From Candidatus Giovannonibacteria bacterium (lineage in GTDB: Bacteria > Patescibacteriota > Minisyncoccia > JACPKW01 > UBA11713): a stretch of 64,000 nucleotides of DNA. The stretch covers positions 66,025 through 130,024 of the forward strand of contig JACPKW010000005.1 in the NCBI GenBank assembly GCA_016186825.1. Direction: 5' to 3'. The position numbers and the translations under genes were made by a program. Shown one piece after another: positions 1 through 64,000 of this stretch. How positions within the stretch are numbered: the first letter of the stretch is position 1; each line of letters starts with the position of its first letter. The notes under the pieces are model-generated. The model ran no database searches. It was not told where the DNA came from and was given only the letters and a program-made list of their open reading frames with translations.

Positions 1-859
1 CTATGCCGTCATCATGTGTTTTCAAAATACTTCCTGCGGCAATCGGTGTCAGAACAACAATGAGTGAAACAAATATTGACTCATCAAAAACTTTTAATTG
101 ATAATTCAAAAAAATAATCAGCGGGAAGATAAGAACTGTAATTAAATTTCCAACCCAATCGCCTTTTTGCCAGACGTATCCGTGCGCAAGTAAATGCATA
201 TGTCTCTGAATATTTCTTCTGCGCTCTGGCCAGCTTTGATGTTTTGCTTGCATAGGCATAAGCATAATCACATACCAAACATTTGAAATTATATAGAGAA
301 ATGCGGCGCCGGCGAGAATGAAACTCAGCAAAGATGACTCTCGATTTCCCGAAGATCCAAAAAAGATTTGATAAAAATCTCCGAAGGCAAAATGCATTAA
401 GCCGATTGCGATTACGATAAGCGAAAACCAAACGTAAAAAAATACCTGCCAATTGAAGGATGCGTCAATTCCCGAAAAGCCGTTTATTAATGTAATTAAT
501 GTCGGGATTAAAAACAGCCCGAAAAGAAAATATGAAAAACCAAATCTGTCGTAGATCAAATATAGTAAAAGAATATTGAAAATTAAAATTGTTCGAGCGC
601 CGATACGAGAGATCAGGCGATGGCGAAAAATTCCAGTGAAAAAGGATGCCCCGAGCAAAACTGTCAAAAATAAATGGAAACTTAAATTGTACTCATTCAA
701 ATTTTCACTCCTTGCGGGGATCATTCCTAAAAGTCCGCCTCCAAAAGCAATTAAAAAACCTTTCCAATCTTCTTTTTTTAAAGTCCCGCTGAGCATCAGA
801 AAGGCCTGAATAACCATTCCTATTGCGAACAAGAGCACTCCAAATAAATTAACATCCAT
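1..859 (-). CDS. Polytopic membrane protein of unknown function. Start ATG at 859-857; the ORF runs off the window at position 1, so the C-terminus is missing.
   Basis: Manual translation of the minus strand gives a continuous hydrophobic ORF (MDVNLFGVLLFAIGMVIQAFLM...). Frame checked at positions 481 and 61. It is absent from the ORF track, presumably because no stop codon falls in the window. Confidence 0.4.
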   Translation of the reverse strand, partial: MDVNLFGVLLFAIGMVIQAFLMLSGTLKKEDWKGFLIAFGGGLLGMIPARSENLNEYNLSFHLFLTVLLGASFFTGIFRHRLISRIGARTILIFNILLLYLIYDRFGFSYFLFGLFLIPTLITLINGFSGIDASFNWQVFFYVWFSLIVIAIGLMHFAFGDFYQIFFGSSGNRESSLLSFILAGAAFLYIISNVWYVIMLMPMQAKHQSWPERRRNIQRHMHLLAHGYVWQKGDWVGNLITVLIFPLIIFLNYQLKVFDESIFVSLIVVLTPIAAGSILKTHDDGI

Positions 860-1022
860 GCCTAAATTATAGCATTTTTTCGGGAATTTTCAAATTTTTT
901 TATCCATAAAAATGAGTGGCGATCGCAATTCATTCCGCTGCTTTTTGTCTTGAAAAAATGAAAAGCCCGCGCGGTTGTGACCGGCGCGGGCTGTGTTTCG
1001 TTCGAAACCCGTCCTCAAACGG

Positions 1023-1448
1023 TTACGGAAAAATGGGACGGATAGACTTGGTCTCGCAAATCTCATTAACAATCGCTTGTAGTGAGACGTGCCTGCAGCA
1101 GGCGTGAAGCGAGAGTTCCTGAATCAAGCGCCGCGAGCGCCAAGCGAAACTCGCAACCGCTGGATCGTAATCGAAAAGGTCATTGAGCTCTATCGTAATA
1201 TCTTCAGGCAAGGCTTTATAAATTTGCCTTAAAAAGTTAGGCCCTCTGTGAAGATTTTTTTTAATCGTTTCATCTATGCAGGACCTACAAGTCGTTCCGA
1301 TTGGCCAATATTCGGAGTGGCCAATTCGATGTAGTTCACAATAAACTCCATTCGCCCTTGCACAAGAGATGCAGCTAAATGGACCACCGCCTGAAACATT
1401 AAGCAAAACAACGCAATCAGGATTAGCTCCACAAAATCTGCAATTCAT
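1023..1448 (-). CDS. Hypothetical Cys/His-rich protein (141 aa), possibly a small hydrolase or peptidase-like protein
   Basis: ORF with multiple Cys and His (CGANPDC, CISCARANGVYCELHRIGH). No confident family assignment from the sequence alone. Confidence 0.35.
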   Translation of the reverse strand: MNCRFCGANPDCVVLLNVSGGGPFSCISCARANGVYCELHRIGHSEYWPIGTTCRSCIDETIKKNLHRGPNFLRQIYKALPEDITIELNDLFDYDPAVASFAWRSRRLIQELSLHACCRHVSLQAIVNEICETKSIRPIFP

Positions 1449-1650
1449 CGCTCCTCCTTACTTTTGAAAGCTCGCCAATAATTAAAATCTTAAGGCAACT
1501 AACTCAAAAAGAATTCTCTATCATAAGAAGCCGAAAGTCAATCAAAAAACATTCGAGGGGAACTGCGCTATACGGTTCCGCTCATTAGGACAATGGTAAA
1601 AGATGAGATTTTTTGCTAAAATTTTATTATAATGGGATTGCTTATTTCTG

Positions 1651-3192
1651 ATGGGAATTTTCCGTTCAAAAACTAAATTAAAGATATTGTTCATCACTTC
1701 CGAAGAAACCCCTTTTGCGAAAGCGGGCGGATTGGGCGAGGTAATGTTTTCATTGCCGAGAGCTCTGCGCGATCTCGGACACGACGCTAGAGTAATGACC
1801 CCACGCTACGCCGGAATTGAAGTTCGTTCCGGTTTGGATAATTTTAAATTGGCTTACGAAGATCTGACTGTTCCTACTGCTCCGGAAAATAAAGGCAAGG
1901 AACTTTTATGCAACGTCTGGCGGTATGATCCGAACAGCGACCAAAAAAGCCCCGTCACATCATACTTTCTTGAAAATCAAGAATACTACGAACTACGCTC
2001 CAATGTTTATGGGTATGTAGATGACGCGCTCCGTTTTGCCTTATTGTCTCGGGGATGCCTTGAATTCCTAAACAGCTCGCAGGATTGGCTTCCTGATATA
2101 ATAGTCGCCTCTGACTGGATGACTGGATTTCTGCCGAATTTTTTAAAGACCGACTACAAAGAATACGTCCGCCTAAGTTCGATAACGACTGTTTTTTCTA
2201 TACATAACATTGCCATGCAGGGAATTAAACATAAGTATGTGGCGGAAATGGATCGGGACGACGGGCATGGACCGATTCCAGATTTTTTCAGCCCGAGAAT
2301 GAAAAAAATAAACGCCTTAAGGAGAGGCATAATGCATGCGAATGTTATTAATACAGTCTCTCCCACTTACGCGCAGGAAATTATGACTGAAGAATTCGGA
2401 GAGGGGCTCGACGCGCTTCTTCGCGAGAGGCGTTCAAGAGTATACGGAATTCTGAATGGAATTGACTATGACACAAATAATCCCGCCGAAGATCCTTTTT
2501 TGGAGAAAAAATTTGATGCAAATTTTAATGATGAAAGGGTCGAAAACAAAGTAGCGCTTCAAAAACGCTTTGGGCTTTCAGAAAACAAAAATGTTTTTGT
2601 TGCGGGGATAGTTTCGCGCCTAACAAAACAGAAAGGCTTCGATCTTTTGAAAGAAGCAATGGATCACTTTTTAAAAATTTCAGGCGCCCAGCTTATCGTA
2701 GTCGGATCGGGAGAAACGACATATATGGACTATTTCCAGGCGCTTGAGAAAAAATTTCCAGACCAAGTTCGCGCGCATATGCAATTCGACGAAAGCATGC
2801 CGCATCTTGTATATGGCGGGGCGGACGTGGCGCTCATACCTTCTTATTTTGAACCGTCCGGGTTGACGCAAATGGAAGCAATGCGTTTTGGGGCGATTCC
2901 AGTCGCGCGCAAAATAGGCGGGCTCGCGGACTCAATCAAAGATTACTCGCCCGAAAAAGACGAGGGAGACGGATTTTTGTTTGAAGATTTTGATTCAATT
3001 TCTTTTCTAATGGCTTTGACTCGCTCGTATGTTAACTGGCGCCACCATGACAGCTGGAAGCGGATGCAAAAACGCGCCATGCAAAAAGATTTTTCGTGGA
3101 TTAGGTCGGCGAAAGAGTATGAAAAAGTTTTCAATCGAGCCATAGAAATTCATAAAGAAGACTCGGAAAAAATCGAAACTCCGGTAAACTAA
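1651..3192 (+). CDS. glgA: Glycogen/starch synthase (GT5 family)
   Basis: N-terminal KILFITSEETPFAKAGGLGEV motif (the K-x-GGL ADP-glucose binding motif). About 510 aa with a GT-B C-terminal region. Confidence 0.9.
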   Translation: MGIFRSKTKLKILFITSEETPFAKAGGLGEVMFSLPRALRDLGHDARVMTPRYAGIEVRSGLDNFKLAYEDLTVPTAPENKGKELLCNVWRYDPNSDQKSPVTSYFLENQEYYELRSNVYGYVDDALRFALLSRGCLEFLNSSQDWLPDIIVASDWMTGFLPNFLKTDYKEYVRLSSITTVFSIHNIAMQGIKHKYVAEMDRDDGHGPIPDFFSPRMKKINALRRGIMHANVINTVSPTYAQEIMTEEFGEGLDALLRERRSRVYGILNGIDYDTNNPAEDPFLEKKFDANFNDERVENKVALQKRFGLSENKNVFVAGIVSRLTKQKGFDLLKEAMDHFLKISGAQLIVVGSGETTYMDYFQALEKKFPDQVRAHMQFDESMPHLVYGGADVALIPSYFEPSGLTQMEAMRFGAIPVARKIGGLADSIKDYSPEKDEGDGFLFEDFDSISFLMALTRSYVNWRHHDSWKRMQKRAMQKDFSWIRSAKEYEKVFNRAIEIHKEDSEKIETPVN

Positions 3193-3218
3193 AAAAGCGG
3201 GCTTGCCCCGCTTTTTTA
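3191..3218. terminator. Bidirectional rho-independent terminator between the convergent glgA and 3237..5156 genes
   Basis: Sequence AAAAAA-GCGGG-CTTGC-CCCGC-TTTTTT. It has a 5-bp GC stem, a 5-nt loop and flanking A and T runs. Confidence 0.6.
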
Positions 3219-3236
3219 GTTTCTAATTTACAAGTG

Positions 3237-5156
3237 TTAGGGAGTAATTTCACGCACGCTCATTTTTTTATAGATGAGCCCATTCGTTCCAACATTGTCG
3301 CTTCTCCAATAAACGGAGATGTTAGGTTTTCCTGATTCTGTGCCGGGACGTGCGTCCGAATTCGTCAGACGGAGCGCCGGATCAATTCCGGATTTGCAAG
3401 CTGTTCCGCCAATGCCGAAGTTAGAACCATTATCAATCAACTCGTTTATTTTTCGCCATGTTCCGCCATTTGCGCCGTCGGTTTCATCGAGCCACAATTC
3501 GAGTTTTACATTTCCGTCCGGCATATCATAGACAACATATTTGTATCCGATCCAAACGCTTTTTGGAAGTCCGGAAGACCATTGCGTTTTATTTAATGTC
3601 GGGCGCGAATTCGGATGGCTTGTTTCTTTCTCGAAGTCGATATGTCCGTCATAGCGCATCCGCGCCCCGATTCCCCGTGTATCGCAAAGATTCGCGGTCT
3701 CGCTTCCGGTTATTCCGTGGTTCGTTCGCGCGATCCCAACGATTCCGCCGTAAGCCGTTCCTCTGTCGGCAATACGTTTTGCATAAACGGTCATCTCAAC
3801 ATTGCGCCAGCTTGAGACTTTTGCGGGATCATGAATGTACATCCGCGGAACGGATCCGGATATTTTGAAAAGACCTTGGCCATCCACGCTGTAGAACGCA
3901 TTGCCATGATTTGCATCAAACCAGGAATCGTAAGGATCAACGCCGGTGAAATTTCTTACAATACCGTTATCCCATTTCGATACCCATTCCTTCCCACCCG
4001 AAATGGTTGGATATAATCTTTTAATTCCGAATTTGTCTGTCGCAGTTGAAGTTACTGGTTCCGGAGCAGGCGCGGAAATCAGAGTTGCCACGGGAGTCAC
4101 GGAGATATTGCAGACCCAATGAGATCCGCTCGAAGCGTAGAGATTTATTTTTGAGAGACTCGTTACATTAGCCTGTTCCGTTCTGAAAGCATAACCTAGC
4201 CCGAGAGTTTTTTCAGTTGATCCGGGAGAGGTTACGTATATATCGTAGAGGTGATTAGGAATATCCACGACAAGACGAAACTTGTACGAATTTCCGGCAG
4301 AGTAACTTATAACTTGAGACGCTTTGTAGGTTGAGCCGGAGCGCGCATCAATTTTTCCTAAGTTGTTGAAGCGAACGATTGCAGCCATATCTGGATAATC
4401 AGAGACAACCCCGCTCGAAAGTCCTGTAACGCCGTCCATGTAATTTGATTTCGGGGTGCTGTCGAAAGTCAATACAAATTTTCCCGTTTGCGTAGAGATA
4501 GTGTTTGCTTGCCAGCTTGAAGCGCTCGAGACAGTGCATGAAGTTCCTGCATCACTCGAAACCAAAGCGAGCGAGGGATCCGAAACTGTCGAGACTGTTT
4601 GAGTAACTTCAGACCCAACCGCTAAATTGCAAACTGCATGGCCGCCGCTTGAAGCAAAGACATTTACTTTAGAAAGGCTCGTTATATTAGCTTGTTCCGT
4701 TCTGAATGAATAATCGAGGCCGACAGTTTTTTCATCCGAATTCGGCGGCGTAACATAAATGTCATAGAGATGATTTGCTAAATCAACTTCAAGACGGAAT
4801 TTATACGTGTTCCCCGCAAAATACGGGAGCGCATTTGCTGCGCCGTAGGTTGAGCCGGAACGCGCATCAATATTGCCGGAAGCGTTGAAACGCACAATCG
4901 CAGCGAGATCCGTGTAGTCGGAAGCGGGCAAATTCGATAATCCCGTAATGGCATCGATATTATTTGCGCTGGGAGTGGCGTCGAACACGACAGTAAATTT
5001 ACCCGTCTCGGTAGCAAAAGACTGCGCCTGCCAACTCGATTTGGAATCAAGACAGGAGTTATCCGCTGCGGATAATTTTTGATTTAGATTTGTGAAAGTG
5101 CTGAATAAAAGAATTAATGTTAATAATGATACAGATGATTTTTTTACGATTTCCAT
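3237..5156 (-). CDS. Secreted protein (639 aa). It has an N-terminal signal peptide, two tandem ~170-aa internal repeats and a C-terminal beta-jelly-roll/polysaccharide-lyase-like domain.
   Basis: Signal-like N-terminus [21 protein letters not shown]. Two near-identical repeats ([22 protein letters not shown]... and [22 protein letters not shown]...). C-terminal segment [13 protein letters not shown]...[11 protein letters not shown]. Confidence 0.55.
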
Positions 5157-5426
5157 CGAACAATTTCTAATTCTGAATTAAGCAAGCCCTGACATTCTGA
5201 ATTAATCAAGACATTTACATCTTAATGAATTAGTGTCGAAGACGCTCTAGGTGCTCGAAATTGCTTACCAATTCTTTGTTTAAAGATAATAGAATTACAG
5301 CTTACGACCGAGCATAAGTTTAACAGCACGAACTGAATTGTCTTGTGGAAAACTCGTTAAAAACATTTTGACAAAAATAATTTTTAAAATTATAAAAAAT
5401 TCGGAAATTTTTCTAAAAAACGGGTC

Positions 5427-6197
5427 TCATTCCACAAGGATTGAACCGGACATTATTTCGGCATGTGCTGAACAGTGATAAGTATATATTCCCGATTCGT
5501 CGAAAACTAAACTAAAGCGATCTCCTATTTTAAGCAATCTGGAATTTTGCTCGGAATAATAAGTGTGGGCGGGATGAGAATCAGTGTTTACGTAATGTCC
5601 TTCGCTGTCATCATTAATCCAAGTAATTTTGGTTCCCTTGCTTGCGCGGATATTGTTTGGATTAAACTGGATATTCGACATTTTAATTTCAACTTCTGCC
5701 TTTCCGCGCTCATCTTTAAAACTTTCAGCCTTAGCACGATCCAGCGCGAACTGAAATTTTCCATCATGGCAGCTCCCATCCGGCCAGCACGCCTTGTATT
5801 CAACCGTGTAAAGCCCGTCTGGAGAATCCGCTTTCATTTTCCTTCTCATGGCGAGCTTGTTTTGGTCGATTGTAGTTTCGCCGAATCCATAATCTTTGCC
5901 GCTTTTGAGAATTCTTATTTCAGAAGATTTCGCGAGATCAAAATTAAAATCAATTACGATATTAACCGGAACACCCGCTAAAGTTGATCCGTGTGCAGGC
6001 GTATTAGATTCGTAATGCGCGCTTTTTTTGGGATTCGAAAAATTTATTTCGGAAGCACTATCCCCAGAAGGAGTTTGATTATTATTTTGATCATCCAAAG
6101 CTTTGTCGATATTTTCTTGACTCTGGTTGAAAAAGTAAAAACCGCCAAGAGCGAGAAGAATTACGAGTAGAACGGCAGAAATAATATATTTTTTCAT
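5427..6197 (-). CDS. Copper-binding protein: CopC-like domain fused to a C-terminal type-1 cupredoxin (plastocyanin-like), N-terminally anchored
   Basis: TM/signal segment MKKYIISAVLLVILLALGGFYFF. CopC-like segment HYESNTPAHGSTL. The C-terminus carries an H...YHCSAHAEIMSG copper site (H, C, H, M ligands). Confidence 0.65.
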   Translation of the reverse strand: MKKYIISAVLLVILLALGGFYFFNQSQENIDKALDDQNNNQTPSGDSASEINFSNPKKSAHYESNTPAHGSTLAGVPVNIVIDFNFDLAKSSEIRILKSGKDYGFGETTIDQNKLAMRRKMKADSPDGLYTVEYKACWPDGSCHDGKFQFALDRAKAESFKDERGKAEVEIKMSNIQFNPNNIRASKGTKITWINDDSEGHYVNTDSHPAHTYYSEQNSRLLKIGDRFSLVFDESGIYTYHCSAHAEIMSGSILVE

Positions 6198-6234
6198 ACA
6201 TTAAATAACTAGCGTGGATGAAAAACGGTCTTGA

Positions 6235-7011
6235 TTAAGAAATCTTTTCCGATCCGCTTTGTTTCGATTTTTTAACAAATCCCGTGAACGCCTGCAAAAC
6301 TTCCAAAGGCACCGTAAATACGATGGTATTCGACTGGTCCGAAGAAATATCGTTTATGGCCTGCAGTGTTCTTAAATGAAGCGCTCCTTCAGAAGCGGCC
6401 AATGTACCGGCTGCGCGCGCGATATTTTGGGATGCCGCGAGTTCCCCTTCGGATGTAATAATAACGGCTCTTTTTTCACGCTCCGCTTCCGCTTGCTTCG
6501 CAATTGTTCGTTCCATAGTTCCCGGTAATTTTATATCTTTTAATTCAACATTGTTAACTTTGAGCCCCCAGGCGTCAGTTTCTTTATCAACTATTTCTTT
6601 GATGCGGTTTGCAATCGTCTCGCGCCCGCTCAAAAGTTCGTCCAAAGTAACTTCGCCGACGATATTTCGCATGGTCGTTTGCGCGTATTGTGAAATCGCG
6701 TAGAAAAAATTTTCAACTTCGAGAATCGCCTTTTCTGCAGAGGACACCCTATAATAAATGACCGCGTTCACGGCTACCGAAACGTTGTCTTTCGTAATCG
6801 CATTCTGATCGGGAACATCAACGGCTTTCACGCGCATGTCGACGGATTTATAAAATTGAAAAATCGGAAAAACCAAACGCCAACCGGGGTCCATGATCCC
6901 AGTGTATTTTCCGAATGTGAATTTCACGCCGCGCTCATACTGATTAATCTGCTTGATGCTGACAAGAATAATTACAATTACGGCTATTCCCGAAATATAA
7001 TAGATTTCCAT
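6235..7011 (-). CDS. SPFH/band-7 (stomatin/prohibitin-like) membrane protein
   Basis: N-terminal TM, then QYERGVKFTFGKY...AVIYYRVSSAEKA, typical of stomatin/QmcA-family proteins. Confidence 0.85.
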   Translation of the reverse strand: MEIYYISGIAVIVIILVSIKQINQYERGVKFTFGKYTGIMDPGWRLVFPIFQFYKSVDMRVKAVDVPDQNAITKDNVSVAVNAVIYYRVSSAEKAILEVENFFYAISQYAQTTMRNIVGEVTLDELLSGRETIANRIKEIVDKETDAWGLKVNNVELKDIKLPGTMERTIAKQAEAEREKRAVIITSEGELAASQNIARAAGTLAASEGALHLRTLQAINDISSDQSNTIVFTVPLEVLQAFTGFVKKSKQSGSEKIS

Positions 7012-7073
7012 ATTCCGAGTATATCTCCAGACTATTAAATTGTCTAATTGTCAACAATAGCTAAGCCACCGTT

Positions 7074-7556
7074 TCAATCTGCGGCTTTTTTCAATTGATC
7101 AATATCAATTTTTTTCATCTGAAGCATAGCTTTCGAAACTCTTTTGGCTTTTTCAGGATCCGGATCGCTCATAAGCTCGCCTAAAATTGCCGGAACAATT
7201 TGCCAGGAAAGTCCGAATTTGTCCTTCAGCCACCCGCACTGCTCCGCCTCTTTCACCGCAGAAAGTTTTTCCCAGAAATAATCTATGTCTTTCTGCGAGT
7301 CACAATTTACAACAAAAGATATTGATTCGTTGAATTTGAAAACGGGGCCGCCATTAAATGCAAGAAATTGCTGCCCTTCAATTTCGAAGGGAATTACCAA
7401 CGCAGATCCAACGGGCATTTTGGCCGCCTTCGCAATTTCTTCGTCATAGTAAGTTACCTTGCCTTTTTTTGAATTTTTAAAAATAGAAATGTAAAAATTC
7501 ACCGCCTCCTCGGCATTATCGTCAAACCACAAAAATGGAGTAATTTTTTGTTGCAT
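7074..7556 (-). CDS. VOC-superfamily protein, PhnB/3-demethylubiquinone-9 3-methyltransferase-like (PF06983-like)
   Basis: ITPFLWFDDNAEEAVNFYISIF N-terminus characteristic of the PhnB-like family. About 160 aa. Confidence 0.65.
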   Translation of the reverse strand: MQQKITPFLWFDDNAEEAVNFYISIFKNSKKGKVTYYDEEIAKAAKMPVGSALVIPFEIEGQQFLAFNGGPVFKFNESISFVVNCDSQKDIDYFWEKLSAVKEAEQCGWLKDKFGLSWQIVPAILGELMSDPDPEKAKRVSKAMLQMKKIDIDQLKKAAD

Positions 7557-7696
7557 ATAAATATTCTTAACTATAAATATGCAAAAAAAGTTTTTCTTCG
7601 CATTTGCATAAATTGAAAAGAAGCCCGCCTAAGTATAGAACATAAGCGGGCCAACTTTTTAAATTTTTTATCATCTTACGGAGAAACCGTCTTGAG

Positions 7697-9007
7697 TTAG
7701 AACTGATATTTTCGCGGAAAATAGAGCAAGTCTTTAGTAAGCAAAACTGGCATATCCGGAACTGTGCCCTTAATTTCCTTCGCCTGCTCAAGCGCGACAG
7801 TCCCAGGAGGCGGCCTTTCGGGTGTTAACTTACTCCCCAGTGGAATGTGGAGATTTTTTTCGATGATAACGCGGTCTAGTGTAGAGCCCGCTCCGACTTC
7901 GACGCCGTCAAACAGAACCGAGTTTGTGATAAAGCTGCCGGCACCGATTATACATCTGCTAATGACGCTGTGGCTTACAAAAATATTATCCTGAAAGATC
8001 GACCCGAATGAGAGCACCTCGTTGCAGGTAATATTATCTGCTTTCGTCGGAAATGCGGCGGCTTGCGTTACGCCGAAAAGCGGCCACTTTTCGGAAAACA
8101 TATCAAAGATGGGGTTTCGGCGGCACACTTCCATCTGCGCCGCATACCAGCTTTCAAGCGTTCCGACGTCCCGCCAATATCCGCGGCCTTGCGCTGTCAT
8201 ACCGGGATACTCGTTATCCACAAGGTTATAGCCAATCAGACTTTTTTCATGATGTATCAGCCACTGTAAACCCGCACTGCTTAACTTTTGAGCGGGATCT
8301 TTCGCGCGCAGTTTCTCAAGGTAGCCAAGCATTCCAAAAAACTCTTCCGATCTGATGACATACATCGCCAGATTAGCCAGGCAATAACCCGGCCGATCCG
8401 CGAGTTCCAATGGCTTCTCTGGTTTTTCTATGAGGTCGGCAACATTGCCATGTCTGTCCAATTCTAATACGCCAAAGTTATTTTTTGCCTCATTAACAGG
8501 TACAGCTTTATAAACCAGGAGAGCGCACGCTCCAGATTGAAATAGTTTTAACACCATCTGGCGATAATCACACTTAACTATTTGATCGCCCATCGCAATG
8601 ATGACGACGGCAGGGTTTTCATCTTCAAAGTATCGGCGCAATTGCAAGAGCGAATCTGCATCACTCTGGAAAAACCCGTTGGCTTCATGCAATGGCGGCG
8701 TCAAGTGACGAATAAAGTGACCGCGCTGGTGCCCGAGCGTTCCGCCGAACGCATCGCCCACATGTCTCATCAAAGATTGCGGGCGGTACTGGACTGCCAA
8801 AAAAATCCTGGAGCACCATGAATTGATAAGATTTGAGAGCTGAAAATCGACGAGGCGATATTTGGCGCCGAAAAAAAGCGCTGGTTTCGCGCGCTCGCTC
8901 GTCAACGGCCATAATCTTGTCCCAGATCCTCCAGCCAGAACAACTCCCAGAACATTTTCCATATTGACAACAAGAAAATCTTCCTTATTCATAATGTTTT
9001 GCGTCAT
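7697..9007 (-). CDS. glgC: Glucose-1-phosphate adenylyltransferase (ADP-glucose pyrophosphorylase)
   Basis: LGVVLAGGSGTRLWPLTSERAKPAL nucleotidyltransferase motif. C-terminal left-handed beta-helix region. About 436 aa. Confidence 0.88.
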   Translation of the reverse strand: MTQNIMNKEDFLVVNMENVLGVVLAGGSGTRLWPLTSERAKPALFFGAKYRLVDFQLSNLINSWCSRIFLAVQYRPQSLMRHVGDAFGGTLGHQRGHFIRHLTPPLHEANGFFQSDADSLLQLRRYFEDENPAVVIIAMGDQIVKCDYRQMVLKLFQSGACALLVYKAVPVNEAKNNFGVLELDRHGNVADLIEKPEKPLELADRPGYCLANLAMYVIRSEEFFGMLGYLEKLRAKDPAQKLSSAGLQWLIHHEKSLIGYNLVDNEYPGMTAQGRGYWRDVGTLESWYAAQMEVCRRNPIFDMFSEKWPLFGVTQAAAFPTKADNITCNEVLSFGSIFQDNIFVSHSVISRCIIGAGSFITNSVLFDGVEVGAGSTLDRVIIEKNLHIPLGSKLTPERPPPGTVALEQAKEIKGTVPDMPVLLTKDLLYFPRKYQF

Positions 9008-9180
9008 TCTTTCCTCCTTCGCCTTGGATATGTTTTTAACGATCCCAGCCGTTTATATCTAATCCCATATTTATAACGCTTCACAGCAAAACAAGTTCAC
9101 GCTTAAAAAGCTTTTCATAAAATCAAAAGCAGTGAAGATTTCGTCAGAAAACATCTAAAAAAGCTGTTATAAAAGCGGCT

Positions 9181-9318
9181 TTAAATTTTTCTATATTTCC
9201 GCTTTCGATTTAACGCTTTCGCTTCGAGCATGAGGCGTTTAACCTCGAGCCTCTTTTTTGTTTTGTGAGAATGTTTTGATTTTTTATACGGTCTAAGGCC
9301 GGTAGCTCTTTTTGCCAT
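9181..9318 (-). CDS. Small, very basic protein (~45 aa if it starts at MAKRATGLRPYKK...); possibly ribosome-associated
   Basis: Lys/Arg-rich short ORF. The track ORF 9181..9378 probably starts at the internal Met. No family recognised. Confidence 0.25.
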   Translation of the reverse strand: MAKRATGLRPYKKSKHSHKTKKRLEVKRLMLEAKALNRKRKYRKI

Positions 9319-9358
9319 GAAATAATGATAATGAATAAAATGTATAGTTGGCGGCAGT

Positions 9359-9730
9359 TTATTTTTCGTCGTAATCAAAAAAAACGCATTCTATATTATG
9401 CCCGTCGGGATCAAAAACAAACGCGGCATAATATCCCGGCCAATATTCCTTTCGATACCCGGGCGAGCCGTTGTCTTTGGCGCCCGCTTCAAGCGCCGCT
9501 TTGTAAAATGCGGCCACTTCCGCTTTATTTTTCGCTTCGAAGGCGACGTGCGACTTTATGACCCCATTCTTATTTGTTCCAATCCAAAAATCAGTGTTTT
9601 TGCCGTCGTTGAAGCCGGCGGATTCTCCAAACTCCATATTTTGCGTATACCCCAGCGGCTTTAAGGCTTTGATGTAAAATTCTTTCGATCTCTTATAATC
9701 ACTGACTGAAATTGTTGTATGCGCAATCAT
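9359..9730 (-). CDS. Glyoxalase/bleomycin-resistance (VOC) family protein
   Basis: About 123 aa with paired beta-alpha-beta-beta-beta modules; FVFDPDGHNIE C-terminal motif. Confidence 0.75.
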   Translation of the reverse strand: MIAHTTISVSDYKRSKEFYIKALKPLGYTQNMEFGESAGFNDGKNTDFWIGTNKNGVIKSHVAFEAKNKAEVAAFYKAALEAGAKDNGSPGYRKEYWPGYYAAFVFDPDGHNIECVFFDYDEK

Positions 9731-9855
9731 AATTAAATATTAAAACAAAGCTAAATGGCGATTTGTTTTCGATAAATATAGTTTTGCATAAAAATAAGTA
9801 GCCCGCCAGGAGATTCTCCCGACGGGCTCTTACGTTAAGGCCCTGTTGGCACTTG

Positions 9856-10230
9856 TCAAACGCGCCCCTTGGGTTGGCGATCCCGACAAAGTGCTTGCCA
9901 CTGAAACTCGCTTGTAACTTGTTGCCAGAGATGAAAAAAAGTATTCGATTGCCACCACCTTCTTCCATCCTTTGGACATGTATAAAGTATGGTATTGACG
10001 GTGCCTCCTAATGGCACGGCCGGTTTTTGGTCATAACTTCTGCGAAGCGAATTACAATTCTCGCAATCGCTGACACATGGAGCGAGAGTCAATTCCGCTT
10101 CCGCTTCGGAAATCTCAAATGCGTGAGCGTATGTTATGCACCTCTGGCACTTAACCATGAAGCGGCCGTTGATGTCCTTGCCAACGATTTCAGTCAACTT
10201 ATGAGGCCCAATTTGTTTCACTTCACTCAT
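9856..10230 (-). CDS. Hypothetical Cys-rich protein (124 aa)
   Basis: Strong RBS AAGGAG 7 nt upstream of the ATG. Cys pairs CQRC, CVSDCENC suggest a zinc-ribbon-like fold. Confidence 0.5.
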   Translation of the reverse strand: MSEVKQIGPHKLTEIVGKDINGRFMVKCQRCITYAHAFEISEAEAELTLAPCVSDCENCNSLRRSYDQKPAVPLGGTVNTILYTCPKDGRRWWQSNTFFHLWQQVTSEFQWQALCRDRQPKGRV

Positions 10231-10242
10231 GATATGTACTCC

Positions 10243-10449
10243 TTATATTCTCTCCAGCGCCTCTTTTATTTTTATCGCCACATGCGGGCGATGTTTTTCA
10301 TAAAGAGCAAAAATCCCTTCCTTAATATCTTTCCGGCACATCTTCGTAAATTCGTAATATTCTATCTCGGCGCTTTCGTCCGAGAATGCGGGGTTCGTGA
10401 GCTCCATTTCGAAGTAGTTCAGAAACTTTACTTTGGTTAGGTCTTCCAT
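10243..10449 (-). CDS. Hypothetical small acidic protein (68 aa), co-transcribed with 9856..10230
   Basis: RBS AAGGAGG upstream. A 12-nt gap separates it from the downstream gene. Confidence 0.5.
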   Translation of the reverse strand: MEDLTKVKFLNYFEMELTNPAFSDESAEIEYYEFTKMCRKDIKEGIFALYEKHRPHVAIKIKEALERI

Positions 10450-10655
10450 AAAGCCTCCTTGTTAAATTGTCTGCCGGGAACGTTACAAAATTGAAACTAG
10501 CATATGCAAAATACTAAATCAAGAATTCTGACGTTCTATCGGGGTTAAAAAATTTGCATTAAAAAATAGGCGTAAAATAGAAGCTCCGAGCTATGCGAGC
10601 GACAGTTTTTTGATGTTTGTTACATATCCTTTCATATTTATATTTTAAAAGCTAA

Positions 10656-11156
10656 TTAATTTAGTACCCAAATGGAGTAGTTGAGATATGCGGCAAAGCT
10701 GACCCAAAGAATGTACGGAACGAGAAGCCAAGCGGCCGGTTTGGAGATTTTTGCAAAAGCGATGATGGTGGCGAGAATGGCGAGCCAGAGGAAGATGATC
10801 TCGACAAACGCGATGCCAATGTTGTTAAGACCGTTTAAGGTGAGCGAAGTCGAACCGAAAAAAATAATTGACCAGAGCATGTTTAAGACAAGCTGACCGA
10901 GGAATATGCCGAGAGCGATTTTTACATCCCTGCGATCCAGTCCCTTTTTCCAAACAAGGAACGCCGCGATGCCCATAAGCACGAACAGCGTCGTCCAGAC
11001 AGGTCCGAACACCCACGCGGGAGGATTAAGCGCAGGCTTCACGAGCCCGCCATACCAGTTCGGAATTACTGAGACAGTAAAAAACGAACCGATTATACCG
11101 GCCAATTCCGAAACACCAATCGCAATTATTAATTTAAAAAAATTATTAAGCTTCAT
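10656..11156 (-). CDS. tspO: TspO/MBR tryptophan-rich sensory protein
   Basis: Five TM helices. Conserved NPPAWVFGPVWTTLFVLMG and WLLVPYILWVSFAAYLN motifs. Confidence 0.85.
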   Translation of the reverse strand: MKLNNFFKLIIAIGVSELAGIIGSFFTVSVIPNWYGGLVKPALNPPAWVFGPVWTTLFVLMGIAAFLVWKKGLDRRDVKIALGIFLGQLVLNMLWSIIFFGSTSLTLNGLNNIGIAFVEIIFLWLAILATIIAFAKISKPAAWLLVPYILWVSFAAYLNYSIWVLN

Positions 11157-11169
11157 AAATTTGATTTGT

Positions 11170-11211
11170 TACAATATCCTTAAAAACTGGAGTTTTTAAG
11201 GATATTGTAAT
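11170..11211. promoter_or_regulatory. Perfect 19-bp inverted repeat with a 5-nt spacer: TTACAATATCCTTAAAAAC-TGGAG-GTTTTTAAGGATATTGTAA. Candidate operator upstream of tspO.
   Basis: Seen directly in the sequence. It overlaps the 3' end of the ArsR ORF and lies 15-55 bp upstream of the tspO start. A half-site recurs at 11514-11541 and 13079-13105. Confidence 0.5.
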
Positions 11212-11492
11212 GTCTTTTGAAACGACTGCAGAAAGTGGGCAAATGTTTTGCCATATGGTGACAGGGTGTGCTCCACAAATTTACCGCGGTACTTTTTATT
11301 CAGAAGTCCTGCCTGACAAAGTCGGCGTGTGTGTTCGCCAATAGTTTTTTCGTTGGCACCAAGTGCCTCAATAATATCCTCGAGCGTTATCCCGTTACGT
11401 TTCGCAATAAGAAGAAGTATATCAATCCGGTAATGATTGGCCAACCCCTTCAGATGCCGCTCCATTTGTTTCGCCGTCTTTATTTTTACCAT
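11196..11492 (-). CDS. ArsR/SmtB-family winged-helix transcriptional regulator
   Basis: HYRIDILLLIAKRNGITLEDIIEALGANEKTIGEHTRRLCQAGLL HTH segment typical of the ArsR family. About 98 aa. Confidence 0.8.
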   Translation of the reverse strand: MVKIKTAKQMERHLKGLANHYRIDILLLIAKRNGITLEDIIEALGANEKTIGEHTRRLCQAGLLNKKYRGKFVEHTLSPYGKTFAHFLQSFQKTLQYP

Positions 11493-11513
11493 AGTTATAT
11501 TATATACAATACA

Positions 11514-11541
11514 CTTACATTCTCAAGTTTTTAAGGATGTC
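11514..11541. promoter_or_regulatory. Half-site copy of the tspO-upstream palindrome (ACATTCTCAAGTTTTTAAGGATGT), located upstream of the ArsR gene
   Basis: Shares GTTTTTAAGGAT with 11170-11211. Lies 20-50 bp upstream of the ArsR start. Confidence 0.4.
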
Positions 11542-11753
11542 AGTTGGGTTTATTTTCTTCTGCATGAGCCGTGATCTAGATATTGCAACTCTTGTGCTCC
11601 CGACACCACGCTTCGCATTTCTCCGCGCACTTCTTCTTGAAGTAAGTGATTGACCTCGGGCCAGAGCTTTACACCTCCACACCAAAATTTTGGTGTATTG
11701 AGACGAGTTTGACAAGCTGGCGAAGTGTAGCAAAAAACTCCCGTCTTCTAATT

Positions 11754-13019
11754 TTATTTTAAGCAAGACCGATAAAGTTTCAGATGATCCAAAACCAGAC
11801 GCGGGAATAAAAAATTCTCCAAAACGGTTTTTCTCGCAGTTTTACCCATTATTCTTTTCTTTGACGGATGGGATAAAAGAAAAATTATTTTTTGAGCCAT
11901 TTCCTCGGGAGATTTCACAATAAAGCCGTTTTCCCCATTTTGTATCTGTTTTCTGATTCCCGAAGCCGGGCTGCCGATTATCGCCTGGCGTTTCCACATT
12001 GCTTCCGTGACCACCAAGCCAAAACCTTCTTTGACGGAATTTTGAACGATGACATCAGCCGCGTTTTGCGCCATAACGGTAAACTCTAAAACATCTTTTC
12101 CTTTTGGATCAAAAAATAAATAAATATCGCGGGATTTGCCGGCAATAGCAGCAATATCTTTATAAACTACCATTGCTGCTGGATTATCTTTGGCAGTGTT
12201 GAAGCCAACCAAAGCCAGTTGCGCGCCCGGGTAGGTATTTTGAACTATTCGGAAGGCCTGGATAACTCCCATCGGGTTTTTCCAAACATCAAAGCGCGAT
12301 ACCTGCGCAACGAGAGGACAACTTGCTGGAATGCCGCCGTGTTTTTTTAAATACAGACGGGCAACTTTTTGGGAAACAATCTTTTGCTTGGGAGCCAGAG
12401 GATCTATGGCCGGCGTGAAAACTTTTATTTTGCGTCCCGGCAAACTGCCGCTAACAAAATTGCGATTACTGAAAACAATTCGATGATAGGATGCAACGGC
12501 AGGAAGAAGTTTTTTCCAAACCTGTCTAAAAACAGAAGAGGTGTCAATATGACTGAAATATATTTTATGCTTATGAAGACGCGCGAGATGTCCAGCCAAA
12601 AGAAGTTGGGGATCATTTACGGCCAAAACATCACAATCAATTTTATCAAGCTCGGCGGCGATGCGCCCGCTTAACCTTTCATATTCAGTCCATTCCCGAC
12701 CGCTGATTTTTACCGGCGCGCCTTGCAAAGCGTTGTGAATTTTGTTGGTTACCTCAAAAAACTTTTTGCTGACGTCGGGATTGATAAAATACCAGTCGCT
12801 TTCAACACCTAAAGAACGAAAATACAGGACGAGACTTGCAAGTATTTCCGCGACGCCTCCGCCATCCGCTACAGCATTGATATGCACCACTCTTTTCCCC
12901 CGAAGATAAGAGGCCTGCTTCAATAATTCCCCTTTTTGCCCCTCCGGCATAAATCTCAAAAAGTCTGCTCGGCGTACTTGTTTTGAAAGAATGATTTTTC
13001 GGATATTTAAATTTTTCAT
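11754..13019 (-). CDS. treT: GT4-family glycosyltransferase, TreT-like (trehalose glycosyltransferring synthase) by motif
   Basis: N-terminal HINAVADGGGVAEILASLV ... KIHNALQG resembles TreT/trehalose-synthase GT4 enzymes. C-terminal EGFGLVVTEAM GT-B motif. Confidence 0.55.
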   Translation of the reverse strand: MKNLNIRKIILSKQVRRADFLRFMPEGQKGELLKQASYLRGKRVVHINAVADGGGVAEILASLVLYFRSLGVESDWYFINPDVSKKFFEVTNKIHNALQGAPVKISGREWTEYERLSGRIAAELDKIDCDVLAVNDPQLLLAGHLARLHKHKIYFSHIDTSSVFRQVWKKLLPAVASYHRIVFSNRNFVSGSLPGRKIKVFTPAIDPLAPKQKIVSQKVARLYLKKHGGIPASCPLVAQVSRFDVWKNPMGVIQAFRIVQNTYPGAQLALVGFNTAKDNPAAMVVYKDIAAIAGKSRDIYLFFDPKGKDVLEFTVMAQNAADVIVQNSVKEGFGLVVTEAMWKRQAIIGSPASGIRKQIQNGENGFIVKSPEEMAQKIIFLLSHPSKKRIMGKTARKTVLENFLFPRLVLDHLKLYRSCLK

Positions 13020-13078
13020 AACTCCTTATTTTCTTTTTGAATCACTTTGACCATATTTTTGATTGTACACAATACCCC

Positions 13079-13105
13079 AACATTCTCAAGTTTATAAGGA
13101 TGTTA
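13079..13105. promoter_or_regulatory. Third copy of the ArsR-box-like motif (ACATTCTCAAGTTTATAAGGATGT), upstream of the TreT-like gene
   Basis: Lies 60-85 bp upstream of the minus-strand start at 13019. Confidence 0.4.
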
Positions 13106-13283
13106 CGCGCTGGATGCGGACTAACGGACGGATGCTCTAAATTTTCCACCGAAAACCTTTCGGACACTCTAAAATTTTTCCTCTCCGGACTCAAAACCAC
13201 CAAAGGAATTGAAAGAAATCTTTTTGCTAAAAAGTTTCTTTCAAACATTTTCTATTCCCCCGAAAGCATTAAAATCCGCTTCA

Positions 13284-13415
13284 CCCCGTTAGAAAATTCT
13301 TTTCTAACGGGGGTTCATTTCTCGCCAAAGCGTCCCGCCGTGGCGGGACGCGGAGCGAAGCCCAGCCCCGCTTGTAGCGGGGCTGGGCGACCTGCCTGCC
13401 GGCAAGGCAGGGCGA
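13284..13415. repeat. Cluster of four strong GC-rich hairpins, including the CCTGCCTGCCGGCAAGGCAGG member of a dispersed palindromic repeat family
   Basis: Perfect 13-bp hairpin CCCCGTTAGAAAA/TTTTCTAACGGGG. Also CGTCCCGCC-GTG-GCGGGACG, CCCAGCCCCGC-TTGTA-GCGGGGCTGGG and CCTGCCTGCCGGCAAGGCAGG. The last of these recurs at 56900-57030. Confidence 0.55.
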
Positions 13416-13440
13416 ACCCTCTCGTCTTCAAAAAATGAGT

Positions 13441-13660
13441 TCGTATCTAGTTTCTTGGCTCCATACCCTGAACGAAATCCGAACGCATTTTCAGGAAACC
13501 TCCGACGAATGAAGCCGCCCCGCCGCCGCTCGCTAACGCTCGCCAGCCAGCAAAAAAGTTTTCTCTGCATTTCTGATTTTGCGCGCGCCGGATTTCTCCC
13601 CCCAACCCCCTCCTGCCGAGCCGTCCTCACGGTTGGCGGTGGCGTTTATTTCTAAATTAT
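13441..13660. repeat. Left terminal inverted repeat (~200 bp) of the cassette; outer terminus TGGCTCCATACCCTGAACG
   Basis: Its reverse complement matches 19010-19265 almost exactly, apart from an ~85-nt insertion in the right copy. Confidence 0.8.
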
Positions 13661-15147
13661 AAAGTTTTATGAAGTGCCTGCCAAATTGAATACATCGCAT
13701 ACGTATCAAGCCCACAATATATTTTTAGATCGTTTATGGATTTCTCTTTTTGGGCGTCGTTAAAACCGCCACTTACGATTTTATTCCAAGTATCTGCGGC
13801 ACTTCCACCATCTCGTATTTCAAGCTCTTTGTATGATAATTCAGGAACTAAAACAGGCAAAATTCTTTTTATGGAAGTGCCGCCCCTAAAGTCTCGGTGT
13901 ATATGATATTGTTTTCTAAAAATATCTTCCAAGTCATACACGCGTCCTTTCAAGGAATCCATAAACGATTTCATTTCGGGAATTCTAATCGCAATCTCGT
14001 CGTTTCTTCCACACTCAAATCCTTTGTGCCAAACAATAATACTCCCAGTCGTACCCAAATGTTTTTGTAACGATTCAGCAAATGATTTACTCGGATCATC
14101 GGACGCAACGTGTAAAAACTCATAATGTTCCGGTTTGCTTTCCGGCGACTTCAAAACATCAACGGAATATTGGAACGGTATTTGATGGTAGGGGGAAAAC
14201 CCGTCAAATCTTGGAATTGCCGCTGGAAACGTTTCGTAATCTAAAAAATATAAGGGGAATGTTAAAGCATCAAACTCTGCTTTGATTTTTTCTTTTTCAA
14301 CCAAAACTTTATTCAGAATATATGTGTCAACCTGGCCCTGTTGAATATCGGTTAGCTTGATATGGGAAGGAATTTTATCGAGGTGAAAAATATTATTATC
14401 AATCAATTCCTTCAGTTTTGCTTTACTGTTTCCTATGCGCGCTATATCGTGGACGCTATATTCTGGAACTTCTGGATTTGAATGCTGAAAGGTTGAACAA
14501 TGCTTGGAGCGTCCTTTATAAACACAACAGCAATATCCGTTTGGTTTAGTCTCTTGAGAAAGATATTCAAGTGCCCCTTGCGATTCATTGGATACTTCTG
14601 TTGTTAAACTTTCAACTTCGCTAGTGACATCGACAATCTTAAATAAATTTTGAATGTCAAGATCATTCGTTCGCACATATTCCGAATTCAAATGTATTAT
14701 GTATGCCTTGTCGATTTGTAAACCATGCTTTCTTAGTAAGTTAACTTGAAAAGCTAGGTCGTGATAATGAGTTTTGTTATCTACGTCGCTTGTTGATTTT
14801 ATTTCGTATACAAAATAACCACCGCTCTCCGGATTAAACTTCAAAACATCTATTGCCGCCAAAAGATTACCACCAACAAAGACAGGTTGAAACAGGATTT
14901 CTTGATGCTTTGCAATGTAATCCTGCGTAACTTTTTGCCCTTCCTCATCTCGCCGTTCAATTAAAACGCCGCCTGGAAATAATTTCCGCGCTATCAATTC
15001 AACTTCATTACCTGTCTCCATGATGGACTTTTCAAATTCAGATAATTCAGATTCAGAATAAATGTCTGGTCTATGTATTTTATACCAGACATTTTGAGGG
15101 CATTCTCTATAAAGAATATAATCAGTTTTTGTAAGTGTAATAGTCAT
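13657..15147 (-). CDS. DUF2779-family protein: N-terminal Cas4/RecB-like PD-(D/E)xK nuclease with a Cys cluster plus a C-terminal DEDD (RNase H-like) exonuclease-like domain
   Basis: N-terminus TKTDYILYRECPQNVWYK (DUF2779-like). CCCVYKGRSKHCSTF cysteine cluster. YFLDYETFPAAIPRFDGFSPYHQIPFQYS (D-x-E) and YCGLDTYAMY at the C-terminus. Confidence 0.65.
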   Translation of the reverse strand: MTITLTKTDYILYRECPQNVWYKIHRPDIYSESELSEFEKSIMETGNEVELIARKLFPGGVLIERRDEEGQKVTQDYIAKHQEILFQPVFVGGNLLAAIDVLKFNPESGGYFVYEIKSTSDVDNKTHYHDLAFQVNLLRKHGLQIDKAYIIHLNSEYVRTNDLDIQNLFKIVDVTSEVESLTTEVSNESQGALEYLSQETKPNGYCCCVYKGRSKHCSTFQHSNPEVPEYSVHDIARIGNSKAKLKELIDNNIFHLDKIPSHIKLTDIQQGQVDTYILNKVLVEKEKIKAEFDALTFPLYFLDYETFPAAIPRFDGFSPYHQIPFQYSVDVLKSPESKPEHYEFLHVASDDPSKSFAESLQKHLGTTGSIIVWHKGFECGRNDEIAIRIPEMKSFMDSLKGRVYDLEDIFRKQYHIHRDFRGGTSIKRILPVLVPELSYKELEIRDGGSAADTWNKIVSGGFNDAQKEKSINDLKIYCGLDTYAMYSIWQALHKTL

Positions 15148-15148
15148 A

Positions 15149-18100
15149 TTAAGATTGTATCCATCCTTTATCTTCTAGCTTTCCAATGACAATGCGTCCG
15201 ATTGTCGCATTATCTTGAAATGAGTAGATCAATCCAGCATGGCGTGTTTTCAAGCCAATCCATGTTTTTACTTCTAGCGCAACCGCCAAATTTTTACCAT
15301 CAGGTGATAGCTCGGCCGCCTCAACTTTGCATTTTCCACCCTTTAGCGAAGCGGACACATAATCGTTTATCGTCTGCCATAACTCCGGCTTATCAGATTT
15401 TTTCCTTGTTCCATTCAAAAGATTGAATAACAAATCTAGATGAAATGGGGCTTGCGTGGAAATAAATTCTGAATATACAGGTACCCCTGTCAGCTCGCAA
15501 TCTTTTAGATCTTCGGGATGACATTTGCGACCACTCCACGAACAAGACCTTGCTTCCGAAGGAGAACAGAAATTCCCAATAATAGAACGAACGGCTTCAG
15601 TTTCAAGGAGGGGCGCACCAGACAAGTTGCTGAATATAAATTCTTGCTTATGGCCCGTCTTGCCAGAAACAACAGATTTTAGCTGTTCATCGTTTCGATA
15701 TTTTTTCCCCGATATTTGGCTAACTGCCAATTCACTTTCAAGAACTTCTGATTTAGTGAATTCACATATTCCAAAATATTGCGCTTCGGCACGCTTCCCA
15801 CTTAGAACCGATGTCTTTAAAAATTTTTTAGCAACCATCTCTCCGGTTACAGCTGATTTTTCCGCCTCATCAACCAAAACTCGCTTCTGGCTGAATGCAC
15901 AGAGAACAGTGTGCTCTGGATATGCGAACCGACTACTTATCTCCGATTGGACCAGAAAATGTCGAAGTGCAACTTGTTTAGTAATAGCGCATTGACCGAG
16001 ACAGTCGCGGGGTACTACCTTGCCGGATTTCATACATTTATCCATTTCAGGCGATATCACCTTTGTCGAAAAAGGAGTTATGGTCAATAGACTTCTATAT
16101 TCGCCGCCCTCATCAAATTTGTATGACACTCTTGTTTTCAAATCTCTATGAACGGTGCCTTCAAGACCAACCAATGAAATTTCTAATCTGGGAGTAAATT
16201 CGTCTTCAAGTTTTTTCTTTTTGCGTAGATCGTTACCCGCCGAGGCCATTTCCTGCTCTCTCCTCTCGGTATAAAAGCGACAGAAATCCAAAATATTTGG
16301 ATCTTGCATTGCTTTTTCTGCTAACTTTTTAGAAATTGCACCTATTGTCGTGGGGTTTTCTATTTGAGCACCTATCGGCTCAAGTCCAATCTTGGTAACA
16401 AAGTTGAAATGTTCTTCTGGAGAACATTCAACCTCAACCAATCGCTCATAACTATCATGAGCCACGGTTGCACGAACTCTTAACAACGCCTTACCTGCAA
16501 AATGCCTCGATACGTCTTGTATATCAATTTCTCTAAAATCTGCCCCGAAATTTTTGACCCAATCATTTGCAATTTTCTCGGCTCCCATGTGAGGATTTTG
16601 ATCGTTATCGTCCACGAGATGCAATCCGACATTTGTAACCTTACTCACAAGGCGTTCAAATACTGCCGTACCGGGAGCGTACAAAATACTTTCTTCTTTG
16701 CCGCTCAAGGTATTGTTATCAAATCGAATTAACTCTCTTTTTCCACCGAGATGCGACACGACCATATTGCCATCTTCCTTAAGTTTCGCACCAAAATCAG
16801 ATAGAGCAGTTAATACAAAAGTGCGAGCATCTATGGTGTGCTCTGTCTGCGGTAGTTTAGGACAGCGCGGACCAAAATCCTGCATGTCTCCCATACCGCC
16901 GAGAAGTGAATTAATGTTCTTTTCTTCTTTTTCTAGCTCTGATTTTGCGTTTTTTATACTTTCTTCGGCTTGCTTGGTTGCTCGCTCCACGTCCTTACCC
17001 GCTAGCGAAGCAACGACTAATTGTCTTATCTTCTCCTCAAAGCCACTCGATCCATTTTCCTCTCCCTCGTCGATTCCCGACGCTTCAAGCAGAGCCTCAA
17101 TGTCTCCGATTGCATGAGATGCCAACTGCAATTTTTCCATTAATCTGCCAACAATGTACTCCTCAAAAGTATTTTTTAAGACGATGTTAAAAATAGATAC
17201 GTTTTCAAAATTAGAAGACAATCGTTGAATACGACCGATACGTTGTTCAACGATCATCGGATTCCATGGTAAATCATAATTAACTAGAACGTTTGCGGCT
17301 TGTAGATTGATACCCTCTGAACCAGCTTCGGTTGATACAATAACGTGAATTTCGGGTAAATCCTTCTTAAACTTCGCAATAGTTTCTTGGTTCCTAGTAT
17401 TAGAATCACCGTTTATAAGTCCGCAAGAAATTTTTTCTTTTTCAAGAAAACTTTGTATTGCTGTTTGAGTTTCGCGCCATCGAGTGAACACAACTAACCG
17501 CCACGTGTCTGGTTGTTCCACTCTTAGTTTTTCAATCAAAGCACTAAGTCCTTTTAATTTTGTCGTTGTCTTAATGTCTTTCGCAATTTCTTTAACATCC
17601 TTTGCTAAAGATTTTGGCGCGGTATCCTTTTTCGCCATTCCTTCTAGTAGTTTAACTAGCGCCTCGGGGCTACTTACAAGTGCTTGTAAGATTACTATCT
17701 GCGAAAGGTAATTTAGTTCTTGGATTGGTTTCGCAATTACCCTGAAAAGATCTAACTCCTTTTCAGATGGTTCAACTTTATGCATCAGAACTTTTCTTTC
17801 AGGGAAGTGGAGCTTTGCGTCTCCTCTGCGCACACGAGACATATATCCATAGACAATCGAGCGAAATTCATCACGCATTTCCGGTTTAAGTTGGCGTGCA
17901 GTAGTCCGACTATCGGCTATAAATTTTCGAGCGAATGTACCTTGATTGCCAAAGGGATTTTCATGACCTCGTGCAACGGTTAATAAATCCACCAAGGAGT
18001 AAAGATCCCAGAGACGATTTTGTATTGGGGTAGCAGTTAGCATCAGAACATATTTGAATAACCTATCAGAAAGCGCCTTGCGAAATCTTTGTGCAACTTG

Positions 18101-18667
18101 TGGTGTAGGGTCAACGCCGTAAAGATTTCGCAGTTTGTGTGCCTCATCAAGTATCAGCATGTCGAAGCCGTCCTGTTTGATTCTATCGAGATACAATCTA
18201 GCGGTGTTATAAGTTGTTATCACTGCTCCCGTCTCCTCGGGAGGTTCTGCAGTGATAAGTTCTCTGCCGGTAACAATCACTGAAGGGATATCGAATTTAA
18301 CATCCAATTCCTCTTTCCACTGCTCGCGGAGTATTTTCGGGCAGACCACCAATATTTTCGAAATCCTTCCTCGTGAAATGAGTTCACTTACAACCAATCC
18401 GGCACTTATTGTTTTTCCAAGACCAACATCATCTGCCAACAAAGTGACCGGAAGACGACGGCAGAAAGAAATAAGATTTGTAACTTGATGATGGTAGGGC
18501 TCAACACGATCGCGCCATTTACTTTCCGATCGCATATCCTCCCTATCTTCAATAACGATAGGTTCAACCAAGTCCCACTCAAGAGCAGCCCGATACAAAC
18601 CATACTTTTCTGGAGTAGAAGCTCTCTTTAGTGTTCTTGTCTGAAATGGTAGCTGAGATAAATCCAT
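15149..18667 (-). CDS. SNF2/Swi2-family helicase (N-terminal ~530 aa) fused to an uncharacterised ~640-aa Cys-containing C-terminal region
   Basis: Motif I LADDVGLGKTI, motif II LILDEAHKLRN, motif III LTATPIQN, motif VI QRIGRIQR. The C-terminal half has no recognisable motifs. Confidence 0.85.
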   Translation of the reverse strand: MDLSQLPFQTRTLKRASTPEKYGLYRAALEWDLVEPIVIEDREDMRSESKWRDRVEPYHHQVTNLISFCRRLPVTLLADDVGLGKTISAGLVVSELISRGRISKILVVCPKILREQWKEELDVKFDIPSVIVTGRELITAEPPEETGAVITTYNTARLYLDRIKQDGFDMLILDEAHKLRNLYGVDPTPQVAQRFRKALSDRLFKYVLMLTATPIQNRLWDLYSLVDLLTVARGHENPFGNQGTFARKFIADSRTTARQLKPEMRDEFRSIVYGYMSRVRRGDAKLHFPERKVLMHKVEPSEKELDLFRVIAKPIQELNYLSQIVILQALVSSPEALVKLLEGMAKKDTAPKSLAKDVKEIAKDIKTTTKLKGLSALIEKLRVEQPDTWRLVVFTRWRETQTAIQSFLEKEKISCGLINGDSNTRNQETIAKFKKDLPEIHVIVSTEAGSEGINLQAANVLVNYDLPWNPMIVEQRIGRIQRLSSNFENVSIFNIVLKNTFEEYIVGRLMEKLQLASHAIGDIEALLEASGIDEGEENGSSGFEEKIRQLVVASLAGKDVERATKQAEESIKNAKSELEKEEKNINSLLGGMGDMQDFGPRCPKLPQTEHTIDARTFVLTALSDFGAKLKEDGNMVVSHLGGKRELIRFDNNTLSGKEESILYAPGTAVFERLVSKVTNVGLHLVDDNDQNPHMGAEKIANDWVKNFGADFREIDIQDVSRHFAGKALLRVRATVAHDSYERLVEVECSPEEHFNFVTKIGLEPIGAQIENPTTIGAISKKLAEKAMQDPNILDFCRFYTERREQEMASAGNDLRKKKKLEDEFTPRLEISLVGLEGTVHRDLKTRVSYKFDEGGEYRSLLTITPFSTKVISPEMDKCMKSGKVVPRDCLGQCAITKQVALRHFLVQSEISSRFAYPEHTVLCAFSQKRVLVDEAEKSAVTGEMVAKKFLKTSVLSGKRAEAQYFGICEFTKSEVLESELAVSQISGKKYRNDEQLKSVVSGKTGHKQEFIFSNLSGAPLLETEAVRSIIGNFCSPSEARSCSWSGRKCHPEDLKDCELTGVPVYSEFISTQAPFHLDLLFNLLNGTRKKSDKPELWQTINDYVSASLKGGKCKVEAAELSPDGKNLAVALEVKTWIGLKTRHAGLIYSFQDNATIGRIVIGKLEDKGWIQS

Positions 18668-18672
18668 AGTTA

Positions 18673-18873
18673 TTACAGCAATTCACTCGGTTTGACCCCA
18701 AGTGCTTTGGCCAATTTTTCAATATTTTTTAAAGCCATATTTCTGACCCCGCGCTCAATGCCGGAAATATAGGTTGGATGCACACCTAAAATCTTCGCGA
18801 GGTCTCCTTGCGACATCTTCTTCTGTAGACGCAACTCTTTTACTTTTTTGCCAAACTTAACGGAAATATCCAT
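18673..18873 (-). CDS. XRE-family (Cro/CI-type) HTH transcriptional regulator, first gene of the operon
   Basis: LRLQKKMSQGDLAKILGVHPTYISGIERG is a canonical XRE HTH. 66 aa. Its stop lies 6 bp from the SNF2 start. Confidence 0.85.
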   Translation of the reverse strand: MDISVKFGKKVKELRLQKKMSQGDLAKILGVHPTYISGIERGVRNMALKNIEKLAKALGVKPSELL

Positions 18874-18906
18874 AGTTTTTCCACTTTATCACATATTGCA
18901 ATATTT

Positions 18907-18932
18907 TTCTATATAGAATAATATTTCTATAT
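18907..18932. promoter_or_regulatory. Candidate operator/promoter of the XRE-SNF2-DUF2779 operon
   Basis: Perfect 12-bp palindrome TTCTATATAGAA followed by a direct repeat ATTTCTATAT, 35-60 bp upstream of the XRE start. Confidence 0.35.
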
Positions 18933-19009
18933 GAGTATCAATGGGAGTTCCAAAAACTTGTCCGCGCACTGGGAGGGTGGGGCAAGGACAAGAAAAGAAA
19001 TAAACGCCA

Positions 19010-19265
19010 CCGCCAACCGTGAGGACGGCTCGGCAGGAGGGGGTTGGGGGGAGGAATGCCGAGCCGTCCGAGCGAATAGAAAAGAGGCCAGCCCCGCCGC
19101 CTGCTCTGTTAGGAGCAGAAGCCAGCCAAAAAGTTTCGCAAAATCAGAAATGCAGAGAAAACTTTTTTGCTGGCTGGCGAGCGTTAGCGAGCGGCGGCGG
19201 GGCGGCTTCATTCGTCGGAGGTTTCCTGAAAATGCGTTCGGATTTCGTTCAGGGTATGGAGCCAA
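19010..19265. repeat. Right terminal inverted repeat of the cassette (copy of 13441-13660 with an ~85-nt insertion)
   Basis: Reverse-complement identity to the left TIR over about 200 nt. Ends in GGAGCCA. Confidence 0.8.
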
Positions 19266-19332
19266 ATTGTATGATACGAGTTCACCGCCTCGGGGCTTCG
19301 CCCCTCGGCGGGCACATCAGCAAGAATTTTCC
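19258..19332. repeat. 75-bp inverted repeat, left copy (GGAGCCAAATTGTATGATACGAG...CAGCAAGAATTTT), flanking the recombinase gene
   Basis: Identical in reverse complement to 20878-20952. Confidence 0.85.
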
Positions 19333-19479
19333 ACGACTTTTTGGGTTCAAAGCAAATCGCTTGCGAGCGCAAAACGTGGTTCGCCGCGCAAAGCGCGGAG
19401 TAAATGGAAATTTACAGCCAATTCTTTTTCTTCCGCCTTCGGCGGAAAGCAAAGCGATAATTTTTAGCCCAAAAGCGAT

Positions 19480-21000
19480 ATGAAATACTTTTTATACATC
19501 AGAAAATCAACGGACGAGGACGACAGACAAGTTTTGTCGCTGGAAGCGCAGGAAACGGAATTGAAAGAATTTGCCTTGCGGGAAAATCTTTTGATCGCCG
19601 CGACTTTCCGCGAATCGCAGACCGCCAAAGAGCCGGGCAGACCGATTTTTAACGATATGCTCAAACGAATGGAGCGCGGCGAGGCCGAGGGGATTTTAGC
19701 GTGGCATCCAGACCGATTGGCGAGAAACAGCATAGACGGCGGACGGATTATTTTCTTGGTAGACACTGAAAAAATCAGATCGCTAAAATCCCCGACATTT
19801 TGGTTTGAGCCGACCCCGCAAGGCAAATTCATGCTCAATATCGCTTTTGGGCAATCCAAATACTTTGTGGATAATCTTTCAGTGAATACCAAAAGAGGGT
19901 TGCGTCAAAAATTGCGCCGAGGCGAATTGCCCGGCTATGCGCCGCTTGGCTATTTGAACGACTTGCTAAAACACACAATCTACAAAGACCCCGAACGTTT
20001 TCGCCTCGTCCGCAAACTTTTTGAACTTTACGCAACCGGAAATTATTCTCTGAAAGATTTGCGGAAGTTGATAACTTCCGCCGGCTTGTTGAGCCGCAAA
20101 GGAAATATGCTTTCCGTCTCCAATATCCAAAATATACTCTCTACTTCATTTTATTATGGCGTATTCAAATACAATGGCGAACTCTACGACGGAAAGCATG
20201 AGCCAATGATTGCAAAGAAACTTTTTGAAGCGTGCCAAAAAGTGATGGCGGATCGTTCGCGCCCGAAAAAGCCGAGCCAAAAGGAATATCCGTTTAGAAA
20301 CTTGCTCAAGTGCGGCGAGTGCGGGTGCGCTATCACTTCCGAAACGCAAAAAGGACATAACTACTACCGCTGTACCAAAAAGAAAGACAAGCAATGTTCG
20401 CAAAAATATATCCGCGAGGAAGTTTTGGCACGCCAGATTTCGGACGAGATTCAAAAAGTTTCTTTGCCTCCCGCTTGGGCGGAGTGGATGTTAGCAGAAC
20501 TCAACAAGGAAGAAGCAGAAGCCGCCCAAGCGGGCGCCGTTTTCGCTCAAAATCTCAAAAACAAAATAAAAGAGCTTGAAGGAAAGCTCGACCTGCTTTT
20601 AGATGCACATTTAGCCAGCACTATTTCGCGCGAGGAATACACCGCCAAAAAAGAGAAATTGATAATTGAAAAGGCCGAGCTTTCCGAAAAATTGAAGGAT
20701 TTTGAGCGAAACGGCAATCATTGGCTCGAACCGGCCCGGCAATTCATTTTAGCGGCTCAACAAGCCAAAATTATCGCTTTGCAAGAAAATCCCGTCACGG
20801 GACGGGATTTTCTAAAAAGAATTGGCTCGAACCACGTTTTGCGCTCGCAAGCGATTTGCTTTGAACCCAAAAAGTCGTGGAAAATTCTTGCTGATGTGCC
20901 CGCCGAGGGGCGAAGCCCCGAGGCGGTGAACTCGTATCATACAATTTGGCTCCCCGGGCAGGATTCGAACCTGCGACCCACTCCTTACACTTATCCCTAA
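19480..21000 (+). CDS. Large serine recombinase (resolvase/invertase catalytic domain, recombinase domain, zinc ribbon and coiled-coil). The last ~40 codons read through the right IR and the tRNA 3' exon.
   Basis: YIRKSTDEDDRQ catalytic Ser motif. CGECGCAITSETQKGHNYYRC zinc ribbon. The ORF end overlaps 20878-20952 and tRNA 20947-20987. Confidence 0.85.
   Translation: MKYFLYIRKSTDEDDRQVLSLEAQETELKEFALRENLLIAATFRESQTAKEPGRPIFNDMLKRMERGEAEGILAWHPDRLARNSIDGGRIIFLVDTEKIRSLKSPTFWFEPTPQGKFMLNIAFGQSKYFVDNLSVNTKRGLRQKLRRGELPGYAPLGYLNDLLKHTIYKDPERFRLVRKLFELYATGNYSLKDLRKLITSAGLLSRKGNMLSVSNIQNILSTSFYYGVFKYNGELYDGKHEPMIAKKLFEACQKVMADRSRPKKPSQKEYPFRNLLKCGECGCAITSETQKGHNYYRCTKKKDKQCSQKYIREEVLARQISDEIQKVSLPPAWAEWMLAELNKEEAEAAQAGAVFAQNLKNKIKELEGKLDLLLDAHLASTISREEYTAKKEKLIIEKAELSEKLKDFERNGNHWLEPARQFILAAQQAKIIALQENPVTGRDFLKRIGSNHVLRSQAICFEPKKSWKILADVPAEGRSPEAVNSYHTIWLPGQDSNLRPTPYTYP
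20878..20952. repeat. 75-bp inverted repeat, right copy. It overlaps the 3' end of the intron-containing tRNA.
   Basis: Reverse complement of 19258-19332. Confidence 0.85.
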
Positions 21001-21271
21001 GTTTCCTTGGGGGGTGGACTATATCATCATCCCTGTTTTTGGATGCGAGGCGCTTCGACCGTCGCTTGTGACGGGCTACTCTCTTTCGAGATAGTCTCTG
21101 AACCTTCCTTCATCTTGCTTCGCAATCCGAAGCTTTAGCGAAAGATTGGCTGCGGATTACCTTAGAAAAATTCTTTAGGCTTCCCGCAATTCACCTCGTT
21201 TTTCAACCGGAATTACTTCCGGAAGCTGCCATTTTTGACAGGGAGTCGCTCTACCGCTGAGCTACCGGGGA
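20947..21271 (-). tRNA. tRNA, best read as Asn(GUU), interrupted by a ~250-nt group I-like intron in the anticodon loop. Exons 21238-21271 and 20947-20987; intron 20988-21237; CCA encoded. Asp(GUC) is the alternative if the boundaries are shifted.
   Basis: 5' exon TCCCCGGTAGCTCAGCGGTAGAGCGACTCCCTGT. 3' exon TAAGGAGTGGGTCGCAGGTTCGAATCCTGCCCGGGGAGCCA, giving a perfect cloverleaf. The intron follows a U and ends in G, and contains P7-like CAGAGACTA ... ATATAGTCC elements. Confidence 0.65.
20988..21237 (-). other. Putative group I self-splicing intron within the tRNA anticodon loop (no ORF)
   Basis: Lies between anticodon positions 35 and 36. Contains GACUA/UAGUC P7-like motifs. Boundaries are a 5' U and a terminal G. 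Confidence 0.5.
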
Positions 21272-21389
21272 ATATCTGCTGATATTATAACTTTCTGATT
21301 CCGTTTTCAACATTTCAGCTCAAAATTGCTCTGAAATTTGCTTTCATATAGAATAAAAAGATAAAAAATTAGCTCTGTTAAACGCATAT

Positions 21390-22745
21390 ATGAAAGTCCT
21401 ACTTCTTAATATTGAAGCTCGGTCCGATAAAAAATGTATAAATAAAGACCTCGCAGGCGGAATGGGGACGGGAACATGGATTGGAAATTCGCTTCGAGCG
21501 CGCATTTTTGAGAAAACAAAAAAATCTAATGTCGTTTTGCCTGTAATAACTTCGCCTTATCTCGCGGCAATTTTTAAGAAAGGAGGCTGGGAAGTTAAAG
21601 TTCTTCATATCGGCAAGGGCACTGACGTGCCCGACAAAAAGGCGGATTTGGCGCTCGTACCGACTTCGATCGTTGACTGCACTCACGAAAAAGAAATCGC
21701 TCGAATATTGAAAGACCGCGGAATTTGCACGGGCGTATACGGAACATTCGCAACGACCGTCCCCGAATTTTTCAAAAACGATTCAAATTTTGTCATGCAG
21801 GGAGAGCCTGAAGCAGTCGCGATGCAAATTATCGCGAGCGGGAAACTTCCGGAAGGAAACATCTTTGCTCCTCCAGTTGAAAATCCGGATGTTCTCCCCT
21901 TTCCGGACTGGGACCAATTTCCAGTCGAAAAATATTCATATTCGCCTGCACTGAACAAGCGTCCCGTCCTTACGATGCTCGCCTCGCGGGGATGCCCCTA
22001 CAGCTGCTTTTTTTATTGCCCTTACCCGATCAACGCTGGAAGAAAATGGCGCATGCGTTCCGTTGGGAACGTTATTGATGAGATGGTTTATTTAAAAGAG
22101 AGGTACGGCATTAAGGCCGTCGATTTTCGAGACGCAAATTTTTCAGTCGACATGAAAAGGGCGGCAGAATTTTCCGAGAGGCTGCGCGAAAAAAATCTCG
22201 GGGTGATTTGGTCCGCTGAAACACGGATTGATCGCCTGGACAAGCCGCTGATCGATAAAATGTATGAAGCGGGACTCCGTCACTTTAACTTCGGAATTGA
22301 GTCTTCAGATGTGGGAGTTTTGAAAAGCTCCAATCGCATGCCTGTAGAATATCGGCACCAGGAAGATATCCTAGCTTACTGCAGAAAAAAAGGGATTACT
22401 GTCGCGGCTTTTTATATTCTTGGGCTTGAAAGTGACACTGTTGAAAGCTTCAAAGAAACAGTAAGCTATGCGAAAAAACTTAATACGCTTGTTGCGCAGT
22501 TTTCGATCTCAACGCCTTATCCCGGAACACAGTTTTACCAAAAAATGAAGGAAGAAAACCGGATCATTTCTAAAAACTGGGAAGATTACGATGAATACAC
22601 TCCGACATTCAAGCACGCGCATCTATCAGCAGACGAATTATTAAGCTTGAAGGAATACGCCTTTACGTCATACTATTTCCGCCCGGGATATCTTTTAAAG
22701 TACATGCCTAAGTATTTTTTTGAAAAATATTTGTGGCGATTTTGA
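21390..22745 (+). CDS. B12-binding-domain/radical SAM domain protein
   Basis: N-terminal B12-binding-like region, then LASRGCPYSCFFYCPYP Cys cluster. About 450 aa, typical of class B radical SAM enzymes. Confidence 0.65.
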   Translation: MKVLLLNIEARSDKKCINKDLAGGMGTGTWIGNSLRARIFEKTKKSNVVLPVITSPYLAAIFKKGGWEVKVLHIGKGTDVPDKKADLALVPTSIVDCTHEKEIARILKDRGICTGVYGTFATTVPEFFKNDSNFVMQGEPEAVAMQIIASGKLPEGNIFAPPVENPDVLPFPDWDQFPVEKYSYSPALNKRPVLTMLASRGCPYSCFFYCPYPINAGRKWRMRSVGNVIDEMVYLKERYGIKAVDFRDANFSVDMKRAAEFSERLREKNLGVIWSAETRIDRLDKPLIDKMYEAGLRHFNFGIESSDVGVLKSSNRMPVEYRHQEDILAYCRKKGITVAAFYILGLESDTVESFKETVSYAKKLNTLVAQFSISTPYPGTQFYQKMKEENRIISKNWEDYDEYTPTFKHAHLSADELLSLKEYAFTSYYFRPGYLLKYMPKYFFEKYLWRF

Positions 22746-23548
22746 TCACCGGAGAACGGGGATTCATCGGATCGCACCTCGTCCAGTATCTTCAAAAACT
22801 GGATTTTGAAATTGTTTTCTTTAATAGAGACATTTCGGACAGAAAAAATTTTGAAACATTTGAAACGGATAAAAAAATTTCTGCCGTAATTCACTTGGCA
22901 GCAGCCGTAAACAAGAGAAGCTCCGAAGCTTTCAAAAAAACCAACGTTGAAGGAACAAAAAATATCATTGAGTTATGCAAGCACATTCAGGCCGAACGCC
23001 TGATTTTTTTATCAAGCATCCGCGCGCTTTCATCGAGAAGCGATCCTTACATTGACTCAAAAAAAGAAGCGGAAAAGATTATTAGAGATTCGGGCCTGCC
23101 GCATATAATTCTCCGCCCGAGCATCGTTTATGGTCCGGGTGATAAGAAAAATCTAACTTTATTAGTCAAAAGACTAAAACAGCTGCCATTCTGGCCGGTT
23201 TTTAAATTTCGCATGCAGCCGCTCTACATTGGCGACTTGGTTCAAGTGATCCACAAAAGTCTCGACTTGCCCCCAAACTCAATCCTAAAAATAACCGGAA
23301 AGGAAGTTATAAGTTATACAGATCTGCTTGATTATATGGCAGAACTTGGTTATAAACGCGCAAGAATTAACTCTCCGAGTTTTTTTAATTTTTTAATTAA
23401 GGCTATGTCGCGCCTGCCATTTTCCCCTTTCCCCCGCTGGCAGGTGGAAACGCTTTTTGCCGATGAAATTTATGAAGGCGACCAGTGGTCCGAAAAATTT
23501 AATATAAAACCTACCCTTTTTTGCGAGGGAATAAGGCAAATTGTTTAA
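22733..23548 (+). CDS. NAD-dependent epimerase/dehydratase (SDR family)
   Basis: MAILITGERGFIGSHLVQYL Rossmann GxxGxxG motif. Overlaps the upstream gene by 13 nt. Confidence 0.75.
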   Translation: MAILITGERGFIGSHLVQYLQKLDFEIVFFNRDISDRKNFETFETDKKISAVIHLAAAVNKRSSEAFKKTNVEGTKNIIELCKHIQAERLIFLSSIRALSSRSDPYIDSKKEAEKIIRDSGLPHIILRPSIVYGPGDKKNLTLLVKRLKQLPFWPVFKFRMQPLYIGDLVQVIHKSLDLPPNSILKITGKEVISYTDLLDYMAELGYKRARINSPSFFNFLIKAMSRLPFSPFPRWQVETLFADEIYEGDQWSEKFNIKPTLFCEGIRQIV

Positions 23549-23568
23549 GCCGACGCGCGCAAAGCAGA

Positions 23569-24414
23569 TTAAATTCCGAGCCCCATTTCTTCAACAAATT
23601 CATTTATCGCTTCCACTGGGATTGCATAGCTTACGCTGTCGCCAATCGTAGTCGCAACATTTATCCCAATCGCCTCGCCCGCTTTGTTCAAAAGCGGCCC
23701 ACCCGAATCGCCCGGATAAAGTTTTGCAGAGGTCTGAATCAGCCCCTCCATTCTTTCAAGATCAAATTCGTTTGTAATATAAATCTCACGGTTTAAATTC
23801 AAAATTTTCCCGTTTGAAACTGAATCTAAATATTTTCCGAGAGCGTTGCCAATTCCGAGAACATCTACACCCACATTCGTTTTCGAGGAATGCGCCAATT
23901 TAATTGTTGGAAAATCTCCCCGATGTTTTTCGCTAATTTTTAATATCGCGAGATCATGATTTTTGTCTTTGTAAATTACTAGCGCAGGAAGCTCGCGCTC
24001 GCCGGTGTTTACTCTATATTCCGCGAGAGGATCGTCAACAACATGCTTATTGGTAATTATGTAGCCGTCACTGGAAATAAAAAATCCTGAACCTGAAGAA
24101 ATTTTCTGTCGCACGGGAATTTCTCCGGTTATGCTGATTGTATAAAATTGTCCGCCTCTGATATGGTAAACCGATCTTTCGACATTCCGATAGGCGCTGA
24201 TCAAGATCACCGCGGGTGCTGCCTCGGCGATAATGTCATTTGACGATTTGCTAGATTTAAGTTTATTATCAACGCCAAGATTTTCAACTCTTCCTTGAAT
24301 TGTCTGGTGAAAATAAAAAGCTGCTTTCGCAATGTTTTCTGTGTCTGCAAGTTGGAATAATAAACCGAAAAATAGCGCAAATGTGAGAACTTTCCTTATA
24401 GATCCCATATCCAC
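23569..24414 (-). CDS. Secreted trypsin-like serine protease (S1 family, HtrA-like protease domain without PDZ)
   Basis: Signal peptide present. Catalytic HVVDD and GDSGGPLLN motifs. Confidence 0.8.
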   Translation of the reverse strand: MDMGSIRKVLTFALFFGLLFQLADTENIAKAAFYFHQTIQGRVENLGVDNKLKSSKSSNDIIAEAAPAVILISAYRNVERSVYHIRGGQFYTISITGEIPVRQKISSGSGFFISSDGYIITNKHVVDDPLAEYRVNTGERELPALVIYKDKNHDLAILKISEKHRGDFPTIKLAHSSKTNVGVDVLGIGNALGKYLDSVSNGKILNLNREIYITNEFDLERMEGLIQTSAKLYPGDSGGPLLNKAGEAIGINVATTIGDSVSYAIPVEAINEFVEEMGLGI

Positions 24415-24560
24415 GTATATATTGATACACCTTAATGGCTAAAAAGTTTCCAAAGCCTCAAATTTGAGAACGGTATATAATGAAGTCGCAAGCTCATGCA
24501 AGCTTGGAGGGAAGATGATCGCAGATGGCGACATTTCTCATTATTGGGCTGTTATAAAAT

Positions 24561-24764
24561 TTGAACTTAATTATGCTTAAGGGCGAAGAAAAAATCGGAG
24601 GGCACCGCGATCCGGTCTGCGGCATGCAAGTTGATCCGGAAAAAACAAAATTTTCCGCCAAGCAAGGCGATGAAATTTGCTATTTTTGCTCGGAATACTG
24701 CTACAAAAGATTTCTCGCGGAGCCCGAGAAATTTACAGCTGAAGCAGAAAAGGAAGAAGAATAG
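24561..24764 (+). CDS. YHS/TRASH-domain metal-binding protein
   Basis: DPVCGMQVD motif typical of YHS domains. 67 aa. Confidence 0.6.
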   Translation: MNLIMLKGEEKIGGHRDPVCGMQVDPEKTKFSAKQGDEICYFCSEYCYKRFLAEPEKFTAEAEKEEE

Positions 24765-24857
24765 CGAGAAATCGCTCAAACTTATCTAGAAACTCAAAGT
24801 TAAAAACTCCGCTTATAAATGGAAAGGTCGTCTTATATGTATTTTAAATAAGATCTT

Positions 24858-25079
24858 ATGACAAAGTTCTCGATAACTTGCACCTGCGGCGATCCCCTCT
24901 CTGTAGAGGCGGCAAACCGTGAGGAAGCGGTGATAAAAATGAAAAATATGATGACGCAGGATGCGATCGATAAGCATTTTGAAGAAAAACACCCCGAGGA
25001 AGTTCCTCCGGACAAAAATACGCTGCATGCGATGATCGAAAGGGATTTGGATTTGGCAAAAGAAAAGCTTGCAGGGTAA
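24858..25079 (+). CDS. Small DUF1059-like protein (73 aa)
   Basis: ITCTCGDPLSVEAANREEAVIKMKNMMTQDAIDKH resembles the DUF1059 small metal-binding family. Confidence 0.4.
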   Translation: MTKFSITCTCGDPLSVEAANREEAVIKMKNMMTQDAIDKHFEEKHPEEVPPDKNTLHAMIERDLDLAKEKLAG

Positions 25080-25120
25080 AAATTGTAAGAAATCCAGCCG
25101 AGAGGCGTTACTAAATTAAT

Positions 25121-26824
25121 ATGACAATAGAGAAAGCCGAACAGAACTTCGTTGTTTTTATTTACGGCTCGATTATCCTTTTTGCACTTTTGACCTCCCA
25201 TCCGGCTGAAGCAGAAGCCAACCTTATCCTAAATCCGGGGTTCGAGAATACAGGAGCAAATGGGCTGCCCGTCGATTGGGCAAAGGGGAACTACGGAACA
25301 AATAGCGCACTTTTCGATTATCCCGTCGCAGGCGTGGGAGACTCTAAAGCCGCTCGGGTCAGAGTTTCAGCTTATACGTCCGGCGATGCCAAATGGGCGT
25401 TTAAAGACGTCGCGGTCATCCCCGGAAAAGAGTACGAATTTTCTTCAACATATAGTTCTGATATAGGAAGCTATATCACCGTCCAATTTAGAAAATCGGA
25501 CGGTTCGCTTTCTTGGACGGATATTGCAAACCCAAGCGCATCAGCAGAATTTACAACCCTGACAGCGAGGTTTGTTGTACCTGCAAATGTTCAGTCTGTC
25601 ACAGTTTTTCATTTGATAAAAAATGTCGGGAGCCTCACGACGGATAATCTTTCTTTAACAGAAGTTTCCGCGCCTCCGCCGCCGCCAAGCGATCCGGCTA
25701 ATTTGATCCAGAATCCGTCTCTCGAGACAGCGAACGCCTCCGGCCTCCCTGCAAATTGGCTTACCGGAAGATTCGGATCAAACACAGCTTCGTTTATCTA
25801 TCCCGTAGCAGGGTCGGCGAGCGCACGCGCCGCCCGGGTTTCGATCAGTAATTATGTTTCGGGGGATGCCAAATGGTACTTTTCTGAAATTTCCGTCGCG
25901 TCGGGGGAATCATATTCTTTTTCGGACGAGTTTAAATCAAATTCCAAAAGTTATATTACTGCGCAATTCCGGAATTCAGACGGCAATTTTTCCTACCTAG
26001 ATATAGGGACAGTAAACGCAGCTTCTAACTGGCAGAGATTTGAAACATTTTTCACTATTCCCGCCGGCGTTACGCAGCTGACAATTTTTCATCTCATTAA
26101 ATCGGACGGAATACTTGAGGTGGATAATTATTCCCTGAAAAAAACATTTTTCGACCCGACGCATTTCGACAAAGGATATATTTCCCTCAATTTCGACGAC
26201 GGGTGGCTTTCGACATTTCAAAACGCGATCCCAATTCTTGACTCGGCTGGATTCAAAAGCACTCAATTTATTGTAACCGGCAGGATGAATCCGCAATTTC
26301 CCGCGTATGTCCAGCCCGATCAAGTTTTGCAAATGCAGTCGAGCGGGCATGAAATAGGAGCGCACGGCCGCACACATGATTCGCTGACTCTAATGTCTCC
26401 CGCCGAGGCCGAACAACAAATTGCGGGCTCGCGCAGCGACTTGCTTCAAATTGGCGTAACCCCGGCAAATTTTTTCTCATATCCTTTCGGTGATTATAAT
26501 GATGCCGTCAAGCAGATAGTCCGAGACGCAGGATTTAAAGGAGCGCGGTCTTCCGACGGAGGCATGAATTTAAAAAATTCCGATCCTTACGCGCTTAAAA
26601 GACAATCGGTAACTTCCGCCACCACGCTGGGGCAGATGGAAAGCTATGTCTCCGAAGCGATATCTCAAAAGGCGTGGTCCATTATTGTTTTCCACGAAAT
26701 TAACGACAGCAGGCGCCAATACAGCACGAGCCCCGCGATTTTCAGCCAATTTGTGGATTACTTAAAACAGAATAATATTACCCCGATCACGATGGACCAG
26801 GGTTTTTCGCTTATAAATAACTGA
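25121..26824 (+). CDS. Secreted polysaccharide deacetylase (NodB homology domain) with two N-terminal tandem CBM-like ~190-aa repeats
   Basis: Repeats beginning NLILNPGFENTGANGLP and NLIQNPSLETANASGLP. NodB motif ISLNFDDGW followed by His-rich motifs. Confidence 0.75.
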   Translation: MTIEKAEQNFVVFIYGSIILFALLTSHPAEAEANLILNPGFENTGANGLPVDWAKGNYGTNSALFDYPVAGVGDSKAARVRVSAYTSGDAKWAFKDVAVIPGKEYEFSSTYSSDIGSYITVQFRKSDGSLSWTDIANPSASAEFTTLTARFVVPANVQSVTVFHLIKNVGSLTTDNLSLTEVSAPPPPPSDPANLIQNPSLETANASGLPANWLTGRFGSNTASFIYPVAGSASARAARVSISNYVSGDAKWYFSEISVASGESYSFSDEFKSNSKSYITAQFRNSDGNFSYLDIGTVNAASNWQRFETFFTIPAGVTQLTIFHLIKSDGILEVDNYSLKKTFFDPTHFDKGYISLNFDDGWLSTFQNAIPILDSAGFKSTQFIVTGRMNPQFPAYVQPDQVLQMQSSGHEIGAHGRTHDSLTLMSPAEAEQQIAGSRSDLLQIGVTPANFFSYPFGDYNDAVKQIVRDAGFKGARSSDGGMNLKNSDPYALKRQSVTSATTLGQMESYVSEAISQKAWSIIVFHEINDSRRQYSTSPAIFSQFVDYLKQNNITPITMDQGFSLINN

Positions 26825-26922
26825 TGAAAACAATAAAACCGCCGCAAGGTTATAGTAATTAAATGTTATAAAAAAACTATTATCAGCATGTAAGATAGAA
26901 AAAATATCTGCGTCATAAAAAC

Positions 26923-27732
26923 ATGGCAGCATCTTTCAAAAAAAACCAATCCATAGGGATTATCGGCCAGGGCTTCGTAGGCAGAGTCCTTAAAAGTTAT
27001 TATCCAGATGCAAAAGTATACGATATCGCACCGGGAAATTGGGATAACTTGGAAAACGTGCTCGCACAAAATTATATTTTTATCGCGGTCAATTTTAAAG
27101 ATAACGGACTTAGCGATAAAAGCAGAGGCGAGCTCGAAAAATATTTTTCCAAAATGCCCGCGGGAAGAAAAGTCATATTCAAATCAACCTTAGTCCCCGG
27201 GGTAACAGATTATTTTCAAGAGCTATATCCGAAATTATTTTTCTGCTTTAATCCGGAATTTTTAACAGAGGCTACAGCCTGGGAAGACTTTACTCAGCCC
27301 CAATTTCAGATTTTGGGATTCCCGAAATCCGCGCCCGAGTTTTCAGACGAATTATTTGAATTGCTTCCAGATGCGGCCGAAAAAAAAGTAATGAGCGCGC
27401 GCGAGGCGGAGACGTTGAAACATGCCCAGAATTCTTACTATGCAATGAAGGTTGTTTTTTTCAATCAATTATATGACGCCTGCCTCAATCTCGGCGCCGA
27501 TTACGAAAAAATCAGAGAAATTCTCATTAAGAATCCTTGGATCGGTGACAGCCACACGATAATCTGGCACAAGGGCTACCGAGGTTTTTCAGGAAAGTGT
27601 CTGCCGAAAGACATCAAAGCTTTCTTAACAGTGACAGATTTGCCGCTTCTCAAAACAGTCCTGGAAATAAATTCCTCGCTTACTTCCCAAACTCCCCTTG
27701 AGCTCCCCGAAAAAACAAGCGAGAAGCTCTGA
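26923..27732 (+). CDS. Nucleotide-sugar dehydrogenase family protein (UDP-glucose/GDP-mannose DH-like). It is short and lacks the C-terminal nucleotide-sugar-binding domain.
   Basis: IGIIGQGFVG Rossmann motif, STLVPGVTD, NPEFLTEATAWEDF and a catalytic-Cys-like GKCLPKD. Only 269 aa, against about 400 for full-length family members. Confidence 0.6.
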   Translation: MAASFKKNQSIGIIGQGFVGRVLKSYYPDAKVYDIAPGNWDNLENVLAQNYIFIAVNFKDNGLSDKSRGELEKYFSKMPAGRKVIFKSTLVPGVTDYFQELYPKLFFCFNPEFLTEATAWEDFTQPQFQILGFPKSAPEFSDELFELLPDAAEKKVMSAREAETLKHAQNSYYAMKVVFFNQLYDACLNLGADYEKIREILIKNPWIGDSHTIIWHKGYRGFSGKCLPKDIKAFLTVTDLPLLKTVLEINSSLTSQTPLELPEKTSEKL

Positions 27733-27759
27733 TAAAATTATCAAACTAATTTATCTAGT

Positions 27760-29103
27760 ATGGATGCGAGAGCGCACTCACCGTTTGTTGCTATTTCTAG
27801 CGCCAAAGTTACAAACTCTCAGCGGAGCCAACGTTTTAAATTTAGCTTGTTAATTTTTTTCGCGCTCTGTATTTTATCCCTGATTGTTCTGATAAAAGCA
27901 AAGACCACTTCAACGCTTCGCGAAAATGCCCTCTTATTTTTTTACGGTATATTTGTTACAAGCTTCCAGCTTTCGCGGCTTGCAGGCGCGCTCTTATATC
28001 AGCGCAAAGCGCAACAGGACTTTATAAAACCTAATTATGAGCCTTATGTTTCAGTCGTAGTTCCATGTAAAAACGAGGAGGGCGCGATTGAGAAAACCGT
28101 TCTTATGTGCGCTGGGGCAGATTACCCTCTTGAAAAGCTGGAACTCATATTTATTAACGACGGAAGTACGGATAATACATATAAAGTTCTTTTGAACGTT
28201 AAGAAAAAACTGCGTCCCGAATTCGCGCAACGCCTTACGATAATAAATTTCGAAAAAAATCGTGGCAAGCGACATGCCATGGCGGAGGGATTCAGGCGTG
28301 CAAAAGGTGACATTGTCGTCCAGCTTGATTCAGACAGCTATATTGTCCCCGAGACTTTTCGCGAATTAATTTTGCCTTTCGCAGATTCGGAAATCGGCGC
28401 TGTTACAGCGCACGCCGAGCCGGAAAATGCCGAGAAGAACTTCTGGACTAAAATGCAGGCCGCCTACTACTTTGTTTCCTTTCGAATAATGAAAGCGGCG
28501 GAGTGCACATTCGGGCTCGTGCTTTGTTGCAGCGGATGCTCATCAAGCTATCGCAAATCCACAGTGCTTCCTATTTTAGACCAGTGGTTAGGCGAAAAAT
28601 TTTTGGGTTTGCCCGTCACATGGGGCGACGACCGCTCGCTTACGAGCTGGGTAATAAGACGCGGCTACAAAACAACTTATGTTGAAAATGCAAAAGCCAT
28701 GACTGTGGTTCCTGAAAACTCTAAACAGCTTATTAAACAGCAACTCCGCTGGAAAAAATCATGGATAATTAATTCTTATCTGACTTCCCGCTTTATTTTC
28801 AGGGCGGACTCCTTTTTTGCGGCCGCATATTTTTTTCCGCTTGCGATTATTACGATCCTTACGCCTTTTGTCGCCGTCAGCGCCCTGATTGTCTCGCCGC
28901 TGCAGGGGCTCTGGCCTCTTTACTATCTGATCGGCTTGATACTTATTAACTCGCTGCTCGTGCTCTATTATCGCTCTCTTTCGCCGGGCAACCGATTCTG
29001 GCCGTATTTTTATGCCTGGACATTATTTAATACTTTTTTCCTTTCATTCCTGCTTTTCTGGGCAGTGATAAAAATTCAGGATAGAGGCTGGGGAACAAGA
29101 TAA
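27760..29103 (+). CDS. Processive GT2 glycosyltransferase (NodC/chitin-synthase/PgaC/HasA-like polysaccharide synthase)
   Basis: VVVPCKNEE, DGSTDNT, QLDSDS and QQLRWKKSW (QxxRW) motifs with flanking TM helices. Confidence 0.8.
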   Translation: MDARAHSPFVAISSAKVTNSQRSQRFKFSLLIFFALCILSLIVLIKAKTTSTLRENALLFFYGIFVTSFQLSRLAGALLYQRKAQQDFIKPNYEPYVSVVVPCKNEEGAIEKTVLMCAGADYPLEKLELIFINDGSTDNTYKVLLNVKKKLRPEFAQRLTIINFEKNRGKRHAMAEGFRRAKGDIVVQLDSDSYIVPETFRELILPFADSEIGAVTAHAEPENAEKNFWTKMQAAYYFVSFRIMKAAECTFGLVLCCSGCSSSYRKSTVLPILDQWLGEKFLGLPVTWGDDRSLTSWVIRRGYKTTYVENAKAMTVVPENSKQLIKQQLRWKKSWIINSYLTSRFIFRADSFFAAAYFFPLAIITILTPFVAVSALIVSPLQGLWPLYYLIGLILINSLLVLYYRSLSPGNRFWPYFYAWTLFNTFFLSFLLFWAVIKIQDRGWGTR

Positions 29104-29104
29104 T

Positions 29105-30691
29105 ATGGCTTTCACCCGCAATTTCAAAAAAACTGTTTTGATTCTGCTTTTTATTTCGACCACAATTGTAATTGCAGCCGGAATCATATTTTTCAGGAAT
29201 AACCCTTACTTAACTCCTCAATATCTCCAGACTTATTTTTCATATTTCCGCTACCGTTTGGAATTCGCAGCTTCGAGCGGACAGGGCGCGCTCGCGGCAG
29301 TTTTTTTCTCAAATAGAAATCAAACGTATGTAAATAACGGCGAAGCCAAAGCCGTCCCCGTATTGCTTTATCACGGAGTAGTGCCCAAAGAAGATGGCAC
29401 AAATATCAGTGCAGAGAAATTTAAGGAGCAAATGTTTGCGCTTAAAAAAGCTGGCTATGAAACCGTGTCCTTAGCGGATCTCTACGCCTTTTTGAAAGGT
29501 GAAAAAAAATTGCCGGACAAATCATTTGTTCTGACCTTCGATGACGGCAGAAAAGACAGCTATTATCCCGTAGATCCGATTCTCCGCGCTCTGGATTATA
29601 GAGCAGTGATTTTTGTCGTCGCCAGTTTTTCAATAACGGATAAAAGTTCCTACTATCTGACAAAGGAAGAGGTAAAACAGATGATAAATTCCGGTCGCTG
29701 GGAAATAGGGTCGCACGGCAATAATTCGCATGAGCTCTATCCAGTCGACGCAGACGGAAAATCTGGGCAATTTTTTGCAAACCGCCTCTGGCTTGCTCGA
29801 GAAAGGCGCCTTGAAACACCCGAGGAATTCGAAACAAGAATCAAAAACGATTTAAGCGAGTCAAAAAAAGAACTGGCAAGTACTTTCGGAATCGAAATAA
29901 ATGAATTTGCTCTTCCTTTTGGCAATCTGGATTTAAACAGCGAAAACTTTCCAGAGTCTTCAAAAAAAGTTACAGCCGCGATAAAAGAAAACTATAGGCT
30001 CGCTTTCGTACAGTTTAATACCGATCTACGGTTCGAACAAAACACGCCCGCGCAAAGCCTTAAGCCCGCTGATAATTTTTTGGTAAAGAGAATCGAGCCT
30101 CATTTTGACTGGGACGGCAAAAAGCTTTTGGACAAGTTAAACCGCGGCAGTCCGAAACAGCTCCCGTTTGAAGATGATTTTTTTTCAGATCAGGGCTGGT
30201 ATTTTACCTGGGGCGAAGCAAATCAGCAAAACGGAATAATGGAGTTAAAACCGGCGCCGCGCGATACGGGAAGCGCCGCAATTCTCGACGGTACGGAAGT
30301 CTGGCAGAATTATACTTTCAAAGCCAGCGTTGATAACTTTTTAGGATCAAATATTTATCTTTGGGCAAGGTATAGGAACGATGATAACTATGTCGCCTGT
30401 AATTTCGGACGAGATAGGACGCATATCGATCAAAGAATCGCCGGCGAGACTCGAGTCATCAGAGGAGAACTTCTGGGAGTTCCGGTCCCCAGCAAAAATT
30501 TTGAAATCGCGATTGAGGCCAATGGACGGGATATTAAATGCCTGCTTAACGGGACGGTAATGGTAGAAAGTTTCTTCCTAAACCCCGAGTTATTCTCCGG
30601 TGGAATAGGAATTAAAGCCTGGGATGCTCTCCCTGAAAAAAGCTATGTAAAAATTAAATCTGTTGGAGTAAAAGAAATCCCGAAATCATGA
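29105..30691 (+). CDS. Membrane-anchored polysaccharide deacetylase (NodB domain) with a C-terminal beta-rich domain
   Basis: N-terminal TM, LTFDDGRKDSYYPV NodB motif and an HGNNSHE His motif. Start overlaps the GT2 stop. Confidence 0.7.
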   Translation: MAFTRNFKKTVLILLFISTTIVIAAGIIFFRNNPYLTPQYLQTYFSYFRYRLEFAASSGQGALAAVFFSNRNQTYVNNGEAKAVPVLLYHGVVPKEDGTNISAEKFKEQMFALKKAGYETVSLADLYAFLKGEKKLPDKSFVLTFDDGRKDSYYPVDPILRALDYRAVIFVVASFSITDKSSYYLTKEEVKQMINSGRWEIGSHGNNSHELYPVDADGKSGQFFANRLWLARERRLETPEEFETRIKNDLSESKKELASTFGIEINEFALPFGNLDLNSENFPESSKKVTAAIKENYRLAFVQFNTDLRFEQNTPAQSLKPADNFLVKRIEPHFDWDGKKLLDKLNRGSPKQLPFEDDFFSDQGWYFTWGEANQQNGIMELKPAPRDTGSAAILDGTEVWQNYTFKASVDNFLGSNIYLWARYRNDDNYVACNFGRDRTHIDQRIAGETRVIRGELLGVPVPSKNFEIAIEANGRDIKCLLNGTVMVESFFLNPELFSGGIGIKAWDALPEKSYVKIKSVGVKEIPKS

Positions 30692-30792
30692 GCTGATAAC
30701 GCATATTTTTCATTAAACTGCGCGAGAGACCCCAAGCTACGGGGGTATTATTTCTTACAGGATAAAATTATAATGGGTGAAAGACTATTTTC

Positions 30793-31404
30793 ATGCTTGA
30801 TTTGAACCCCATTCTCGCGCTCCCCGTTTACTACCGCTATCTTGCGATCCTTCCAATCGCGATGCTGGAAGGCCCAATGATATCGGTGGCGTCAGGATTT
30901 CTTGTCAGTTTCGGAATATTAAATCCTTTTTTAATATATGCTGTTTTGGTTTTGGGTGATGTCCTGCCTGACATTGCATATTATTTTATTGGCCGCTTCG
31001 GCAAGAACAGAAAATTTTTCATAAATTATGTTTCCCGCCATGATACACTAGCGCGCCATTTGGCGCTCGCGGAAAAACTCTGGCGAGGGCACCCCGGAAA
31101 AACCATGCTTTTTACAAAGCTTGCATATGGACTCTCAACTCCGCTTTTGATCAGCGCGGGATTTACGAACATGAGCCCCAAAAAATTTATTTCAAAAGCA
31201 TTCCCCGTCACGCTCGGACAGCACTTGGTTACGATGTCAATCGGATATTATTTGGGCGAATCTTATGAAATTGCGTCGAAATATCTGGAAGGCGCGGGCT
31301 ATCTTGCGGCGGGCATCGTACTAATTTTTGCTCTCGCGTATTTGATTTTACAAAAATATGCCGCGCGCCAGATTAGGAAAATGGAAGAAAAAGACAAAGA
31401 GTAA
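30793..31404 (+). CDS. DedA/VTT-domain membrane protein
   Basis: Multi-TM protein with a DedA-like G-rich re-entrant region (FIGRFG). Confidence 0.55.
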   Translation: MLDLNPILALPVYYRYLAILPIAMLEGPMISVASGFLVSFGILNPFLIYAVLVLGDVLPDIAYYFIGRFGKNRKFFINYVSRHDTLARHLALAEKLWRGHPGKTMLFTKLAYGLSTPLLISAGFTNMSPKKFISKAFPVTLGQHLVTMSIGYYLGESYEIASKYLEGAGYLAAGIVLIFALAYLILQKYAARQIRKMEEKDKE

Positions 31405-32591
31405 TGAAAATAGCTTTTTTTGCAGACAATTTCTACCCCGAATTAAGCGGGATAGCGGATACCATCAGCTTAACCGGAGCGGAGCTCGCTAGGCGGGGGC
31501 ATGAAATTCATTTTTTTGTTCCGCGTTACTCCGCTAAAGATTATGAAATTGCCAAGGCTCCGCGAATCGAACTATTCTCTCGAGAAAAAAATATTCTAAT
31601 CCACCGAATGCGTTCGTTTAAATATCCCACACCCACCATGCAGGGACGATCCGTAATTCCGCGCTTATTTGCGGGATTTTTTTCTAAAGAAAAATTCGAT
31701 ATTCTGCACACTCACAGTTTTTTCGGCCCCGGGCTTGATGCTTTTTTTTATTCCAGAATCAAAAAAATCCCGCTTGTGGGCACAAACCACACCATCATCG
31801 AGGAATTCATGGACTATAGTCCGATAAAAGCGGCCTGGATGAAAGAAGCAATGCGGAAATACGTGCGCTGGTATTACAGCCGCTGTAAAAAAATTTCCAC
31901 GCCTTCCAATTTTCTTGCAAATGATATGAGGGACAACGGCTTTAAAGTTCCAAGCGAGGTAATTTCAAATCCGATCGCGCCCGAATTTTACGGAAATAAA
32001 ATGCCAAATCTCAAAGAAAAATTCGGGTTTAAACCTTTTACAACTCTATATGCCGGAAGAATTTCAGAAGAAAAAGGGGTTTTGACCCTATTTGATGCTT
32101 TTATTCCGTTCGCAAAAAAAAATCCTGAAGTAGGCCTGGTGCTCGTAGGTCAAGGCACGCTTAGAAAAATTCTTGAAAAAAAAGCTAAAGAAAGCGCTGT
32201 TTCAAGCCAGATAACATTCAGAGGGCCATTCTGGGGCGAGCAGAAAAAAGATTTTTTCGACATTTTCAGGGCATGCGATCTTTTTGTCGCGCCGTCGAGA
32301 GCTGAAAGCCAATGTATGAGCATGTTTCAAGCCATGGCTTCCGGAACTGCTGTAATCGGCGCTAACGCCGCGGCAATCCCCGAGTTCATTACTTCCGAGC
32401 GGGGCTTATTATTTACTCCTGGAAATGCGCGAGAGCTTGAAGCACGCCTTGACGCAATTTATAAAAATCCAAAACTTCGCTCCGATTTGTCAAAAAATGC
32501 CGAAAGTTTCGCAAAAAATTTTTCAGTCGATCAAATAGCAAATAAGTGGGAAAACTTTTATAGTGAGGTAGTGTCTCAATATGGAAAATAA
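31404..32591 (+). CDS. GT4-family glycosyltransferase
   Basis: MKIAFFADNFYPELSGIADTI N-terminus. C-terminal GT-B region with E-x7-E-like motif. Confidence 0.85.
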   Translation: MKIAFFADNFYPELSGIADTISLTGAELARRGHEIHFFVPRYSAKDYEIAKAPRIELFSREKNILIHRMRSFKYPTPTMQGRSVIPRLFAGFFSKEKFDILHTHSFFGPGLDAFFYSRIKKIPLVGTNHTIIEEFMDYSPIKAAWMKEAMRKYVRWYYSRCKKISTPSNFLANDMRDNGFKVPSEVISNPIAPEFYGNKMPNLKEKFGFKPFTTLYAGRISEEKGVLTLFDAFIPFAKKNPEVGLVLVGQGTLRKILEKKAKESAVSSQITFRGPFWGEQKKDFFDIFRACDLFVAPSRAESQCMSMFQAMASGTAVIGANAAAIPEFITSERGLLFTPGNARELEARLDAIYKNPKLRSDLSKNAESFAKNFSVDQIANKWENFYSEVVSQYGK

Positions 32592-33306
32592 GCTTAGAGT
32601 CAGCCTCGTTATTCCCGCTCATAACGAAGAAAAATATATTGCCAACTGCTTAAGCGCCGCGATAAAAAACTCACGAGGGCGATTTTTCGAAATTATGGTT
32701 ATCGACAATGCATCATCCGACCGGACAGGCGATGAAGCCAGTAAATTCCCCGGCGTTAGAGTCGTGCGCGAAGAAAAAAAAGGGTTGACGCAAGCGCGAG
32801 AGCGCGGCTTTCAGGAAGCAAGGGGCGATATTCTCGCCTATATTGACGCGGACACTCTGATGCCGGAACATTGGTTCGAAATACTTGAAAAGGAATTTGA
32901 AACGCACAAGAATCTCGCCGCTTTGAGCGGTCCTTACGATTATTACGACGTGCCAAAGTGGCAAAGGCTGCTCATAAAATGTTACTGGACTATTTCTGGG
33001 CTGCTTGCTTATCGCATTGCCGGCTATCTCGTTGTCGGAGGCAATTTCGCAATCAAAAGAGATATATTGGAAAAAATGCATGGGTTTGATACTTCAATTG
33101 CTTTCTACGGCGAGGACACAAATATTGCGCGCAGAGCCAGCAAATTCGGGAAGGTAAAATTCCTGCCAAAGTTTTTTATTTATACTTCGGGCAGAAGATT
33201 CCATGGGCAAGGGTTTTTTAAAACCGCAGTGATTTATACCGCAAACTTTTTTTCAGAAGCTATAATTCATAAACCCATTACCAAAAAATATAAAGATATC
33301 CGATGA
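32581..33306 (+). CDS. GT2-family glycosyltransferase (DPM1/GtrB-like)
   Basis: VSLVIPAHNEEKYI, DNASSDRT and YIDADT motifs. Confidence 0.85.
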   Translation: MENKLRVSLVIPAHNEEKYIANCLSAAIKNSRGRFFEIMVIDNASSDRTGDEASKFPGVRVVREEKKGLTQARERGFQEARGDILAYIDADTLMPEHWFEILEKEFETHKNLAALSGPYDYYDVPKWQRLLIKCYWTISGLLAYRIAGYLVVGGNFAIKRDILEKMHGFDTSIAFYGEDTNIARRASKFGKVKFLPKFFIYTSGRRFHGQGFFKTAVIYTANFFSEAIIHKPITKKYKDIR

Positions 33307-33950
33307 TACAAAAATTCAAATCAAAATACTTGCTTTACTTTAAAGATTCCGGTTTTTTAATTTCATTTATAGCAGGGATTTTAATGCTCGGGGCAAGCTT
33401 TGTGATAAATTTTTACGCCGCGATTTACTCGGCCACGCGGGCATCGAATTCAGTGACAGATATAGTTTTAAGCAATATTCCGGTTTATGACGTAGACGGC
33501 ACTTTTATTTACGGTCCGATGATTTTTTGGACATTCATAATTACTTTTTGCATCACAGAGCCTAAAAGAGCTCCCTTTGTTTTAAAAAGCATCGCTCTTT
33601 TTATTTTAATCCGTTCGATTTTTATAAGCCTTACGCATATCGGCCCAGACCCTACTCAAATTGAAATCAGCTCGAGCATTATAAGAAAATTTTCTTCGGG
33701 GGCTGACCTTTTCTTTTCCGCGCATACTGGTCTTCCCTTTTTAATGGCCCTCGTATTTTGGAACCACAAAGTTGTTAGAATTTTGTCCGTTCTCACAGCA
33801 ATTTTCTTCGGAATCGTTGTGCTCGCGGGGCATCTTCATTATTCAATTGATGTTGTCTCCGCTTTCTTTATAACTTATTCGATCTTCCGGCTTGCGGAAA
33901 TATTTTTTCCAAAAGACCGTGTTCTTTTGTCAGATGGAATTCAAACTTAA
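33303..33950 (+). CDS. PAP2-superfamily-like membrane protein
   Basis: FFSAHTGLPF (PSGH-like) and GHLHYSIDVV (SRxxxxxHxxxD-like) motifs in TM context. Confidence 0.5.
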   Translation: MIQKFKSKYLLYFKDSGFLISFIAGILMLGASFVINFYAAIYSATRASNSVTDIVLSNIPVYDVDGTFIYGPMIFWTFIITFCITEPKRAPFVLKSIALFILIRSIFISLTHIGPDPTQIEISSSIIRKFSSGADLFFSAHTGLPFLMALVFWNHKVVRILSVLTAIFFGIVVLAGHLHYSIDVVSAFFITYSIFRLAEIFFPKDRVLLSDGIQT

Positions 33951-34025
33951 ATTAAAATACAACAAAGAAACAAGAAAATTCAGTCAAGGATTGTAATTAT
34001 AAAAATTGGCAACTAAAGTGCAAAC

Positions 34026-36452
34026 ATGAAGAGGATCGTGAATCTCGATAGAATTACTTCAGAGCAACTTCAAATAAAAAGCCGGAGCGCTTACGCCGGG
34101 CTGATCATTCTGATTGCCGTCGCGTATTTTTTAGCTGGAAAATTGGGTCTCCGTTCCGCATTAATTAACCCGCATACGAGCGCGCTCTGGCCTGTTTCTG
34201 GTATCGCGCTCTCGACCGTTTTGCTTCTGGGCTACAAAGTTCTGCCGGGAATTTTTTTAGGAGCGTTTTTTGTTTTCCTCACAACATCAGGAAGTGTTTA
34301 CGCTTCTTTCGCAATCGCTGTAGGAAACACCCTCGAAATTCTCGTTGCTTCTTTTCTCGCCAATAAATACGGCGGAGGAAAATTCGCATTCACAAAGAGA
34401 AATAATATTTTTGTCTTCGCCTCACTCGCGGGCGCGTTGAGCCCCATCATCGGCGCAACTATTGGCACTGTAACGCTTGTGTCTTTCGGCTTCACCGATC
34501 TAGCGAATTTTTGGGTGATTTGGGTTACATGGTGGGTCGGAACTATGGGTGGCATCTTGGTCGTAAGTCCTCTTATACTTCTTTGGACTACCTGCGGCCG
34601 AGTTAAATGGACCTACGAAGATGCTATAAAAGACATCCTGGTTCTGATTCTAACTTTTTTTATCTCGTTTGGCATTTTCGGCGGATATTTCAACTTAAGC
34701 TCTTACAACTACCCTCTTTCATATGTATTATTTCCAATTTTGATCTTGGCGGCTTTCAAATCCGGACGACGTGTAACGATAACTGCGAATGTAATAGTGT
34801 CTACTATCGCGATTTGGGGGACACTGCAGGGCTACGGCCCTTTTGGAAGCATTACCTATAACTATTCGGTTATTCTGCTTGCAGGATATTTAGCGACAAT
34901 CACGCTCACCTCAACCGCAGTCGCGGCAGAAGTTTCCACCCGCCATAGGCATGAAAAACGCTTCCAGGCATTGATTGAGAACAGTTTCGATGCCATGCTC
35001 TTAGTTGAGCGTAAGAAAATAAAATATGCGAGCCCTTCATCTTTAAATGTCCTTGGACACAAATCTGATAAACTAATAGACACAGATCTAATCGAGATAA
35101 TCCACGAAAGCGACCGAGAACTTGTTTTGAAAGTATTAGAGGATATCGAGAAAAATCATACAGACGACTTCGAAGTTTTTGAAGCGCGGGTAGAAAAACC
35201 CAACGGTTCCTGGATCTGGACCGAAGCAACAGCTGCAAACCTGATAAAGGATCCCTTCGTGCGCTCAGTTGTTATAAACTTTCACGATATAACCGATGAA
35301 AAAGAAGCAAAAGAAATTTTTCTGAAATATTACGACGCGCTGGTCCAAGAAAAAGCAAAAATTGAAACTTTGCTTGCAAGCATAGGAGATATAATAGTTG
35401 CGACCGACCACAGCGGAAAAATCATTCTCGCAAACAAGGCATTTGAAGAACAAATGGGTTGGAAAGTTGAAGAAGTCCTAAATGAGCAAATTCACGATGT
35501 TATTCCAATGGATTTAGTCGAAACTCCCGATGAAGAAATTTATGAGAACCTGCGGCCGCTGGAAAAGGCGTTAAGTTCTCAAAAAAAGTTTTCGGGTTCG
35601 TATTATATTTCGCGTAAAAACGGATCTAAATTTCCTGCGATTGTTACAGCTTCCCCCGTGATATTTGAAGGCAACCTGATCGGTGGTATAAAAGTTATTC
35701 ATGATGTCTCGCGGGAAAAAGAAATCGACCGCGCGAAAAGCGAATTCATCGCGCTTGCTTCCCATCAGCTTAGAACGCCCCTAACGATTGTAAGCTGGAG
35801 CGCAGAAATGGTTCTAAAAAATTTCAAAACTCTTGACTCTAGAAAGAAAAAAGAATATCTTCAAAAAATTTATGATGCGAACCAACGGATGATTCATCTT
35901 ACAGACGCGCTCCTGAATGTTTCAAGAATCGAAATGGGCACTTACATACTGGAGCCTGTCCCAACAAATATAGTAAAAATAGCAAAGACAGTGCTCGATG
36001 AAAGTTCGCGCGAGATTGAAACCAAAAAAATAAAAGTGGAGACTAGTTTTGCAAAAATGCCCCGTTTGAACGTGGATCCGAATCTCACGAGGATTATTTT
36101 TCAAAATTTAATTTCCAATGCCGCCAAATATACTCCGGCCAAAGGACGCATAAAAATTTCAGTTGAACTGAAAGAGGAAGAAGAGCAGGAGGTGCTAATT
36201 CGCGTTGAAGATACGGGCTACGGCATTCCATTAAACCAGCAGCCGATGATTTTAACGAAACTTTTCCGCGCAGATAACATCAAAGAAGTTGATACAAACG
36301 GGACCGGGCTCGGACTTTACATCGTTAAGTCCATTTTGGAGCGAATCGGCGGAAAAATATGGTTCGAATCAATGGAAAACAGAGGCAGTACATTTTATGT
36401 AACCATGCCGCTTTCTATGCCGGAGAAAAAAGGCACAAAAGCTTTGATTTGA
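34026..36452 (+). CDS. Sensor histidine kinase with an N-terminal polytopic (MASE1-like) membrane domain, PAS domains, HisKA and HATPase_c
   Basis: H-box FIALASHQLRTPL. N/G boxes NLISNAAKYT and GTGLGLYIVKSILE. Confidence 0.85.
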   Translation: MKRIVNLDRITSEQLQIKSRSAYAGLIILIAVAYFLAGKLGLRSALINPHTSALWPVSGIALSTVLLLGYKVLPGIFLGAFFVFLTTSGSVYASFAIAVGNTLEILVASFLANKYGGGKFAFTKRNNIFVFASLAGALSPIIGATIGTVTLVSFGFTDLANFWVIWVTWWVGTMGGILVVSPLILLWTTCGRVKWTYEDAIKDILVLILTFFISFGIFGGYFNLSSYNYPLSYVLFPILILAAFKSGRRVTITANVIVSTIAIWGTLQGYGPFGSITYNYSVILLAGYLATITLTSTAVAAEVSTRHRHEKRFQALIENSFDAMLLVERKKIKYASPSSLNVLGHKSDKLIDTDLIEIIHESDRELVLKVLEDIEKNHTDDFEVFEARVEKPNGSWIWTEATAANLIKDPFVRSVVINFHDITDEKEAKEIFLKYYDALVQEKAKIETLLASIGDIIVATDHSGKIILANKAFEEQMGWKVEEVLNEQIHDVIPMDLVETPDEEIYENLRPLEKALSSQKKFSGSYYISRKNGSKFPAIVTASPVIFEGNLIGGIKVIHDVSREKEIDRAKSEFIALASHQLRTPLTIVSWSAEMVLKNFKTLDSRKKKEYLQKIYDANQRMIHLTDALLNVSRIEMGTYILEPVPTNIVKIAKTVLDESSREIETKKIKVETSFAKMPRLNVDPNLTRIIFQNLISNAAKYTPAKGRIKISVELKEEEEQEVLIRVEDTGYGIPLNQQPMILTKLFRADNIKEVDTNGTGLGLYIVKSILERIGGKIWFESMENRGSTFYVTMPLSMPEKKGTKALI

Positions 36453-36458
36453 ATCAAC

Positions 36459-37655
36459 TCAATATCCCTCAAGCCTTTTTGCCTTTTCGTGATCGCGAAT
36501 GCGCATCAAAGCTTTAGCTTCAATCTGCCGTATGCGCTCGCGCGTAACCCCGAATTCCTTGCCCACTTCTTCCAGCGTGTGAGATATCCCATCGTCTAGA
36601 CCGAAACGCATGCGCAAAATTTTCTGCTCGCGCGGCGAAAGATCGTTTAATATTTCTTTTACCTGGTCTCTTAAGAGACGCCGCGCCGCTTCCTGCACAG
36701 GGGAAAGAATTTTTTCATCTTCAATAAAATCGCCCAAAAGGGAATCTTCTTCGTCCTCTCCCACAGGCTGTTCCAAAGAAACCGTATCCTGCGAAATTTT
36801 TTGAATATGTCGGATTTTCGAAACATCGATGTTCATTTCTGTCGCGATCTCTTCGGCAAGCGGCTCGCGTCCCAAATCTTGAGTTAGTCTACGGACAACC
36901 TGCTGATATTTTGAAATCGTCTCAACCATGTGCACTGGAATTCGAATCGTTCGCGCCTGATCGGCGAGCGCGCGCGTGATTGCCTGTCTAATCCACCAAG
37001 TGGCATACGTTGAAAATTTAAAGCCTTTGCGCCAGTCAAATTTTTCGACCGCTCTGAAAAGGCCAAGGTTCCCTTCCTGAATTAAATCCAGAAGCGTTAA
37101 ATTCGCCGAACGGCCAACATACTTTTTTGCGATAGAAACAACGAGACGCAAATTGGCCTGGGCAAGTTTGTTTTTTGCTTCCTCGTCACCCTTTTCAATT
37201 CTTTTTGCAAGTTCTTTCTCTTCATCCGCTTTAATCAACGAAATCCGTCCAATTTCACGCAGGTACATTTGAACGGAATCGGAAGTAAATTGGTCAGTGC
37301 TTTCCTCCGCACGAGCTTCTCCGCGTTTCGGTTTTTCCTTAACCTCAAGAACTTCCCTCCCTTCGAGCACATCAACTCCTGCAGTTTGGAGCTGATTATA
37401 GAGACCATCCAAAAAAACAATATTGTCTTCAATGTTCGGAAAATTGTTCAGAATCTCGGCGTAAGTTACAAACCCGCGCGTTTTACCACGAGTAATCAGT
37501 TCAGTAATTTTTCCCTGTGAAAATTCATCTTTCTTCTTCTTTGCGGGCGTAGCTGCACCTTTTTGGGTTCTTTTTTTGGGAACGGTCTTATTGGGTTTTT
37601 TTGCGGAAATCCGTTTCGTTTTTTTATGGATTTTTTTCTTTTTTGTCTTTGGCAT
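36459..37655 (-). CDS. rpoD: RNA polymerase sigma-70 factor RpoD with a Lys-rich N-terminal extension
   Basis: [40 protein letters not shown] region 2 motif. Regions 3 and 4 present. Confidence 0.9.
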
Positions 37656-39376
37656 TACTTATTTAAATTTTTTGATAAAACTTTAAATTCCTCAAGAGCT
37701 CGCTCTAACTTTGCCGAGTCTTTGAGAGCCTCGAATTTTTTTATGTCAACGGCAAGCGCTTCAAGTTTTGCCTTTAACTCCTCTTTCTTGAGCCCTTCCA
37801 TCAGTATAGCGAATTCTTTGTCTAAATGCTCCATCTCACCATAAAGAAGTTCGGCTTCAAGCGCAAGCTTATCAAGCTCTGTGCAAGTTTCCGGCTTCGC
37901 ATCTTCAACCCCAAACGCCGCCTTAAGTAATTCGCGGCGGGGAAAAGAAAAAAATTCAATCATCTCTGAAATATTGGTGGATATGGATGCTCCTTTTTTC
38001 CAAAAAATAATTCCAATAATCTGCTCTTCCAAAAGATCGCGGCGGTTCTTAATTTTTTTTATCTCGGAGAAGGTCTCGGGATAATCTTCAGTTTTGATCT
38101 GAATTTTTTTCACTTCGCTCCAAACCGGCTCCTCTTTGATGCCTAAACTTTTCGCGATCTCCGCAACCCAGTGCGCCTTTTCAATTTCATTTTGAACTGC
38201 TTTCACATACGGCAGCACAAGCGCACTTACTTTGCTTTTATATTCGAGCGGATTCGAGGAAAATTTTTTCTGCAGGCTCGAGAGAAAAAAAGAAATTACC
38301 GGCACCGCTTTTTTAACTGCCGCCACCCACGCTTCGGAATTATCTTTAATTAAGTCAGCCGGATCCTTGCCATGTTCGATTTCTATTATATTGACTGAAA
38401 AACTTTCTTTAAGCGCGAGGTCCACTCCCCGCTTTGTCGCAAGCCCTCCGGCCTCATCAGTATCAAACGCTAAAAGCAGTCTTGAGGTCAGCCGCTTAAT
38501 CAACTGTAAATGGCCTTGCCCTAGGGCTGTTCCGGAAACCGCGATTACATTTTTGATTCCCGCCTGATGCGACATTAGCGCGTCCATCTGTCCTTCCACG
38601 ATGATGCAAGCATCCTCTTTTCTTATTTCGCCTTTCGCGCGATCCCAGAGATAAAGTACCCGCGATTTATCGTAAAGCATTGTCTGCGGGGTGTTGATGT
38701 ATTTAGCTTCGTCATCCGCGCCTTCGCCGAAGATGCGTCCCGAAAAACCGACTGTTCTCCCGGCCCCGTCAGCAATAGGGAACATGATGCGGCCGCGAAA
38801 ACGATCGTAAAATTTTCTGCGTTCGCTTGAGGGCGCTTGGCTTATTATCGCGAGTCCAGCTTTTTCAATTTCTTCATCCCGGAATCCCTTCGAATTCAAA
38901 TAATTTAATACCCCTTCCCAGCTTTTTTCCGCGTAACCCAAAGAATAAGAAGATATGGTCTCTTCTTTTAATCCCCTTTTGATTAAATAATCTCTGACAT
39001 CCGGATATTTGTTTAGATTACCCGAAAAATATTTTTGCGCCGATTCCATTAAATCTAAAGAGCGCTTTCTTTGAGTAAGCAGTTTCGGATCGCTTCTTTT
39101 CAAAACCACGCCCGCTCTCGAGGCCAAAAGCTCAAGCGCTTCGGGAAATTCAACCCCCTCAATCTGCATTACAAATCTGAAAATATCTCCGCCTGCGCCA
39201 CACCCGAAACAATGCCAGATTTCCCGTGAAGGAGAGACATAAAAAGAAGGCGTTTTTTCCTTATGAAAAGGGCAAACCGCCTTAAAATTCGCTCCAGATT
39301 TAACAAGTCGAATATAAGAGCCCACAACATCTACTACCGAAAGCCGGGCTTTGATATCCTCCACTGGTGAAGCCAT
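37655..39376 (-). CDS. dnaG: DNA primase
   Basis: CHC2 zinc finger [30 protein letters not shown]. Toprim domain EGQMDALM. Classic dnaG-rpoD operon arrangement. Confidence 0.9.
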
Positions 39377-39407
39377 AGATAGATTTTAGACGATTATAAA
39401 AAGAAGT

Positions 39408-39752
39408 CTATTTCTTTTCATTCTTATCCTGATCTTTTTTATTCTCTTTTTTAATAAGAGTGGAAACGGCACCGCCAAAGATAACGAGCGCTACCAATAC
39501 GATGGAAATCTTTTTAAAATCTCCGAATGCGCTCAAAAATAAGCGGACTCCCGAATAGATTACAGCAAAATTGAGAACCCAGACTCCAAGCGCAAACATT
39601 CTGTATCCTTCTTCGAAGCGTTGTTTAAGGAGAGAGAATGTTTTAACAAAAAAAACCAGCGCGACGATAATAATTGCAGCCGCCCACAAAATGCCAAAAT
39701 AATATACGAGCGATCCCGCAAAATTCGGAGATTTTATTTCGATTCCGTTCAC
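39408..39752 (-). CDS. Small membrane protein (2-3 TM helices and a Lys-rich tail), hypothetical
   Basis: Hydrophobic ORF of 114 aa lying between alr and dnaG. Confidence 0.45.
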   Translation of the reverse strand: MNGIEIKSPNFAGSLVYYFGILWAAAIIIVALVFFVKTFSLLKQRFEEGYRMFALGVWVLNFAVIYSGVRLFLSAFGDFKKISIVLVALVIFGGAVSTLIKKENKKDQDKNEKK

Positions 39753-39817
39753 AATGCAATTATATCATTACCAGATAATGAGCCTAAATCTATTGTGCTG
39801 TAGAAAAAATCCCGTAT

Positions 39818-40969
39818 TCATTTCACATATCTCCGAATCCCGGGATTAATGCGGACCAAAATTTCATAGGGAATCGTGTTTGCGATACGTGCCGCATTTT
39901 CAATCGAATTTAATCTGGCAAGATCAGAAGAATAAACTTCAATATCATCCTCGATCTTGATTTCACCAGCATCGGTTAAATCAACCGCGGTCAGATTCAT
40001 GCTGATTCTTCCCAAAATTCTAAGCGGCTGATTTCCATAATAAACAAAGCCTTGATTCGAAAGCTCGCGCGGCAAGCCCTCGTAGTAACCGCAGGGCAGA
40101 ATCCCTACGCGCATTTTTTTATCCGCTTCAAATGTAAAATTGTATCCGATCTTCTCTCCCTTTTGGGCAGTTTTAATATTTACAAGTTTCGCCCAAAATG
40201 AAAGCACGGGCTTTAAATTTAAAGCGGGATTGGATGCGAGATTAAAACCATATATGCCAATTCCGGCTCTGATCAGATTGCTCTCGGCTGAAGCGAGATA
40301 TTTTGTAGCAGCGCTTGCGGAAAAATGCAGATCGAATTCAGCACTGTTTCCTTTAAAGTCACGAAATATTTTTAGAGCATCAGTCCAGCTCTGCAATTGC
40401 AAGAGCGTGCCTTCAGGCGTTGCGCCATCCGCATCAGCCAAGTGCGTCAAAAGCCCCGTTAAATTTATTTTTTTACAACGAGCTAAAATTTCCAAAGCAT
40501 ATTTCAATTCCGAAACCTTTATCCCTTGGCGATTCATGCCGGTATCCAATTTTATCTGCGCATTCAATAAAAATCCCGCCTTTGAAAAATACTTTGCATC
40601 TTCTAAGGAGTTTATTACGGGAGTCGCGGAAAAGCGTTTTAGACGATAAAAAACTTTTCTAGGAATGTAGCCTAAAATTATCACAGGTTTTTTTATTCCG
40701 AGATCATGCAATTTTTCCGCTTCGATAATCGAATCAACGGCAAAATATTTTATATCATTATTTTCCGCGAGTGCTAAACCGATTTCTTTCAATCCATGCC
40801 CATAAGCGTTTGATTTTAACACTGCGGCGATTTTGTGATTGGGATAAGCATTTCTGAATGAGGAAATGTTTGAAAGTAGAGCTGTGCTGTCTAGTTCAAC
40901 TCTTAAAAGATGATTTGCCGGATCATCGAATTTATCTAAAAATTTTCGATATAAATTCAAAATTCGCAC
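39818..40969 (-). CDS. alr: Alanine racemase
   Basis: AVLKSNAYGHGL PLP-lysine motif. About 383 aa with TIM-barrel and beta-domain organisation. Confidence 0.85.
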   Translation of the reverse strand: MRILNLYRKFLDKFDDPANHLLRVELDSTALLSNISSFRNAYPNHKIAAVLKSNAYGHGLKEIGLALAENNDIKYFAVDSIIEAEKLHDLGIKKPVIILGYIPRKVFYRLKRFSATPVINSLEDAKYFSKAGFLLNAQIKLDTGMNRQGIKVSELKYALEILARCKKINLTGLLTHLADADGATPEGTLLQLQSWTDALKIFRDFKGNSAEFDLHFSASAATKYLASAESNLIRAGIGIYGFNLASNPALNLKPVLSFWAKLVNIKTAQKGEKIGYNFTFEADKKMRVGILPCGYYEGLPRELSNQGFVYYGNQPLRILGRISMNLTAVDLTDAGEIKIEDDIEVYSSDLARLNSIENAARIANTIPYEILVRINPGIRRYVK

Positions 40970-41049
40970 GAGATCATTATATCCTGCTTGAGATTAGCTA
41001 CAAAATTGGGCTTTTTATCGCCAGAGCGCCAAAATAACTCAAATATATT

Positions 41050-41727
41050 TTACCAAGTATCTCCCGCAGATTTATCTGTCTTTCCAGAGTTATTGCCGTT
41101 AATTTTGAAACTTTCTTTAAGCTCGCTTAAAAAAGATCTATTCAAGCGAGAATTTATTATAAATATAATCAGCATAGCCAGAAGTGCGCCTAAGGCGGCG
41201 GCAAACATGTCTTTTTGGCTATCCCAAATATCCCCTTGCGCGCCCAAAAAAGTAATCCCAGCCGCCTGGCTTACATTGCGGACCGTGATCCATTCGATAA
41301 TTTCATAAATGGCGGAAAGTGAAAGAGTTAGGTCAAAAGGAATGTAATAGCCCCAGATGCCTTTAGCTCTGGTGATCCGCACAAAAACTTCGCGAATGGG
41401 ATATGCAAGCAAAAAACCGAAAGCGAAATGGACGAGGCGGTCATACATATTTCGTGTCTCGCCCATTAAATTCTCAAGGAAATAACCAAATGGCACTTTT
41501 TCATAGGTGAAATGCGCGCCAGTAATATGGAGCATCAAAAAAATAGTGATCAGAGTATAAGAGAAATCGGACAGCCTAAAATACCTTCCCGTAATCAAGA
41601 CGATCGGAACAAAAATAAATACGAGATAATTTTCTAAAAGCCATTCTTCGCGCGAATAAGGGTTTAACGCGCCCCAAACCCAAGCAAAGATAAAAACAAA
41701 AATTAAAAATAAATGATAACGGGACAT
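41050..41727 (-). CDS. Polytopic inner-membrane protein (YjdF/DUF2238-like), hypothetical
   Basis: Multiple TM helices. Family assignment is tentative. Confidence 0.45.
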   Translation of the reverse strand: MSRYHLFLIFVFIFAWVWGALNPYSREEWLLENYLVFIFVPIVLITGRYFRLSDFSYTLITIFLMLHITGAHFTYEKVPFGYFLENLMGETRNMYDRLVHFAFGFLLAYPIREVFVRITRAKGIWGYYIPFDLTLSLSAIYEIIEWITVRNVSQAAGITFLGAQGDIWDSQKDMFAAALGALLAMLIIFIINSRLNRSFLSELKESFKINGNNSGKTDKSAGDTW

Positions 41728-41748
41728 TCCAAATTAGTTTCGAGACAC

Positions 41749-42360
41749 TTATAGGTTTTTAATTTTTTCCAACCGCGCTTCGCTGAAATTGGACAAAGCC
41801 AGAAAGAAAGATAAAAACAAAACAACAAAATCAAGATTAACGCCTTCCTCAAAAACTTCCTCCGCATCAACAATCGGGAACGAAGCTCCGCTTGCCAAAA
41901 TAATATTTAAGACAAAAACGAAACTGATAACGCTTGCCCAAGCTAAGGCGTAGTGGGCAAAGCGCGAGTGAGAGATGAAATTCCAGATGCTCGCTAGAAC
42001 TAATATCGCTCCGATGAAAAACTCGGCGTACTGGATGCTGTTTGCCGCCAAAACGCTATTAGGCATTACGAAAGAACTTAAAAACGAATTATACCAAGGC
42101 ACGATGGGCGCTTCGGCGATTTGAAGACTGACGTAATCCGCGAACCCGGAAACAAACTCTCCGCTCAAAATTTTATCCAATCCCGAAACGAGCCATAAAT
42201 AGCCCAATACTAAAGTGATCGTATTTAACCAGCGGTCATGAACTGACGAAATGGTTTTATCCATATCTTTAACTTTAACACAAAATCGAAAGAGAGGGAA
42301 TCCATTCAATTTAGAGGAAAAAAAGATGTAAAGACCGACGATTGTGATAATAACTCCCAC
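41749..42360 (-). CDS. Hypothetical membrane protein (203 aa)
   Basis: Hydrophobic ORF. Its start codon overlaps, as ATGA, the stop of a 34-aa hydrophobic micro-ORF at 42362-42466. Confidence 0.45.
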   Translation of the reverse strand: MGVIITIVGLYIFFSSKLNGFPLFRFCVKVKDMDKTISSVHDRWLNTITLVLGYLWLVSGLDKILSGEFVSGFADYVSLQIAEAPIVPWYNSFLSSFVMPNSVLAANSIQYAEFFIGAILVLASIWNFISHSRFAHYALAWASVISFVFVLNIILASGASFPIVDAEEVFEEGVNLDFVVLFLSFFLALSNFSEARLEKIKNL

Positions 42361-42660
42361 AATCCAAACTCATAAAGCTGTCTGATCGATTTTGAAGCCA
42401 ATCAATGCGGAGATAAAAAGAAATATAACCGCATAAATTGCGAGCGGCGGAATAAGTAATGTTTTCAAATTCATAGTTTTAAATTTTATTTAATTCTTCG
42501 ACATTTACGATCTACACAAAGAGAAAATGCACTTTCGGGCATCTCTCTTATCACTTGGCTGTGTGTATTGGACAAAATTCAAAACTATTTCGGACAAAAT
42601 CCTGCGGATTTTGCCCGAAATACATTCGAACTTCGTCCGTTTCTTCTGATTCCGAATTTT

Positions 42661-42682
42661 GGCGGAGGGGGCGAGATTCGAA
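42661..42682. repeat. Direct-repeat copy of the tRNA-Ser 3' end (GGCGGAGGGGGCGAGATTCGAA), 127 bp downstream of the gene
   Basis: Matches 42788-42808 at 21 of 22 positions. The copy encodes CCA; the gene does not. Confidence 0.7.
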
Positions 42683-42788
42683 TTTCCTCCTTCGGAAATT
42701 ACGGGGAAGTCCCCCGGACTTCCCTTCGAACTCGCCTTTCAACAATGATGCCAAATTTCAATATCAAAAGATATTAAATTTGTCATAG

Positions 42789-42875
42789 CGGAGGGGGCGA
42801 GATTCGAACTCGCGATGCGGTTTCCCGCATACTTGCTTTCCAAGCAAGCGCACTAGACCACTATGCGACCCCTCC
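42789..42875 (-). tRNA. tRNA-Ser(GGA), type II with long variable arm; CCA not encoded
   Basis: GGAGGGG-TC-GCAT-AGTGGTCTA-GTGC-G-CTTGC-TTGGAAA-GCAAG-TATGCGGGAAACCGCATC-GCGAG-TTCGAAT-CTCGC-CCCCTCC-G forms a full cloverleaf. Confidence 0.8.
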
Positions 42876-43124
42876 AGTATCCAGTAATTTTTTAAAGGCT
42901 TCCCCACCTTTATAGCTTTTTATTTGCTTTTCTCTAAGCCACGCACTTTTTTTATGTGAAAAATACTCTTTATAGATCAGTTTCCAAGGTCTGCCACTCC
43001 TCGTAGATTTATTGGCTCCAGAATTATGATGGTTTACACGATCAAAAATATTAGAAGTAAAACCTACATAATATTTTTTATTCAGTTGACTCTGCAAAAT
43101 ATAAACAGCAAACATATTGACCAC
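42861..43124 (-). CDS. GIY-YIG nuclease-superfamily protein (UPF0213/YhbQ-like, 87 aa)
   Basis: YILQSQLNKKYYVGFTSNIFDRVNHHNSG GIY-YIG motif. Bracketed by 14-bp direct repeats TATGCGACCCCTCC (42862-42875 and 43160-43173). Confidence 0.7.
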   Translation of the reverse strand: MVNMFAVYILQSQLNKKYYVGFTSNIFDRVNHHNSGANKSTRSGRPWKLIYKEYFSHKKSAWLREKQIKSYKGGEAFKKLLDTGGVA

Positions 43125-43221
43125 CCACCGCTTTCAGCGGGGTCCCGCCAAAGGCGGTGATATGCGACCCCTCCGGATAGCCTAAATAGTAGCAAATTAT
43201 TGCGTCGAGTAAAGTTTTTAT

Positions 43222-45168
43222 TTAAAAACTTTTCAAATCATAGCAATAGCGGTTTGCTTCACCGCCGCAACCTTTGGAGTCTGCTCCGTTGAAACCTAAA
43301 TTACTGTCTGAATCGTTACTTAATTGTGTGGAAATTTTTTCTTCCAGGCTTGCTCCCACATGATAAGATTTACGGTCCGCGCTTACAGCGAATTTGTACG
43401 CTTTATTATCTAAAGTGTCTGTCGTATTAATTCCGGGGATTTGCGTAGTTAACTCTGCAAGCGTTTTTGGATACCTTCCTTGCGCATCTGCAGAAATCTC
43501 CATTGCCTTAGTTAAATTCTGAATATCTGCGACACGCTTTGCGTCGCGGCCTCTCATTCTTGCAGTTTCCACTCCACCGCCGATTGGACTCATACCTTGA
43601 GTAACAAAACTTGCAATCATCTGTTTTAATTCTTCATCGAATGAAATCGCATTCGAGGGTTTTTTAACTTCAGCTGTATCAAAATCCGAAAGCTCAAGAG
43701 TAATTTCTGTCCTCACGCCTATTCCGCCGTAATCCGCGAGCGGAATTGAGGCATTGAATCTTTCAAGGTAATTCGTATTTTTATTAACCCAAGCTTCGAT
43801 GGAAGCTTTTGAAAGTTTGTCTACAAATTGGTTAATGGCTTGTTCATCGCTTTTAGTAAGCGGGCGCTCCTGCTCAATTTTCATGATCTCCCCAAAGAAA
43901 TGTTTGATATCAGCAATATTGGCTATAAGCGTATAGTGGAAATTATCTCCGTCCTTACCAACAGAAGCGACTTCAAAAAGCGTGCTCTCTTTCAAAACAT
44001 TTCTGATTTTCTCCATTTTTTCCCGATCAACTTCTGTATCGTCTTTCGGAAGTAATTTCAAATCAGAAAGAGTTTTTGCCTTGAGCGAATACCAGTTTTT
44101 TAAGAGTTGCGAGGGATCGAGGGTGGAAAAAGGAGTCATCGACAGCATTGGGGACATAAGCTGGATCGGCAGTTCCACCAACCTAAAGTAATACACCTCA
44201 TTTACATCGCGAAACTCTGCTCCAAACCCGATCGACTGATCTTTCTGTTTAACGTTCATATCGAAAAGAATAGACACATTGCCGTTATCTTCATCAACCG
44301 ACTCGAAAGCGCCGCTCGCGCGGATTTCAATTTCAGAATCGGACAAATCCTGGGGCAATACTTGCGGAACGCCGGACGGAGGTGCCGCGGTCTCGGAGAT
44401 TACAGGGGGCAAAGGAATTTTGCCGGGCTCGAAAAAATTCAAAACAGATTGAAACACAGACGCGGGCGCAAGTTTTTCTAAACCGTCTTCAAGTTTTTTT
44501 CTTTCTTCATAATTTTGAGAAACACTCTCGTCAATATTTTGGGTCTTTAGTTTAATTCTTAAACTGTAAGTCAAGCTTTTTAAGTCAGACATCTTGGAAG
44601 GCATCGCAGTGAAAACCCGATTAGGCATTTCCTTGTAGTATGCCCACCCCGCGAAAACACCCGTTCCCCCAAGAATTAATACAACTAGCGTTAGAATAAA
44701 AACTCGATGCGCCTTAAAGCCCCCCATTTTAATTGCGCCAATACCGGAGGCAAACTTTGAATCGCCCTTAAAAAAAGAGTTTTGAGGGATGTTTTGGATT
44801 GCCGGGGCAGTCCCATTCGCGTTAGATAAAAATGTCGATTGAGCCGGCTGTCCTGACTCTAGTTTCGAATATTCTTTCGGAGATTCCTTTGTGACTATGC
44901 TCGATTGATTATTAACTTTAGGTTCATTTGCGGGAAGAGCGGGTGCAAAGGTTTGAAAAGATTTTGGCTCAACTTGCGGAAATTTTTTCACTTCTTCCGG
45001 CTGAAAAACTGAAGCGGGCTTCTGTTGAACTTTGTTGGCCTCTGAAAACGCGTTTGCAACATCTCCAAGTTTCCAGCCTGCGCCCTCCAGCTGATGCTGA
45101 ATTACGTCATCTTTTAAACCGGCCTCGCGGGCATCTTTTATAAATTTCACCGCATTCTGGTCTGCCAT
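43222..45168 (-). CDS. Large single-TM protein (648 aa) with a C-terminal pilin/pseudopilin-like globular domain
   Basis: TM segment RVFILTLVVLILGGTGVFAGWAYY. The C-terminus (RGRDAKRVADIQNLTKAMEISADAQGRYPKTL) resembles type IV pilin-like domains. No prepilin cleavage site. Confidence 0.45.
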   Translation of the reverse strand: MADQNAVKFIKDAREAGLKDDVIQHQLEGAGWKLGDVANAFSEANKVQQKPASVFQPEEVKKFPQVEPKSFQTFAPALPANEPKVNNQSSIVTKESPKEYSKLESGQPAQSTFLSNANGTAPAIQNIPQNSFFKGDSKFASGIGAIKMGGFKAHRVFILTLVVLILGGTGVFAGWAYYKEMPNRVFTAMPSKMSDLKSLTYSLRIKLKTQNIDESVSQNYEERKKLEDGLEKLAPASVFQSVLNFFEPGKIPLPPVISETAAPPSGVPQVLPQDLSDSEIEIRASGAFESVDEDNGNVSILFDMNVKQKDQSIGFGAEFRDVNEVYYFRLVELPIQLMSPMLSMTPFSTLDPSQLLKNWYSLKAKTLSDLKLLPKDDTEVDREKMEKIRNVLKESTLFEVASVGKDGDNFHYTLIANIADIKHFFGEIMKIEQERPLTKSDEQAINQFVDKLSKASIEAWVNKNTNYLERFNASIPLADYGGIGVRTEITLELSDFDTAEVKKPSNAISFDEELKQMIASFVTQGMSPIGGGVETARMRGRDAKRVADIQNLTKAMEISADAQGRYPKTLAELTTQIPGINTTDTLDNKAYKFAVSADRKSYHVGASLEEKISTQLSNDSDSNLGFNGADSKGCGGEANRYCYDLKSF

Positions 45169-45211
45169 ACATTCATTATATATACATAATCAGAAAAATA
45201 GTGTGTATTAA

Positions 45212-45904
45212 CTAGGATATAAGAGTGCCTTCGAAGTCTTTATTCGAGAGGAGCCTATCAAAGTTATCAAGATTAGTTCCTTTCAAGATTATCGCTTTTA
45301 TCCCGGAGCGATCAGCAAGACGCGCGCCAACCGGATCTACGGGAGAGTGGAATCCGGGAACCCATGCGGAAGGAATCAGATTCCGGTAACTTTTCCACGA
45401 AATTTCGTCAAAAGGTTTTGCGCTTTTATGAATTTTCGGATCCTTGTCAAAAACAAACGCAGGACTGCCGGCGATAACCACTTCGTTTATTTTAAATTGG
45501 CGCGCTAACTCAATCGCGATGTAATCCGTTGACCACCCCGGCCTCCAGCCCGACGCGATTGTAATCGAATACTTTAAATTTTTTATTTTTCCGCTCGAAT
45601 CGCAAACAATGGGGTTCGCATCGCGCCAAAAAATTGTCCGCAATAACTGGGCGTTTAAGCGCGTGGCGTGAATTCCGATCCAATCTATATCTTCGTCTGG
45701 GAGATCAACAATTGCGGAGGCGCTTTTTTGATATTTTCGGCACACTGACCCCCCGCCCGTAACAATCACAAACTTTTTCCCGCGGCGGATCCATTTCAAA
45801 ATAAATTTCCTGAAGTTTTTCAGGAAATTTACATCAATTTCATCCGGATACATTATGGAGCCTCCAAGGGCTATCACAATTGTATTCTTAAATTTATATT
45901 TCAT
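45212..45904 (-). CDS. Amino-acid-kinase-fold protein, most like archaeal-type UMP kinase
   Basis: IVIALGGSIM ... FVIVTGGGSVCRKYQ ... IGIHATRLNAQLL parallels archaeal PyrH. 230 aa. Confidence 0.55.
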   Translation of the reverse strand: MKYKFKNTIVIALGGSIMYPDEIDVNFLKNFRKFILKWIRRGKKFVIVTGGGSVCRKYQKSASAIVDLPDEDIDWIGIHATRLNAQLLRTIFWRDANPIVCDSSGKIKNLKYSITIASGWRPGWSTDYIAIELARQFKINEVVIAGSPAFVFDKDPKIHKSAKPFDEISWKSYRNLIPSAWVPGFHSPVDPVGARLADRSGIKAIILKGTNLDNFDRLLSNKDFEGTLIS

Positions 45905-45924
45905 TTATATTTATCCGAGGCGTC

Positions 45925-46830
45925 TCATATTCCCATCTCGCGAAGCTTCTTTATTCGATCTTCAATCGGCGGATGGGTCATAAAAAGTTTTGCAAACCAG
46001 CCAACGGTTTTCTTTTTGCCCTGATAGGGATCATCAAGCCAAAGATGGGCAGTCGCATGGCTCGCTTGCGTCATTGGCGTATTATCATTGGCGAGTTTTT
46101 CGAGCGCCGATGCAAGCCCTTCGGGATAGCGCGTCAAAAGCACCCCAGAAGCGTCAGCGAGATATTCGCGCTTTCTTGAAACCGCAAGCTGAATTAGCAT
46201 CCCCGCAATCGGAGCTAAAATCGCAAGCACAACTCCAACAACCAAAAGAATCACCTGCGCCTGTCCGCCTCTGTCGCGATCGCCCGATCCGCGAAACCAA
46301 AGCGACCTGATAAAAATATCCGAAAGAAGCTGAATCACACCGACTAAAACTACTACAACAGTAGAGACAAGCATGTCGCGGTTTCCAATATGGGACATCT
46401 CATGCGCGAGCACTCCTTCAAGTTCCGAACGGTTCATCATCTTCAAAATTCCCGAAGTTACTGCGACCACCGCATGTTCCGGATTTCTTCCGGTCGCAAA
46501 AGCATTGGGCTGAGGAGAACTTACAATGTATATGCGCGGCTTTGGAAGTCCTGCTGTGATCGCAAGATTTTCGACGATGTTATGAACCTCGGGAGCTTCA
46601 GCATCGGGAAGCGGCCGCGCGCCTGTTGCGGCAATTACAATTTTGTCCGAATACCAATAAGAAGCGATGCTCATCACGAAGCTCAAAATAAACGCGAAAA
46701 GAAATATCGCAGGGTTTCCATAAATCTGCGAGAACACCCAGCCGAGCGTCATGACGATCAGAAAAAATATCGTCATTAAAAGCCAAGTCTTGCGTATATT
46801 TGAATCGCGATGAGTCCAAGTTGTAGCCAC
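45925..46830 (-). CDS. htpX: Zinc metalloprotease HtpX (M48)
   Basis: HEMSHIGNRD HExxH motif. N-terminal TM helices. Confidence 0.9.
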   Translation of the reverse strand: MATTWTHRDSNIRKTWLLMTIFFLIVMTLGWVFSQIYGNPAIFLFAFILSFVMSIASYWYSDKIVIAATGARPLPDAEAPEVHNIVENLAITAGLPKPRIYIVSSPQPNAFATGRNPEHAVVAVTSGILKMMNRSELEGVLAHEMSHIGNRDMLVSTVVVVLVGVIQLLSDIFIRSLWFRGSGDRDRGGQAQVILLVVGVVLAILAPIAGMLIQLAVSRKREYLADASGVLLTRYPEGLASALEKLANDNTPMTQASHATAHLWLDDPYQGKKKTVGWFAKLFMTHPPIEDRIKKLREMGI

Positions 46831-46875
46831 GATAAAAAAAGTTTAAATGTTTAAACGTTTAATTTTGTGAAAATC

Positions 46876-47496
46876 CTAAAAAGAAACTTTGACGGGTTCT
46901 CTTTGAGCGGGAGTTTCGTCGAGATCGAAGAATTCTTCTTTCTTAAACCCAAAAGTGCCAGCGACAACATTTGAAGGGAACATCTCAATTCTTGTGTTGA
47001 GTTCCAAAACATTTGTGTTGTAAAAGCGGCGGGAAGCCTGAATTTTATTTTCCGTATCCGAGAGTTCGCGCTGCAGTTCAAGAAAATTCGTGTTCGCTTT
47101 TAATTCTGGATAAGCCTCGGCAACGGCAAAAATGCTTTTTAAAGCGCCCGAGAGCATATTTTCTTTCTCGGCCCGTTCGTGGAGCGATCCGCCCTGAAGC
47201 GCTTCGGCTCGTGCGCGGGTCACATTTTCAAAAGCCTGCGACTCATGCTTTGCATAACCCTTAACCGTTTCGACAAGATTCGGAATCAAGTCGTATCGGC
47301 GCTTTAGCTGGACCTCGATATCAGACCAGGCCTCTTTGGCCCTGTTTCGAAGCCGAACCAAGCCGTTGTACATGGCAACAAGCCACAGCACAAAGACAAT
47401 TATGATCGCAGGGATATTGAATGCCCACTGGATCCAATTAAAAAACCCGCTTAATAAAAGGAGCGCTACCGCAATGACGAAAATTATAGTTTCCAT
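46876..47496 (-). CDS. lemA: LemA-family protein
   Basis: N-terminal TM, then NGLVRLRNRAKEAWSDIEVQLKRRYDLIPNLVETVKGYAKHE. Confidence 0.85.
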   Translation of the reverse strand: METIIFVIAVALLLLSGFFNWIQWAFNIPAIIIVFVLWLVAMYNGLVRLRNRAKEAWSDIEVQLKRRYDLIPNLVETVKGYAKHESQAFENVTRARAEALQGGSLHERAEKENMLSGALKSIFAVAEAYPELKANTNFLELQRELSDTENKIQASRRFYNTNVLELNTRIEMFPSNVVAGTFGFKKEEFFDLDETPAQREPVKVSF

Positions 47497-47542
47497 ATTG
47501 GTTATATTATATCAATATCGATGGTAGAAATCAAGTAAATAG

Positions 47543-47572
47543 AAAAATCCACTTCTATAGAAGTGGATTTTT
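47543..47572. terminator. Rho-independent terminator downstream of groEL (perfect palindrome AAAAATCCACTTCTA/TAGAAGTGGATTTTT)
   Basis: 11-bp stem with flanking A and T runs. Confidence 0.6.
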
Positions 47573-47589
47573 CTATCATTGTTGTTATT

Positions 47590-49576
<1,987 letters not shown>

Positions 49577-49648
49577 AGTAGTTTTAGTTATTGGTTTATA
49601 AAGTTTTTGCTGCTAGTTTTTAGCTCGACTATAAACTAACAGCTGATT

Positions 49649-49675
49649 TTAGCACTTAACAACCGAGAGTGCTAA
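49649..49675. promoter_or_regulatory. CIRCE element (HrcA operator) upstream of groES-groEL
   Basis: TTAGCACTT-N9-GAGTGCTAA matches the CIRCE consensus TTAGCACTC-N9-GAGTGCTAA with one mismatch. Confidence 0.8.
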
Positions 49676-49733
49676 TACCATTTTAGGAATGTTTTTACGG
49701 ATGTCAACCCTGAAGATCACTGCTTCGGCGCGA

Positions 49734-52562
49734 TTACGTTCTTTTGAGCCAAGCGCCCGTAATACTCTTCGAATTTTTTTTGATATCTTCCGGTGTGCCC
49801 ACAGCAACAATTTGGCCCCCCCTATTCCCGCCTTCGGGGCCGAGATCAATGATCCAGTCAGCATTTTTTAAGACATCTAAATTATGTTCAATTACCAAAA
49901 CCGAATTTCCTTTTTCGACAAGCGCCCTCAAGACTAAAATAAGTTTTCGGATATCTTCAAAGTGAAGTCCCGTTGTAGGCTCGTCCAAAATGTAAAGCGT
50001 TCTCCCCGTCGCTTTCTTGGCAAGTTCCGTCGCAAGCTTTACGCGCTGGGCTTCCCCGCCGGAAAGCGTCGTCGCAGACTGTCCCAATTTCATATACCCG
50101 AGCCCGACTTCGTTCAAAGTTCTTAAGCGCTCGCTTATCTGCGGAATATTTTTGAAAAAATTTAGAGCTTCTTCAATAGAGAGATTTAATACTTCTGCTA
50201 TGTTCAAGCCATTGTATTGAATCGCGAGCGCTTCCTTGTTATAGCGCGTCCCTTTGCACTCCTCGCAATCCACATAAATATCCGGCAAGAAATACATTTC
50301 AATTTTTTTCACACCCTGCCCTTCGCAAGCTTCGCACCGGCCCCCCTTCACGTTGAATGAAAAACGCCCCGCTTTATAACCGCGCGCACGAGCCTCGCGC
50401 GTCCGCGAAAATATCTCGCGGACGAATGAAAAAGTTCCCGTGTAAGTCGCCGGATTTGAACGGGGCGTCCTTCCGATCGGAGATTGATCGACAACAACTA
50501 CTTTATCCAAATGTTCAAGGCCATCGATCCGATCATGTGCGCCGGGATTTTCGCGCGAATTATAAAAATATTTTTGAAGGGCGCGCGCGAGAATATCGCC
50601 AATCAAACTCGATTTGCCTGACCCGGATACGCCGGAGATGCAAACCAAATTTTCCAGCGGAATTTTTACATCAATGTTTTTCAAATTGTTCTCGCGAGCG
50701 CCTTTTATTTCGAGCATGGCTTCTTTTTTCATTACTGCGTGCTTTGGTTTCAGCTGCAAGGATTTTTTTCCTGAAAGATATTCGCCGGTCAGTGTTTTCG
50801 CTTTTTTTAATTCGGGAAATTTTCCTTCAAAGATTATTTTTCCGCCATGCCGCCCCGCGCCCGGCCCCAAATCCACAATCCAGTCCGATTCCTGCATCGT
50901 TTCCTTATCGTGCTCCACAACTAAAACTGTATTTCCGTAGTCACGGAGTTTTTTTAACGTTTTTATCAAACGCGAATGATCCCGCGCATGGAGTCCGATC
51001 GAGGGCTCATCTAAAACATAAATCACTCCGGAAAGACCGGAACCGATTTGCGTGGCAAGCCTGACCCGCTGAGCTTCACCGCCGGCCAACGTAGTCGAAG
51101 CGCGGTTTAAAGTAAGATATTCAAGCCCTACGTCCATCAAAAATTGCAGGCGGAGCGCGATCTCTTTTAAAAGCGGGCAGGCAATTTTATTCGCCTCTGT
51201 CAGCTTTGAAAAAATTGCCTGAATTTTTTTTACAAATTCAAGCAAGGCCTCAGAGGTCATAGCGCTCATTTCAGCAATATTTTTTTCTTCAATCAAAACC
51301 GCAAGCGCCTCCGGCTTCAATCTTTTGGCGTGGCATTCTGGGCAAGGCTCGAATGACATGTAGCGTTCGATTTCAGATCGCGTCCAATCGGAATCGGTTT
51401 CCTTCCAGCGGCGCTCAAGATTCGGAATAACGCCTTCATAATTCCCATCTAGATCGCCGTAAAGAATGATATCCGTAATTTTCTTTGGAAGAGCTCTCAC
51501 AGGCTCTGCAAGAGAAAAATTATATTTGTCCGCGAGATCAGAAATCATATACCAGTACCACGATTGCCGCCCGACACGATGTGAAGCGCGAGCCCAAGGC
51601 TGAATTGCGCCTTCTTCGATCGTTAAATTTCTATTTGGAAAAACAAGATTCGGATCTACTTCCAACGTATGCCCAAGCCCGGTACAGCGCGGGCAAGCGC
51701 CATATGGAGAGTTGAATGAAAACAGACGCGGCTCGATCGGGGGAAGCGAACGGAAGCAGTGTGGACATGAGAAATTTTCAGAAAAAAGATGATCATCTGC
51801 TTTTGAATCTTTGCCATTTCCCAAAACCGCAATCATAATCCCGCCTCCCTTTCTAAGCGCGGCCTCAATGGAATCAGCAAGGCGCGCGCGCTCTGTTTCC
51901 TTGTCCAAAATCAACCTGTCCACGATAACGTCAATCGAATGCTTTTTTTTCGGATCTAGACGGAGTTCTAATGCTTCGTCCAAACGCATGGAAGCGCCGT
52001 CAACTCGAACGCGTAAAAATCCTTCTTTCGCCAGATTCTCGAGTTCTCTTTTGTGTTCGCCTTTGCGGTCTCGGACAATCGGTCCCAAGATCAGAACCGA
52101 ACTTCCTTCTCCGAATTTCAAAATTCTCTTGGTGATTTTGTCCACGGATTGCCTCTCAACTTTTCTACCGCACTCTGGGCAATGCGGCTCCCCAACGCGC
52201 GCATAGAGAATTCGGAGATAGTCATAAACTTCCGTTATCGTTCCAACCGTCGAGCGCGGATTTTTCGAAGCGGACTTTTGATCAATCGCGATTGCGGGCG
52301 AAAGTCCGGAAATTTCATCCACATCCGGTTTCTCCGCAACTCCTAAAAACTGGCGCGCATAACTCGAAAGCGATTCCACAAAGCGTCTTTCCGCCTCCGC
52401 ATAAATAGTGTCAAAGGCAAGCGATGATTTCCCTGATCCGGAAAGACCGGTCAAAACAACAAGCTTGTTTTTCGGGATATCTAAATTGATGCTTTTAAGA
52501 TTATGCACCCGAGCGCCGCGGATTTTTATCAGGTCACGAGAATTGGAAATCTTTTTTGCCAT
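49734..52562 (-). CDS. uvrA: Excinuclease ABC subunit A
   Basis: Two ABC ATPase modules ([14 protein letters not shown] and [14 protein letters not shown]), zinc-finger Cys pairs, 942 aa. Confidence 0.95.
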
Positions 52563-52708
52563 AAAGTTCTTAATTATATCTCAAATGTCAAGACTTAATC
52601 AAGGGGCGGCTTGGCTCTGTTTAAGTTAAGATCGAGGTGAAAAGCATCTTACGAGGCGGTCTCCTTTATGAATTTTTTATTTTTTTGCGGTAAGTTGCAA
52701 AAACTTGA

Positions 52709-54049
52709 TTGCGAGCGCATTATGTCGGCATGCTTACCCGAGAAGATTTCAAGAAAGCGCCGTCGAGCCCGGGAATTTACTTTTTTAAAGATGGCGCCGG
52801 AAAAATAATTTATATCGGCAAAGCGCAAAATCTAAAATTGCGCCTTTTGAGCTATGCGAACGGAAATCTGGTCGAAGCCCGCAAAAAAACCATGCTCGAA
52901 GAAGCCGCCACAATAGAGTGGCGCGAACTTTCTTCAGACATTGAAGCCCTGATCGAGGAAGCGATCGCAATAAAAAGATACAAAACAAAATATAATATCG
53001 AGTTCCGTGATGACAAGCAATATTTTTTTGTAGTTTTTTTAAAACCTATGAAAATCTCAAAACAAAAATTTCCACGAGTTGTTATTACTCACCAACCACA
53101 AACTATAAATCATAAACTAAAAACTGTTTTCATAGGGCCATTCACGGACGGCGCGGCGTTAAAATCCGTATTGCGGATGCTGGAAAGAGCATTCCCCTAC
53201 TGCACCTGCAAAGTAATTCATATGCGGCCGTGCGTAAGATCGGAAATCGGCCGATGCCTCGGAATCTGCTGCGTTGAGGAAAAAGAAATGAAAAAATATT
53301 TTCCGGACTGGAAAAAACGTGAAAGAATTTATTTTAAAAATATCCGCAGAGTCAGAAGCATTTTGACGGGCCGGAAAAAAGATGTAATCACAGCACTCAC
53401 GCGGGAGATGAAGCAAGCAGCGAAAAACCAGAATTTTGAGAATGCAAAAATTTCTCGGGATCAGATAAGAGCTGTAGAAAATGTTTTTCGCCACCGACCA
53501 TTTATCAAGCGGGAAATAAATCCGGAGCGCCTGCATGCATTAGCCCTCGCAGAAGCGTTACTGAAACTTCCCGATATCCCGATCAGAATCGAGGGCTACG
53601 ACATGTCGAATCTCAAAGGAAAAGACGCGGTCGGATCCATGGTTGTTTTTGAGAATGGCGAACCCGCGAAATCCGAATACCGCCTTTTTAAAATCCGCAT
53701 GAAAAATCCCGAAACGGGCGGAGATGATACGGCGATGATCCAAGAAGTCCTTTCGCGCAGGCTTCGGCATGACGAGTGGCCTTTACCTGATATGATTATG
53801 ATTGACGGAGGGCTCGGCCAATGGAGCGCCGCAAAGAAAGTGCTCGATTTATATCAAATCCCGATTCCCCTAACCTCGCTCGCCAAAAGAGAAGAAGAGC
53901 TCTGGATCGGCCCGAGCGAAAAATATGCCCTGAAAAACTTGTCGCCCAAGCTTCTCCATCTTTTCGGGCATATTAGAAACGAAGCGCACCGATTTGCGAT
54001 TACTTTTCATAGAAATAGGCGCGCCAAATCTCTCTTTTTGCAAAATTGA
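52709..54049 (+). CDS. uvrC: Excinuclease ABC subunit C. Short form with GIY-YIG, UvrBC-interaction and RNase H-like endonuclease domains; the C-terminal HhH is apparently absent.
   Basis: GIYFFKDGAGKIIYIGKAQNLKLRLLSY GIY-YIG motif. C-terminal EGYDMSNLKGKDAVGSMVVF. 446 aa at most; the true start may be the Met at 52730. Confidence 0.75.
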   Translation: MRAHYVGMLTREDFKKAPSSPGIYFFKDGAGKIIYIGKAQNLKLRLLSYANGNLVEARKKTMLEEAATIEWRELSSDIEALIEEAIAIKRYKTKYNIEFRDDKQYFFVVFLKPMKISKQKFPRVVITHQPQTINHKLKTVFIGPFTDGAALKSVLRMLERAFPYCTCKVIHMRPCVRSEIGRCLGICCVEEKEMKKYFPDWKKRERIYFKNIRRVRSILTGRKKDVITALTREMKQAAKNQNFENAKISRDQIRAVENVFRHRPFIKREINPERLHALALAEALLKLPDIPIRIEGYDMSNLKGKDAVGSMVVFENGEPAKSEYRLFKIRMKNPETGGDDTAMIQEVLSRRLRHDEWPLPDMIMIDGGLGQWSAAKKVLDLYQIPIPLTSLAKREEELWIGPSEKYALKNLSPKLLHLFGHIRNEAHRFAITFHRNRRAKSLFLQN

Positions 54050-54082
54050 CCAAAAAGAGCTTTTAGGCTATATTCAGGATTA

Positions 54083-54313
54083 ATGTCATCTCTCGTTCTA
54101 GCGCTGCCCTATTTTCAGGTGGTGGTGTCAATCCTTCTTATTGTTGCAGTTTTGCTGCAGCAACGCGGCTCGGGCCTTTCGAGCACTTTCGGAGGCGAAG
54201 GGGGAGGCGCATATCAAACCAAACGCGGACTCGAAAAAATTCTTTTCGTTGCAACCATAGTGCTTGGCGCACTTTTTATTTTGACTGCCCTTCTGAATTT
54301 AATTCTTCAATAG
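54083..54313 (+). CDS. secG: Preprotein translocase subunit SecG
   Basis: Two TM helices flanking LLQQRGSGLSSTFGGEGGGAYQTKRGLE, typical of SecG. Confidence 0.7.
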   Translation: MSSLVLALPYFQVVVSILLIVAVLLQQRGSGLSSTFGGEGGGAYQTKRGLEKILFVATIVLGALFILTALLNLILQ

Positions 54314-54345
54314 TTAATCACTCTAAACAAAGGAACTGAAAAACA

Positions 54346-56067
54346 ATGCTCCCGTCGTGGGACCAAATTCGTTATACCGCCCGCCAAATGTCCAGAGGCG
54401 AAAGAATACTTTCTTTAATTCTGATCGCATCCGCTGTCATCGGTTTTTTAGGCACGGTTAGCATACTTAATGCTCGTTTTTCATTTCTCGCGCCTGCCAA
54501 AGGCGGAACGCTCCATGAGGGAATCATCGGAAACCCGCATTTTGTAAATCCGCTTTTGGCGATTTCAGATACAGATCGCGACTTAGTTTCGTTGGTTTTT
54601 TCAGGACTGATGCGCCCTGACGGCCAAGGGAATCTCATTCCCGACCTTGCCGAACGCTATGAAGTTTCAGAGGACAGACTTTCCTACACATTTTATTTAA
54701 AAAACGACGCTTTTTTTCACGATCAAAAGGAGCTCAAGGCGGATGATATTGTTTTTACGGTCGCGCTCGCAAAAAACCCAAATTTAAAAAGTCCACTAAG
54801 GGCAAGCTGGGAGGGAGTCGAAACAGAAAAGGTAAACGACCGCACAGTGCGTTTTTGGCTCAAGCGCCCCTACGCGCAGTTTCTTGAAAATACAACGCTT
54901 GGAATTTTGCCCGAGCACATCTGGAAAAGCATCGATCCGGAGCAAATTTCGCTCGCAAAGGCGAATCTTAGACCTGTCGGTTCGGGGCCCTATAAAGTTC
55001 AGAATGTCGCAATCAATGCAAACGATGTAATCGAATCTTACACGTTAGAATCTTTTTCAGATTTCATTTCTGGAAAGCCCTTCGTTCAAAAAATTGTAAC
55101 TCATTTCTATCCATCCGAAGATGAACTGCTGAAAGCTCACGACAAAGGCGCAATCGACAGCTTCGGCGCAATTTCTCCAAAGAATGTTTCGAAAATCAAA
55201 AAAAACAATGTGGTTTTAAAAAGCTTGACGCTTCCCAGGATTTTCGCGGTATTTTTTAATCAAAATGAAAAAAAGCTTTTTACCGACAAAGCAGTGAGAG
55301 AAGCGCTTAACCTTGCGGCTGATAAAGATAAAATCGTGAAGGAGGTGCTCGAGGGGCATGGCGTTGCAATTTCATCTCCCCTGCCGCCCGGAACACTTGG
55401 TGCGATTAGCGTGACCAGCACAGAATATAATATTGAAAAAGCCCGAGCGATACTGGAGAAAAACGGATGGATAAAAAATTCTGAAACGGGAATTTATGAA
55501 AAAATTGAAAAGAAAAAAGTAGTGGAAACGCTCTCATTCTCGCTTGCAACTTCGAATTGGCCGGATTTAATTAGAGCGGCCGATATTCTCCGCGCGAGCT
55601 GGGAGGAACTCGGCGCAAAAGTTGAAGTAAAAGTATTTGAAATCGGTGATCTGAATCAAAACGTAATAAGCCCAAGAAAATACGATGCGTTATTATTCGG
55701 CGAAGTAGTTGGACGTGATCCTGATCCTTTCGCTTTCTGGCACTCTTCCCAGAGAAACAACCCGGGTTTAAACATCGCTCTTTACACTTCCGCAAAAGTT
55801 GATAAAATCCTAGAGACGGCGCGCACTCTTTCTTCTGCCGAAGATCGGGAAAAAGAATACGCGGAATTCCAAGAAGAAATTCAGGCAGATCTGCCAGCGA
55901 TTTTCCTATATTCTCCCTATTATTTGTACGTAGTTCCCAACAACTTAAAAGGTTTTTCTACCGAACATATCACCGTTCCTTCGGAAAGATTTTCCGGAGT
56001 AAACAAGTGGCATTTTGACACGATTTATATCTGGAAAATTTTTAAGCGTTTTATTCCGAATTATTAA
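54346..56067 (+). CDS. ABC transporter substrate-binding protein, family 5 (peptide/nickel/oligosaccharide type)
   Basis: N-terminal TM/signal anchor. About 570 aa with SBP_bac_5-like organisation (FVNPLLAISDTDRDLVSLVFSGLMR). Confidence 0.7.
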   Translation: MLPSWDQIRYTARQMSRGERILSLILIASAVIGFLGTVSILNARFSFLAPAKGGTLHEGIIGNPHFVNPLLAISDTDRDLVSLVFSGLMRPDGQGNLIPDLAERYEVSEDRLSYTFYLKNDAFFHDQKELKADDIVFTVALAKNPNLKSPLRASWEGVETEKVNDRTVRFWLKRPYAQFLENTTLGILPEHIWKSIDPEQISLAKANLRPVGSGPYKVQNVAINANDVIESYTLESFSDFISGKPFVQKIVTHFYPSEDELLKAHDKGAIDSFGAISPKNVSKIKKNNVVLKSLTLPRIFAVFFNQNEKKLFTDKAVREALNLAADKDKIVKEVLEGHGVAISSPLPPGTLGAISVTSTEYNIEKARAILEKNGWIKNSETGIYEKIEKKKVVETLSFSLATSNWPDLIRAADILRASWEELGAKVEVKVFEIGDLNQNVISPRKYDALLFGEVVGRDPDPFAFWHSSQRNNPGLNIALYTSAKVDKILETARTLSSAEDREKEYAEFQEEIQADLPAIFLYSPYYLYVVPNNLKGFSTEHITVPSERFSGVNKWHFDTIYIWKIFKRFIPNY

Positions 56068-56083
56068 GATCGAAGAAACCAAA

Positions 56084-56872
56084 ATGAATCTTTTTTTGAA
56101 AACGGGGCTCGAACTCGAATACATAAACGGCGACATTGAGCTACCGGAGGACATATGCGTGCGCGATAAATGGGACCGCACTGTGGAAGCAATGAGCCCG
56201 GTATTATTCCTCTCGAACCCCGGAGACAAGCGCGCAATGTATCGGGTTTGGCGCGGTATCTACAAAAAAGAAGATGCTGAATTTTTTGATAATCTGAAAA
56301 TCAGCTACGACTTTACGGCCGTTTTCCCCGTAAAAATCAATAAAGAAATTGCAAAGACATTCGGGCATTATCATTCGCGCGACATGATGGGCGTTATGTA
56401 TCCTGAAATTCTGGAGGTCATATCCGGAAAAGTTTGGTGGATTTTGCAAAAACCCCGCCTCGATCCGAGCGAACTCGATGAAATCTATTTTGTGCAAATG
56501 GAGGCGGGAGAAAAAGTTATTATACCGGCGGGATACGGACACAATATTTCAAATCCCGCGGGCGAAGACCTAATTCTCGCAAATCTGCTCTGCACCGAGG
56601 ACAAACATGACTACAAAACTTACGAAAGTCTGCGGGGCGCAGGATATTATCTGATTGAAAGCGAAAACCAACAGGTAGAATTTAAAAAAAATACCTCCTA
56701 CAAATTCGTCCCTGAAATTATTAAATTGAAACCGAAAAATCCTCCGGGCCTGGGGCTCGATTTCAAAGAATCGCTTTATCAAATGGCCAAAAATCAAAAC
56801 TTGGAATTTCTTTCCAGGCCGCATAAATACGCCGCGCTTCTGACAATTGAAAATTGTTTTGAAAAAATCTAA
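56084..56872 (+). CDS. Cupin-type glucose-6-phosphate isomerase-like protein (archaeal cPGI-like)
   Basis: KTFGHYHS and IIPAGYGHNISNPAGEDL cupin metal-site motifs. The track ORF starts at 56015, but Met 56084 avoids overlap with the upstream gene. Confidence 0.5.
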   Translation: MNLFLKTGLELEYINGDIELPEDICVRDKWDRTVEAMSPVLFLSNPGDKRAMYRVWRGIYKKEDAEFFDNLKISYDFTAVFPVKINKEIAKTFGHYHSRDMMGVMYPEILEVISGKVWWILQKPRLDPSELDEIYFVQMEAGEKVIIPAGYGHNISNPAGEDLILANLLCTEDKHDYKTYESLRGAGYYLIESENQQVEFKKNTSYKFVPEIIKLKPKNPPGLGLDFKESLYQMAKNQNLEFLSRPHKYAALLTIENCFEKI

Positions 56873-56877
56873 GTATT

Positions 56878-57078
56878 GCTGGGCGAGTGGCGGAATCGGC
56901 AGACCTGCCTGCCGGCAGGCAGGCGCGCTGGTCCACCCTGTTAGAAATTTTAATAAATGAAATATTTATTCAGTCTGGTGCTGGGATGGCGGAATCGGCA
57001 GACCTGCCTGCCGGCAGGCAGGCGCGCTGGTCCACCCTGTTAGAAATTTTAATAAATGAAATATTTATTCAATCTGGT
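56878..57078. repeat. Two tandem ~100-nt direct repeats, each beginning with the first ~24 nt of tRNA-Leu (GCTGGGATGGCGGAATCGGCAGAC) followed by the GC palindrome CCTGCCTGCCGGCAGGCAGG and an AT-rich hairpin
   Basis: Units at 56878-56979 and 56980-57078 differ by a 3-nt indel and one substitution. The third repeat start is the real tRNA at 57079. Confidence 0.85.
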
Positions 57079-57162
57079 GCTGGGATGGCGGAATCGGCAG
57101 ACGCGCACGCTTCAGGAGCGTGTAGGAGAAATCCTGTGGGAGTTCAAATCTCCCTCCCAGCA
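57079..57162 (+). tRNA. tRNA-Leu(CAG), type II; CCA not encoded
   Basis: GCTGGGA-TG-GCG-GAATCGGCAGA-CGC-G-CACGC-TTCAGGA-GCGTG-TAGGAGAAATCCTGT-GGGAG-TTCAAAT-CTCCC-TCCCAGC-A. Discriminator is A73. Confidence 0.85.
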
Positions 57163-57275
57163 CAGGGTTTATCGATTTCTAGCGGGGCAAGGAAGCCAGT
57201 GGGAGCAATCTCGTGGAGGTTCAAATCCTCTCTCGCCCGCCTTTAAAAACTAATTATCAGCATTAATATAATAAA

Positions 57276-59027
57276 ATGACACCACAAAAAGAGCTGGTTC
57301 GACCGGTCGAAATTATCAGGCGCCGGCCGCAATATTTGGCAAAAAAGCCTCCAAAAATTGAGACGGGGGTTTTGAAATTCATCCCGCTCGGCGGCTGCGG
57401 AGAGGTTACCCGCAGCATGTACATCTATGAATATGGAGATGATATCGTAATTATCGACATGGGACTGCAGTTTCCTGAAGAAGACATGCCAGGCATAGAT
57501 TATTTGATCCCGAACATCGAATATCTTATTCCAAAAAAGAAAAATATCCGCGGAATTATTATTACCCATGGCCACTACGATCATATCGGCGCAATCCCCC
57601 ATCTTGTGGAACCGCTCGGCCATCCCCCCGTCTATACCATGCCTTTAACGCGCGGCATGATTTTGAAAAGACAGGAGGATTTCAAACATCTGGGAAAATT
57701 GAGCGTAGAAGTCATCCGGGAAGATTCCAAACTAAAATTCGGCTCCTTTGAAGTCGAATTCTTCCGGGTAAACCACAACATTCCTGATTCGATCGGTGTT
57801 ATCCTAAAAAGTCCTGCAGGGACAATCGTGCATACCGGCGACTGGAAATTCGATCATACTCCTGTGAACGAAAAGCCGATCGACGTGGAAAGATTAAAAG
57901 GAATCGGCGATAAAGGCGTGATGCTTTTAGTCTCCGACTCAACCGGCGCAAAAGACGCGGGACGGACAATTTCGGAATCTGAAATTCAAAAAAATCTTGA
58001 AGAAATATTCAAAAATGCGAAGGGGCGTATAATCTGCGCCACATTTTCTTCGCTTTTAACGCGCATTCAGCAACTGATCTGGCTTTCGGAAAAATACGGC
58101 AGAAAAGTCCTTGTGGAGGGCTATTCCATGAAATCAAATGTGGCAGTATCGCAGGAACTCGGCTATTTGAAAGTTAAGAGAGGAACATTCATTGGCCGCG
58201 AAGAGTTCGAGACCTTGCCGGACGAACAAGTTACCATAATCTGCACGGGCGCGCAGGGCGAAGACCACGCCGTTATGATGCGGATTGCAAACAGCGAACA
58301 TAAGTTTTTGTCGCTTAAGGGAAGCGACTCGGTAGTGTTCTCTTCTTCGGTCGTGCCTGGAAACGAAGCCTCGGTCCAGCGCTTAAAAGATCTTCTTTAC
58401 AAAAAGGCCGGAAAAATTTATCACTCCGAGTCCATGGATATTCATGCTTCTGGGCACGCAAAGAGCGAAGATATAAAAGATATGATCCGGCTGATCCGGC
58501 CGCGTTATTTTATTCCGATGCACGGAAATTATTTCATGCTCCGGATCCACGCGGAGCTCGCGATAGAAGCGGGAGTGAAAGGCGAACATGTTGCGATCGC
58601 GGAAGACGGCGAAATAATTGAGATGAATTCAAATCAATTCAGAAAATCAAAAGAAAAAGCGCCTACAAGTTATGTAATGGTGGACGGCCTTGGTGTAGGC
58701 GATATTAAAGAAGTCGTGCTTCGCGACAGGCAGATGTTATCGGAAGACGGCATCTTTGTGATTATTGCCGTTGTTGACTCGCAAAGCGGGAAAATTAAGG
58801 GCTCGCCCGATATCATCTCGCGCGGCTTTGTTTATCTGAAAGAATCCAGAGAGCTTCTGGCTTCAGCGCGGCATTTGGTCAAAAAAGTTACGGAAGAAAC
58901 CACAAGCCAAATGCACCCGATCAACTGGGCGTTTTTGCGGGACGAAATCAGGGAGGAACTAGGCAAATTCTTGTTCAGAAAGACCAAACGCCGCCCAATG
59001 GTCCTTCCAGTTATAATCGAGATTTAA
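57276..59027 (+). CDS. rnj: Ribonuclease J (metallo-beta-lactamase/beta-CASP)
   Basis: ITHGHYDHIGA motif, beta-CASP region, C-terminal domain. 583 aa. Confidence 0.9.
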   Translation: MTPQKELVRPVEIIRRRPQYLAKKPPKIETGVLKFIPLGGCGEVTRSMYIYEYGDDIVIIDMGLQFPEEDMPGIDYLIPNIEYLIPKKKNIRGIIITHGHYDHIGAIPHLVEPLGHPPVYTMPLTRGMILKRQEDFKHLGKLSVEVIREDSKLKFGSFEVEFFRVNHNIPDSIGVILKSPAGTIVHTGDWKFDHTPVNEKPIDVERLKGIGDKGVMLLVSDSTGAKDAGRTISESEIQKNLEEIFKNAKGRIICATFSSLLTRIQQLIWLSEKYGRKVLVEGYSMKSNVAVSQELGYLKVKRGTFIGREEFETLPDEQVTIICTGAQGEDHAVMMRIANSEHKFLSLKGSDSVVFSSSVVPGNEASVQRLKDLLYKKAGKIYHSESMDIHASGHAKSEDIKDMIRLIRPRYFIPMHGNYFMLRIHAELAIEAGVKGEHVAIAEDGEIIEMNSNQFRKSKEKAPTSYVMVDGLGVGDIKEVVLRDRQMLSEDGIFVIIAVVDSQSGKIKGSPDIISRGFVYLKESRELLASARHLVKKVTEETTSQMHPINWAFLRDEIREELGKFLFRKTKRRPMVLPVIIEI

Positions 59028-59073
59028 TAATCAGAACGCAATACTTCCTAAAACAAAAACGCTTCTGTAGAAT

Positions 59074-60072
59074 ATGAAAATGGCGGTAAATAAAAAAATA
59101 GCCGTAAGCGGAGTTCGCCCTTCAGGCGAGCTTCATCTTGGCAACTATTTGGGGGCAATAAAACAGTTTGTTGAACTGCAAAAAAAATATAAAACCTTCT
59201 TTTTCATCGCTGATCTCCATGCTATTACCGAGCCTCAAGACCCTAAAAATTTAAGCAAGCAGACTTTGGATATTGCCACTCTTTACCTCGCTTGCGGACT
59301 CAAAGCTAAAGAAACTGTTTTATTTGTCCAATCACACGTTCCGGCGCATGTTGAACTAGGCTGGATGCTAAACACAATAACACCGCTGGGAGAGCTCGAA
59401 CGAATGACCCAATTTAAAGAAAAAAGTGAAAGACAAGGACTTTTGGCAGGACTCCTGAATTACCCGGTTCAAATGGCCGCAGATATTTTGCTGTATCAAG
59501 CTGAAATAGTGCCGGTAGGCGAAGACCAGGTTCAGCATTTGGAACTCGCGAGAACACTCGCGAGAAAATTTAATACACGCTTCGGAAATACTTTTAAGGA
59601 GCCCCAGGCGCTTCTTAGAAAAGAGGGTGCAAGAGTAATGGGCCTCGATGATCCCTCAAAAAAAATGTCGAAATCAGCACCGAGCGCGAATAACTATATC
59701 GGCGTGTTTGACGACCCCGAAAACATTCGGCGCAAAATTAAAATAGCGGTGACTGATTCCGGAAAAGAAATTGTTTATGACCCGACCAAAAAGCCGGGGA
59801 TTTCAAATCTGCTCGTAATTATGAGCCAAATCAGCGATACCTCCGTAAAAGAACTCGAGGCAAAATACAAAAATAAAAGCTACGGCGAATTTAAAAACGA
59901 TCTCGCTGAAGCTTTGGTTCAAAAATTGTCGCCGATCCAGAAAAAATATCGGGAACTTTCAAAGAACCCCAAAAAAATTCTAACGATACTGAAAAGGGGG
60001 GCCGAAGACGCAAATAAAATTGCTTCGCAAACGCTTCTTGAAGCAAAAAGGAAAATGGGCTTTTTAATTTAG
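59074..60072 (+). CDS. trpS: Tryptophanyl-tRNA synthetase
   Basis: SGVRPSGELHLGNYLGA (HIGH-class motif) and KMSKS. 332 aa. Confidence 0.9.
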   Translation: MKMAVNKKIAVSGVRPSGELHLGNYLGAIKQFVELQKKYKTFFFIADLHAITEPQDPKNLSKQTLDIATLYLACGLKAKETVLFVQSHVPAHVELGWMLNTITPLGELERMTQFKEKSERQGLLAGLLNYPVQMAADILLYQAEIVPVGEDQVQHLELARTLARKFNTRFGNTFKEPQALLRKEGARVMGLDDPSKKMSKSAPSANNYIGVFDDPENIRRKIKIAVTDSGKEIVYDPTKKPGISNLLVIMSQISDTSVKELEAKYKNKSYGEFKNDLAEALVQKLSPIQKKYRELSKNPKKILTILKRGAEDANKIASQTLLEAKRKMGFLI

Positions 60073-61445
60073 ACTCTCTCGGCGCCTAAATCTGTGAGAA
60101 AACCCAGAAGTTCTTTTTCTTTTTCGCCAAACGTTTTTCTGTTCTCCGCTTCAAAAACAAGGCGTAATATATCTTCCGTGTTCGAAGGCCTGATATTGAA
60201 CCACCAATTTGAAAAATCCACAGTCAGGCCGTCGAGATAATTCCTCTCGCCTGCCCCATACTTTTCTTCAAGTTTTTTGAGAATTTGATCTTTACCTTTA
60301 GCCTTAAAATTTATTTCTCCCGAATGAGCGTAGCGGAAAAAAGTCTTCACAAGAGCCGAAAGCTTTTTTTTTGATTCAGATAGAATCTCCAAAATTTTCA
60401 TCGCTGCAAAAAGCGCGGAATCCGAATTAAAAAAATCTCTGAAGAAAAAATGGCCGGATAGTTCTCCACCCAATAACGCCTTATGCTCGCGCATAACCGT
60501 ATTCATGAATGTGCGGCCGACACGCGATTTTTCGGACTTTATGCCAAGCTCCTCAAGATCCTCCCTCAACGCCCTTGAAGACCGCAGGTCAAAAACGACT
60601 GTGTCCCCCCTTTTTGCGATTCTCGAAGCAAGCAGCCATAAAACAGCATCGCTCCTGACTTCTTCTCCCATTTCATTCAAAACCACCACGCGGTCGCCGT
60701 CCACATCAAAAATAAAACCGGCCTCTGCTCCAGTTTCTAATATTTTCTCGCGGGCCGGAATTTGAGCTTCCTTAGAAAGAGGATTTGGCAAATGGTTTTT
60801 CAGGTAAGAATCTTTTTCTAAAAAAAGGCAGTCTGATTCCAAATTTATTTTTTTTAAAATATCAGGGAGAATCGCGCCCACCGAACCGCCTGCTGCGTCG
60901 AAAACCACTTTAGGCTTTCTTTTGAACCGGGCATTCGACGCAATAAAATCGACATATTCCGAGCGATAATCTTTTTTTGTTAAGAAGCCGCCGGCGCTGT
61001 CTTCGGCTATTTTGCCCGAATTGACAATTCGAATAATTTCTTTTAGGCCTACATCTTCGCTCATTGCCCTAAATCCTTCAAATAATTTCAGCCCGTTGTA
61101 TTCTACTGGATTGTGCGAAGCCGTAATCATGATTCCTCCTTTTGCTTTGCTTTTCGCAAGCGAAAAAGTGAATTGCGGCGTCGTAGACAAGCCGAGATCC
61201 CAAACTTCCGCCCCGCATGCGACAAGCGTTTTTGTAACTTCTTTCGAAATTTCGGGTGAACTCCAACGCACATCCCCGCCAACCAAAATAACATTTTTTC
61301 CAGGAAATTTATCTAGAAATTTTATAAACCCCCGCACAATAAGTTCAACATTATTTGGATCGAGATCTTCAGGATAGCGCCCTCTGATGTCATAGGCGTG
61401 AAATACTTTCGAATTAAAAGCTTGCAGTTTATGATTGATATCCAT
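60069..61445 (-). CDS. Phosphoglucomutase/phosphomannomutase (alpha-D-phosphohexomutase)
   Basis: GGIMITASHNPVEYNGLK active-site Ser loop; four-domain length of 458 aa. Confidence 0.85.
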   Translation of the reverse strand: MDINHKLQAFNSKVFHAYDIRGRYPEDLDPNNVELIVRGFIKFLDKFPGKNVILVGGDVRWSSPEISKEVTKTLVACGAEVWDLGLSTTPQFTFSLAKSKAKGGIMITASHNPVEYNGLKLFEGFRAMSEDVGLKEIIRIVNSGKIAEDSAGGFLTKKDYRSEYVDFIASNARFKRKPKVVFDAAGGSVGAILPDILKKINLESDCLFLEKDSYLKNHLPNPLSKEAQIPAREKILETGAEAGFIFDVDGDRVVVLNEMGEEVRSDAVLWLLASRIAKRGDTVVFDLRSSRALREDLEELGIKSEKSRVGRTFMNTVMREHKALLGGELSGHFFFRDFFNSDSALFAAMKILEILSESKKKLSALVKTFFRYAHSGEINFKAKGKDQILKKLEEKYGAGERNYLDGLTVDFSNWWFNIRPSNTEDILRLVFEAENRKTFGEKEKELLGFLTDLGAERV

Positions 61446-61501
61446 GTCTTTTCATAATAACATGAAGAAACTTTCGAATTTATCAACTTTTACGCGAAAA
61501 T

Positions 61502-62527
61502 ATGTCCTTAAAGATTGGAATTGTAGGACTCCCGAACGTTGGGAAATCCACGCTGTTTCAAGCGCTCACGAAAAAAGCGGTTGACCGTTCAAATTATCCA
61601 TTTGCAACTATTGATCCGAATATCGGCGTAGTTGCCGTGCCCGATGGGCGGCTCGAAAAGTTAGCCATTTTGTCCAAATCCGCGAAAATAATTCCTGCCA
61701 TTGTTGAATTTGTCGATATCGCAGGGCTTGTCAAAGGCGCGGCCGCGGGCGAAGGGCTCGGAAATCAATTCCTCACGCACATAAAAAATGTGGACGCAAT
61801 CGTTGAGGTAGTCAGAGTTTTTAAAGACGCTTCCGTTACGCATGTGGAAGGCGAGCCGAATCCGAAGCGAGATATTGAAATTATCGAAGCCGAACTTATT
61901 TTAAAGGATCTTGAAGTTTTGGAAAAAGCGCTGCAAAAGCTAGGACGAGAATCTAAATCCGGGGATAAAAAGATTGCTGAAAAATTCGAAAAGCTCAAGA
62001 CGCTGATTTCAAAACTAAATGGCGGATCTTTAGAATTTTCTCCGGAAGAAAAAACACTCGCCGGCGAGTATGAACTGCTGGTTTCAAAGCCGCGTCTCTA
62101 CTGCTTTAACGCCAAATTCGCGCACGAGATCCCGGCGGGCTATGAAAAAAATTCAGTCATTCTGGATTTAAAACAAGAATTCGAAGTGAGCGAACTTTCT
62201 AAAGAAGAAAAAAGAGAGCTCGGGGTTGCATCCGATCTCGGCAAACTCATAGTAAAAGCTTATGAGATTTTGAATTTGATCAGTTTTTTTACAACGGGCG
62301 AAGACGAAACCCGCGCCTGGACAATCCCGAAAGGATCCAAAGCGCCGCGCGCCGGACGCGCGATTCACGGCGATTTCGAGAATAAATTCATCAGAGCAGA
62401 GGTAATAGGCGCCGAAGACCTGCTCGCCTCAGAAAGCATCGCTAAAGCGCGAGAAAAGGGCCTAATGCGGATTGAGGGAAAAGATTACGTGGTAAAAGAC
62501 GGAGATGTGATTGAATTTAGAATTTAG
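61502..62527 (+). CDS. ychF: Ribosome-binding ATPase YchF (Obg-family GTPase with C-terminal TGS domain)
   Basis: IGIVGLPNVGKSTLFQALT P-loop. C-terminal YVVKDGDVIEFRI. Confidence 0.9.
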   Translation: MSLKIGIVGLPNVGKSTLFQALTKKAVDRSNYPFATIDPNIGVVAVPDGRLEKLAILSKSAKIIPAIVEFVDIAGLVKGAAAGEGLGNQFLTHIKNVDAIVEVVRVFKDASVTHVEGEPNPKRDIEIIEAELILKDLEVLEKALQKLGRESKSGDKKIAEKFEKLKTLISKLNGGSLEFSPEEKTLAGEYELLVSKPRLYCFNAKFAHEIPAGYEKNSVILDLKQEFEVSELSKEEKRELGVASDLGKLIVKAYEILNLISFFTTGEDETRAWTIPKGSKAPRAGRAIHGDFENKFIRAEVIGAEDLLASESIAKAREKGLMRIEGKDYVVKDGDVIEFRI

Positions 62528-62569
62528 AGCGAGCTTGCCTCCCATCGCATTATCCACTATAATCTTCCA

Positions 62570-62971
62570 ATGACCCAAGAATCAAAATTATACGAAATTT
62601 CATTTTTTTTCGAAAGTGAGGCAGACGAAGACAGGGAAAAAATCGCCTCCGCGATAAGAAAAGAAATAGAGGACCGAAAAGGGATGATATTGGAAGAACG
62701 AATTTCTTCAAGAAAACTGCGCCTCGGCTATCTGATTCAAAAGAAAAGAGAGGCCTTTCTTGGCTGTTTTAAATTCTTATTGCTACCTTTGGAAATCGCA
62801 AGTTTAAAAAATTCACTTCAAAACGCGCAAATTTTGCGTTTTGAAATTGTAAAAAGCGCTAAGACCGAGCCTGAAAGAAGCGCATCGGCAAGAAAAATTA
62901 AAAAAACGGCCGAAACTCCGGCAAACCCCGAAGAAATCGATAAAAAATTGGAAGAGATATTGGGGAAATAA
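62570..62971 (+). CDS. rpsF: 30S ribosomal protein S6 with a C-terminal extension
   Basis: LYEISFFFESEADEDREKIASAIRKEIEDRKGMILEERISSRKLRLGY matches the bS6 fold pattern. Sits in the conserved rpsF-ssb-rpsR order. Confidence 0.65.
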   Translation: MTQESKLYEISFFFESEADEDREKIASAIRKEIEDRKGMILEERISSRKLRLGYLIQKKREAFLGCFKFLLLPLEIASLKNSLQNAQILRFEIVKSAKTEPERSASARKIKKTAETPANPEEIDKKLEEILGK

Positions 62972-63034
62972 TTGTCTCTTAAGTCTCAATAGTTTAAATT
63001 TACTTAATGCGGCTAATGAGTTATATTTTACAAT

Positions 63035-63475
63035 ATGAATCTAAATAAGGTATTTTTAATCGGCAACCTTACTCGGGATCCCGAAATGCGCTCTCTCCCG
63101 AGCGGCCAACCCGTAACGACTTTCGGGATAGCAACAAACAGAACCTGGACTTCAAACGGGAAAAAAGAATCAAGGGCTGAATTTCATAACATCGTCATGT
63201 TCGGAAGATTAGCTGAAATAGCGAGCCAGTATTTAAATAAAGGGAAAATGGTTTTTATTGAAGGAAGAATGCAAACGCGGAGTTGGGACGGCAAAGATGG
63301 GACTAAGAAGAATCGGACGGAAATTGTGGCCGAAGCCATGCAGCTCGGGCCGCGTGGCGGCGATGGAAGTTATCGCGGCAAGAACGAACAGGAACCAGAA
63401 AAGAGCGAAAAAGAAGAGATCAGCACCATTGAATATCCCGCGGAAGACATTAATCCAGATGATATACCATTCTGA
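63035..63475 (+). CDS. ssb: Single-stranded DNA-binding protein
   Basis: MNLNKVFLIGNLTRDPEMR OB-fold start. Acidic C-terminal tip DDIPF. Confidence 0.9.
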   Translation: MNLNKVFLIGNLTRDPEMRSLPSGQPVTTFGIATNRTWTSNGKKESRAEFHNIVMFGRLAEIASQYLNKGKMVFIEGRMQTRSWDGKDGTKKNRTEIVAEAMQLGPRGGDGSYRGKNEQEPEKSEKEEISTIEYPAEDINPDDIPF

Positions 63476-63508
63476 CTTTAAAATTGTATTATGGAATAAA
63501 TTTAAATT

Positions 63509-63715
63509 ATGGCCGATAAACAGTGCTATTTTTGCACATCAAACATAAAAAATATTGACTATAAAGACAACGAAAGCCTAAAAAAGTTTACTGATCCTCA
63601 AGCCCGAATTATGCCGAGAAAAAGAACCGGCATTTGCGCGCTTCATCAGCGAAAACTGTCCCGCTCGATTAAACGCGCGCGGGTTTTAGGATTGATGCCT
63701 TTTTTGACTGAATAA
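63509..63715 (+). CDS. rpsR: 30S ribosomal protein S18
   Basis: CYFCTSNIKNIDYKDNESLKKF...RKLSRSIKRARVLGLMPF. Confidence 0.9.
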   Translation: MADKQCYFCTSNIKNIDYKDNESLKKFTDPQARIMPRKRTGICALHQRKLSRSIKRARVLGLMPFLTE

Positions 63716-63727
63716 ATCCCGTTAGAA

Positions 63728-63800
63728 ATCTCGCGGGGTATTTGTATCCCCGCGGGAATTGGACCCAGCGGGCAACCCGCGCCGCAAGCGGCGGGGTATT
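63728..63800. terminator. Cluster of GC-rich hairpins downstream of rpsR (probable terminator region)
   Basis: CGCGGGG-TATTTGTAT-CCCCGCG, then GCGGG-CAA-CCCGC and CCCGCGCCGC-AAGC-GGCGGGG imperfect stems. Confidence 0.4.
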
Positions 63801-63837
63801 ATTTCTGACGGGATAAAATCAGATCAAATTAATTTAA

Positions 63838-64000
63838 ACTGTCGAGTTCTTTTTTGATTGAGAAATTTTCCGGATCTATTTTAAGGGCTTCCGTAAAATA
63901 CTGGCGCGCTTTAGCTTTGTCAGTCGTTTTATAATAGTCTCCCAGCCAAATTAACACCTGGACATTCCCCGGATTTTTTTGGAGCGCTTCTAACAAAACG
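63838..64000 (-). CDS. C-terminal fragment of a TPR-like repeat protein (runs off the window)
   Basis: Minus-strand translation ...VLLEALQKNPGNVQVLIWLGDYYKTTDKAKARQYFTEALKIDPENFSIKKELDSLN-stop. Confidence 0.35.

Follow-up and report, generated by a model that had tools for sequence, protein, structure and literature searches.

A SNF2-family ATPase with a conserved, repeat-bearing C-terminal module, encoded beside a DUF2779 nuclease in an inverted-repeat-bounded cassette

The cassette, its genes and its carrier

The window, by which we mean the whole stretch of 64,000 nucleotides from a Candidatus Giovannonibacteria bacterium analysed here, holds a three-gene cassette in which a small regulator, a SNF2-family ATPase and a nuclease are read from the reverse strand, bracketed by inverted repeats and adjoined by a gene for a large serine recombinase (Table 1). 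Other neighbours in the window code for a glycosyltransferase and for a radical SAM enzyme.

Table 1. Positions of the cassette features in the window
Feature	Position	Strand	Remarks
Left inverted-repeat arm, bracketing the cassette	13455..13653	-	I1, 129 nt at 100%; I3, 69 nt at 94%; blastn
Partner nuclease, 496 aa	13657..15147	-	Cas4-like PD-(D/E)xK domain and DUF2779 / DnaQ-like exonuclease domain
SNF2-family ATPase gene, 1172 aa	15149..18667	-	Motor, residues 1-530; family-specific tail, residues 531-1172; from ORF list and translation
C-terminal domain (head), residues 1071-1172	15152..15457	-	AF2 H548-555, H564-577, E582-641 of the tail model
Tandem repeat, residues 869-1070	15458..16063	-	About 13 units of 15 residues
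Helical segment, then long beta-hairpin, residues 763-868	16064..16381	-	Motifs EFCRFYxER and KLEDDFTPR
Alpha/beta domain (hub), residues 614-762	16382..16828	-	Motif VAHDSYERL
Post-helicase helices, residues 531-592	16892..17077	-	Still generic SNF2 core; AF2 helices 13-25 and 30-60 of the tail model
Helix-turn-helix regulator, 66 aa	18673..18873	-	First gene of the operon; best matches are restriction-modification controller (C) proteins
AT-rich palindrome, candidate operator	18892..18933	.	Directly upstream of the regulator; inverted repeat I5, 26-nt arms, 88% complementary
Right inverted-repeat arm	18996..19265	+	72-nt insert; runs on into the recombinase gene leader; fold z = -4.87
Second perfect inverted repeat, around the recombinase	19258-19383 / 20828-20953		I2, 126 nt at 100%
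Large serine recombinase, 506 aa	19480..21000	+	Pfam Resolvase, Recombinase, Zn_ribbon_recom

By phmmer against the PDB, the regulator matched C.AhdI (E 9.7e-14), C.BclI (E 1.1e-13) and C.Esp1396I (E 6.7e-9); it is homologous to the controller proteins of restriction-modification (R-M) systems, and its role as such is putative. The second gene encodes a SNF2/SWI2 family ATPase, as both lobes score above the curated Pfam thresholds (SNF2-rel_dom, PF00176, residues 75-315, 101.5 bits against a cut-off of 24.9; Helicase_C, PF00271, residues 378-483, 72.3 bits against 23.5) and motifs I, II, III and VI are present (GLGKT at 82, DEAH at 174, TATP at 211, QRIGRIQR at 475). The last of these occupies residues 475-482, not the neighbourhood of residue 500 where the initial annotation had placed it. 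The highest family scores of the motor in PADLOC and NCBIfam are all to SNF2 proteins of defence systems, namely DrmD, BrxHI, HmaA, DpdE and ZorD.

The nuclease gene follows after a single nucleotide, the junction of the SNF2 stop and the nuclease start reading TAAtATG. Its product exceeds the Pfam threshold for DUF2779 (PF11074, 129.5 bits, cut-off 23.3) and matches Cas_Cas4 at E 4.6e-4, while PADLOC returned weak Cas4 matches only (E 2e-7). Reading the sequence for catalytic residues, we find D100 and E115-x-K117 in the Cas4-like domain, together with cysteines at 16, 206-208 and 217, and D303-x-E305 and Y476-x3-D480 in the DUF2779/DnaQ-like (DEDD) domain. With the domain threshold passed and these residues in place, and following the domain interpretation in PMC13621843 and PMC3985635, the partner is a DUF2779 Cas4-like plus DEDD nuclease by predicted activity.

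How tightly are the two proteins linked? Among 81 SNF2 loci, a DUF2779-family gene is adjacent in 33, mostly with a gap within 50 nt, and the count is 20 of 55 once both flanks are required to be 3 kb or longer. In an Uhrbacteria locus, nucleotide similarity of 80% spans exactly the SNF2 and nuclease genes (13667-18684) between unrelated flanks. Three loci (L010, L056, L076) have as the SNF2-adjacent gene one for a PDDEXK + RNase_H_2 + SF1 helicase protein, and in one lineage (L038) PDDEXK_1, RNase_H_2, SNF2 and tail are fused in a protein of 1758 aa. Since the nuclease lies N-terminal of the motor in this natural fusion, the tail does not stand out as its docking site, and since 59% of the loci have no adjacent nuclease, the motor plus tail may work by itself or with a partner encoded elsewhere. 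No second conserved neighbour was found among 133 flanking ORFs; the surroundings of the SNF2 loci vary, with recombinases and Wadjet, OLD/GajA, SIR2 and PDC candidates among them.

The repeats that bracket the cassette are GC-rich and structured. The left arm has a GC content of 58% against 43% for the window, and the RNA fold of 13270-13656, which comprises this arm and a unique flank, gave z = -5.95. A search of the structured arms against Rfam identified no family, the match to HepC_CRE (36.5 bits against 140) being spurious. We considered an assembly artefact as the origin of the perfect repeats of 126-129 nt and hold it to be unlikely, as the arms run on at 94-98% identity with an indel and inverted pairs of the element also flank other cargos in assemblies made independently; the segments at 100% are a possible exception.

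The right-arm element was found in 31 metagenome stretches at 71-97% identity, often directly upstream of a large serine recombinase, and there the framework carries unrelated cargos, Type III and Type II restriction systems among them, without SNF2 and DUF2779. In one of them (L091) the element and an 83% identical regulator frame a Type III R-M system and a HARE-HTH/PD-(D/E)xK protein, with the regulator homologue heading the cargo; in another (L100) the framework encloses an AccI-type endonuclease, an Eco57I-like methylase and a reverse transcriptase; in a third (L104) the cargo consists of AsnB-like and acetyl-CoA-hydrolase-like genes and is not recognisably defensive. In 105 ORFs no more than 6 kb away from the element, Pfam identified EcoRI methylase (4), N6_N4_Mtase (3), GmrSD_N (3), HNH (3), AAA_21 (3), ResIII (2) and RVT_1 (2).

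These observations bear on whether the SNF2 protein and the nuclease serve the mobile element itself, in the transfer, inversion or maintenance of the repeat-bounded cassette. Such a role would be in keeping with the GC-rich repeats that bracket the cassettes in the window and in two other loci (L003, L006), with the homologous recombinases in 12 of the 81 loci (fetched with up to 10 kb of flank), several of which directly adjoin the cassette, and with a conservation as high as that of core element machinery. Against it stand the 31 stretches in which the framework does without the pair, the fact that most SNF2 loci have neither repeats nor recombinase, and the lack of relatives in the phage, plasmid and IMG/VR collections searched, and we regard it as very improbable. 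The pair would instead be one cargo of a controller-regulated cassette, bounded by inverted repeats and adjoining a large serine recombinase.

Architecture of the C-terminal tail

The stretch flagged in the initial annotation, 15149-17077, comprises residues 531-1172 and the stop codon. It had been described as some 640 uncharacterised residues, and while the span of 642 aa is correct, the first 60 or so residues are post-helicase helices of the SNF2 core: the DrmD, BrxHI (BrxH), Hef and phrog_62 helicase models all reach to residues 577-590. Once these helices (531 to about 590) are taken off, the stretch left unassigned is about 580 aa long.

The earlier statement that nothing assignable follows motif VI was, those helices apart, borne out. 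The tail alone gave zero matches in Pfam (E<=0.1), PADLOC and PHROGs, a single chance-level match in NCBIfam (E 0.084) and, as a single sequence against PDB sequences, nothing significant (best E 0.53); its family profile gave one marginal PDB match, to the pentapeptide protein MfpA (E 0.048, domain i-E 0.53). The AlphaFold (AF2) model of the tail is confident (pLDDT 87.5), and Foldseek, which the initial annotation had proposed as a check, found no match in the PDB at E <= 1e-3, the kinesin and CD1 matches having TM < 0.1; against viral models it returned repeat-on-repeat matches of low TM. The hub domain, sought in other architectures, yielded short unannotated fragments alone and no additional domain. 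In the searches run, the tail is a conserved, family-defining module without a known domain or fold match. No confident match was seen to a housekeeping domain of the RapA kind, which the initial annotation had raised as a counter-explanation, and the RapA/HepA equivalog cut-off was not reached; a RapA-like RNA polymerase-recycling factor with the tail as its polymerase-binding module is, of all the explanations that we weighed, the one to which we give least credence.

The main feature of the tail, overlooked in the initial annotation, is a tandem repeat of 15 residues with the consensus [ST]-G-[KR]-x-[VA]-[LP]-x-x-[EL]-[LF]-x-x-[CS]-x-[VFI]. Residue-class autocorrelation gave z = 7.4, 6.2 and 6.6 at lags of 15, 30 and 45, values as high as these being reached in 0 of 2000 shuffles. 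Each unit is predicted to form a strand, a short helical turn, a second strand and a six-residue C/S-x-x-S/T-G-K/R loop (DSSP; pLDDT about 90-95). An identity with pentapeptide repeats was rejected on the measured period of 15, and neither the 13-unit window protein nor a relative with about 70 units, which was also compared with the Pfam repeat families, had a match in Pfam. Because hmmsearch with a 15-residue unit model undercounted the repeats, we counted them by motif register instead. The number of units in relatives ranges from 13 to about 71 and correlates with protein length (r = 0.85), the window protein being without four units that the majority of relatives carry, while both ends stay conserved. 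Elastic repeat number together with conserved ends is more in line with a spacer or a platform for binding than with the core of an enzyme.

The two ends of the repeat carry conserved Cys/His clusters, C878, C889, C893 and H903 at one and C1034, C1042, H1050 and C1057 at the other. Such conserved C/C/C/H sets occur at these two ends only, their clustering being judged from secondary structure. In internal units, position 13 is a Cys or Ser and position 1 a Ser/Thr, and with a single Cys or Ser per unit they would lack a four-ligand metal site. From the predicted secondary structure, the repeat would form a rod, with the Cys and His residues brought together in space. Of the cysteine clusters that had been singled out in the initial annotation, CLGQC (C889/C893) is 98-100% conserved; in the last one, C1034, C1042, H1050 and C1057 are conserved to the same degree among close relatives and C1049 is not; and in CPKLPQTEH (C602/H610) the majority residues are Ala and Arg.

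An alignment of orthologues, another of the checks proposed there, identified conserved acidic and Cys/His residues, among them D738, E741, C889 and C893. In the hub, all 133 divergent representatives have D738, and 122 of the 133 have E741. F795, Y799, R802 and E806 are nearly universal in the helical segment, whose two motifs are specific enough for use as scan patterns, and across the tail D738, E741, D789, Y799, R802 and E806 are likewise nearly universal. The head, two helices followed by five antiparallel beta-strands in the AF2 model, is the least conserved part, with 39% identity to distant members.

Could the tail itself be catalytic? The near-universal acidic and aromatic residues could build an active site, and one could speculate that the hub and the helices next to it supply the site of an effector of new fold, for instance a metal-dependent nuclease, with DUF2779 in an accessory, end-processing role. 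Yet no nuclease family or fold gave a meaningful match to the tail (Pfam, PADLOC, NCBIfam, PDB sequence and profile searches, Foldseek); D-S-Y-E on one hairpin, as we read it, suits none of the PD-(D/E)xK, HNH, GIY-YIG and RNase H patterns; a candidate His/Cys site in the hub (H683, H737, C748, H753) is a subfamily feature, and was dropped for its failing universality; and the conserved charged residues are equally explained by a surface that binds DNA or contacts the motor. We consider this alternative unlikely, although less so than the others weighed here; if it held, the tail would be a new nuclease fold. The initial annotation had likewise offered a nuclease effector as a role for the tail. 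Nothing shows it to be one, and the obvious candidate lies downstream: the likely effector is the separate Cas4-like plus DEDD nuclease.

Conservation, distribution and proposed function

Compared with its two nearest orthologues, the tail has a dN of 0.11 and a saturated dS (>1.5), so that dN/dS can be given only as a bound, at or below about 0.035. The tail is real coding sequence under strong purifying selection. Word-indexed homologues number 233, at 38-82% identity, and at E<=1e-3 the cluster representatives amount to at least 1,485 protein clusters from many phyla. By motif scan, the gene is present in 135 of 185,579 species genomes (about 0.07%), patchily across phyla that include CPR, Nitrospirota, Acidobacteriota, Alphaproteobacteria and Planctomycetota, and isolates hold copies that are IS-disrupted or frameshifted. 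This spread is of the accessory-gene type. The motor, for its part, is 63-73% identical across phyla and 94% identical to its nearest relatives with saturated synonymous sites, a conservation that is unusually high for a defence gene and counts against a defence reading.

It is feasible, then, that the pair is a host helper in DNA repair or recombination, a translocase with an exonuclease after the manner of MrfAB or AddAB, in which the tail would target lesions or stalled complexes. The very strong conservation of the motor would agree with this, as would the Ku and ligase genes near the gene in Bradyrhizobium and what is reported of the partner family: its members occur widely, the minimal Mycoplasma genome has a quasi-essential one, and the DEDD domain of that protein is similar to the repair exonuclease MrfB (PMC13621843). 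A repair helper, however, is hard to reconcile with so small and patchy a share of species genomes, with a two-gene block that moves between unrelated flanks, with a slot, headed by a controller-like regulator, in which R-M systems are found at other loci, and with the disrupted copies in isolates. We judge it improbable, if less so than a service to the mobile element.

As its neighbour encodes a double nuclease and its mobile slot is occupied by restriction enzymes elsewhere, the gene probably belongs to an undescribed DNA-defence system. The initial annotation had assumed a defence setting, an assumption to which the R-M-bearing cargo context and the controller-type regulator lend support. 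The SNF2 protein would be a conserved, horizontally spread translocase of double-stranded DNA, partnered with a separately encoded dual nuclease: the motor would track along DNA and the nuclease degrade incoming DNA. In the tail, an alpha/beta and helical hub would sit beside the motor, followed by a rod of 15-residue hairpin units and, last, the small alpha+beta head. That the SNF2 and DUF2779 proteins form a restriction-like defence without a methyltransferase, in which the tail is a non-catalytic arm for recognition or regulation, is a reading to which we give an even chance. More tentatively, and with the balance tilted against so full a statement, one could propose that this undescribed system takes its specificity from the hub, the variable-length rod capped by predicted metal sites, and the head, and that, like R-M systems, it is one exchangeable cargo of a carrier in CPR-type bacteria that has not been described before and that combines a controller protein and a large serine recombinase with conserved, structured inverted repeats.

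If the defence reading is true, it adds a widely spread yet rare helicase-nuclease pair to the little that is known of immunity in Candidate Phyla Radiation bacteria. It would also bring a new protein module with a new 15-residue repeat, which varies more than five-fold in copy number and would be a tractable case for how a translocase is targeted or restrained. The carrier, in turn, would swap R-M systems and the pair behind a common controller protein, and would be a ready means of tracing more defence cargos in uncultured bacteria through "guilt by position".

Relation to known systems

The pair itself was found nowhere described in the literature searched (DUF2779, PF13482, SNF2 with Cas4 and related topics), and neither the tail nor the SNF2-DUF2779 pair has a model of its own in PADLOC-DB 2.0 (2023). 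The best-scoring relatives of the motor are DrmD of DISARM (195.9-208.9 bits) and BrxHI of BREX (187.7 bits), with similarity to about residue 590. The protein is nonetheless not DrmD, scoring 208.9 bits against a cut-off of 610 for NF038317 and 190.4 against 950 for NF038318, with only the motor and brace helices aligned; nor is the cassette a DISARM operon, as its neighbours include no DrmA, DrmB, DrmC or methylase, and it contains no Brx/Pgl genes.

In combining a SNF2 motor with a PD-(D/E)xK-class nuclease in an accessory context, the pair resembles HmaA (Hma) and ZorD (type I Zorya), whose PADLOC models match the motor; the nuclease domain of HmaA gives protection against phage T4 (PMC11232893). 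In those proteins, however, the nuclease is the C-terminal domain of the SNF2 protein, whereas in the present family a Cas4-like plus DEDD nuclease is encoded on its own or fused to the N-terminus. The C-terminal position is taken by the 580-aa module without a family, and the HmaB/C and ZorA/B/C partners are absent. Identity with either was rejected: the PADLOC HmaA model aligns with residues 369-521 only (model 490-647), with no nuclease match in the tail and no HmaB/C-like neighbours, and the ZorD models align with the motor only, NF041790 scoring 67.6 bits against a cut-off of 1500.

The repeat may be set beside the pentapeptide-repeat proteins (MfpA, Qnr) and the tandem zinc-knuckle arrays (LIM, FYVE, metallothionein-like), from which it differs in its period of 15 rather than 5 or 20. 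At the level of the whole system, Type IV restriction enzymes of the SauUSI kind combine a nuclease, a helicase and a target-recognition domain, and resemble the pair in having a nuclease and an SF2 ATPase without a methyltransferase, and a large C-terminal region that possibly reads the target. The operon also has a putative controller protein of the R-M style. The nuclease of SauUSI-like enzymes, in contrast, is a PLD and not Cas4/DEDD, and any dependence on DNA modification here is purely hypothetical. Finally, Hachiman (HamA nuclease with HamB helicase) and the COG2251-type Cas4-RNase H-SF1 helicase proteins have in common with the pair the two-part logic of a helicase and a PD-(D/E)xK nuclease; the helicase is Ski2-like or SF1 in those systems and a SNF2 translocase, with no sequence relation to HamA or HamB in the pair, in the cassette described here.

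Anatomy of the C-terminal region

The SNF2 protein retains an intact set of helicase motifs (I, GLGKT at residue 82; II, DEAH at 174; III, TATP at 211; VI, QRIGRIQR at 475-482), after which, according to the initial annotation, some 640 uncharacterised residues follow without an assignable motif. For this stretch, here called the tail (residues 531-1172, encoded by 15149-17077), we indeed found no match in Pfam, PADLOC or PHROGs, a single chance-level match in NCBIfam and nothing significant among PDB sequences. Its extent has to be revised: because the DrmD, BrxHI, Hef and phrog_62 helicase models extend through residues 577-590, the first ~60 residues are, judged by these alignments, the usual post-helicase helices, and it is the remaining ~580 that are truly without assignment.

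Using an alignment of 50 homologues, we built an AlphaFold2 model of the tail, which is confident (mean pLDDT 87.5, 403 residues at 90 or above, pTM 0.54) and divides into the elements listed in the table. The Foldseek search that the initial annotation had proposed returned no PDB match at E <= 1e-3; among viral models it found uncharacterised phage proteins and LIM or metallothionein-like proteins, all at low TM, and we read these matches as repeat-on-repeat similarity. The region also holds a strong 15-residue tandem repeat that had gone unreported.

The repeat unit has the consensus [ST]-G-[KR]-x-[VA]-[LP]-x-x-[EL]-[LF]-x-x-[CS]-x-[VFI], and is modelled as two strands of three residues separated by a helical turn of the same length, followed by a six-residue loop of sequence C/S-x-x-S/T-G-K/R. 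Residue-class autocorrelation of the array is high at lags 15, 30 and 45 (z = 7.4, 6.2 and 6.6; 0 of 2000 shuffles as high), and the rest of the tail gives no signal of this type. The window protein has ~13 units, most relatives have four more, as a 60-residue insertion following tail residue 482, and some reach ~70 (for example the homologous proteins P0127 and P0139, ~2,100 aa); in-register motif count correlates with protein length (r = 0.85). Pfam does not match the repeats even in a 70-unit relative, and neither tail nor repeat has a family in the libraries searched. The sole PDB match of the family profile, the pentapeptide-repeat protein MfpA (E 0.048), is a hint of beta-rich repeat structure for the array and no evidence of membership. 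Each unit has its own fixed choice of Cys or Ser at position 13: C878, C893, C923 and C968 are retained in 124-127 of 133 divergent representatives. Conserved C/C/C/H sets stand at both array ends. Of the Cys pairs noted initially, that of CLGQC and most of the last Cys/His cluster reach 98-100% conservation in close relatives, whereas the Cys of CPKLPQTEH is unconserved. An elastic repeat number with fixed ends suits a spacer or binding platform.

Features of the cassette, its carrier and the SNF2 protein (nucleotide positions in the window, or residues of the SNF2 protein)
Feature	Position	Strand	Remarks
Partner nuclease gene	13657-15147	-	starts 1 nt after SNF2 stop codon; Cas4-like PD-(D/E)xK + DUF2779
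SNF2 protein ORF	15149-18667	-	1172 aa
HTH regulator ORF	18673-18873	-	66 aa; immediately upstream of SNF2 gene
Outer inverted-repeat arms round three-gene cassette	13455-13583 and 19137-19265		129 nt, 100% identity
Inner inverted-repeat arms round cassette	13592-13653 and 18996-19057		62 nt, 98%
Large serine recombinase gene	19480-21000		right repeat arm continues into its leader
Perfect inverted repeat bracketing recombinase gene	19258-19383 and 20828-20953		126 nt
SNF2-related domain	residues 75-315		Pfam
Helicase_C	residues 378-483		Pfam
Long helices	residues 543-590		AlphaFold2 model
Alpha/beta domain with VAHDSYERL	residues 614-762		AlphaFold2 model
Helices with EFCRFYxER and KLEDDFTPR	residues 763-826		AlphaFold2 model
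Long beta-hairpin	residues 827-864		AlphaFold2 model
Repeat array	residues 869-1070		AlphaFold2 model
Two helices + five-stranded antiparallel sheet	residues 1078-1171		AlphaFold2 model

Conservation and distribution of the family

A search of 1.84 billion proteins with the tail profile yielded 1,485 cluster representatives at E <= 1e-3, of which 409 also pass E <= 1e-30. When each species was represented by a single genome, the tail-bearing family was detected in 135 of 185,579 species, spread over CPR groups, Nitrospirota, Acidobacteriota, Alpha-, Beta- and Gammaproteobacteria, Planctomycetota, Elusimicrobia, Ignavibacteria and Verrucomicrobiota, among others. The closest relatives are in Candidatus Liptonbacteria and Uhrbacteria (81-82%), which makes a CPR bacterium the probable source of the window. 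Across phyla, identity is 63-73% in the motor (residues 1-530) and 38-48% in the tail. Compared with the Uhrbacteria locus L004, the motor has a dN of 0.031 and the tail one of 0.106; since dS is saturated, dN/dS is known only as a bound, at about 0.02-0.035. The constraint on the motor is unusually tight for a rare accessory gene, far above that on usual defence genes.

An alignment of orthologues had also been proposed initially as a way to find conserved acidic, His and Cys residues. Across the same 133 representatives (median identity 26%), D738 is invariant, and F795, Y799, R802, E741, E806 and D789 come close to it. The hub, by which we mean the alpha/beta domain and helical segment preceding the array, has no universal His or Cys.

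Separately, we observed that the motor is 94% identical to its nearest relatives despite saturated synonymous sites, and that its identity follows no taxonomic gradient in the family (L003-L082). Split, frameshifted or N-terminally truncated SNF2 copies occur at loci L007, L009, L020/L002, L028, L035/L001, L044, L053, L061 and L071; some of those recovered from long-read metagenome bins could reflect sequencing error, and L028 (in-frame stop at codon 457) and L035 (frameshift near codon 100) are isolate genomes.

The partner nuclease and the carrier of the cassette

The partner nuclease matches DUF2779 (PF11074) at 129.5 bits, a family that is described as combining a DnaQ-like 3'-5' exonuclease with a Cas4-like nuclease (PMC3985635, PMC13621843); its sequence reads D100, E115-x-K117, four or more Cys, D303-x-E305 and Y476-x3-D480. 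Of 81 loci searched by iterated HMM, 33 have a member of this family next to the SNF2 gene; of the 55 that have 3 kb or more of flank on each side, 20 do, and in most cases no more than 50 nt separate the two genes. At L038 the nuclease is fused ahead of the motor (PDDEXK_1, RNase_H_2, SNF2, Helicase_C, tail; 1758 aa), and at L010, L056 and L076 the neighbour combines PDDEXK and RNase_H_2 with an SF1 helicase. Short nuclease remnants lie in L007, L019 and L063, and in Bradyrhizobium STM 3562 IS elements split the nuclease gene. Nucleotide similarity between the window and the Uhrbacteria locus covers exactly the SNF2 and nuclease genes (13667-18684, 80%) and nothing beyond. The 133 flanking ORFs hold no second conserved neighbour; recombinases, integrases and defence genes (OLD/GajA, SIR2, PDC candidates, Wadjet) recur there in scattered fashion. 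Phage, plasmid and IMG/VR collections contained no relatives of the pair.

The regulator matches restriction-modification controller proteins (C.AhdI, E 9.7e-14; C.BclI, E 1.1e-13), and an AT-rich palindrome just upstream of its ORF (18892-18933) is a candidate operator. The repeat arms around the cassette are GC-rich, have no Rfam family, and lie in stretches that fold far better than shuffled controls (z = -5.95 and -4.87). A 41-nt arm probe matched 31 metagenome stretches, in which the element shows 71-97% identity and in many cases immediately precedes the gene of a homologous recombinase; in five, two outward-facing inverted copies enclose a cargo of 2.8-5.7 kb, the arrangement seen in the window. 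The cargo comprises Type III Mod and Res with a HARE-HTH/PD-(D/E)xK protein in L091 (regulator 83% identical to that of the window), an AccI-type endonuclease, Eco57I-like methylase and reverse transcriptase in L100 (regulator 49%), and a LexA/S24-methylase fusion in L113 (regulator not found). That of L104 (4557-8592; regulator not found), two AsnB-like enzymes and an acetyl-CoA-hydrolase/transferase-like protein, is no recognisable defence system and might serve to modify nucleic acids or metabolites. Methylases, GmrSD, HNH, AAA_21, ResIII and RVT_1 recur in the set of 105 ORFs that lie no more than 6 kb from the element. The SNF2-nuclease pair thus sits in a slot used elsewhere mainly for restriction-type cargo under the same kind of controller; a role in maintaining the element itself is very improbable.

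The bracketing element (13455-13653, 18996-19265; L083-L113) is ~250 nt long, conserved and GC-rich, and may function as a recombination site, as a leader RNA or in both capacities. The 126-nt repeat encloses most of the recombinase gene, one arm lying within its 3' coding region, and in metagenome stretch L083 the X arm is directly followed by sequence matching 20946-20987, as if a Z-recombinase-Z' unit had been inserted; this may reflect inversion, an IS-like unit or an assembly effect. In two other genomes, repeats with GC above their own loci, and with no sequence relation to the repeats of the window, flank the SNF2-nuclease cassette at L003 (inverted; 8068-8135, 13455-13523) and L006 (direct; 118-196, 5451-5530, 11152-11229). 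Right after the recombinase stop codon lies a complete group I intron (20995-21331, minus strand; RF00028, 89.3 bits, E 7e-23), with an internal insertion that contains a tRNA-like D-arm sequence (GGUAGCUCAGCGGUAGAGCG); no rRNA, tRNA or protein host gene was identified around it, and ARAGORN found no tRNA there. A 25-mer flanking the regulator region has a partial copy at 21332-21356. A 42-nt intergenic repeat occurs in three copies, 74-86% identical (11164-11205, 11499-11540, 13062-13103), two of which form hairpins round small ORFs between TspO and glycosyltransferase genes.

Proposed function and known systems

A defence role for the pair is fairly probable, and we give about even chances to the full model of a restriction-like, methyltransferase-less system in which the SNF2 translocase would move along DNA, the dual nuclease would process it, and the tail would be a family-specific recognition or regulatory arm. 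That the tail is a non-catalytic arm is itself put forward tentatively. The initial annotation had suggested, among other roles, that it could be a nuclease effector; this we consider unlikely, because nothing in the tail resembles a nuclease in fold or motif, because a dedicated nuclease is already provided by a linked gene or by fusion to the protein, and because the repeat number is elastic between fixed ends, although the nearly universal acidic residues of the hub could form an active site and call for caution. Caution is also due because most loci have no linked nuclease, because the natural fusion places the nuclease N-terminally and thereby lends no support to a docking role of the tail, and because conservation of the motor far exceeds what is usual for defence genes. 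A repair function of the pair is improbable. A RapA-like housekeeping role, given initially as an example of a refuting outcome, is hardly credible, the RapA model matching only the motor, far below cut-off.

The DrmD, ZorD and HmaA models likewise align to the motor only, far below their cut-offs, and the partner genes of DrmD, RapA, ZorD and HmaA are all absent; our literature search found no published description of the pair. It belongs to none of HmaA, ZorD, Hachiman, controller-regulated R-M or Type IV restriction, although it would share with HmaA and ZorD the working principle of SNF2-plus-nuclease defence, resembles Hachiman as a helicase-nuclease pair, and has an operon logic similar to that of controller-regulated R-M or Type IV restriction.

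Follow-up and report, generated by a model that had tools for sequence, protein, structure and literature searches.

A functional tRNA-Asn(GUU) gene, split between U35 and U36 by an IA-type group I intron of 250 nt that has no endonuclease gene, is in all likelihood carried by the 64,000-nucleotide stretch of Candidatus Giovannonibacteria DNA analysed here (hereafter the window). The sequence and boundaries of the intron, its covariation-supported structure, its family membership and the Asn identity of the gene are established. The host lineage falls within the Parcubacteria group of the Patescibacteria group.

The gene lies on the minus strand and comprises a 34-nt 5' exon (21271-21238), the 250-nt intron (21237-20988) and a 41-nt 3' exon (20987-20947). 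The 5' exon (tRNA nucleotides 1-35) provides the 5' strand of the acceptor stem, the D arm, the 5' strand of the anticodon stem and C32, U33, G34 and U35, while the 3' exon (nucleotides 36-76) provides U36, A37, A38, the 3' strand of the anticodon stem, the variable loop, the T arm, the 3' strand of the acceptor stem, G73 and an encoded CCA. Joined in silico, the exons formed a 75-nt cloverleaf assigned to tRNA-Asn(gtt) by ARAGORN, as had been proposed in an earlier reading made from the sequence alone (the sequence-only reading); both exon strings quoted there were found exactly in place on the minus strand, separated by 250 nt and with the CCA encoded. The anticodon stem covaried at all four counted pairs across homologues, and the tRNA body, with U1-A72 and G73, is of the Asn type. 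A consensus scan located a promoter-like site (TTGAAA, 17 nt, TAATAT; 21282-21310, minus strand) that stops 10 nt short of the tRNA 5' end, with a perfect TATAAT also present 2 nt upstream, and this site may act as the promoter of the gene.

No other tRNA-Asn was found within the 64-kb window by ARAGORN or the Rfam tRNA model, and the split gene itself was invisible to the Rfam model and to ARAGORN in its standard mode. Intron detection in ARAGORN, suggested as a check in the sequence-only reading, recovered the 250-nt intron but miscalled the locus as tRNA-Thr(tgt) i(33,250). With a tRNA-Asn(GUU) gene, an insertion at 35/36, homology and a Patescibacteria host, the locus belongs to the tRNA-Asn 35/36 intron class of Patescibacteria.

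Structure of the group I intron

The intron (20988-21237, minus strand) matched the Rfam group I model RF00028 over the full length of the model (89.3 bits for a gathering score of 50, E=1.7e-21), in agreement with the group I identity proposed earlier. This model carries no subgroup call, and its alignment placed P1/P2 wrongly upstream of the exon (to 21331), so that its 5' boundary is wrong; the boundaries given here come from the joined exons, the homologues and the intron-less allele. The folding energy of the intron had a z-score of -3.68, and none of 200 dinucleotide shuffles folded as well. No endonuclease ORF was found in the intron, in which stop-free stretches extend over 45 codons at most. 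None of the group II models attained its Rfam threshold in the window. The protein-spliced tRNA introns of archaea and eukaryotes are short, and an intron of that kind does not fit the 250-nt size and the full-length match to the group I model.

Covariation was examined in an alignment of 15 sequences, namely the window intron and 14 homologues, six of them published introns. In this alignment 95.5% of the cells were paired, compared to 76% in shuffles and 31-42% when the partners were slid, and compensatory changes occurred at 34 of 54 pairs, with none of 500 shuffles reaching the observed values. The conserved core helices P3-P8 and P4-P6 were both recovered, with covariation.

At the 5' splice site, the exon nucleotides CUGU (C32-U35, 21241-21238) and intron C1 (21237) pair with the guide GGCAG (21230-21226) across the loop AAAAAU to form P1 (21226-21241), which includes the GCAG pairing with exon CUGU anticipated in the sequence-only reading. 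Its CG, UA, GC and UG pairs were present in 14-15 of the 15 sequences (alifold and pair counts), and the U35.G wobble at the splice site was invariant (15/15). The P2 hairpin (CCGGAA-GUAA-UUCCGG, 21207-21222) had compensatory changes at all six pairs among the 15 homologues. P3 joins CGAGGUG (21192-21198) to CGCCUCG (21052-21046) through seven pairs, three of them with compensatory changes and 100% of the cells paired. P4 (UGCGGG/UCCGCA, enclosing P5 and its loop, 21151-21188) also covaries, for example to GCUGG/CAGCA in the L093 homologue and in GCA_016700315. P6 (GCC/GGU) and its extension P6a, made up of AUCUU...AAGAU and an inner stem, occupy 21102-21150 according to the alignment helices and the MFE fold.

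The guanosine-binding helix P7 is formed by GACUA (21096-21092) and UAGUC (21021-21017), which lie within the P7-like elements CAGAGACUA and AUAUAGUCC singled out earlier. Its pairing is perfect and invariant in all 15 sequences (100% paired); neither P7 nor most of P1 ever varied, and the sole support for them is conservation, without covariation. Next to it, the P7.1 hairpin (UCUC-GAAA-GAGA, 21080-21091) was found at the same place in 17 of the 18 relatives folded (L007 being the one without it), with compensatory changes among them (UCCC..GGGA, UCCU..AGGA). The second hairpin, P7.2 (CCGUC-ACAAGC-GACGG, 21059-21074), has counterparts of unrelated sequence at the same position in seven relatives (L008, L013, L009, L011, L016, GCA_016699245 and GCA_016700135). 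P8 (CAUCC-AAAAACAG-GGAUG, 21028-21045), with a compensatory change at three of four pairs, is directly followed by J8/7 (AUGAUA, 21027-21022). In P9 (CCCCAAG-GAAA-CUUAGGG, 20995-21012) there is one C.A mismatch, and compensatory changes were seen at all five counted pairs. The last intron nucleotide, omega-G (20988), directly precedes U36; it is a G in the window and in all 14 aligned homologues, where it is followed by TAA (Asn) or CAC (Asp). The weak spots of the window copy are the P9 mismatch, an irregular P5 and a P10 pairing that is essentially absent.

Splice sites, subgroup and proposed splicing

The position of the insertion was fixed at 35/36 by an intron-less homologue (L019), which is identical to the window tRNA at 73 of 75 positions, contains the whole 5' exon as its positions 1-34, and reads CUGU/UAAGGAGU across the junction (DNA CTGT/TAAGGAGT; uninterrupted CTGTTAAGGAGT); this junction rules out Asp and Thr. 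CTGTTAA was likewise read in the intron-less L018 and L020. There is next to no chance that the splice sites are shifted, so as to give a tRNA-Thr(UGU) with an intron at 33/34 or a tRNA-Asp(GUC). In favour of such a shift are the tRNA-Thr call of ARAGORN, the fact that moving both sites by two nucleotides keeps a U before the intron and a G at its end, and the CUGUC that comes after the 5' exon in the DNA. However, it is U35 that faces G in P1, whereas U33 faces A in 15/15 sequences, and the Asp reading requires a 5' exon ending in C. The U1-A72 and G73 body also differs from that of the Asp relative (L010), which has G1-C72 and a 3' exon beginning with CAC. In addition, the sequenced spliced product of a homologue has the 35/36 junction, and the tRNA-Thr call is a documented ARAGORN/tFind artefact, the same error having been reported for the 35/36 intron class (PMC13011429). 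As far as the sequence evidence goes, both readings are refuted. The P1 U.G at U35, the omega-G before U36, the Asn-type body and the intron-less sequence make the gene Asn and not Asp, which upholds the preference for tRNA-Asn(GUU), with a 5' exon ending in U and an intron ending in G, expressed in the sequence-only reading. It is also very improbable that the gene is a pseudogene whose intron has decayed into a non-splicing ribozyme while another tRNA-Asn elsewhere in the genome does the work. In favour of this reading, the window copy has lost the endonuclease ORF present in L093, it has the P9 mismatch and the irregular P5, and the part of the genome examined amounts to 64 kb. Against decay, the core helices, the U.G wobble, omega-G, J8/7 and both P7 strands all remain intact and agree with the consensus of the family, there is a promoter-like site upstream, and the detected tRNA-Asn genes number 0 or 1 per genome in the rows considered of the Patescibacteria table of Nakagawa et al. 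(PMC13011429). Moreover, the exons form a perfect cloverleaf and are identical to those of L093, and the window and L093 introns differ in P4 and P7.2 by compensatory changes, a sign that structure is under selection.

The presence of P7.1 and P7.2 between P7 and the 3' strand of P3 is a hallmark of subgroup IA, and IC3 introns have neither hairpin. In the window, both hairpins occupy this interval (21091-21059), and the insertion is at 35/36 of a tRNA-Asn, two features that do not fit IC3. We regard as very unlikely the alternative of an intron of the classical IC3 lineage (the Leu-UAA, fMet, Arg-CCU and Ile-CAU type) that moved to a new tRNA. This alternative draws on the P4/P6/P7 core strings, which we take to be similar to the Azoarcus and Anabaena ones, and on the share of the IC subgroup among bacterial tRNA introns, which is 81% (PMC13011429). 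Set against it, beside the two extra hairpins, are the nearest relatives of the intron, which are published Patescibacteria Asn/Asp introns, and the occurrence of identical core strings in viral-contig introns outside tRNA genes. In the same study, none of the Patescibacteria tRNA introns was classed as IC, and 25 of the 28 introns at 35/36 were classed as IA (PMC13011429). The intron is accordingly described here as IA-like, on the basis of its architecture and its homology to introns classed as IA by Nakagawa et al.

For the functional, split tRNA-Asn gene, self-excision of the intron is very probable, and we infer that the window copy splices and is the working tRNA-Asn of the cell. Transcription would start from the promoter-like site ~10 nt upstream, and in the precursor C32-U35 and intron C1 would pair with GGCAG to form P1, setting U35.G at the 5' splice site. 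Next, the P3-P8 and P4-P6 domains, along with P7.1 and P7.2, would fold around the guanosine-binding P7, and an external guanosine would attack after U35. The terminal G (20988) would subsequently fill the G site, allowing the free 3'-OH of U35 to attack after it. Because P10 pairing is negligible, the 3' exon would probably be held by the anticodon stem of the tRNA, which flanks the intron. Ligation of the exons would restore the anticodon GUU in the loop ...C U G U U A A..., and the spliced product would read GACTCCCTGTTAAGGAGTGG.

Recombinase island at the tRNA 3' end

A large serine recombinase ORF of 506 aa (19480-21000, plus strand) adjoins the gene, its last codons lying antisense to arm B, to the 3' exon of the tRNA and to 13 nt of the intron. 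The Pfam domains Resolvase, Recombinase and Zn_ribbon_recom (PF00239, PF07508 and PF13408) were all above cut-offs, and a serine is visible in the N-terminal YIRKSTDE motif. The island covers ~7.5 kb (about 13463-20945), has its insertion point at the final 7 nt of the tRNA, and is flanked by putative hybrid sites, T/B and A/C, that share the core GGAGCCAA. Site Y (20828-20954, minus strand), composed of the tRNA end, the core and arm B, forms the right arm of an inverted repeat that is perfect over 126 nt and represents a putative attL, and site Z (13455-13583, minus strand), composed of half-site A and the core followed by arm C, is a putative attR at the far island end. Site X (19137-19383, plus strand) combines half-site A, which is degenerate and T-arm-like, with the core and arm B; it is attP-like and inverted inside the island. 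A simple attL/attR model does not predict this inverted A/B site, which leaves the recombinase gene and the cargo each enclosed by perfect inverted repeats of 126-129 nt. L106 served as an empty-site comparator of the T/C type; it can be regarded as a pristine empty site only with qualification, since it comes from a different genome and arm C, which is widespread (>120 contigs), is itself mobile DNA.

The cargo consists of a SNF2 helicase and a Cas4-like nuclease in the window and of a restriction-modification system in L021. A 178-aa ORF across site X (18931-19467) is probably no gene, being rich in Arg, Ser and Ala and having no Pfam or PADLOC match. GroEL, UvrA and RNase J are also encoded in the window, and these three proteins and the recombinase match NCBI entries named Candidatus Giovannonibacteria bacterium exactly.

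L018/L021, L019 and L020 carry the same cassette, with 87-94% nucleotide identity, next to tRNA-Asn genes that have no intron, and in L016 it adjoins a tRNA-Asn gene that has one. Since it also adjoins intron-less alleles, the cassette is independent of the intron, and a specific link between recombinase and intron was ruled out. The sequence-only reading had placed a recombinase element directly beside the intron; the tie of the element, however, is to the tRNA 3' end rather than to the intron. The inverted repeats are not an assembly artefact, as the same arms, 86-95% identical to each other, recur in ENA and JGI assemblies made independently, which a graph artefact cannot produce. Nor was there support for the repeats acting as an active on/off switch, the 3' end of the recombinase facing the tRNA 3' end in six of six contexts. 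The same orientation was seen for a second recombinase family in the contexts checked by coordinates (e.g. L039, L041, L045, L052 and L101).

Large serine recombinase elements of the phiC31/Bxb1/TnpX type, which target tRNA 3' ends, share with the island the three domains, putative hybrid sites, an empty-site comparator (T/C in L106) and a crossover core at the tRNA end; unlike them, the island keeps an intact attP-like A/B site inside, in inverted orientation. A literature search for an element with the layout of the island found nothing, and we know of no described element with this inverted-attP layout. A tentative and rather doubtful proposal is that two selfish elements, independent of each other, use the tRNA-Asn gene of Patescibacteria as a common landing pad, the island family possibly being a new kind. 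The first element would then be the IA intron, with near-identical alleles in three states of a homing cycle, and the intron itself would stay ordinary. Crossover of the islands would take place within the final 7 nt of the tRNA, at the core GGAGCCAA; they would keep an inverted attP-like copy inside, and perfect inverted repeats of 126-292 nt would enclose the recombinase gene and, separately, a defence cargo that can be swapped. This layout recalls the yeast 2-micron plasmid and could represent a design, driven by the recombinase and so far undescribed, by which defence cassettes are inverted or exchanged.

Known introns and homing states

Introns at 35/36 in the Asn and Asp tRNAs of Patescibacteria have been described and spliced experimentally (Nakagawa, Amikura, Omae and Suzuki 2026, mSystems; PMC13011429), including that of GCA_016700035.1, which self-splices precisely at 35/36 in vitro. 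Earlier, a bioinformatic catalogue without experiments had extended the known settings in which bacterial tRNAs are split by introns from 4 to 21 (Williams 2020, bioRxiv 10.1101/2020.01.27.920355), and these settings include Asn.4Ug (an intron following loop nucleotide four, U being at -1 and G at omega) according to Nakagawa et al. (PMC13011429). The view in the sequence-only reading that such introns are known for only a few bacterial tRNAs, such as Leu, fMet, Arg and Ile, is thus out of date, and the window intron is a further example of a kind that was catalogued in 2020 and whose splicing was demonstrated in 2026, not a new kind. It resembles the introns of Nakagawa et al. in host phylum, tRNA and insertion site, in the CUGU/GCAG P1 with its U.G, the ...UG/UAA 3' junction and the core strings, and in the tRNA-Thr miscall by ARAGORN. 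Relatives carry an HNH endonuclease in the P1 loop. The closest structural twin is the intron of GCA_016699245.1 (Paceibacteria), with the same arrangement of P7.1 and P7.2; the experimentally spliced GCA_016700035.1 intron, in contrast, has one hairpin with a large conserved loop after P7 where the window has two. The window copy comes from a draft Giovannonibacteria MAG outside the complete-genome set of Nakagawa et al., and is known here from sequence alone.

The classical, self-splicing introns of cyanobacterial tRNA-Leu(UAA), tRNA-fMet, Agrobacterium tRNA-Arg(CCU) and Azoarcus tRNA-Ile(CAU) are, like that of the window, anticodon-loop group I ribozymes of ~200-250 nt, mostly without an ORF, in which anticodon-loop nucleotides take part in P1. 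They differ in belonging to IC3, in lying at 33/34, 34/35 or 36/37 of other tRNAs, and in having no P7.1/P7.2. Phage introns of subgroup IA (T4 td/nrdB; Bacillus and Staphylococcus phages) possess P7.1/P7.2 and are often associated with HNH or other homing endonucleases. They share the P7.1/P7.2 architecture with the window intron but interrupt protein-coding genes and not a tRNA. Seven IMG/VR contigs contained group I introns with the same P4/P6/P7 strings as the window; none of these core-pattern matches on viral contigs was borne by a tRNA, their hosts being protein-coding genes.

Relatives were sought by a core-pattern scan with one genome per species, which returned ten introns, all at 35/36 of a tRNA-Asn (nine) or a tRNA-Asp (one), and nine of them from Patescibacteria MAGs. 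Across all 14 homologues, intron identity to the window copy was 62-75%, with core strings in common; it was 62-72% over the full length for the six published introns and 69% for the GCA_016700035.1 intron. The L093 homologue, on a 706-kb contig, has exons identical at 75 of 75 positions, the 5' exon included; its form of the same intron measures 555 nt and contains an HNH-like ORF in the P1 loop. Three states were therefore observed on identical or near-identical tRNA-Asn genes: the intron with an HNH-like ORF (L093), the intron only (window) and no intron (L019). From these sequences, the simplest reading of the window copy is a homing intron in its endonuclease-free state.

For annotation, the consequence is that standard tools miss the gene or call it tRNA-Thr, so that a genome with a tRNA-Asn looks incomplete; the locus is a clean worked example of a missed tRNA-Asn, in which an intron-less allele fixes the junction. 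It opens no new question on group I introns, and the neighbouring recombinase island is the more unusual object. The locus extends the published Asn 35/36 intron class of Patescibacteria to a Giovannonibacteria MAG, and the three-state pattern is what an active homing cycle predicts, which tempers the published view of these introns as largely immobile.

Identity and splice junction of the split tRNA gene

The split gene lies on the minus strand and comprises a 34-nt 5' exon (21271-21238), an intervening sequence of 250 nt (21237-20988) and a 41-nt 3' exon with an encoded CCA (20987-20947). Both exon strings quoted in the sequence-only reading were located, and its coordinates for the exons and the intervening sequence agreed exactly with the minus-strand reading. 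When the exons were joined in silico, they formed a 75-nt cloverleaf called tRNA-Asn(gtt) by ARAGORN. Across the 64-kb window, neither the Rfam tRNA model nor ARAGORN at its default settings reported any gene other than tRNA-Ser(GGA) and tRNA-Leu(CAG), so that the split gene is invisible to routine annotation.

Two other identities were weighed. With intron detection, ARAGORN called the gene tRNA-Thr(tgt) with an intron at position 33, and tRNA-Thr(UGU) at 33/34 is described as a frequent ARAGORN/tFind miscall for such introns (Nakagawa et al. 2026, PMC13011429). The sequence-only reading had proposed tRNA-Asn(GUU) while conceding that tRNA-Asp would result if the boundary were displaced by one nucleotide. 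Both the Thr and the Asp readings were ruled out by the same four observations. In each of the 15 aligned sequences, U35 faced G, as the P1 wobble, and U33 faced A; the final base of the intron, a G, immediately precedes U36; and the tRNA body carries U1-A72 and G73, whereas the body of the sole Asp relative carries G1-C72 and its 3' exon begins with C. Most directly, the intron-less tRNA-Asn of database contig L019, which reads ...CTGTTAAGGAGT... across the junction position, was identical to the in silico spliced tRNA at 73 of 75 positions, the two differences forming a single compensatory T-stem pair. On the P1 wobble, the terminal G, the body and this allele, the assignment to tRNA-Asn with an intron at 35/36 is settled, and the originally proposed identity is upheld.

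Concerning the host, the window GroEL, UvrA, RNase J and recombinase matched exactly MBI2610159, MBI2610161, MBI2610166 and MBI2610133, respectively, all named Candidatus Giovannonibacteria bacterium (Patescibacteria group, Parcubacteria group) and encoded together on a contig of 138,753 bp in NCBI. Elsewhere in the window, the intact tRNA-Leu(CAG) gene (57079-57163) was directly preceded by two tandem partial copies of its first ~24 nt (56879-57078), each followed by the palindrome CCTGCCTGCCGGCAGGCAGG and ~60 nt of common sequence, with a ~100-nt period and 97% identity. Integration or duplication events recurring on the 5' side of the tRNA may have left these copies as scars.

Group I fold, relatives and proposed splicing

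The Rfam group I model matched the intron over the full model length (89.3 bits, E=1.7e-21; gathering score 50), although its alignment misplaced P1/P2 by extending them beyond the exon as far upstream as 21331, and scored the exon together with the genuine P1/P2 as inserted sequence. The intron in fact starts at 21237. None of 200 dinucleotide shuffles folded as well as the intron (z = -3.68), whose minimum-energy fold reproduced P2, P3, P4, P5, P6, P7.1, P7.2, P8 and P9. An alignment of 15 sequences combined the window with six published introns and the eight loci of the genome scan below that lack an ORF; from it, RNAalifold recovered the anticodon stem, P1, P2, P3, P4, P5, P6, P8 and P9. 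When pairs were counted on this structure, supplemented by the P7 pseudoknot, 95.5% of cells were paired, compared to 76.4% in column shuffles and 31-42% with partners slid by 1-3 columns; none of 500 shuffles matched the observed values, and 34 of 54 pairs showed compensatory changes. P1 (CUGU/GCAG) and P7 (GACUA/UAGUC) were invariant across the 15 sequences, the latter thus displaying conservation but no covariation. The model score and the covariation of the other helices bear out the group I-like intron that had been proposed from sequence alone.

Between P7 and the P3 3' strand, the window intron possesses two hairpins (UCUC-GAAA-GAGA and CCGUC-ACAAGC-GACGG). The presence of P7.1/P7.2 at this place is a hallmark of subgroup IA. 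The two-hairpin layout was also found, with differing sequences, in seven relatives, among them the intron of GCA_016699245.1 (Paceibacteria). Most other relatives had a single hairpin, its large loop being conserved, and one lacked any hairpin here. Nakagawa et al. 2026 (PMC13011429) assigned 25 of 28 introns inserted at 35/36 to subgroup IA.

A scan of one genome per species (GTDB) with three intron core strings returned 10 loci, nine in Patescibacteria MAGs and one in a MAG labelled Gammaproteobacteria. All 10 were group I by Rfam (75-102 bits) and had the same layout, CTGT followed by an intron ending in G and then TAA (CAC in Asp); the host was tRNA-Asn(GUU) in nine and tRNA-Asp(GUC) in one, and in two of the introns the P1 loop contained an HNH-type ORF. 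The match labelled Gammaproteobacteria carried two intron-split tRNAs on a single contig (L012; 208-411 minus, 3889-4130 plus), a tRNA-Asn with the 35/36 intron and a tRNA-Met(cat), as called by ARAGORN, with a second group I intron. Separately, a 14-kb viral contig (IMGVR_UViG_3300051212_001920) had eleven Rfam group I hits (4112-11909), five of them back to back, 12-49 nt apart, on the minus strand at 7271-8508. No ORF of at least 80 aa was found at 7220-9150 and no tRNA near the array, which appears to be a tandem series of divergent group I ribozymes.

The assertion in the sequence-only reading that bacterial tRNA group I introns are known for only a few tRNAs, such as Leu, fMet, Arg and Ile, is outdated: Williams 2020 (bioRxiv 10.1101/2020.01.27.920355) increased the settings of intron-split bacterial tRNAs from 4 to 21, among which Nakagawa et al. 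2026 (PMC13011429) list 'Asn.4Ug'. The latter study reported four Asn introns encoding HNH endonucleases and accurate in vitro self-splicing of the GCA_016700035.1 tRNA-Asn intron, abolished in an omega-G to C mutant. The window intron was 69% identical to this spliced intron, 62-72% to six introns of Table S3 in the same study and 62-75% across the 14 homologues compared. Judged by these identities, it is clearly homologous to the published introns and is therefore one further example of an already described, experimentally validated class.

The sequence elements, boundaries and covariation-supported fold of the window intron are established; guanosine-dependent self-splicing at the 35/36 junction, demonstrated on the homologue, would apply to it by analogy. 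Transcription would start at a promoter-like site (21310-21282, minus; TTGAAA, 17 nt, TAATAT), P1 would form with anticodon-loop nucleotides, an external G would attack 3' of U35, and omega-G (20988) would dock, exon ligation restoring G34-U35-U36. P10 pairing is negligible; the 3' exon is probably kept in place by the flanking anticodon stem, in which each of the four pairs counted showed covariation.

A putative recombinase island at the tRNA 3' end

The plus-strand ORF at 19480-21000 encodes a large serine recombinase, in which Resolvase, Recombinase and zinc-ribbon domains were recognized. The frame remains open until 13 nt inside the intron, and the last ~57 codons would be read antisense across one arm of an inverted repeat, the 3' exon of the tRNA and the end of the intron (20947-21000 minus). 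The recombinase cluster comprised 34 members at ≥90% identity, the named ones from Giovannoni-, Magasanik- and Yanofskybacteria, and their lengths (493 to 509 aa) are in keeping with predicted tails set by the neighbouring tRNA allele.

Three sites share the core GGAGCCAA: Y (20953-20828, minus) joins the tRNA to arm B, X (19137-19383, plus) joins B to arm A, which is GC-rich and ends in a degenerate T-arm-like sequence, and Z (13583-13455, minus) joins A to arm C. The recombinase gene and its cargo are thus each bracketed by perfect inverted repeats, of 126 nt (19258-19383/20828-20953, the right arm reaching 7 nt into the tRNA 3' end) and 129 nt (13455-13583/19137-19265). The cargo encodes an RM-type control protein (18673-18873), a DrmD/BrxH-like SNF2 helicase (15149-18667) and a Cas4-like DUF2779 protein (13657-15147). 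Y and Z are directly oriented to each other and resemble the attL and the attR, respectively, of an island of ~7.5 kb (about 13463-20945) that would have inserted at the tRNA 3' end. The unoccupied combination, an intron-bearing tRNA followed by C, was found in contig L106, whose C flank shares 98% identity with window 13106-13283. Site X resembles an intact attP, lies inverted inside the island and is not predicted by a simple integration model.

An independent JGI contig possessed the same nested layout (inverted repeats of 292 and 126 nt, both 100% identical) around a methyltransferase, an MvaI/BcnI-type endonuclease and a control protein, and three other contigs (L016, L020, L022) showed it in part. 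No direct evidence of inversion was obtained, the recombinase 3' end facing the tRNA 3' end in every context examined. Five independently assembled Logan contigs with the neighbouring radical-SAM gene (L001-L005; runs SRR12113385-SRR12113432) all ended 152-466 nt upstream of that gene. This places their ends in or close to the tRNA/intron and the 126-nt repeat, where breaks would be expected if the repeat interrupts assembly from short reads.

The recombinase element had been noted as directly beside the intron. This adjacency holds, but the cassette adjoins intron-less as well as intron-containing tRNA-Asn genes and is tied to the tRNA 3' end rather than to the intron. The 24-nt string GGAGCCAAGAAACTAGATACGAAC, spanning the core and arm C (window 13462-13439 minus), occurred exactly in >120 JGI/ENA metagenome contigs (L030-L149, e.g. 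L041, L045, L052, L106), often directly 3' of diverse tRNA-Asn genes. Arm C accompanies another family of large serine recombinases, which shares 27% identity with that of the window and is likewise placed between inverted arms. tRNA-Asn looks like a general hot spot for such cassettes in groundwater Patescibacteria.

Intron states at tRNA-Asn genes

Among 58 tRNA-Asn genes followed by the element arm, from a metagenome scan made for that arm, 41 were intron-less (CTGTTAA) and 13-14 had a group I intron at 35/36. A 706-kb contig (L093, Ga0208375_1000003) contained a split tRNA-Asn (3513-4142) with exons identical to those of the window (75/75) and the same intron in a 555-nt version. Identity reached 89% over 163 nt (3' exon and intron 3' part), and the differences in P4 and P7.2 were compensatory. 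Its P1 loop harbored an extra 115-codon ORF with CxxC...HH...CANCH motifs, matched weakly by Pfam HNH (16.9 bits, under the cut-off of 21.4). Identical or near-identical exons therefore appear in three forms: with an intron and an HNH-like putative endonuclease (L093), with the intron only (window), and with none (L019). Found in genomes with differing flanking genes, they would correspond to the three classical states of a homing cycle. Of the two features, the island beside the split gene is the more unusual. The practical value of the gene itself lies in the annotation case that it provides and in its evidence for putative homing-cycle states that coexist.

Follow-up and report, generated by a model that had tools for sequence, protein, structure and literature searches.

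What kind of element leaves a tRNA gene with both of its ends duplicated and a small nuclease gene lying between the copies? Integrases and group I introns are well known to settle in tRNA genes. The case considered here is the tRNA-Ser(GGA) gene found in a 64,000-nucleotide stretch of a Candidatus Giovannonibacteria contig (JACPKW010000005.1, positions 66,025 to 130,024). This whole stretch is referred to below as the window, and all coordinates are counted from its first nucleotide. The tRNA gene lies on the minus strand at 42788/9-42875 (ARAGORN and Rfam, with 59 bits for the Rfam tRNA model). The reading that we favour, with a probability of roughly 0.6, is that the locus is a selfish, homing-endonuclease-like cassette belonging to a widespread family that dwells in tRNA genes and duplicates them by way of break repair. 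The known kind to which it would then belong is that of free-standing GIY-YIG homing-type genes tied to tRNA genes, and it may be more than this if the hairpin module that accompanies the gene is an independent mobile or RNA component.

Anatomy of the tRNA-Ser(GGA) locus

All of the features described here lie on the minus strand, and they are followed in the direction of the tRNA. Directly past the native upstream flank stands an outer 5' fragment, a copy of tRNA-Ser nt 1-14 (GGAGGGGTCGCATA; 43161-43174). It is one of two exact copies of a 14-nt repeat, TATGCGACCCCTCC, the other being the 5' end of the intact gene (42862-42875), and the two matches were obtained in 0/100 shuffles of the window. 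The sequence-only reading had found this repeat on both sides of the ORF, with the second copy placed one position off. The “GC hairpin block” that it saw past that copy is present, and is a two-hairpin module of 36 nt (TCACCGCC-TTT-GGCGGGA CCCCGC-TGAAA-GCGGTGG; 43125-43160) that separates nt 14 of the pseudo-tRNA from nt 15. Direct reading of the sequence shows nt 15-20 (GTGGTC; 43119-43124) resuming past the module, followed by AAT ATG, and the module is therefore a clean insertion in the D loop of the pseudo-copy, with no target duplication. It is the sole double-hairpin module within the 64-kb window. Most homologous loci carry an equivalent 5' copy 55-120 nt upstream of the ORF, and the pattern in which the tRNA resumes past the module is also present among them.

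The ATG at 43115 is the start of the deposited gene form, which encodes an 84-aa GIY-YIG nuclease consisting of the catalytic domain only (42861-43115; Pfam PF01541, E 7e-16) and is 100% identical to a Candidatus Giovannonibacteria protein. A GIY-YIG ORF between the 5' copies had been recognised from the letters alone, but with its start at 43124, where a GTG coincides with tRNA nt 15-17 of the pseudo-copy; this 87-aa GTG-start form has no match among deposited proteins. At its other end the ORF runs into the intact tRNA gene, as its last four codons and stop (GGA GGG GTC GCA TAG) are tRNA nt 1-15, the TAG itself being nt 13-15. The intact “inner” tRNA-Ser(GGA) (42788-42875; ARAGORN, Rfam and flank comparison) has no encoded CCA, reading ...G-C-TAT, and its 3' flank is non-native. 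A 51-nt spacer follows (42737-42787), which is foreign by comparison with the empty loci described below and which contains an AT-rich hairpin (arms 42748-42758 and 42776-42786).

Beyond the spacer lies a second pseudo-copy, made up of the 5' T-stem strand and the first half of the T loop (GGCGAGTTCGAA, tRNA nt 62-73; 42725-42736), a 42-nt two-hairpin insertion in the T loop (GGGAAGTCC-GGG-GGACTTCCC and ATTTCC-GAAG-GAGGAAA; 42683-42724, from RNA folding), and an outer 3' fragment that begins in the T loop and includes the 3' end and an encoded CCA (TTCGAATCTCGCCCCCTCCGCCA; 42660-42682). In the predicted fold of the insertion region, two hairpins are enclosed by the T stem (-36.2 kcal/mol, z -2.6), and analogous T-loop insertions occur in six homologous loci (L031, L045, L057, L046, L075 and L055). 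The “tRNA-like hairpins” previously ascribed to the spacer are real hairpins, but they are this insertion in the T loop of the pseudo-copy. The outer 3' fragment and the intact gene share an exact repeat, GCGGAGGGGGCGAGATTCGAA (42662-42682 and 42788-42808; two matches in 0/100 window shuffles), which on the tRNA strand begins with the first T of the T loop and ends one base past the discriminator. The repeat had been given as 22 nt with a spacing of 127, where we find 21 nt and 126; that the downstream copy encodes CCA holds (...CCCCTCC-G-CCA on the tRNA strand, with the CCA at 42662-42660).

The flanks show which of the two 3' ends is native. The outer 3' fragment is followed by CCAAAATTCGGAAT, which is the tRNA flank in the empty orthologous locus L091. 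Both the fragment and its flank (CCGCCAAAATTCGGAAT) agree with the native end of the tRNA gene in that locus and what follows it, to which the 3' flank of the inner tRNA is unrelated. With native CCA and native flank both retained by the outer 3' piece, it is the ORF together with the intact tRNA that was inserted. The sequence-only reading had the polarity the other way round: the native end is that of the outer copy, with its CCA, and the intact tRNA arrived with the insertion. A terminator-like hairpin with a T tail, 38 nt past the outer 3' fragment (42586-42622; -25.9 kcal/mol, z -5.4), has a near-identical counterpart downstream in L009 and is probably the native tRNA terminator. The outer tRNA survives as pieces around the ORF and the intact inner tRNA. 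No sigma-70-like promoter was found near the locus in a promoter scan with a sigma-70 model that is uninformative for a CPR genome; the ORF is probably co-transcribed with the intact tRNA from the native tRNA promoter.

The outer pieces do not have the form of an interrupted tRNA exon pair. Nt 21-61 are absent from the pseudo-tRNA halves, Rfam at E<=10 gives only tRNA at this locus and no ribozyme, and the combination of a ribozyme or splicing motif with two complete exon halves that would mark a tRNA intron is lacking. Group I introns of bacterial tRNA anticodon loops, whether or not they carry homing endonuclease genes, are comparable in being selfish insertions in tRNA loops that keep the tRNA functional, but here there is no ribozyme and function is kept by duplication, not splicing. 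A group I intron is present in a tRNA-Asp elsewhere in the window.

The protein belongs to the GIY-YIG superfamily by both fold and residues. The AlphaFold model (pLDDT 89) has the GIY-YIG fold plus one extra C-terminal helix, and Y5, Y16, G18, R26 and E62, which include the GIY and YIG tyrosines, the arginine and the catalytic glutamate, are invariant among 34 homologues; judged by its sequence, the catalytic core is intact. Catalytic domain and helix fill the 84 aa, with no DNA-binding module. As a small stand-alone domain closer to UPF0213 and Slx1 than to the Tev and Seg enzymes, it falls in the UPF0213/SLX1-like (URI) branch. The top structural matches in Foldseek are UPF0213 protein BH0048 (1ZG2) and the Slx1 nuclease domain, with the I-TevI catalytic domain lower; phmmer against the PDB gives 1ZG2 at E 3.8e-4 and Slx1 at 0.02-0.05, and the NCBIfam model for group-I-intron endonucleases scores 19 bits against a cutoff of 56. 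Size, fold and catalytic residues agree with the best matches among UPF0213/YhbQ and Slx1 proteins (1ZG2 and 1YWL, with 4XLG, 7CQ3 and 7CQ4 for Slx1), but sequence similarity is weak (E ~4e-4, 28% identity) and the cassette subfamily has a conserved C-terminal motif of its own, IKSYKGGEAFKKLI. We found no report in which UPF0213, YhbQ or Slx1 proteins are associated with tRNA loci, with duplicated tRNAs or with hairpin modules.

Empty, filled and relic sites

The position of tRNA-Ser(GGA) downstream of GroES-GroEL-LemA-HtpX is conserved in Giovannonibacteria, and orthologous loci could be found by way of HtpX, which is ~80% identical among the genera compared; these are different species from that of the window. 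Four of the sites are empty, with a clean tRNA, no ORF and no fragments (L090, L091, L094 and L095). Two are filled, one being the site in the window, with the 84-aa ORF family studied here, and the other L093, whose GIY-YIG ORF is only 38% identical to that of the window. The L093 ORF is preceded by GGAG and a hairpin and ends with GGFA-stop inside the tRNA; L093 and the empty L091 come from the same metagenome and have an identical tRNA. A seventh site, L092, is a relic that retains 13 nt of the tRNA 5' end, one hairpin and the last ~17 codons of an L093-type ORF beside an intact tRNA. No empty allele was found in the window's very species in this comparison of orthologous sites.

Presence/absence polymorphism together with degenerate copies at a defined target is the pattern of a homing gene, and the comparison of orthologous tRNA-Ser loci supports the suggestion, first made from the sequence alone, of a homing-endonuclease-like selfish insertion tied to duplicated tRNA termini. 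The adjacent genes were less useful for synteny. The neighbouring 648-aa protein led to only one distant homologue, in a rearranged locus (L084), and no close relatives were found through the UMP-kinase-like gene. L084 has no GIY-YIG ORF; as it carries nested and duplicated tRNA-Ser pieces of its own, we do not count it as a clean empty site.

The same sites bear on a host-gene interpretation, in which the ORF is a repair or structure-specific nuclease of the YhbQ/UPF0213 kind expressed from tRNA operons, and the tRNA fragments arise as by-products when highly transcribed genes undergo slippage or recombination. The structural proximity to UPF0213 and Slx1 instead of the classical homing enzymes would suit such a gene, as would strong purifying selection with most copies intact, and a family of very large size. 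Empty, filled and relic states at one orthologous site argue against it, however, as do the two ORF subfamilies, 38% identical, that occupy this site. So do the occurrence of the ORF beside many different tRNA species, its tandem arrays and frame-shifted copies, and the dedicated hairpin module that travels with it, all of which are seen in the wider family. We consider the host-gene interpretation quite improbable.

The ORF family and its hairpin module across phyla

Close homologues of the ORF number in the hundreds, are ~80-85 aa long and are mostly from Patescibacteria, and a profile search returns 5,239 clusters at E<=1e-10. The family is thus a large one, with thousands of clusters at 50% identity, found in CPR bacteria, Bacteroidota, Ignavibacteria and Omnitrophota. 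Mean column identity among homologues is 57% and most ORFs are intact. The mostly intact, strongly conserved ORFs fit frequent re-invasion and also fit a host-beneficial function. Many homologues end with G-[GE]-[VF]-A-stop, which is the tRNA 5' end read in frame.

A sample of 80 homologous loci was taken from species-representative genomes of Patescibacteria, Bacteroidota, Ignavibacteria, Omnitrophota and other phyla. In 68/80 the ORF is directly adjoined by an intact tRNA gene on its own strand; the other 12 mostly have tRNA fragments or a contig break. The adjacent tRNAs are mostly Ser, with all four anticodons, and also Tyr, Pro, Glu, Lys, Gly, Gln and Asp; ORF clades track the tRNA type (Ser, Tyr, Pro, Glu) with a few switches. 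As in the window, the TAG formed by tRNA nt 13-15 serves as the stop of the ORF in 18 loci. Of the 68 loci with an abutting tRNA, 63 also have fragments of that tRNA in the flanks of the ORF (2995 nt aligned, 98.9% identity). Where the acceptor stems of outer and inner copies differ (L004, L026, L028 and L042), the sequence of the outer 5' piece is complementary to that of the outer 3' piece in every case (4/4). The recurrence of this layout beside tRNA genes in many phyla points to a widespread family of tRNA-targeting selfish elements. A full-text literature search found no prior description of the ORF-tRNA-hairpin arrangement, and the family is apparently undescribed so far.

A tmRNA-like or giant-tRNA structure, in which the outer pieces would form an acceptor stem and T arm around the ORF, was considered and rejected as the main reading. 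Neither Rfam nor ARAGORN detects a tmRNA, the identity elements are missing, and L026 has upstream and downstream pseudo-copies with some content in common.

At least nine other loci have a T loop-to-3'-end copy, often with CCA, 105-190 nt downstream of the intact tRNA. Since the duplication recurs with the ORF family, it belongs to the hairpin-interrupted pseudo-tRNA and to the same architecture. The sequence-only reading had instead taken the 3' duplicate for the footprint of a decayed or excised integrative element. In that account the 21-nt duplicate is an attR-type remnant of a separate integrase element that used the T loop-to-3'-end segment as attB, has shrunk to ~105 nt and is unrelated to the GIY-YIG gene. 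In its favour, this segment is a classic crossover block for tRNA-integrating elements, with which the repeat coincides exactly; it is the native copy that has been displaced, as integrations of this kind would predict; and the same genome has a serine-recombinase gene that overlaps another tRNA. However, only 105 nt lie between the copies of the direct repeat, and the genes neighbouring the tRNA-Ser locus encode housekeeping and membrane proteins, with no recombinase domain among them. The recurrence in at least nine unrelated loci would require independent decay to one small size in many lineages, which is implausible, and the hairpin module of the upstream copy is found again in the downstream copy in L046 and L026. 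An integrase footprint is therefore very improbable. Integrase elements in tRNA genes nevertheless share with the cassette that an essential tRNA is hit, that replacement tRNA sequence is supplied and that a native fragment is left as a direct repeat. They differ from it in that the cassette has no integrase, duplicates both 5' and 3' sequences, supplies a whole tRNA, leaves the native gene in pieces and measures only ~0.3-0.5 kb.

Loci of Bacteroidota and of some further phyla have the reverse order, with an intact tRNA and its 3' flank followed by the ORF, a pseudo-tRNA and a second copy of the 3' flank; here the pseudo-tRNA carries hairpins in, or in place of, its D, anticodon, variable or T regions. 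Tandem arrays with a period of ~360 nt are also found in Bacteroidota, in which tRNA-Pro, the ORF and a hairpin-bearing pseudo-tRNA (tRNA*) are repeated and the 3' flanks are duplicated too; frame-shifted ORF copies exist. A single Campbell-type crossover of a circle of ~360 bp would fit the Bacteroidota layout and the 5' side of the CPR loci, but was rejected, as it does not fit the native 3' flank on the outer piece in the window. Comparison of L051 with L075 shows a tRNA substitution specific to one lineage that recurs in the neighbouring tRNA*, which points to ongoing gene conversion.

CCGC-N3-7-GCGG hairpins adjoin the ORF in 73/80 loci, at a density of 3.9 per kb by the ORF against 0.14 per kb elsewhere in the loci (28-fold). 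The consensus of the CPR-type module is CCACCGCC-loop-GGCGGGG-T-CCCGCC-loop-GGCGGGA, a pattern that can also be written CCACCGC-N-GCGGGGTYCCGCC-N-GGCGG. In upstream pseudo-copies it is inserted, with no target duplication, past nt 14, past nt 21-23 or, most often, past nt 36, in the anticodon, and in L046 an identical module is found in the anticodon loop and in the T loop of tandem pseudo-tRNA units. The module of the window has the opposite orientation to the family majority, its reverse complement being 91-97% identical to the modules of L070 and L006.

Proposed break repair, possible RNA partners and related elements

SegB of phages T4 and T6 is a free-standing GIY-YIG homing endonuclease encoded in a phage tRNA gene cluster (PMC2330249, PMC13096335). 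In phage T6 it cuts inside tRNA genes at the T-arm motif RAWTSGAAC, the complement of the T arm, and drives the recombination-dependent co-inheritance and tandem amplification of tRNA together with segB (PMC13096335); SegB homologues are statistically enriched beside tRNAs (PMC2330249, PMC13096335). The cassette resembles this system in that a GIY-YIG gene is embedded among tRNA genes, and its 3' duplications begin inside the T loop. It differs in that SegB is phage-borne and has ~220 aa including a DNA-binding part, whereas here an 84-aa catalytic domain is encoded in cellular genomes and fused to the tRNA 5' end, and in the hairpin-interrupted tRNA pseudo-copies, which are not described for SegB. 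A tblastn search of a phage collection (50,697 records) gave 14 weak hits, of 36-44% identity and E no better than 3e-5, in Rhizobium and Staphylococcus phages and unclassified phage records; neither SegB nor any T4- or T6-like phage is among them, and the search thus gives no sign of relatedness to SegB.

By analogy with SegB, the 84-aa nuclease would break tRNA-gene DNA, and recombinational repair from a cassette-bearing copy, with the tRNA sequence serving as homology, would copy the ORF and tRNA into the broken gene, producing partial or complete, tandem or nested tRNA duplications. Redundant tRNA copies would then gather the element's hairpin modules in their loops and decay, while the essential nature of the tRNA would keep one copy intact. 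In the window, the original host gene would have been left as two outer pieces, namely the module-interrupted nt 1-20 and the hairpin-interrupted T arm-CCA segment with its native flank and terminator. Such a model, if the analogy holds, would explain the T-loop duplication boundaries, the arrays, the variety of layouts and the empty, filled and relic states. Two points tell against it: a protein with no DNA-binding domain leaves site specificity without an explanation, and since the intact inner tRNA keeps any target internal to the tRNA, so does self-immunity.

The conserved hairpin module, moreover, has no role under a plain homing model. The protein might bind the hairpins, as DNA or as RNA; alternatively, they might confer immunity by destroying targets in the loops, or stabilise the cassette by breaking up homology. 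A further possibility is that tRNA* is a functional RNA partner of the nuclease, in which the hairpins bind the protein and base-pairing of the tRNA segments to the tRNA gene or its transcript makes the RNA a guide, scaffold, decoy or antitoxin, giving the nuclease specificity for the adjacent tRNA. The CCGCC-loop-GGCGG hairpin type is kept from CPR to Bacteroidota while the tRNA segments vary with the neighbouring tRNA, and stem variants keep their pairing (CCGCA..TGCGG, CCGCAT..ATGCGG, TGCGCC..GGCGCA). The tRNA* is always on the ORF strand, its segments are ~99% identical to the adjacent tRNA, and the protein changes little when an ORF lineage moves to another tRNA type. Yet this identity could equally come from gene conversion or recent insertion, 84 aa is far below the size of any known RNA-guided nuclease, the tRNA* pieces vary from 4 to 66 nt and lie upstream or downstream of the ORF, and the module is found in both orientations. 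We regard an RNA partner as distinctly unlikely, and the more general proposal that a hairpin-bearing tRNA* transcript guides or scaffolds the nuclease as unlikely.

The ~35-nt two-hairpin module may also resemble the palindrome-associated miniature elements derived from IS200/IS605, in that it enters cleanly, with no target duplication, where a folded strand is unpaired (the tRNA loops). Those miniature elements are hairpin-ended and make no target duplication. The cassette differs in having no HUH transposase, and a GIY-YIG hydrolase alone is incapable of strand transfer. Module and domain-only nuclease might together form a new mobile system, which would recognise folded tRNA-gene strands or act via the tRNA* transcript as guide or scaffold, with the module inserting or homing into the D, anticodon and T loops of redundant copies and the tRNA segments programming which tRNA gene is targeted; we think this unlikely.

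To return to the homing-type cassette, it would add a third and very compact strategy to those known for elements in tRNA genes, with ~0.3-0.5 kb, one 84-aa protein, and a tRNA that is duplicated rather than spliced or restored at one end. It would also be a cellular counterpart to the tRNA gene amplification recently shown to be driven by SegB in phages, and it raises the questions of how a domain-only nuclease finds tRNA genes and of what the conserved hairpin module does. The cassette has practical consequences as well. Gene finders call the tRNA pseudo-copies as tRNAs, which affects annotation, tRNA-copy counts and the interpretation of tRNA arrays. It also breaks metagenome assemblies at tRNA loci: many contigs end at the cassette, including Logan contigs of the source organism.

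A second occupied tRNA gene in the window

The tRNA-Ser(GGA) gene is not the only one in the window to be held by a selfish element. In the tRNA-Asp(GTC) gene (window 20944-21331, minus strand), a group I intron (Rfam RF00028, 89 bits) interrupts the sequence 3' of the anticodon loop, with the 5' half of the tRNA at approximately 21271-21235 and the 3' half, which includes CCA, at approximately 20984-20947, both on the minus strand. A large serine recombinase ORF of 506 aa (19480-21000), carried on the plus strand, overlaps this 3' half, a sign that an element may have integrated at tRNA-Asp(GTC). At least two tRNA genes of the Giovannonibacteria genome therefore hold different selfish elements.

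Effects of the cassette on assembly and tRNA annotation

The contigs of L001, L002 and L092, and of 11 of the 80 homologous GIY-YIG loci fetched (e.g. L010, L015, L025, L040, L041, L053, L054, L060, L063, L064 and L081), end no more than about 130 nt past the GIY-YIG ORF or within the adjoining tRNA. Short-read assemblies are evidently broken by the cassette, via repeats or population heterogeneity, and MAGs therefore probably understate how frequent it is.

Pseudo-tRNA copies can form tandem arrays. In the Omnitrophota locus L046 (DAOPYQ010000002.1, 2842-3260), at least 2.5 tandem 159-nt units of a 5'-truncated pseudo-tRNA lie downstream (3') of an intact tRNA-Ser(TGA), and each unit contains the double-hairpin module twice, in the anticodon loop and in the T loop. 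In three loci from Bacteroidales (L058, L052 and L037), hairpin-bearing pseudo-copies with GCCCCGCCGTTGGCGGGGT in place of the D loop are called as tRNA-Pro genes by ARAGORN, and the tRNA gene counts of genomes such as these are likely to be inflated.

Possible relics and variants of the cassette

A nested arrangement in which the GIY-YIG ORF is absent is seen in L084 (GCA_964395285.1, CAYNAP010000015.1, 7300-7620). Two sequence types of tRNA-Ser meet here: the intact tRNA-Ser(GGA) belongs to one, and the fragments that bracket it belong to the other, nucleotides 1-35 on the 5' side and the anticodon loop to the 3' end on the 3' side. The duplication extends to the short 5' leaders and 3' trailers. 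This locus may be a cassette from which the ORF has disappeared, or may record a tRNA replacement event. The best-scoring family members in the search of representatives, P0243 (214 aa) and P0244 (205 aa), each have two matched stretches. They are probably either partially duplicated ORFs or fusions that arose by read-through between cassette copies in tandem.

Elsewhere in the window, 13290-13640 is a non-coding, GC-rich stretch, dense in hairpins, in a genome of approximately 40% GC. Within it, TCCCGCCGTGGCGGGA and GCCCCGCTTGTAGCGGGGC are hairpins of the type seen in the module that adjoins the GIY-YIG gene. On either side of them stands GGGGGTTCA...GAACCCTC, possibly a T arm carrying a large insertion. 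Rfam gave no match for this stretch, which may be a further tRNA-derived relic or else an unknown RNA.

After the outer tRNA 3' end, a long terminator-like hairpin (42586-42638) is 98% identical across 44 nt to one that follows the Candidatus Tyrphobacter cassette on its downstream side (L009, 2637-2692). This shared hairpin either belongs to the element or is the native terminator of tRNA-Ser, conserved between the two.

Follow-up and report, generated by a model that had tools for sequence, protein, structure and literature searches.

A tandemly repeated tRNA-Leu(CAG) locus in a Giovannonibacteria genome, a probable nuclease-less relic of a GIY-YIG/palindrome element

Why is an intact tRNA-Leu(CAG) gene preceded by two tandem units that each seem to begin a tRNA anew, and followed by a further tRNA-like piece? 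This arrangement lies in a 64,000-nt stretch of a Candidatus Giovannonibacteria genome (contig JACPKW010000005.1, positions 66,025 to 130,024 of the forward strand), hereafter the window, to whose positions all coordinates refer. The original prediction, made from the letters of the window, saw in it a scar of repeated partial duplication, by replication slippage or by abortive integration or excision at the tRNA, and, less likely, an array of small structured RNAs. Here we set out the architecture of the locus, its counterparts in other genomes and the history that would best account for it.

Two tRNA-Leu(CAG) genes at one locus

The locus comprises two tandem units (102 and 99 nt), an intact tRNA-Leu(CAG) gene downstream of them, which we term B, and a tRNA-like piece beyond it. 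Its parts are given below, with A denoting a second, predicted tRNA-Leu(CAG):

56840-56868, forward strand: sigma-70-like promoter, CTGACA-17-AAAAAT with TG, in the 3' end of the GPI gene and 9 nt before unit 1
56878-56979, forward strand: unit 1, 102 nt, made of GCT, the 5' part of A, the palindrome, the rest of A to anticodon base 35, and a spacer
56881-56903, forward strand: tRNA A positions 1-23, with acceptor 5' strand GGGCGAG, TG, and D-stem 5' strand plus D-loop GCGGAATCGGCAGA
56904-56923, forward strand: palindrome copy 1, CCTGCCTGCCGGCAGGCAGG, between D-loop (..GA) and D-stem 3' strand (CGC)
56924-56935, forward strand: tRNA A continued, with D-stem 3' strand CGC, G26, anticodon-stem 5' strand CTGGT and loop CCA to base 35
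56936-56979, forward strand: spacer 1, which includes the AT-rich hairpin at 56952-56970
56980-57078, forward strand: unit 2, a 99-nt chimera of B-type and A-type parts (B-type positions 1-23, 56980-57002; palindrome, 57003-57022; A-type 24-35, 57023-57034; spacer, 57035-57078)
57079-57162, forward strand: intact tRNA-Leu(CAG) B, acceptor GCTGGGA/TCCCAGC, discriminator A
57163-57191, forward strand: trailer of the inserted block, ending in CGGGGCAAG
57192-57239, forward strand: tRNA A 3' half, positions 36-73, 48 nt, with GAA, GCCAG, variable arm TGGGAGCAATCTCGT, T-arm GGAGGTTCAAATCCTCT, acceptor 3' strand CTCGCCC and discriminator G
57243-57272, forward strand: promoter-like site of the RNase J gene (start 57276), TTAAAA-18-TATAAT

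At 56888-57102 Tandem Repeats Finder places a repeat of period 99 nt, with 2.2 copies and 99% matches; the 92 aligned bases of the two units are identical save for one G/A difference at 56973, and their starts differ, being GCTGGGCGAG in unit 1 and GCTGGGA in unit 2. Each unit holds a perfect 20-nt palindrome after tRNA position 23 (56904-56923 and 57003-57022), which none of 100 shuffles matched, and an AT-rich hairpin, AATAAATGAAATATTTATT (56952-56970 and 57051-57069). ARAGORN and Rfam both call B as tRNA-Leu(CAG) at 57079-57162/57163 (53.7 bits, against a gathering score of 29 for RF00005), and its start is exactly that expected of a third unit. On all these points, the tandem units of about 100 nt, the GC palindrome and AT-rich hairpin in both, and the tRNA starting at 57079 in place of a third unit, the original prediction was right. 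The covariance-model scan that it proposed likewise separates B from the units, which as they stand are without any tRNA match in ARAGORN or Rfam; with E up to 10 over 56000-58000, Rfam gave no family match to the units, with group I intron (Intron_gpI) and T-box absent. Two incidental observations belong here: a 119-aa frame at 56887-57246 is an example of a spurious ORF, and a second copy of CGCGCTGGTCCA at 35336, within an 808-aa ORF, was dismissed as a chance match.

The two units had both been read as restarting the 5' end of the intact tRNA: this holds for unit 2 (GCTGGGA), whereas the acceptor strand of unit 1, GGGCGAG, is that of another tRNA. This second tRNA-Leu(CAG), A, has its 5' half at the start of unit 1 and its 3' half in the downstream piece. 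GGGCGAG is fully complementary to CTCGCCC at 57232-57238 and CTGGT pairs with GCCAG at 57195-57199; with the palindrome removed, the rejoined halves (56881-56935 plus 57192-57239) give a full cloverleaf in ARAGORN, and, one loop base being missing from the 5' half, restoring a single T makes this a tRNA-Leu(CAG). The downstream piece, previously described as a T-arm-like fragment, is indeed tRNA-like and no tRNA by itself (57192-57239 gives only a sub-threshold Rfam match to tRNA-Sec, 16.4 bits, E = 7.3), though it is a complete 48-nt 3' half and not a T-arm only. A 256-nt block carrying B thus interrupts A between anticodon bases 35 and 36; before the duplication this block would have measured about 157 nt. 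In its anticodon region A lacks one base, and it has G73, against A73 in all aligned relatives; B is the predicted sole functional product of the array and the incoming allele. The first six bases of the block's trailer, CAGGGT, are complementary to ACCCTG of the spacers, and the 10-mer CGGGGCAAGG recurs at the equivalent junction in an Uhrbacteria locus (L048).

Comparison with orthologous loci, suggested with the original prediction, shows both that the fragments are absent from the nearest relatives and which gene was there before. In these relatives, L211 and L212, one uninterrupted tRNA-Leu(CAG) of the A type occupies the 89-nt gap between GPI (glucose-6-phosphate isomerase) and RNase J (76% identical), with gene order as in the window, and the palindrome/tRNA-fragment arrangement is wholly absent. 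The L211/L212 gene has the same acceptor strand GGGCGAG as A and the same TGGCGGAA after it, with the D-loop off by 1-2 bases, and the T-arm and acceptor of the A 3' half are likewise identical; B differs from both A and the L211/L212 gene at six of the seven acceptor 5' strand positions, and in the T-stem too. The comparison shows A to be the resident gene of this position, with B as its imported replacement. The locus is flanked by UvrC, SecG, SBP_bac_5 and GPI on one side and by RNase J, a class I aminoacyl-tRNA synthetase, PGM and YchF on the other; the five nearest of these neighbours (SBP_bac_5, GPI, RNase J, synthetase, PGM) stand in the same order in L211, and L212 shares the SBP_bac_5, GPI, RNase J, synthetase order. 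At the Leu locus there is no integrase gene or island cargo, the flanks being syntenic housekeeping genes.

The palindrome and its nuclease partner in other genomes

The palindrome had been taken for a local divergence of the units; it turns out to be a conserved 20-nt module that many unrelated contigs of two phyla carry at one and the same position of the tRNA. A metagenome scan, whose search pattern imposed GA/CG flanks, yielded at least 133 sites in at least 120 loci. At least 52 metagenome sites lie in a tRNA-Leu D-arm at the window's insertion point (the same point in L011, L048 and L215; L219 has TA and not GA before the palindrome), and at least 29 D-arm sites are followed 11-49 nt downstream by a GIY-YIG ORF of about 80 aa and then by an intact tRNA-Leu. 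Among the matches listed, all 31 loci with a downstream intact tRNA have a tRNA-Leu there, with the palindrome after nucleotide 22-24, and in most of them positions 1-23 are the same in the fragment as in the intact tRNA. The marked fragment also recurs in tandem arrays, with the ORF (L177, L219) and without it (L129, L202).

Two loci, L011 and L201, share the GPI-tRNA-Leu neighbourhood with the window (L011 also the RNase J gene) and have the layout 5' fragment, palindrome, 80-aa GIY-YIG ORF and intact tRNA, the ORF of L011 scoring 62.1 bits with Pfam PF01541. At this shared neighbourhood there is a presence/absence polymorphism, L211 and L212 being empty and L011 and L201 occupied, and it is on this basis that the ~80-aa proteins are taken as putative homing enzymes; they comprise the catalytic domain only, and the NCBIfam model for group I intron endonucleases matches them below its cut-off. 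The window itself holds a nuclease-bearing instance of the layout, at tRNA-Ser(GGA), with these parts:

42661-43174, reverse strand: the whole instance
43161-43174, reverse strand: 14-nt tRNA-Ser 5' fragment
43124-43158, reverse strand: two GC hairpins, differing in sequence from the Leu palindrome
42861-43124, reverse strand: 87-aa GIY-YIG ORF (PF01541, 58.9 bits against a cut-off of 22.6)
42788-42875, reverse strand: intact tRNA-Ser
42661-42736, reverse strand: tRNA-Ser 3' fragment with two hairpin inserts in the T-loop

In a six-frame HMM search the only GIY-YIG ORF of the window is this one, at 42.9 kb, with none in 56878-57276, and the Leu locus is therefore placed as a nuclease-less derivative like L048, L129 and L202; of these, L048 has the same nuclease-less layout as the window, with tandem 3' halves. 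The spacer found where the layout usually has the GIY-YIG gene is 44 nt long. Its best local match, a weak one that 2 of 200 shuffles equal, is to the end of the L120 nuclease ORF, and the spacer may be what is left of the 3' end of a GIY-YIG ORF that has since disappeared.

A second sample approached the association from the protein side: four independent contigs were picked by nuclease protein homology alone, and derive from Parcubacteria, Patescibacteria, Sphingobacteriales and the isolate Antarcticibacterium arcticum (phyla Patescibacteria and Bacteroidota). All four nuclease genes adjoin tRNA-Leu(CAA) with the exact palindrome in a redundant tRNA-Leu piece, the 20-mer being identical while the proteins are only 60-70% identical. 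This GIY-YIG subfamily numbers 396 members at E <= 1e-8. It is probable, in our judgement, that there exists an element consisting of a small stand-alone GIY-YIG nuclease gene and the 20-nt palindrome, with tRNA-Leu genes as its target. Within it we favour the palindrome being a functional part, either interrupting a direct repeat that would otherwise allow deletion of the nuclease gene or serving as a putative nuclease binding site, over chance colonisation. The palindrome alone cannot give immunity from cleavage, since the intact tRNA keeps the very sequence that is interrupted in the fragment. A viral origin was dismissed: scans of viral contigs gave no match for the palindrome in D-arm context, for the 5' end of B or for the nuclease protein.

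The most serious competitor is that the palindrome is an independent REP-like hairpin element, entering at the junctions of stems and loops and settling in dispensable DNA, the GIY-YIG link being a by-product and the tRNA duplication and replacement a separate matter. Depending on the filter, 75-81 of the 133 listed sites fall outside tRNA-Leu D-arms, and most of these, among the matches listed, have no GIY-YIG within 1.5 kb; 16 listed sites lie inside long ORFs and are mostly read as D-LPAGRQ-A. Fragments of tRNAs also hold GC hairpins of other sequence (CCCGCC..GGCGGG and others), and the window has a hairpin cluster at 13331-13411. At the sites outside tRNAs there is neither a target consensus beyond the imposed GA/CG nor flank complementarity. 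What makes this explanation improbable is, first, the identical 20-mer beside all four protein-chosen nuclease genes, in two phyla and with proteins 60-70% identical, and, second, the fixed position after nucleotide 22-24, a regularity that neutral colonisation would not be expected to produce.

Proposed history of the locus and its competitors

We consider it likely that the Leu locus is a nuclease-less, tandemly duplicated relic of such a tRNA-targeting GIY-YIG/palindrome selfish element. Its history would start from what the locus itself displays: the resident A, between GPI and RNase J, was split at 35/36 by a block with a working tRNA, B, and the now redundant 5' half of A bears the signature palindrome at the D-loop/D-stem junction. 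The nuclease ORF between the marked fragment and the intact tRNA would then have been lost, leaving the 44-nt spacer. Unequal crossover or slippage in a 16-nt D-arm sequence common to A and B would, to judge from the structure, have added unit 2, whose B/A composition is as expected from unequal crossover within the shared TGGCGGAATCGGCAGA; by analogy with experiments on phage SegB, this exchange may be nuclease-stimulated. Finally, the old tRNA promoter would probably still drive transcription of the array, with a 201-nt leader and the A 3' half as trailer, and RNase P and 3' processing would then free B. The promoter at 56840-56868 likely drives the whole array, and a -10 box likewise lies just upstream of the 5' fragment in other palindrome/GIY-YIG loci. 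No promoter was called inside either unit, although the -10 region is plainly repeated in the L129 and L202 arrays. A scan for intrinsic terminators did not call the palindrome, after which comes CGCGCTGG.

Several points count against the relic model. The Leu locus has no nuclease ORF and at best a weak trace of one; the ~80-aa proteins are only putative homing enzymes; the palindrome does not by itself protect the intact tRNA; and the many palindrome sites outside tRNAs mostly have no nuclease nearby. The model moreover accounts neither for the GCT before GGGCGAG nor for the entry of the block into the anticodon loop. A variant in which an element with the palindrome as its left end and tRNA positions 1-23 as its right end is inserted at 23|24 was dismissed for the window only, because CTGGT pairs with A's GCCAG and B has its own 3' acceptor strand; the palindrome therefore lies inside a contiguous A. 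The appeal of that variant is that it would explain the fixed position, and arrays as repeated re-insertion.

A bolder extension of the relic model, which we regard as possible though on balance doubtful, is that nuclease and invariant palindrome form one two-component selfish system across phyla. Genes for tRNA-Leu would be its targets, as would those for tRNA-Ser and tRNA-Met in combination with other hairpins, and by providing or duplicating the tRNA the system would let the host survive; the palindrome would be its own cis-site, for nuclease binding or cleavage, or a deletion-blocking device, and would also move in trans to new sites, namely hairpin loops and, in frame, protein genes (LPAGRQ).

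Could the locus instead make a functional RNA, with the leaders or a rejoined A acting as processing scaffold, stabiliser, attenuator or split tRNA for the tRNA-Leu/RNase J transcripts? The predicted fold of 56878-57245 pairs the A acceptor strands around a nested B cloverleaf (z-score -7), hairpins of different sequence fill the same D-arm site in different loci, and a promoter lies upstream of the units. That fold, however, follows trivially from the shared ancestry of the sequences; A carries its one-base deletion in the anticodon region and G73 where all aligned relatives have A73; one plain gene suffices in the nearest relatives; the palindrome displays identity and not covariation; and no Rfam family matches at E up to 10. 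Bacteria are not known to have a tRNA splicing endonuclease. We hold a functional RNA to be very unlikely, and the array of small structured RNAs entertained at the outset is as unlikely on the same grounds: the degenerate A, the identical, non-covarying palindrome and the single plain gene of the nearest relatives. The architecture does recur in distant genomes, as conservation of a functional RNA would have it, albeit as an identical mobile module and without compensatory changes.

Integrases that target tRNA genes classically leave the gene broken within the anticodon loop and its 3' half displaced, and short 3'-end duplications of this kind occur in L026, L075 and L078; a scar of a tyrosine-integrase island in the tRNA-Leu anticodon loop, the island having later been lost, is nevertheless highly improbable, given the want of any integrase or island between syntenic housekeeping flanks, an insert that carries a whole foreign tRNA and not a matching 3' part, and 5' fragments, palindrome and GIY-YIG association that would all be left unaccounted for. 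The partial-duplication scar of the original prediction is accordingly retained as regards slippage and a mobile-element event at the tRNA, and given up as regards integrase or island; that two tRNA-Leu(CAG) genes are involved had been missed.

Equally remote is a purely local slippage accident or an assembly artefact, suggested by units that are 99% identical and short-read assemblies that break there, as slippage of one gene could not produce the A/B heterology and the A-type 3' half, and many other assemblies, that of an isolate among them, show the architecture. The junctions from GPI to unit 1 and from unit to tRNA are real, since independent Logan assemblies from six sequencing runs reproduce both types, while themselves breaking within the repeat (the source samples are those of runs SRR12113385 to SRR12113428); the artefact that the original prediction had allowed for is thereby set aside for the junctions, the unit copy number of two being that of the source assembly alone.

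Known systems and biological meaning

The closest published analogue is phage SegB, the free-standing GIY-YIG homing endonuclease of the T4/T6 tRNA gene cluster, which drives tandem amplification via microhomology with the tRNA 5' region (PMC13096335). The two share a GIY-YIG gene beside tRNA genes and a statistical association with tRNAs. The SegB protein, from a phage, is larger and carries a DNA-binding part, whereas the element here encodes about 80 aa, a catalytic domain only, is chromosomal in Patescibacteria and Bacteroidota, and, unlike SegB, has a partial copy of a tRNA on one side and a complete copy of that tRNA on the other, together with a conserved 20-nt palindrome. Integrase islands share with the Leu locus the tRNA target, the anticodon-loop breakpoint, the displaced fragment and a function restored by incoming sequence, but here there is no integrase or island, a whole tRNA is incoming, and 5' as well as 3' fragments are duplicated. 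REP/BIME sequences, Rickettsia palindromic elements and fungal mitochondrial GC clusters are likewise short GC-rich palindromes of AT-rich compact genomes, found within RNA genes and in frame in protein genes; in contrast to these, the palindrome here is only 20 nt long, identical across phyla, fixed in its point at tRNA stem-loop junctions and putatively coupled to a GIY-YIG gene, not to a tyrosine transposase. Archaeal split and intron-containing tRNA genes also have 5' and 3' halves that are apart in DNA and able to pair, whereas this is a bacterium, with degenerate halves (palindrome, deletion, G73) and a complete tRNA of the same anticodon between them. Synthetic cleave-and-rescue drives couple a nuclease gene to a substitute for an essential gene and destroy the resident copy: this is a conceptual analogue only, cleavage being putative here and the fragment and intact tRNA being identical over 1-23 in most listed loci. 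In the full-text literature, coverage of which is incomplete so that absence is no proof, the tRNA/GIY-YIG/palindrome arrangement was not found described; a paper on rRNA gene insertions in these bacteria mentions GIY-YIG proteins and not tRNAs.

If the relic model is true, a minimal nuclease element would routinely invade and replace essential tRNA genes, both in Patescibacteria, whose genomes are very small, and in Bacteroidota; its signature is a tRNA fragment with one specific 20-nt palindrome. This would account for frequent assembly breaks at tRNA-Leu genes in these genomes and for spurious ORFs such as the 119-aa frame at 56887-57246, and would provide a marker for the horizontal replacement of tRNA alleles; a sequenced isolate, Antarcticibacterium arcticum (genome CP042476), bears the same module. 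Bacterial chromosomes would then join phages in the newly described link that ties GIY-YIG nucleases to tRNA genes and tandem amplification. With its in-frame copies in protein genes, the palindrome would supply a second case after the Rickettsia palindromic elements. Should the two-component reading also hold, the system would parallel the REP/RAYT pairing, with a nuclease as its driver, and would act on essential tRNA genes as a natural drive of a cleave-and-rescue-like type.

The split and the intact tRNA-Leu(CAG)

The source organism is Candidatus Giovannonibacteria (Patescibacteria), and the RNase J protein of the window is 100% identical to an NCBI protein listed under that organism name. 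The gap between this gene and that for the cupin-type glucose-6-phosphate isomerase (GPI) is laid out as follows:

56840-56868: promoter-like site (promoter scan) within the GPI 3' end, upstream of the tRNA fragment of unit 1
56872: GPI stop codon
56878-56979: unit 1 of the tandem repeat
56980-57078: unit 2 of the tandem repeat
57079-57162: intact tRNA-Leu(CAG), here tRNA B
57192-57239: tRNA-like piece
57276: RNase J gene start

In a pairwise comparison the two units share 92 bases that are identical save for one, and each contains the perfect palindrome CCTGCCTGCCGGCAGGCAGG. The array of two units, intact tRNA and downstream piece, described in the original prediction, is real: both types of outer junction are reproduced in Logan assemblies from six runs, which break within the repeat, the unit copy number being that of the source assembly alone. 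Short-read contigs from several relatives and from the window organism (L213, L001-L010) likewise start or end within the tRNA-Leu D-arm or the palindrome; hence, the element is a recurrent source of assembly breaks in these genomes. A 119-aa open frame with a GTG start (56887-57246) extends from unit 1 through unit 2 and the tRNA into the 3' half. It results from the repeats and, if annotated, would be a spurious gene.

The tRNA part of unit 1 and the downstream piece are the two halves of a second tRNA. Unit 1 begins GCT-GGGCGAG-TG-GCGGAATCGGCAGA and B begins GCTGGGA-TG-GCGGAATCGGCAGA; the GGGCGAG that follows GCT in unit 1 is exactly complementary to a CTCGCCC positioned after the T-arm of the downstream piece. 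When the palindrome is taken out, the D-stem closes (GCG...CGC) and is followed by G26 and then by CTGGT, which pairs with the GCCAG opening the downstream piece. Joined in this manner, 56881-56935 (minus the palindrome) and 57192-57239 yield a full cloverleaf in ARAGORN and, with one loop T restored, a tRNA-Leu(CAG), which we term tRNA A. This fold places the split of A between anticodon bases 35 and 36. The block now inside A measures 256 nt (56936-57191) with unit 2 included; its length prior to the duplication would come to about 157 nt (44 nt of spacer, B, and 29 nt of trailer). Its entry into the anticodon loop left no target duplication. The 10-mer CGGGGCAAGG at the right-hand junction (57183-57192) is common to the window and L048, an Uhrbacteria locus, and L048 also shares the 11-mer CCCCGACACCA, located shortly before the 5' end of the tRNA, with the comparison locus L132.

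About three quarters of 80 Patescibacteria loci keep tRNA-Leu(CAG) next to RNase J, with the tRNA directly upstream on the same strand in about 60 of the 80 genomes (loci L011-L090 and the window). The two nearest relatives among those with DNA to compare, L211 and L212 (RNase J identity 76%), resemble the window in gene order: L211 has the same five neighbouring genes in the same order, and L212 shares four of them. In both, the 89-nt gap contains one tRNA-Leu(CAG) and no more, uninterrupted, with the acceptor GGGCGAG/CTCGCCC and the T-arm GGAGGTTCAAATCCTCT, both identical to those of A. Six of the seven acceptor 5'-strand positions, and the T-stem as well, differ between A and B, and A has one base deleted in its anticodon region and carries G73 versus A73 in all aligned relatives. 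By these comparisons, A is the resident gene and B the newcomer; the resident allele has been replaced.

Only 2 nt separate the tRNA from the start codon of RNase J in both L211 and L212; this short distance suggests co-transcription, with the mRNA 5' end freed by tRNA processing. Another Giovannonibacteria locus, L011, has between tRNA-Leu and RNase J a 239-aa ORF (1780-2499) with an ADP-ribosyltransferase domain (ART-PolyVal, E = 4e-8), which is absent from the window, L211 and L212.

The palindrome and its GIY-YIG companion

In L011, with the same gene neighbourhood, the palindrome sits in a 5' fragment of an old tRNA-Leu; next come an 80-aa stand-alone GIY-YIG ORF and then an intact tRNA. 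Among loci of one neighbourhood the nuclease gene is either present or absent. A metagenome scan with the palindrome and two flanking bases on each side matched at least 120 loci and at least 133 sites. Class-II tRNA D-arms hold at least 52 of the 133 listed sites and, among the matches listed, 29 of these have a GIY-YIG ORF 11-49 nt downstream. In the 31 listed loci with a matching intact tRNA downstream, this is always a tRNA-Leu (five anticodons), the palindrome comes after nucleotide 22-24 in every one, and fragment and intact gene are usually identical across positions 1-23. Promoter -10 boxes lie upstream of the tRNA fragment in loci of the family; the old promoter of the tRNA thus appears to serve the nuclease gene as well as the tRNA itself.

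The main rival reading takes the palindrome to be an independent REP-like element. Depending on the filter, 75 to 81 of the 133 listed sites lie outside tRNA-Leu D-arms, most without a nearby nuclease gene, and 16 of 75 listed non-tRNA sites fall in long ORFs, mostly read as D-LPAGRQ-A. As the metagenome sample was palindrome-selected, a second one was drawn by protein only, with the L011 nuclease as query: it has 396 homologues at E <= 1e-8 in Patescibacteria and Bacteroidota, 60-70% identical. All four independent contigs examined from this sample (L215, Parcubacteria; L219, Patescibacteria; L216/L217, Sphingobacteriales; L214, the isolate Antarcticibacterium arcticum) adjoin a tRNA-Leu(CAA) and have the exact 20-mer within a redundant tRNA piece. 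An invariant 20-mer beside a diverging protein is hard to explain by neutral colonisation. Its site varies among the four: the D-arm site, the 5' side of the D-loop, or the T-stem/T-loop junction of a 3' fragment where the nuclease gene is downstream of the tRNA. Loci L021, L125, L202 and L109 are likewise T-arm or downstream variants.

The in-frame copies resemble Rickettsia palindromic elements: a 24-nt stretch (the palindrome with GA and CG) is read in frame in long ORFs of metagenome loci such as L159, L198 and L107, and in a pseudouridine-synthase-like gene it immediately precedes RPGIVHRLDKDTSG. In the window, an intergenic cluster of three GC-rich hairpins (13331-13411), without an adjoining tRNA or nuclease gene, contains at 13391 the sequence CCTGCCTGCCGGCAAGGCAGG, which differs from the palindrome by one base.

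Tandem arrays and other hairpin-marked tRNA genes

Unit 2 consists of the first 23 nt of B, then the palindrome of A, A positions 24-35 and the spacer. TGGCGGAATCGGCAGA is common to the A fragment and B. With S as the segment between this shared D-arm sequence and B (palindrome, A positions 24-35 and 44-nt spacer), unequal exchange within TGGCGGAATCGGCAGA would turn A5'-S-B into A5'-S-B5'-S-B, the observed order; from this structure, we infer unequal exchange as the probable origin of unit 2. Tandem arrays of marked fragments also occur without the ORF in L129 and L202, and with it in L177 and L219. The mirror image of the window is seen in L048 (1920-2200): one palindrome-marked 5' fragment, next an intact tRNA-Leu(CAG) between the perfect inverted repeats CCCCGACACCAAT and ATTGGTGTCGGGG, and last two tandem 64-nt units, each of trailer and tRNA 3' half, in place of the two 5' units.

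A cassette of this kind that includes the nuclease gene, and whose hairpins differ in sequence from the Leu palindrome, occupies the tRNA-Ser(GGA) locus of the window (42661-43174, minus strand), in this order:

promoter-like AT-rich stretch
14-nt 5' fragment
two GC hairpins
87-aa GIY-YIG ORF, its stop codon inside the intact tRNA
intact tRNA-Ser
50 nt spacer
3' fragment with two T-loop hairpins

In the comparison locus L163 (minus strand, about 8300-9100), the genes that come after a tRNA-Met(CAT) are tandem GIY-YIG ORFs and full-length pseudo-tRNA-Met copies with three different hairpin inserts each (D-loop, before the T-stem, T-loop). Across these loci, the redundant tRNA pieces are marked by hairpins at stem-loop junctions.

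A functional-RNA arrangement is disfavoured: the nested fold predicted for it follows from the common ancestry of the sequences, A is degenerate, the nearest relatives have a plain single gene, and there is no Rfam match. An integrase scar is contradicted by the flanking-gene and synteny data, pure slippage by the differences between A and B, and an assembly artefact by the junctions in six runs.

Proposed mechanism

Free-standing GIY-YIG endonucleases at tRNA genes are known already, and a study of rRNA insertions in these bacteria noted GIY-YIG proteins, not tRNAs. No description of the tRNA/GIY-YIG/palindrome arrangement was found in the full-text literature searched: its chromosomal cross-phylum distribution, the nested or duplicated tRNA architecture and the invariant companion palindrome are unreported.

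The palindrome might break up a direct repeat through which the nuclease gene would otherwise be deleted, provide the nuclease with a binding site or operator, or form a protective RNA hairpin; as an intrinsic terminator it was rejected, not being called in the terminator scan. Among systems studied by experiment, phage SegB comes closest: this free-standing GIY-YIG endonuclease of phage tRNA clusters cuts tRNA-containing DNA and drives tandem amplification through microhomology of a tRNA 5' region with the 3' end of SegB itself (PMC13096335). In the systems reported here, the nuclease would start events by breaking tRNA genes, arrays would grow via exchange between duplicated tRNA segments, and the tRNA-Leu locus of the window may perhaps have lost its nuclease ORF.
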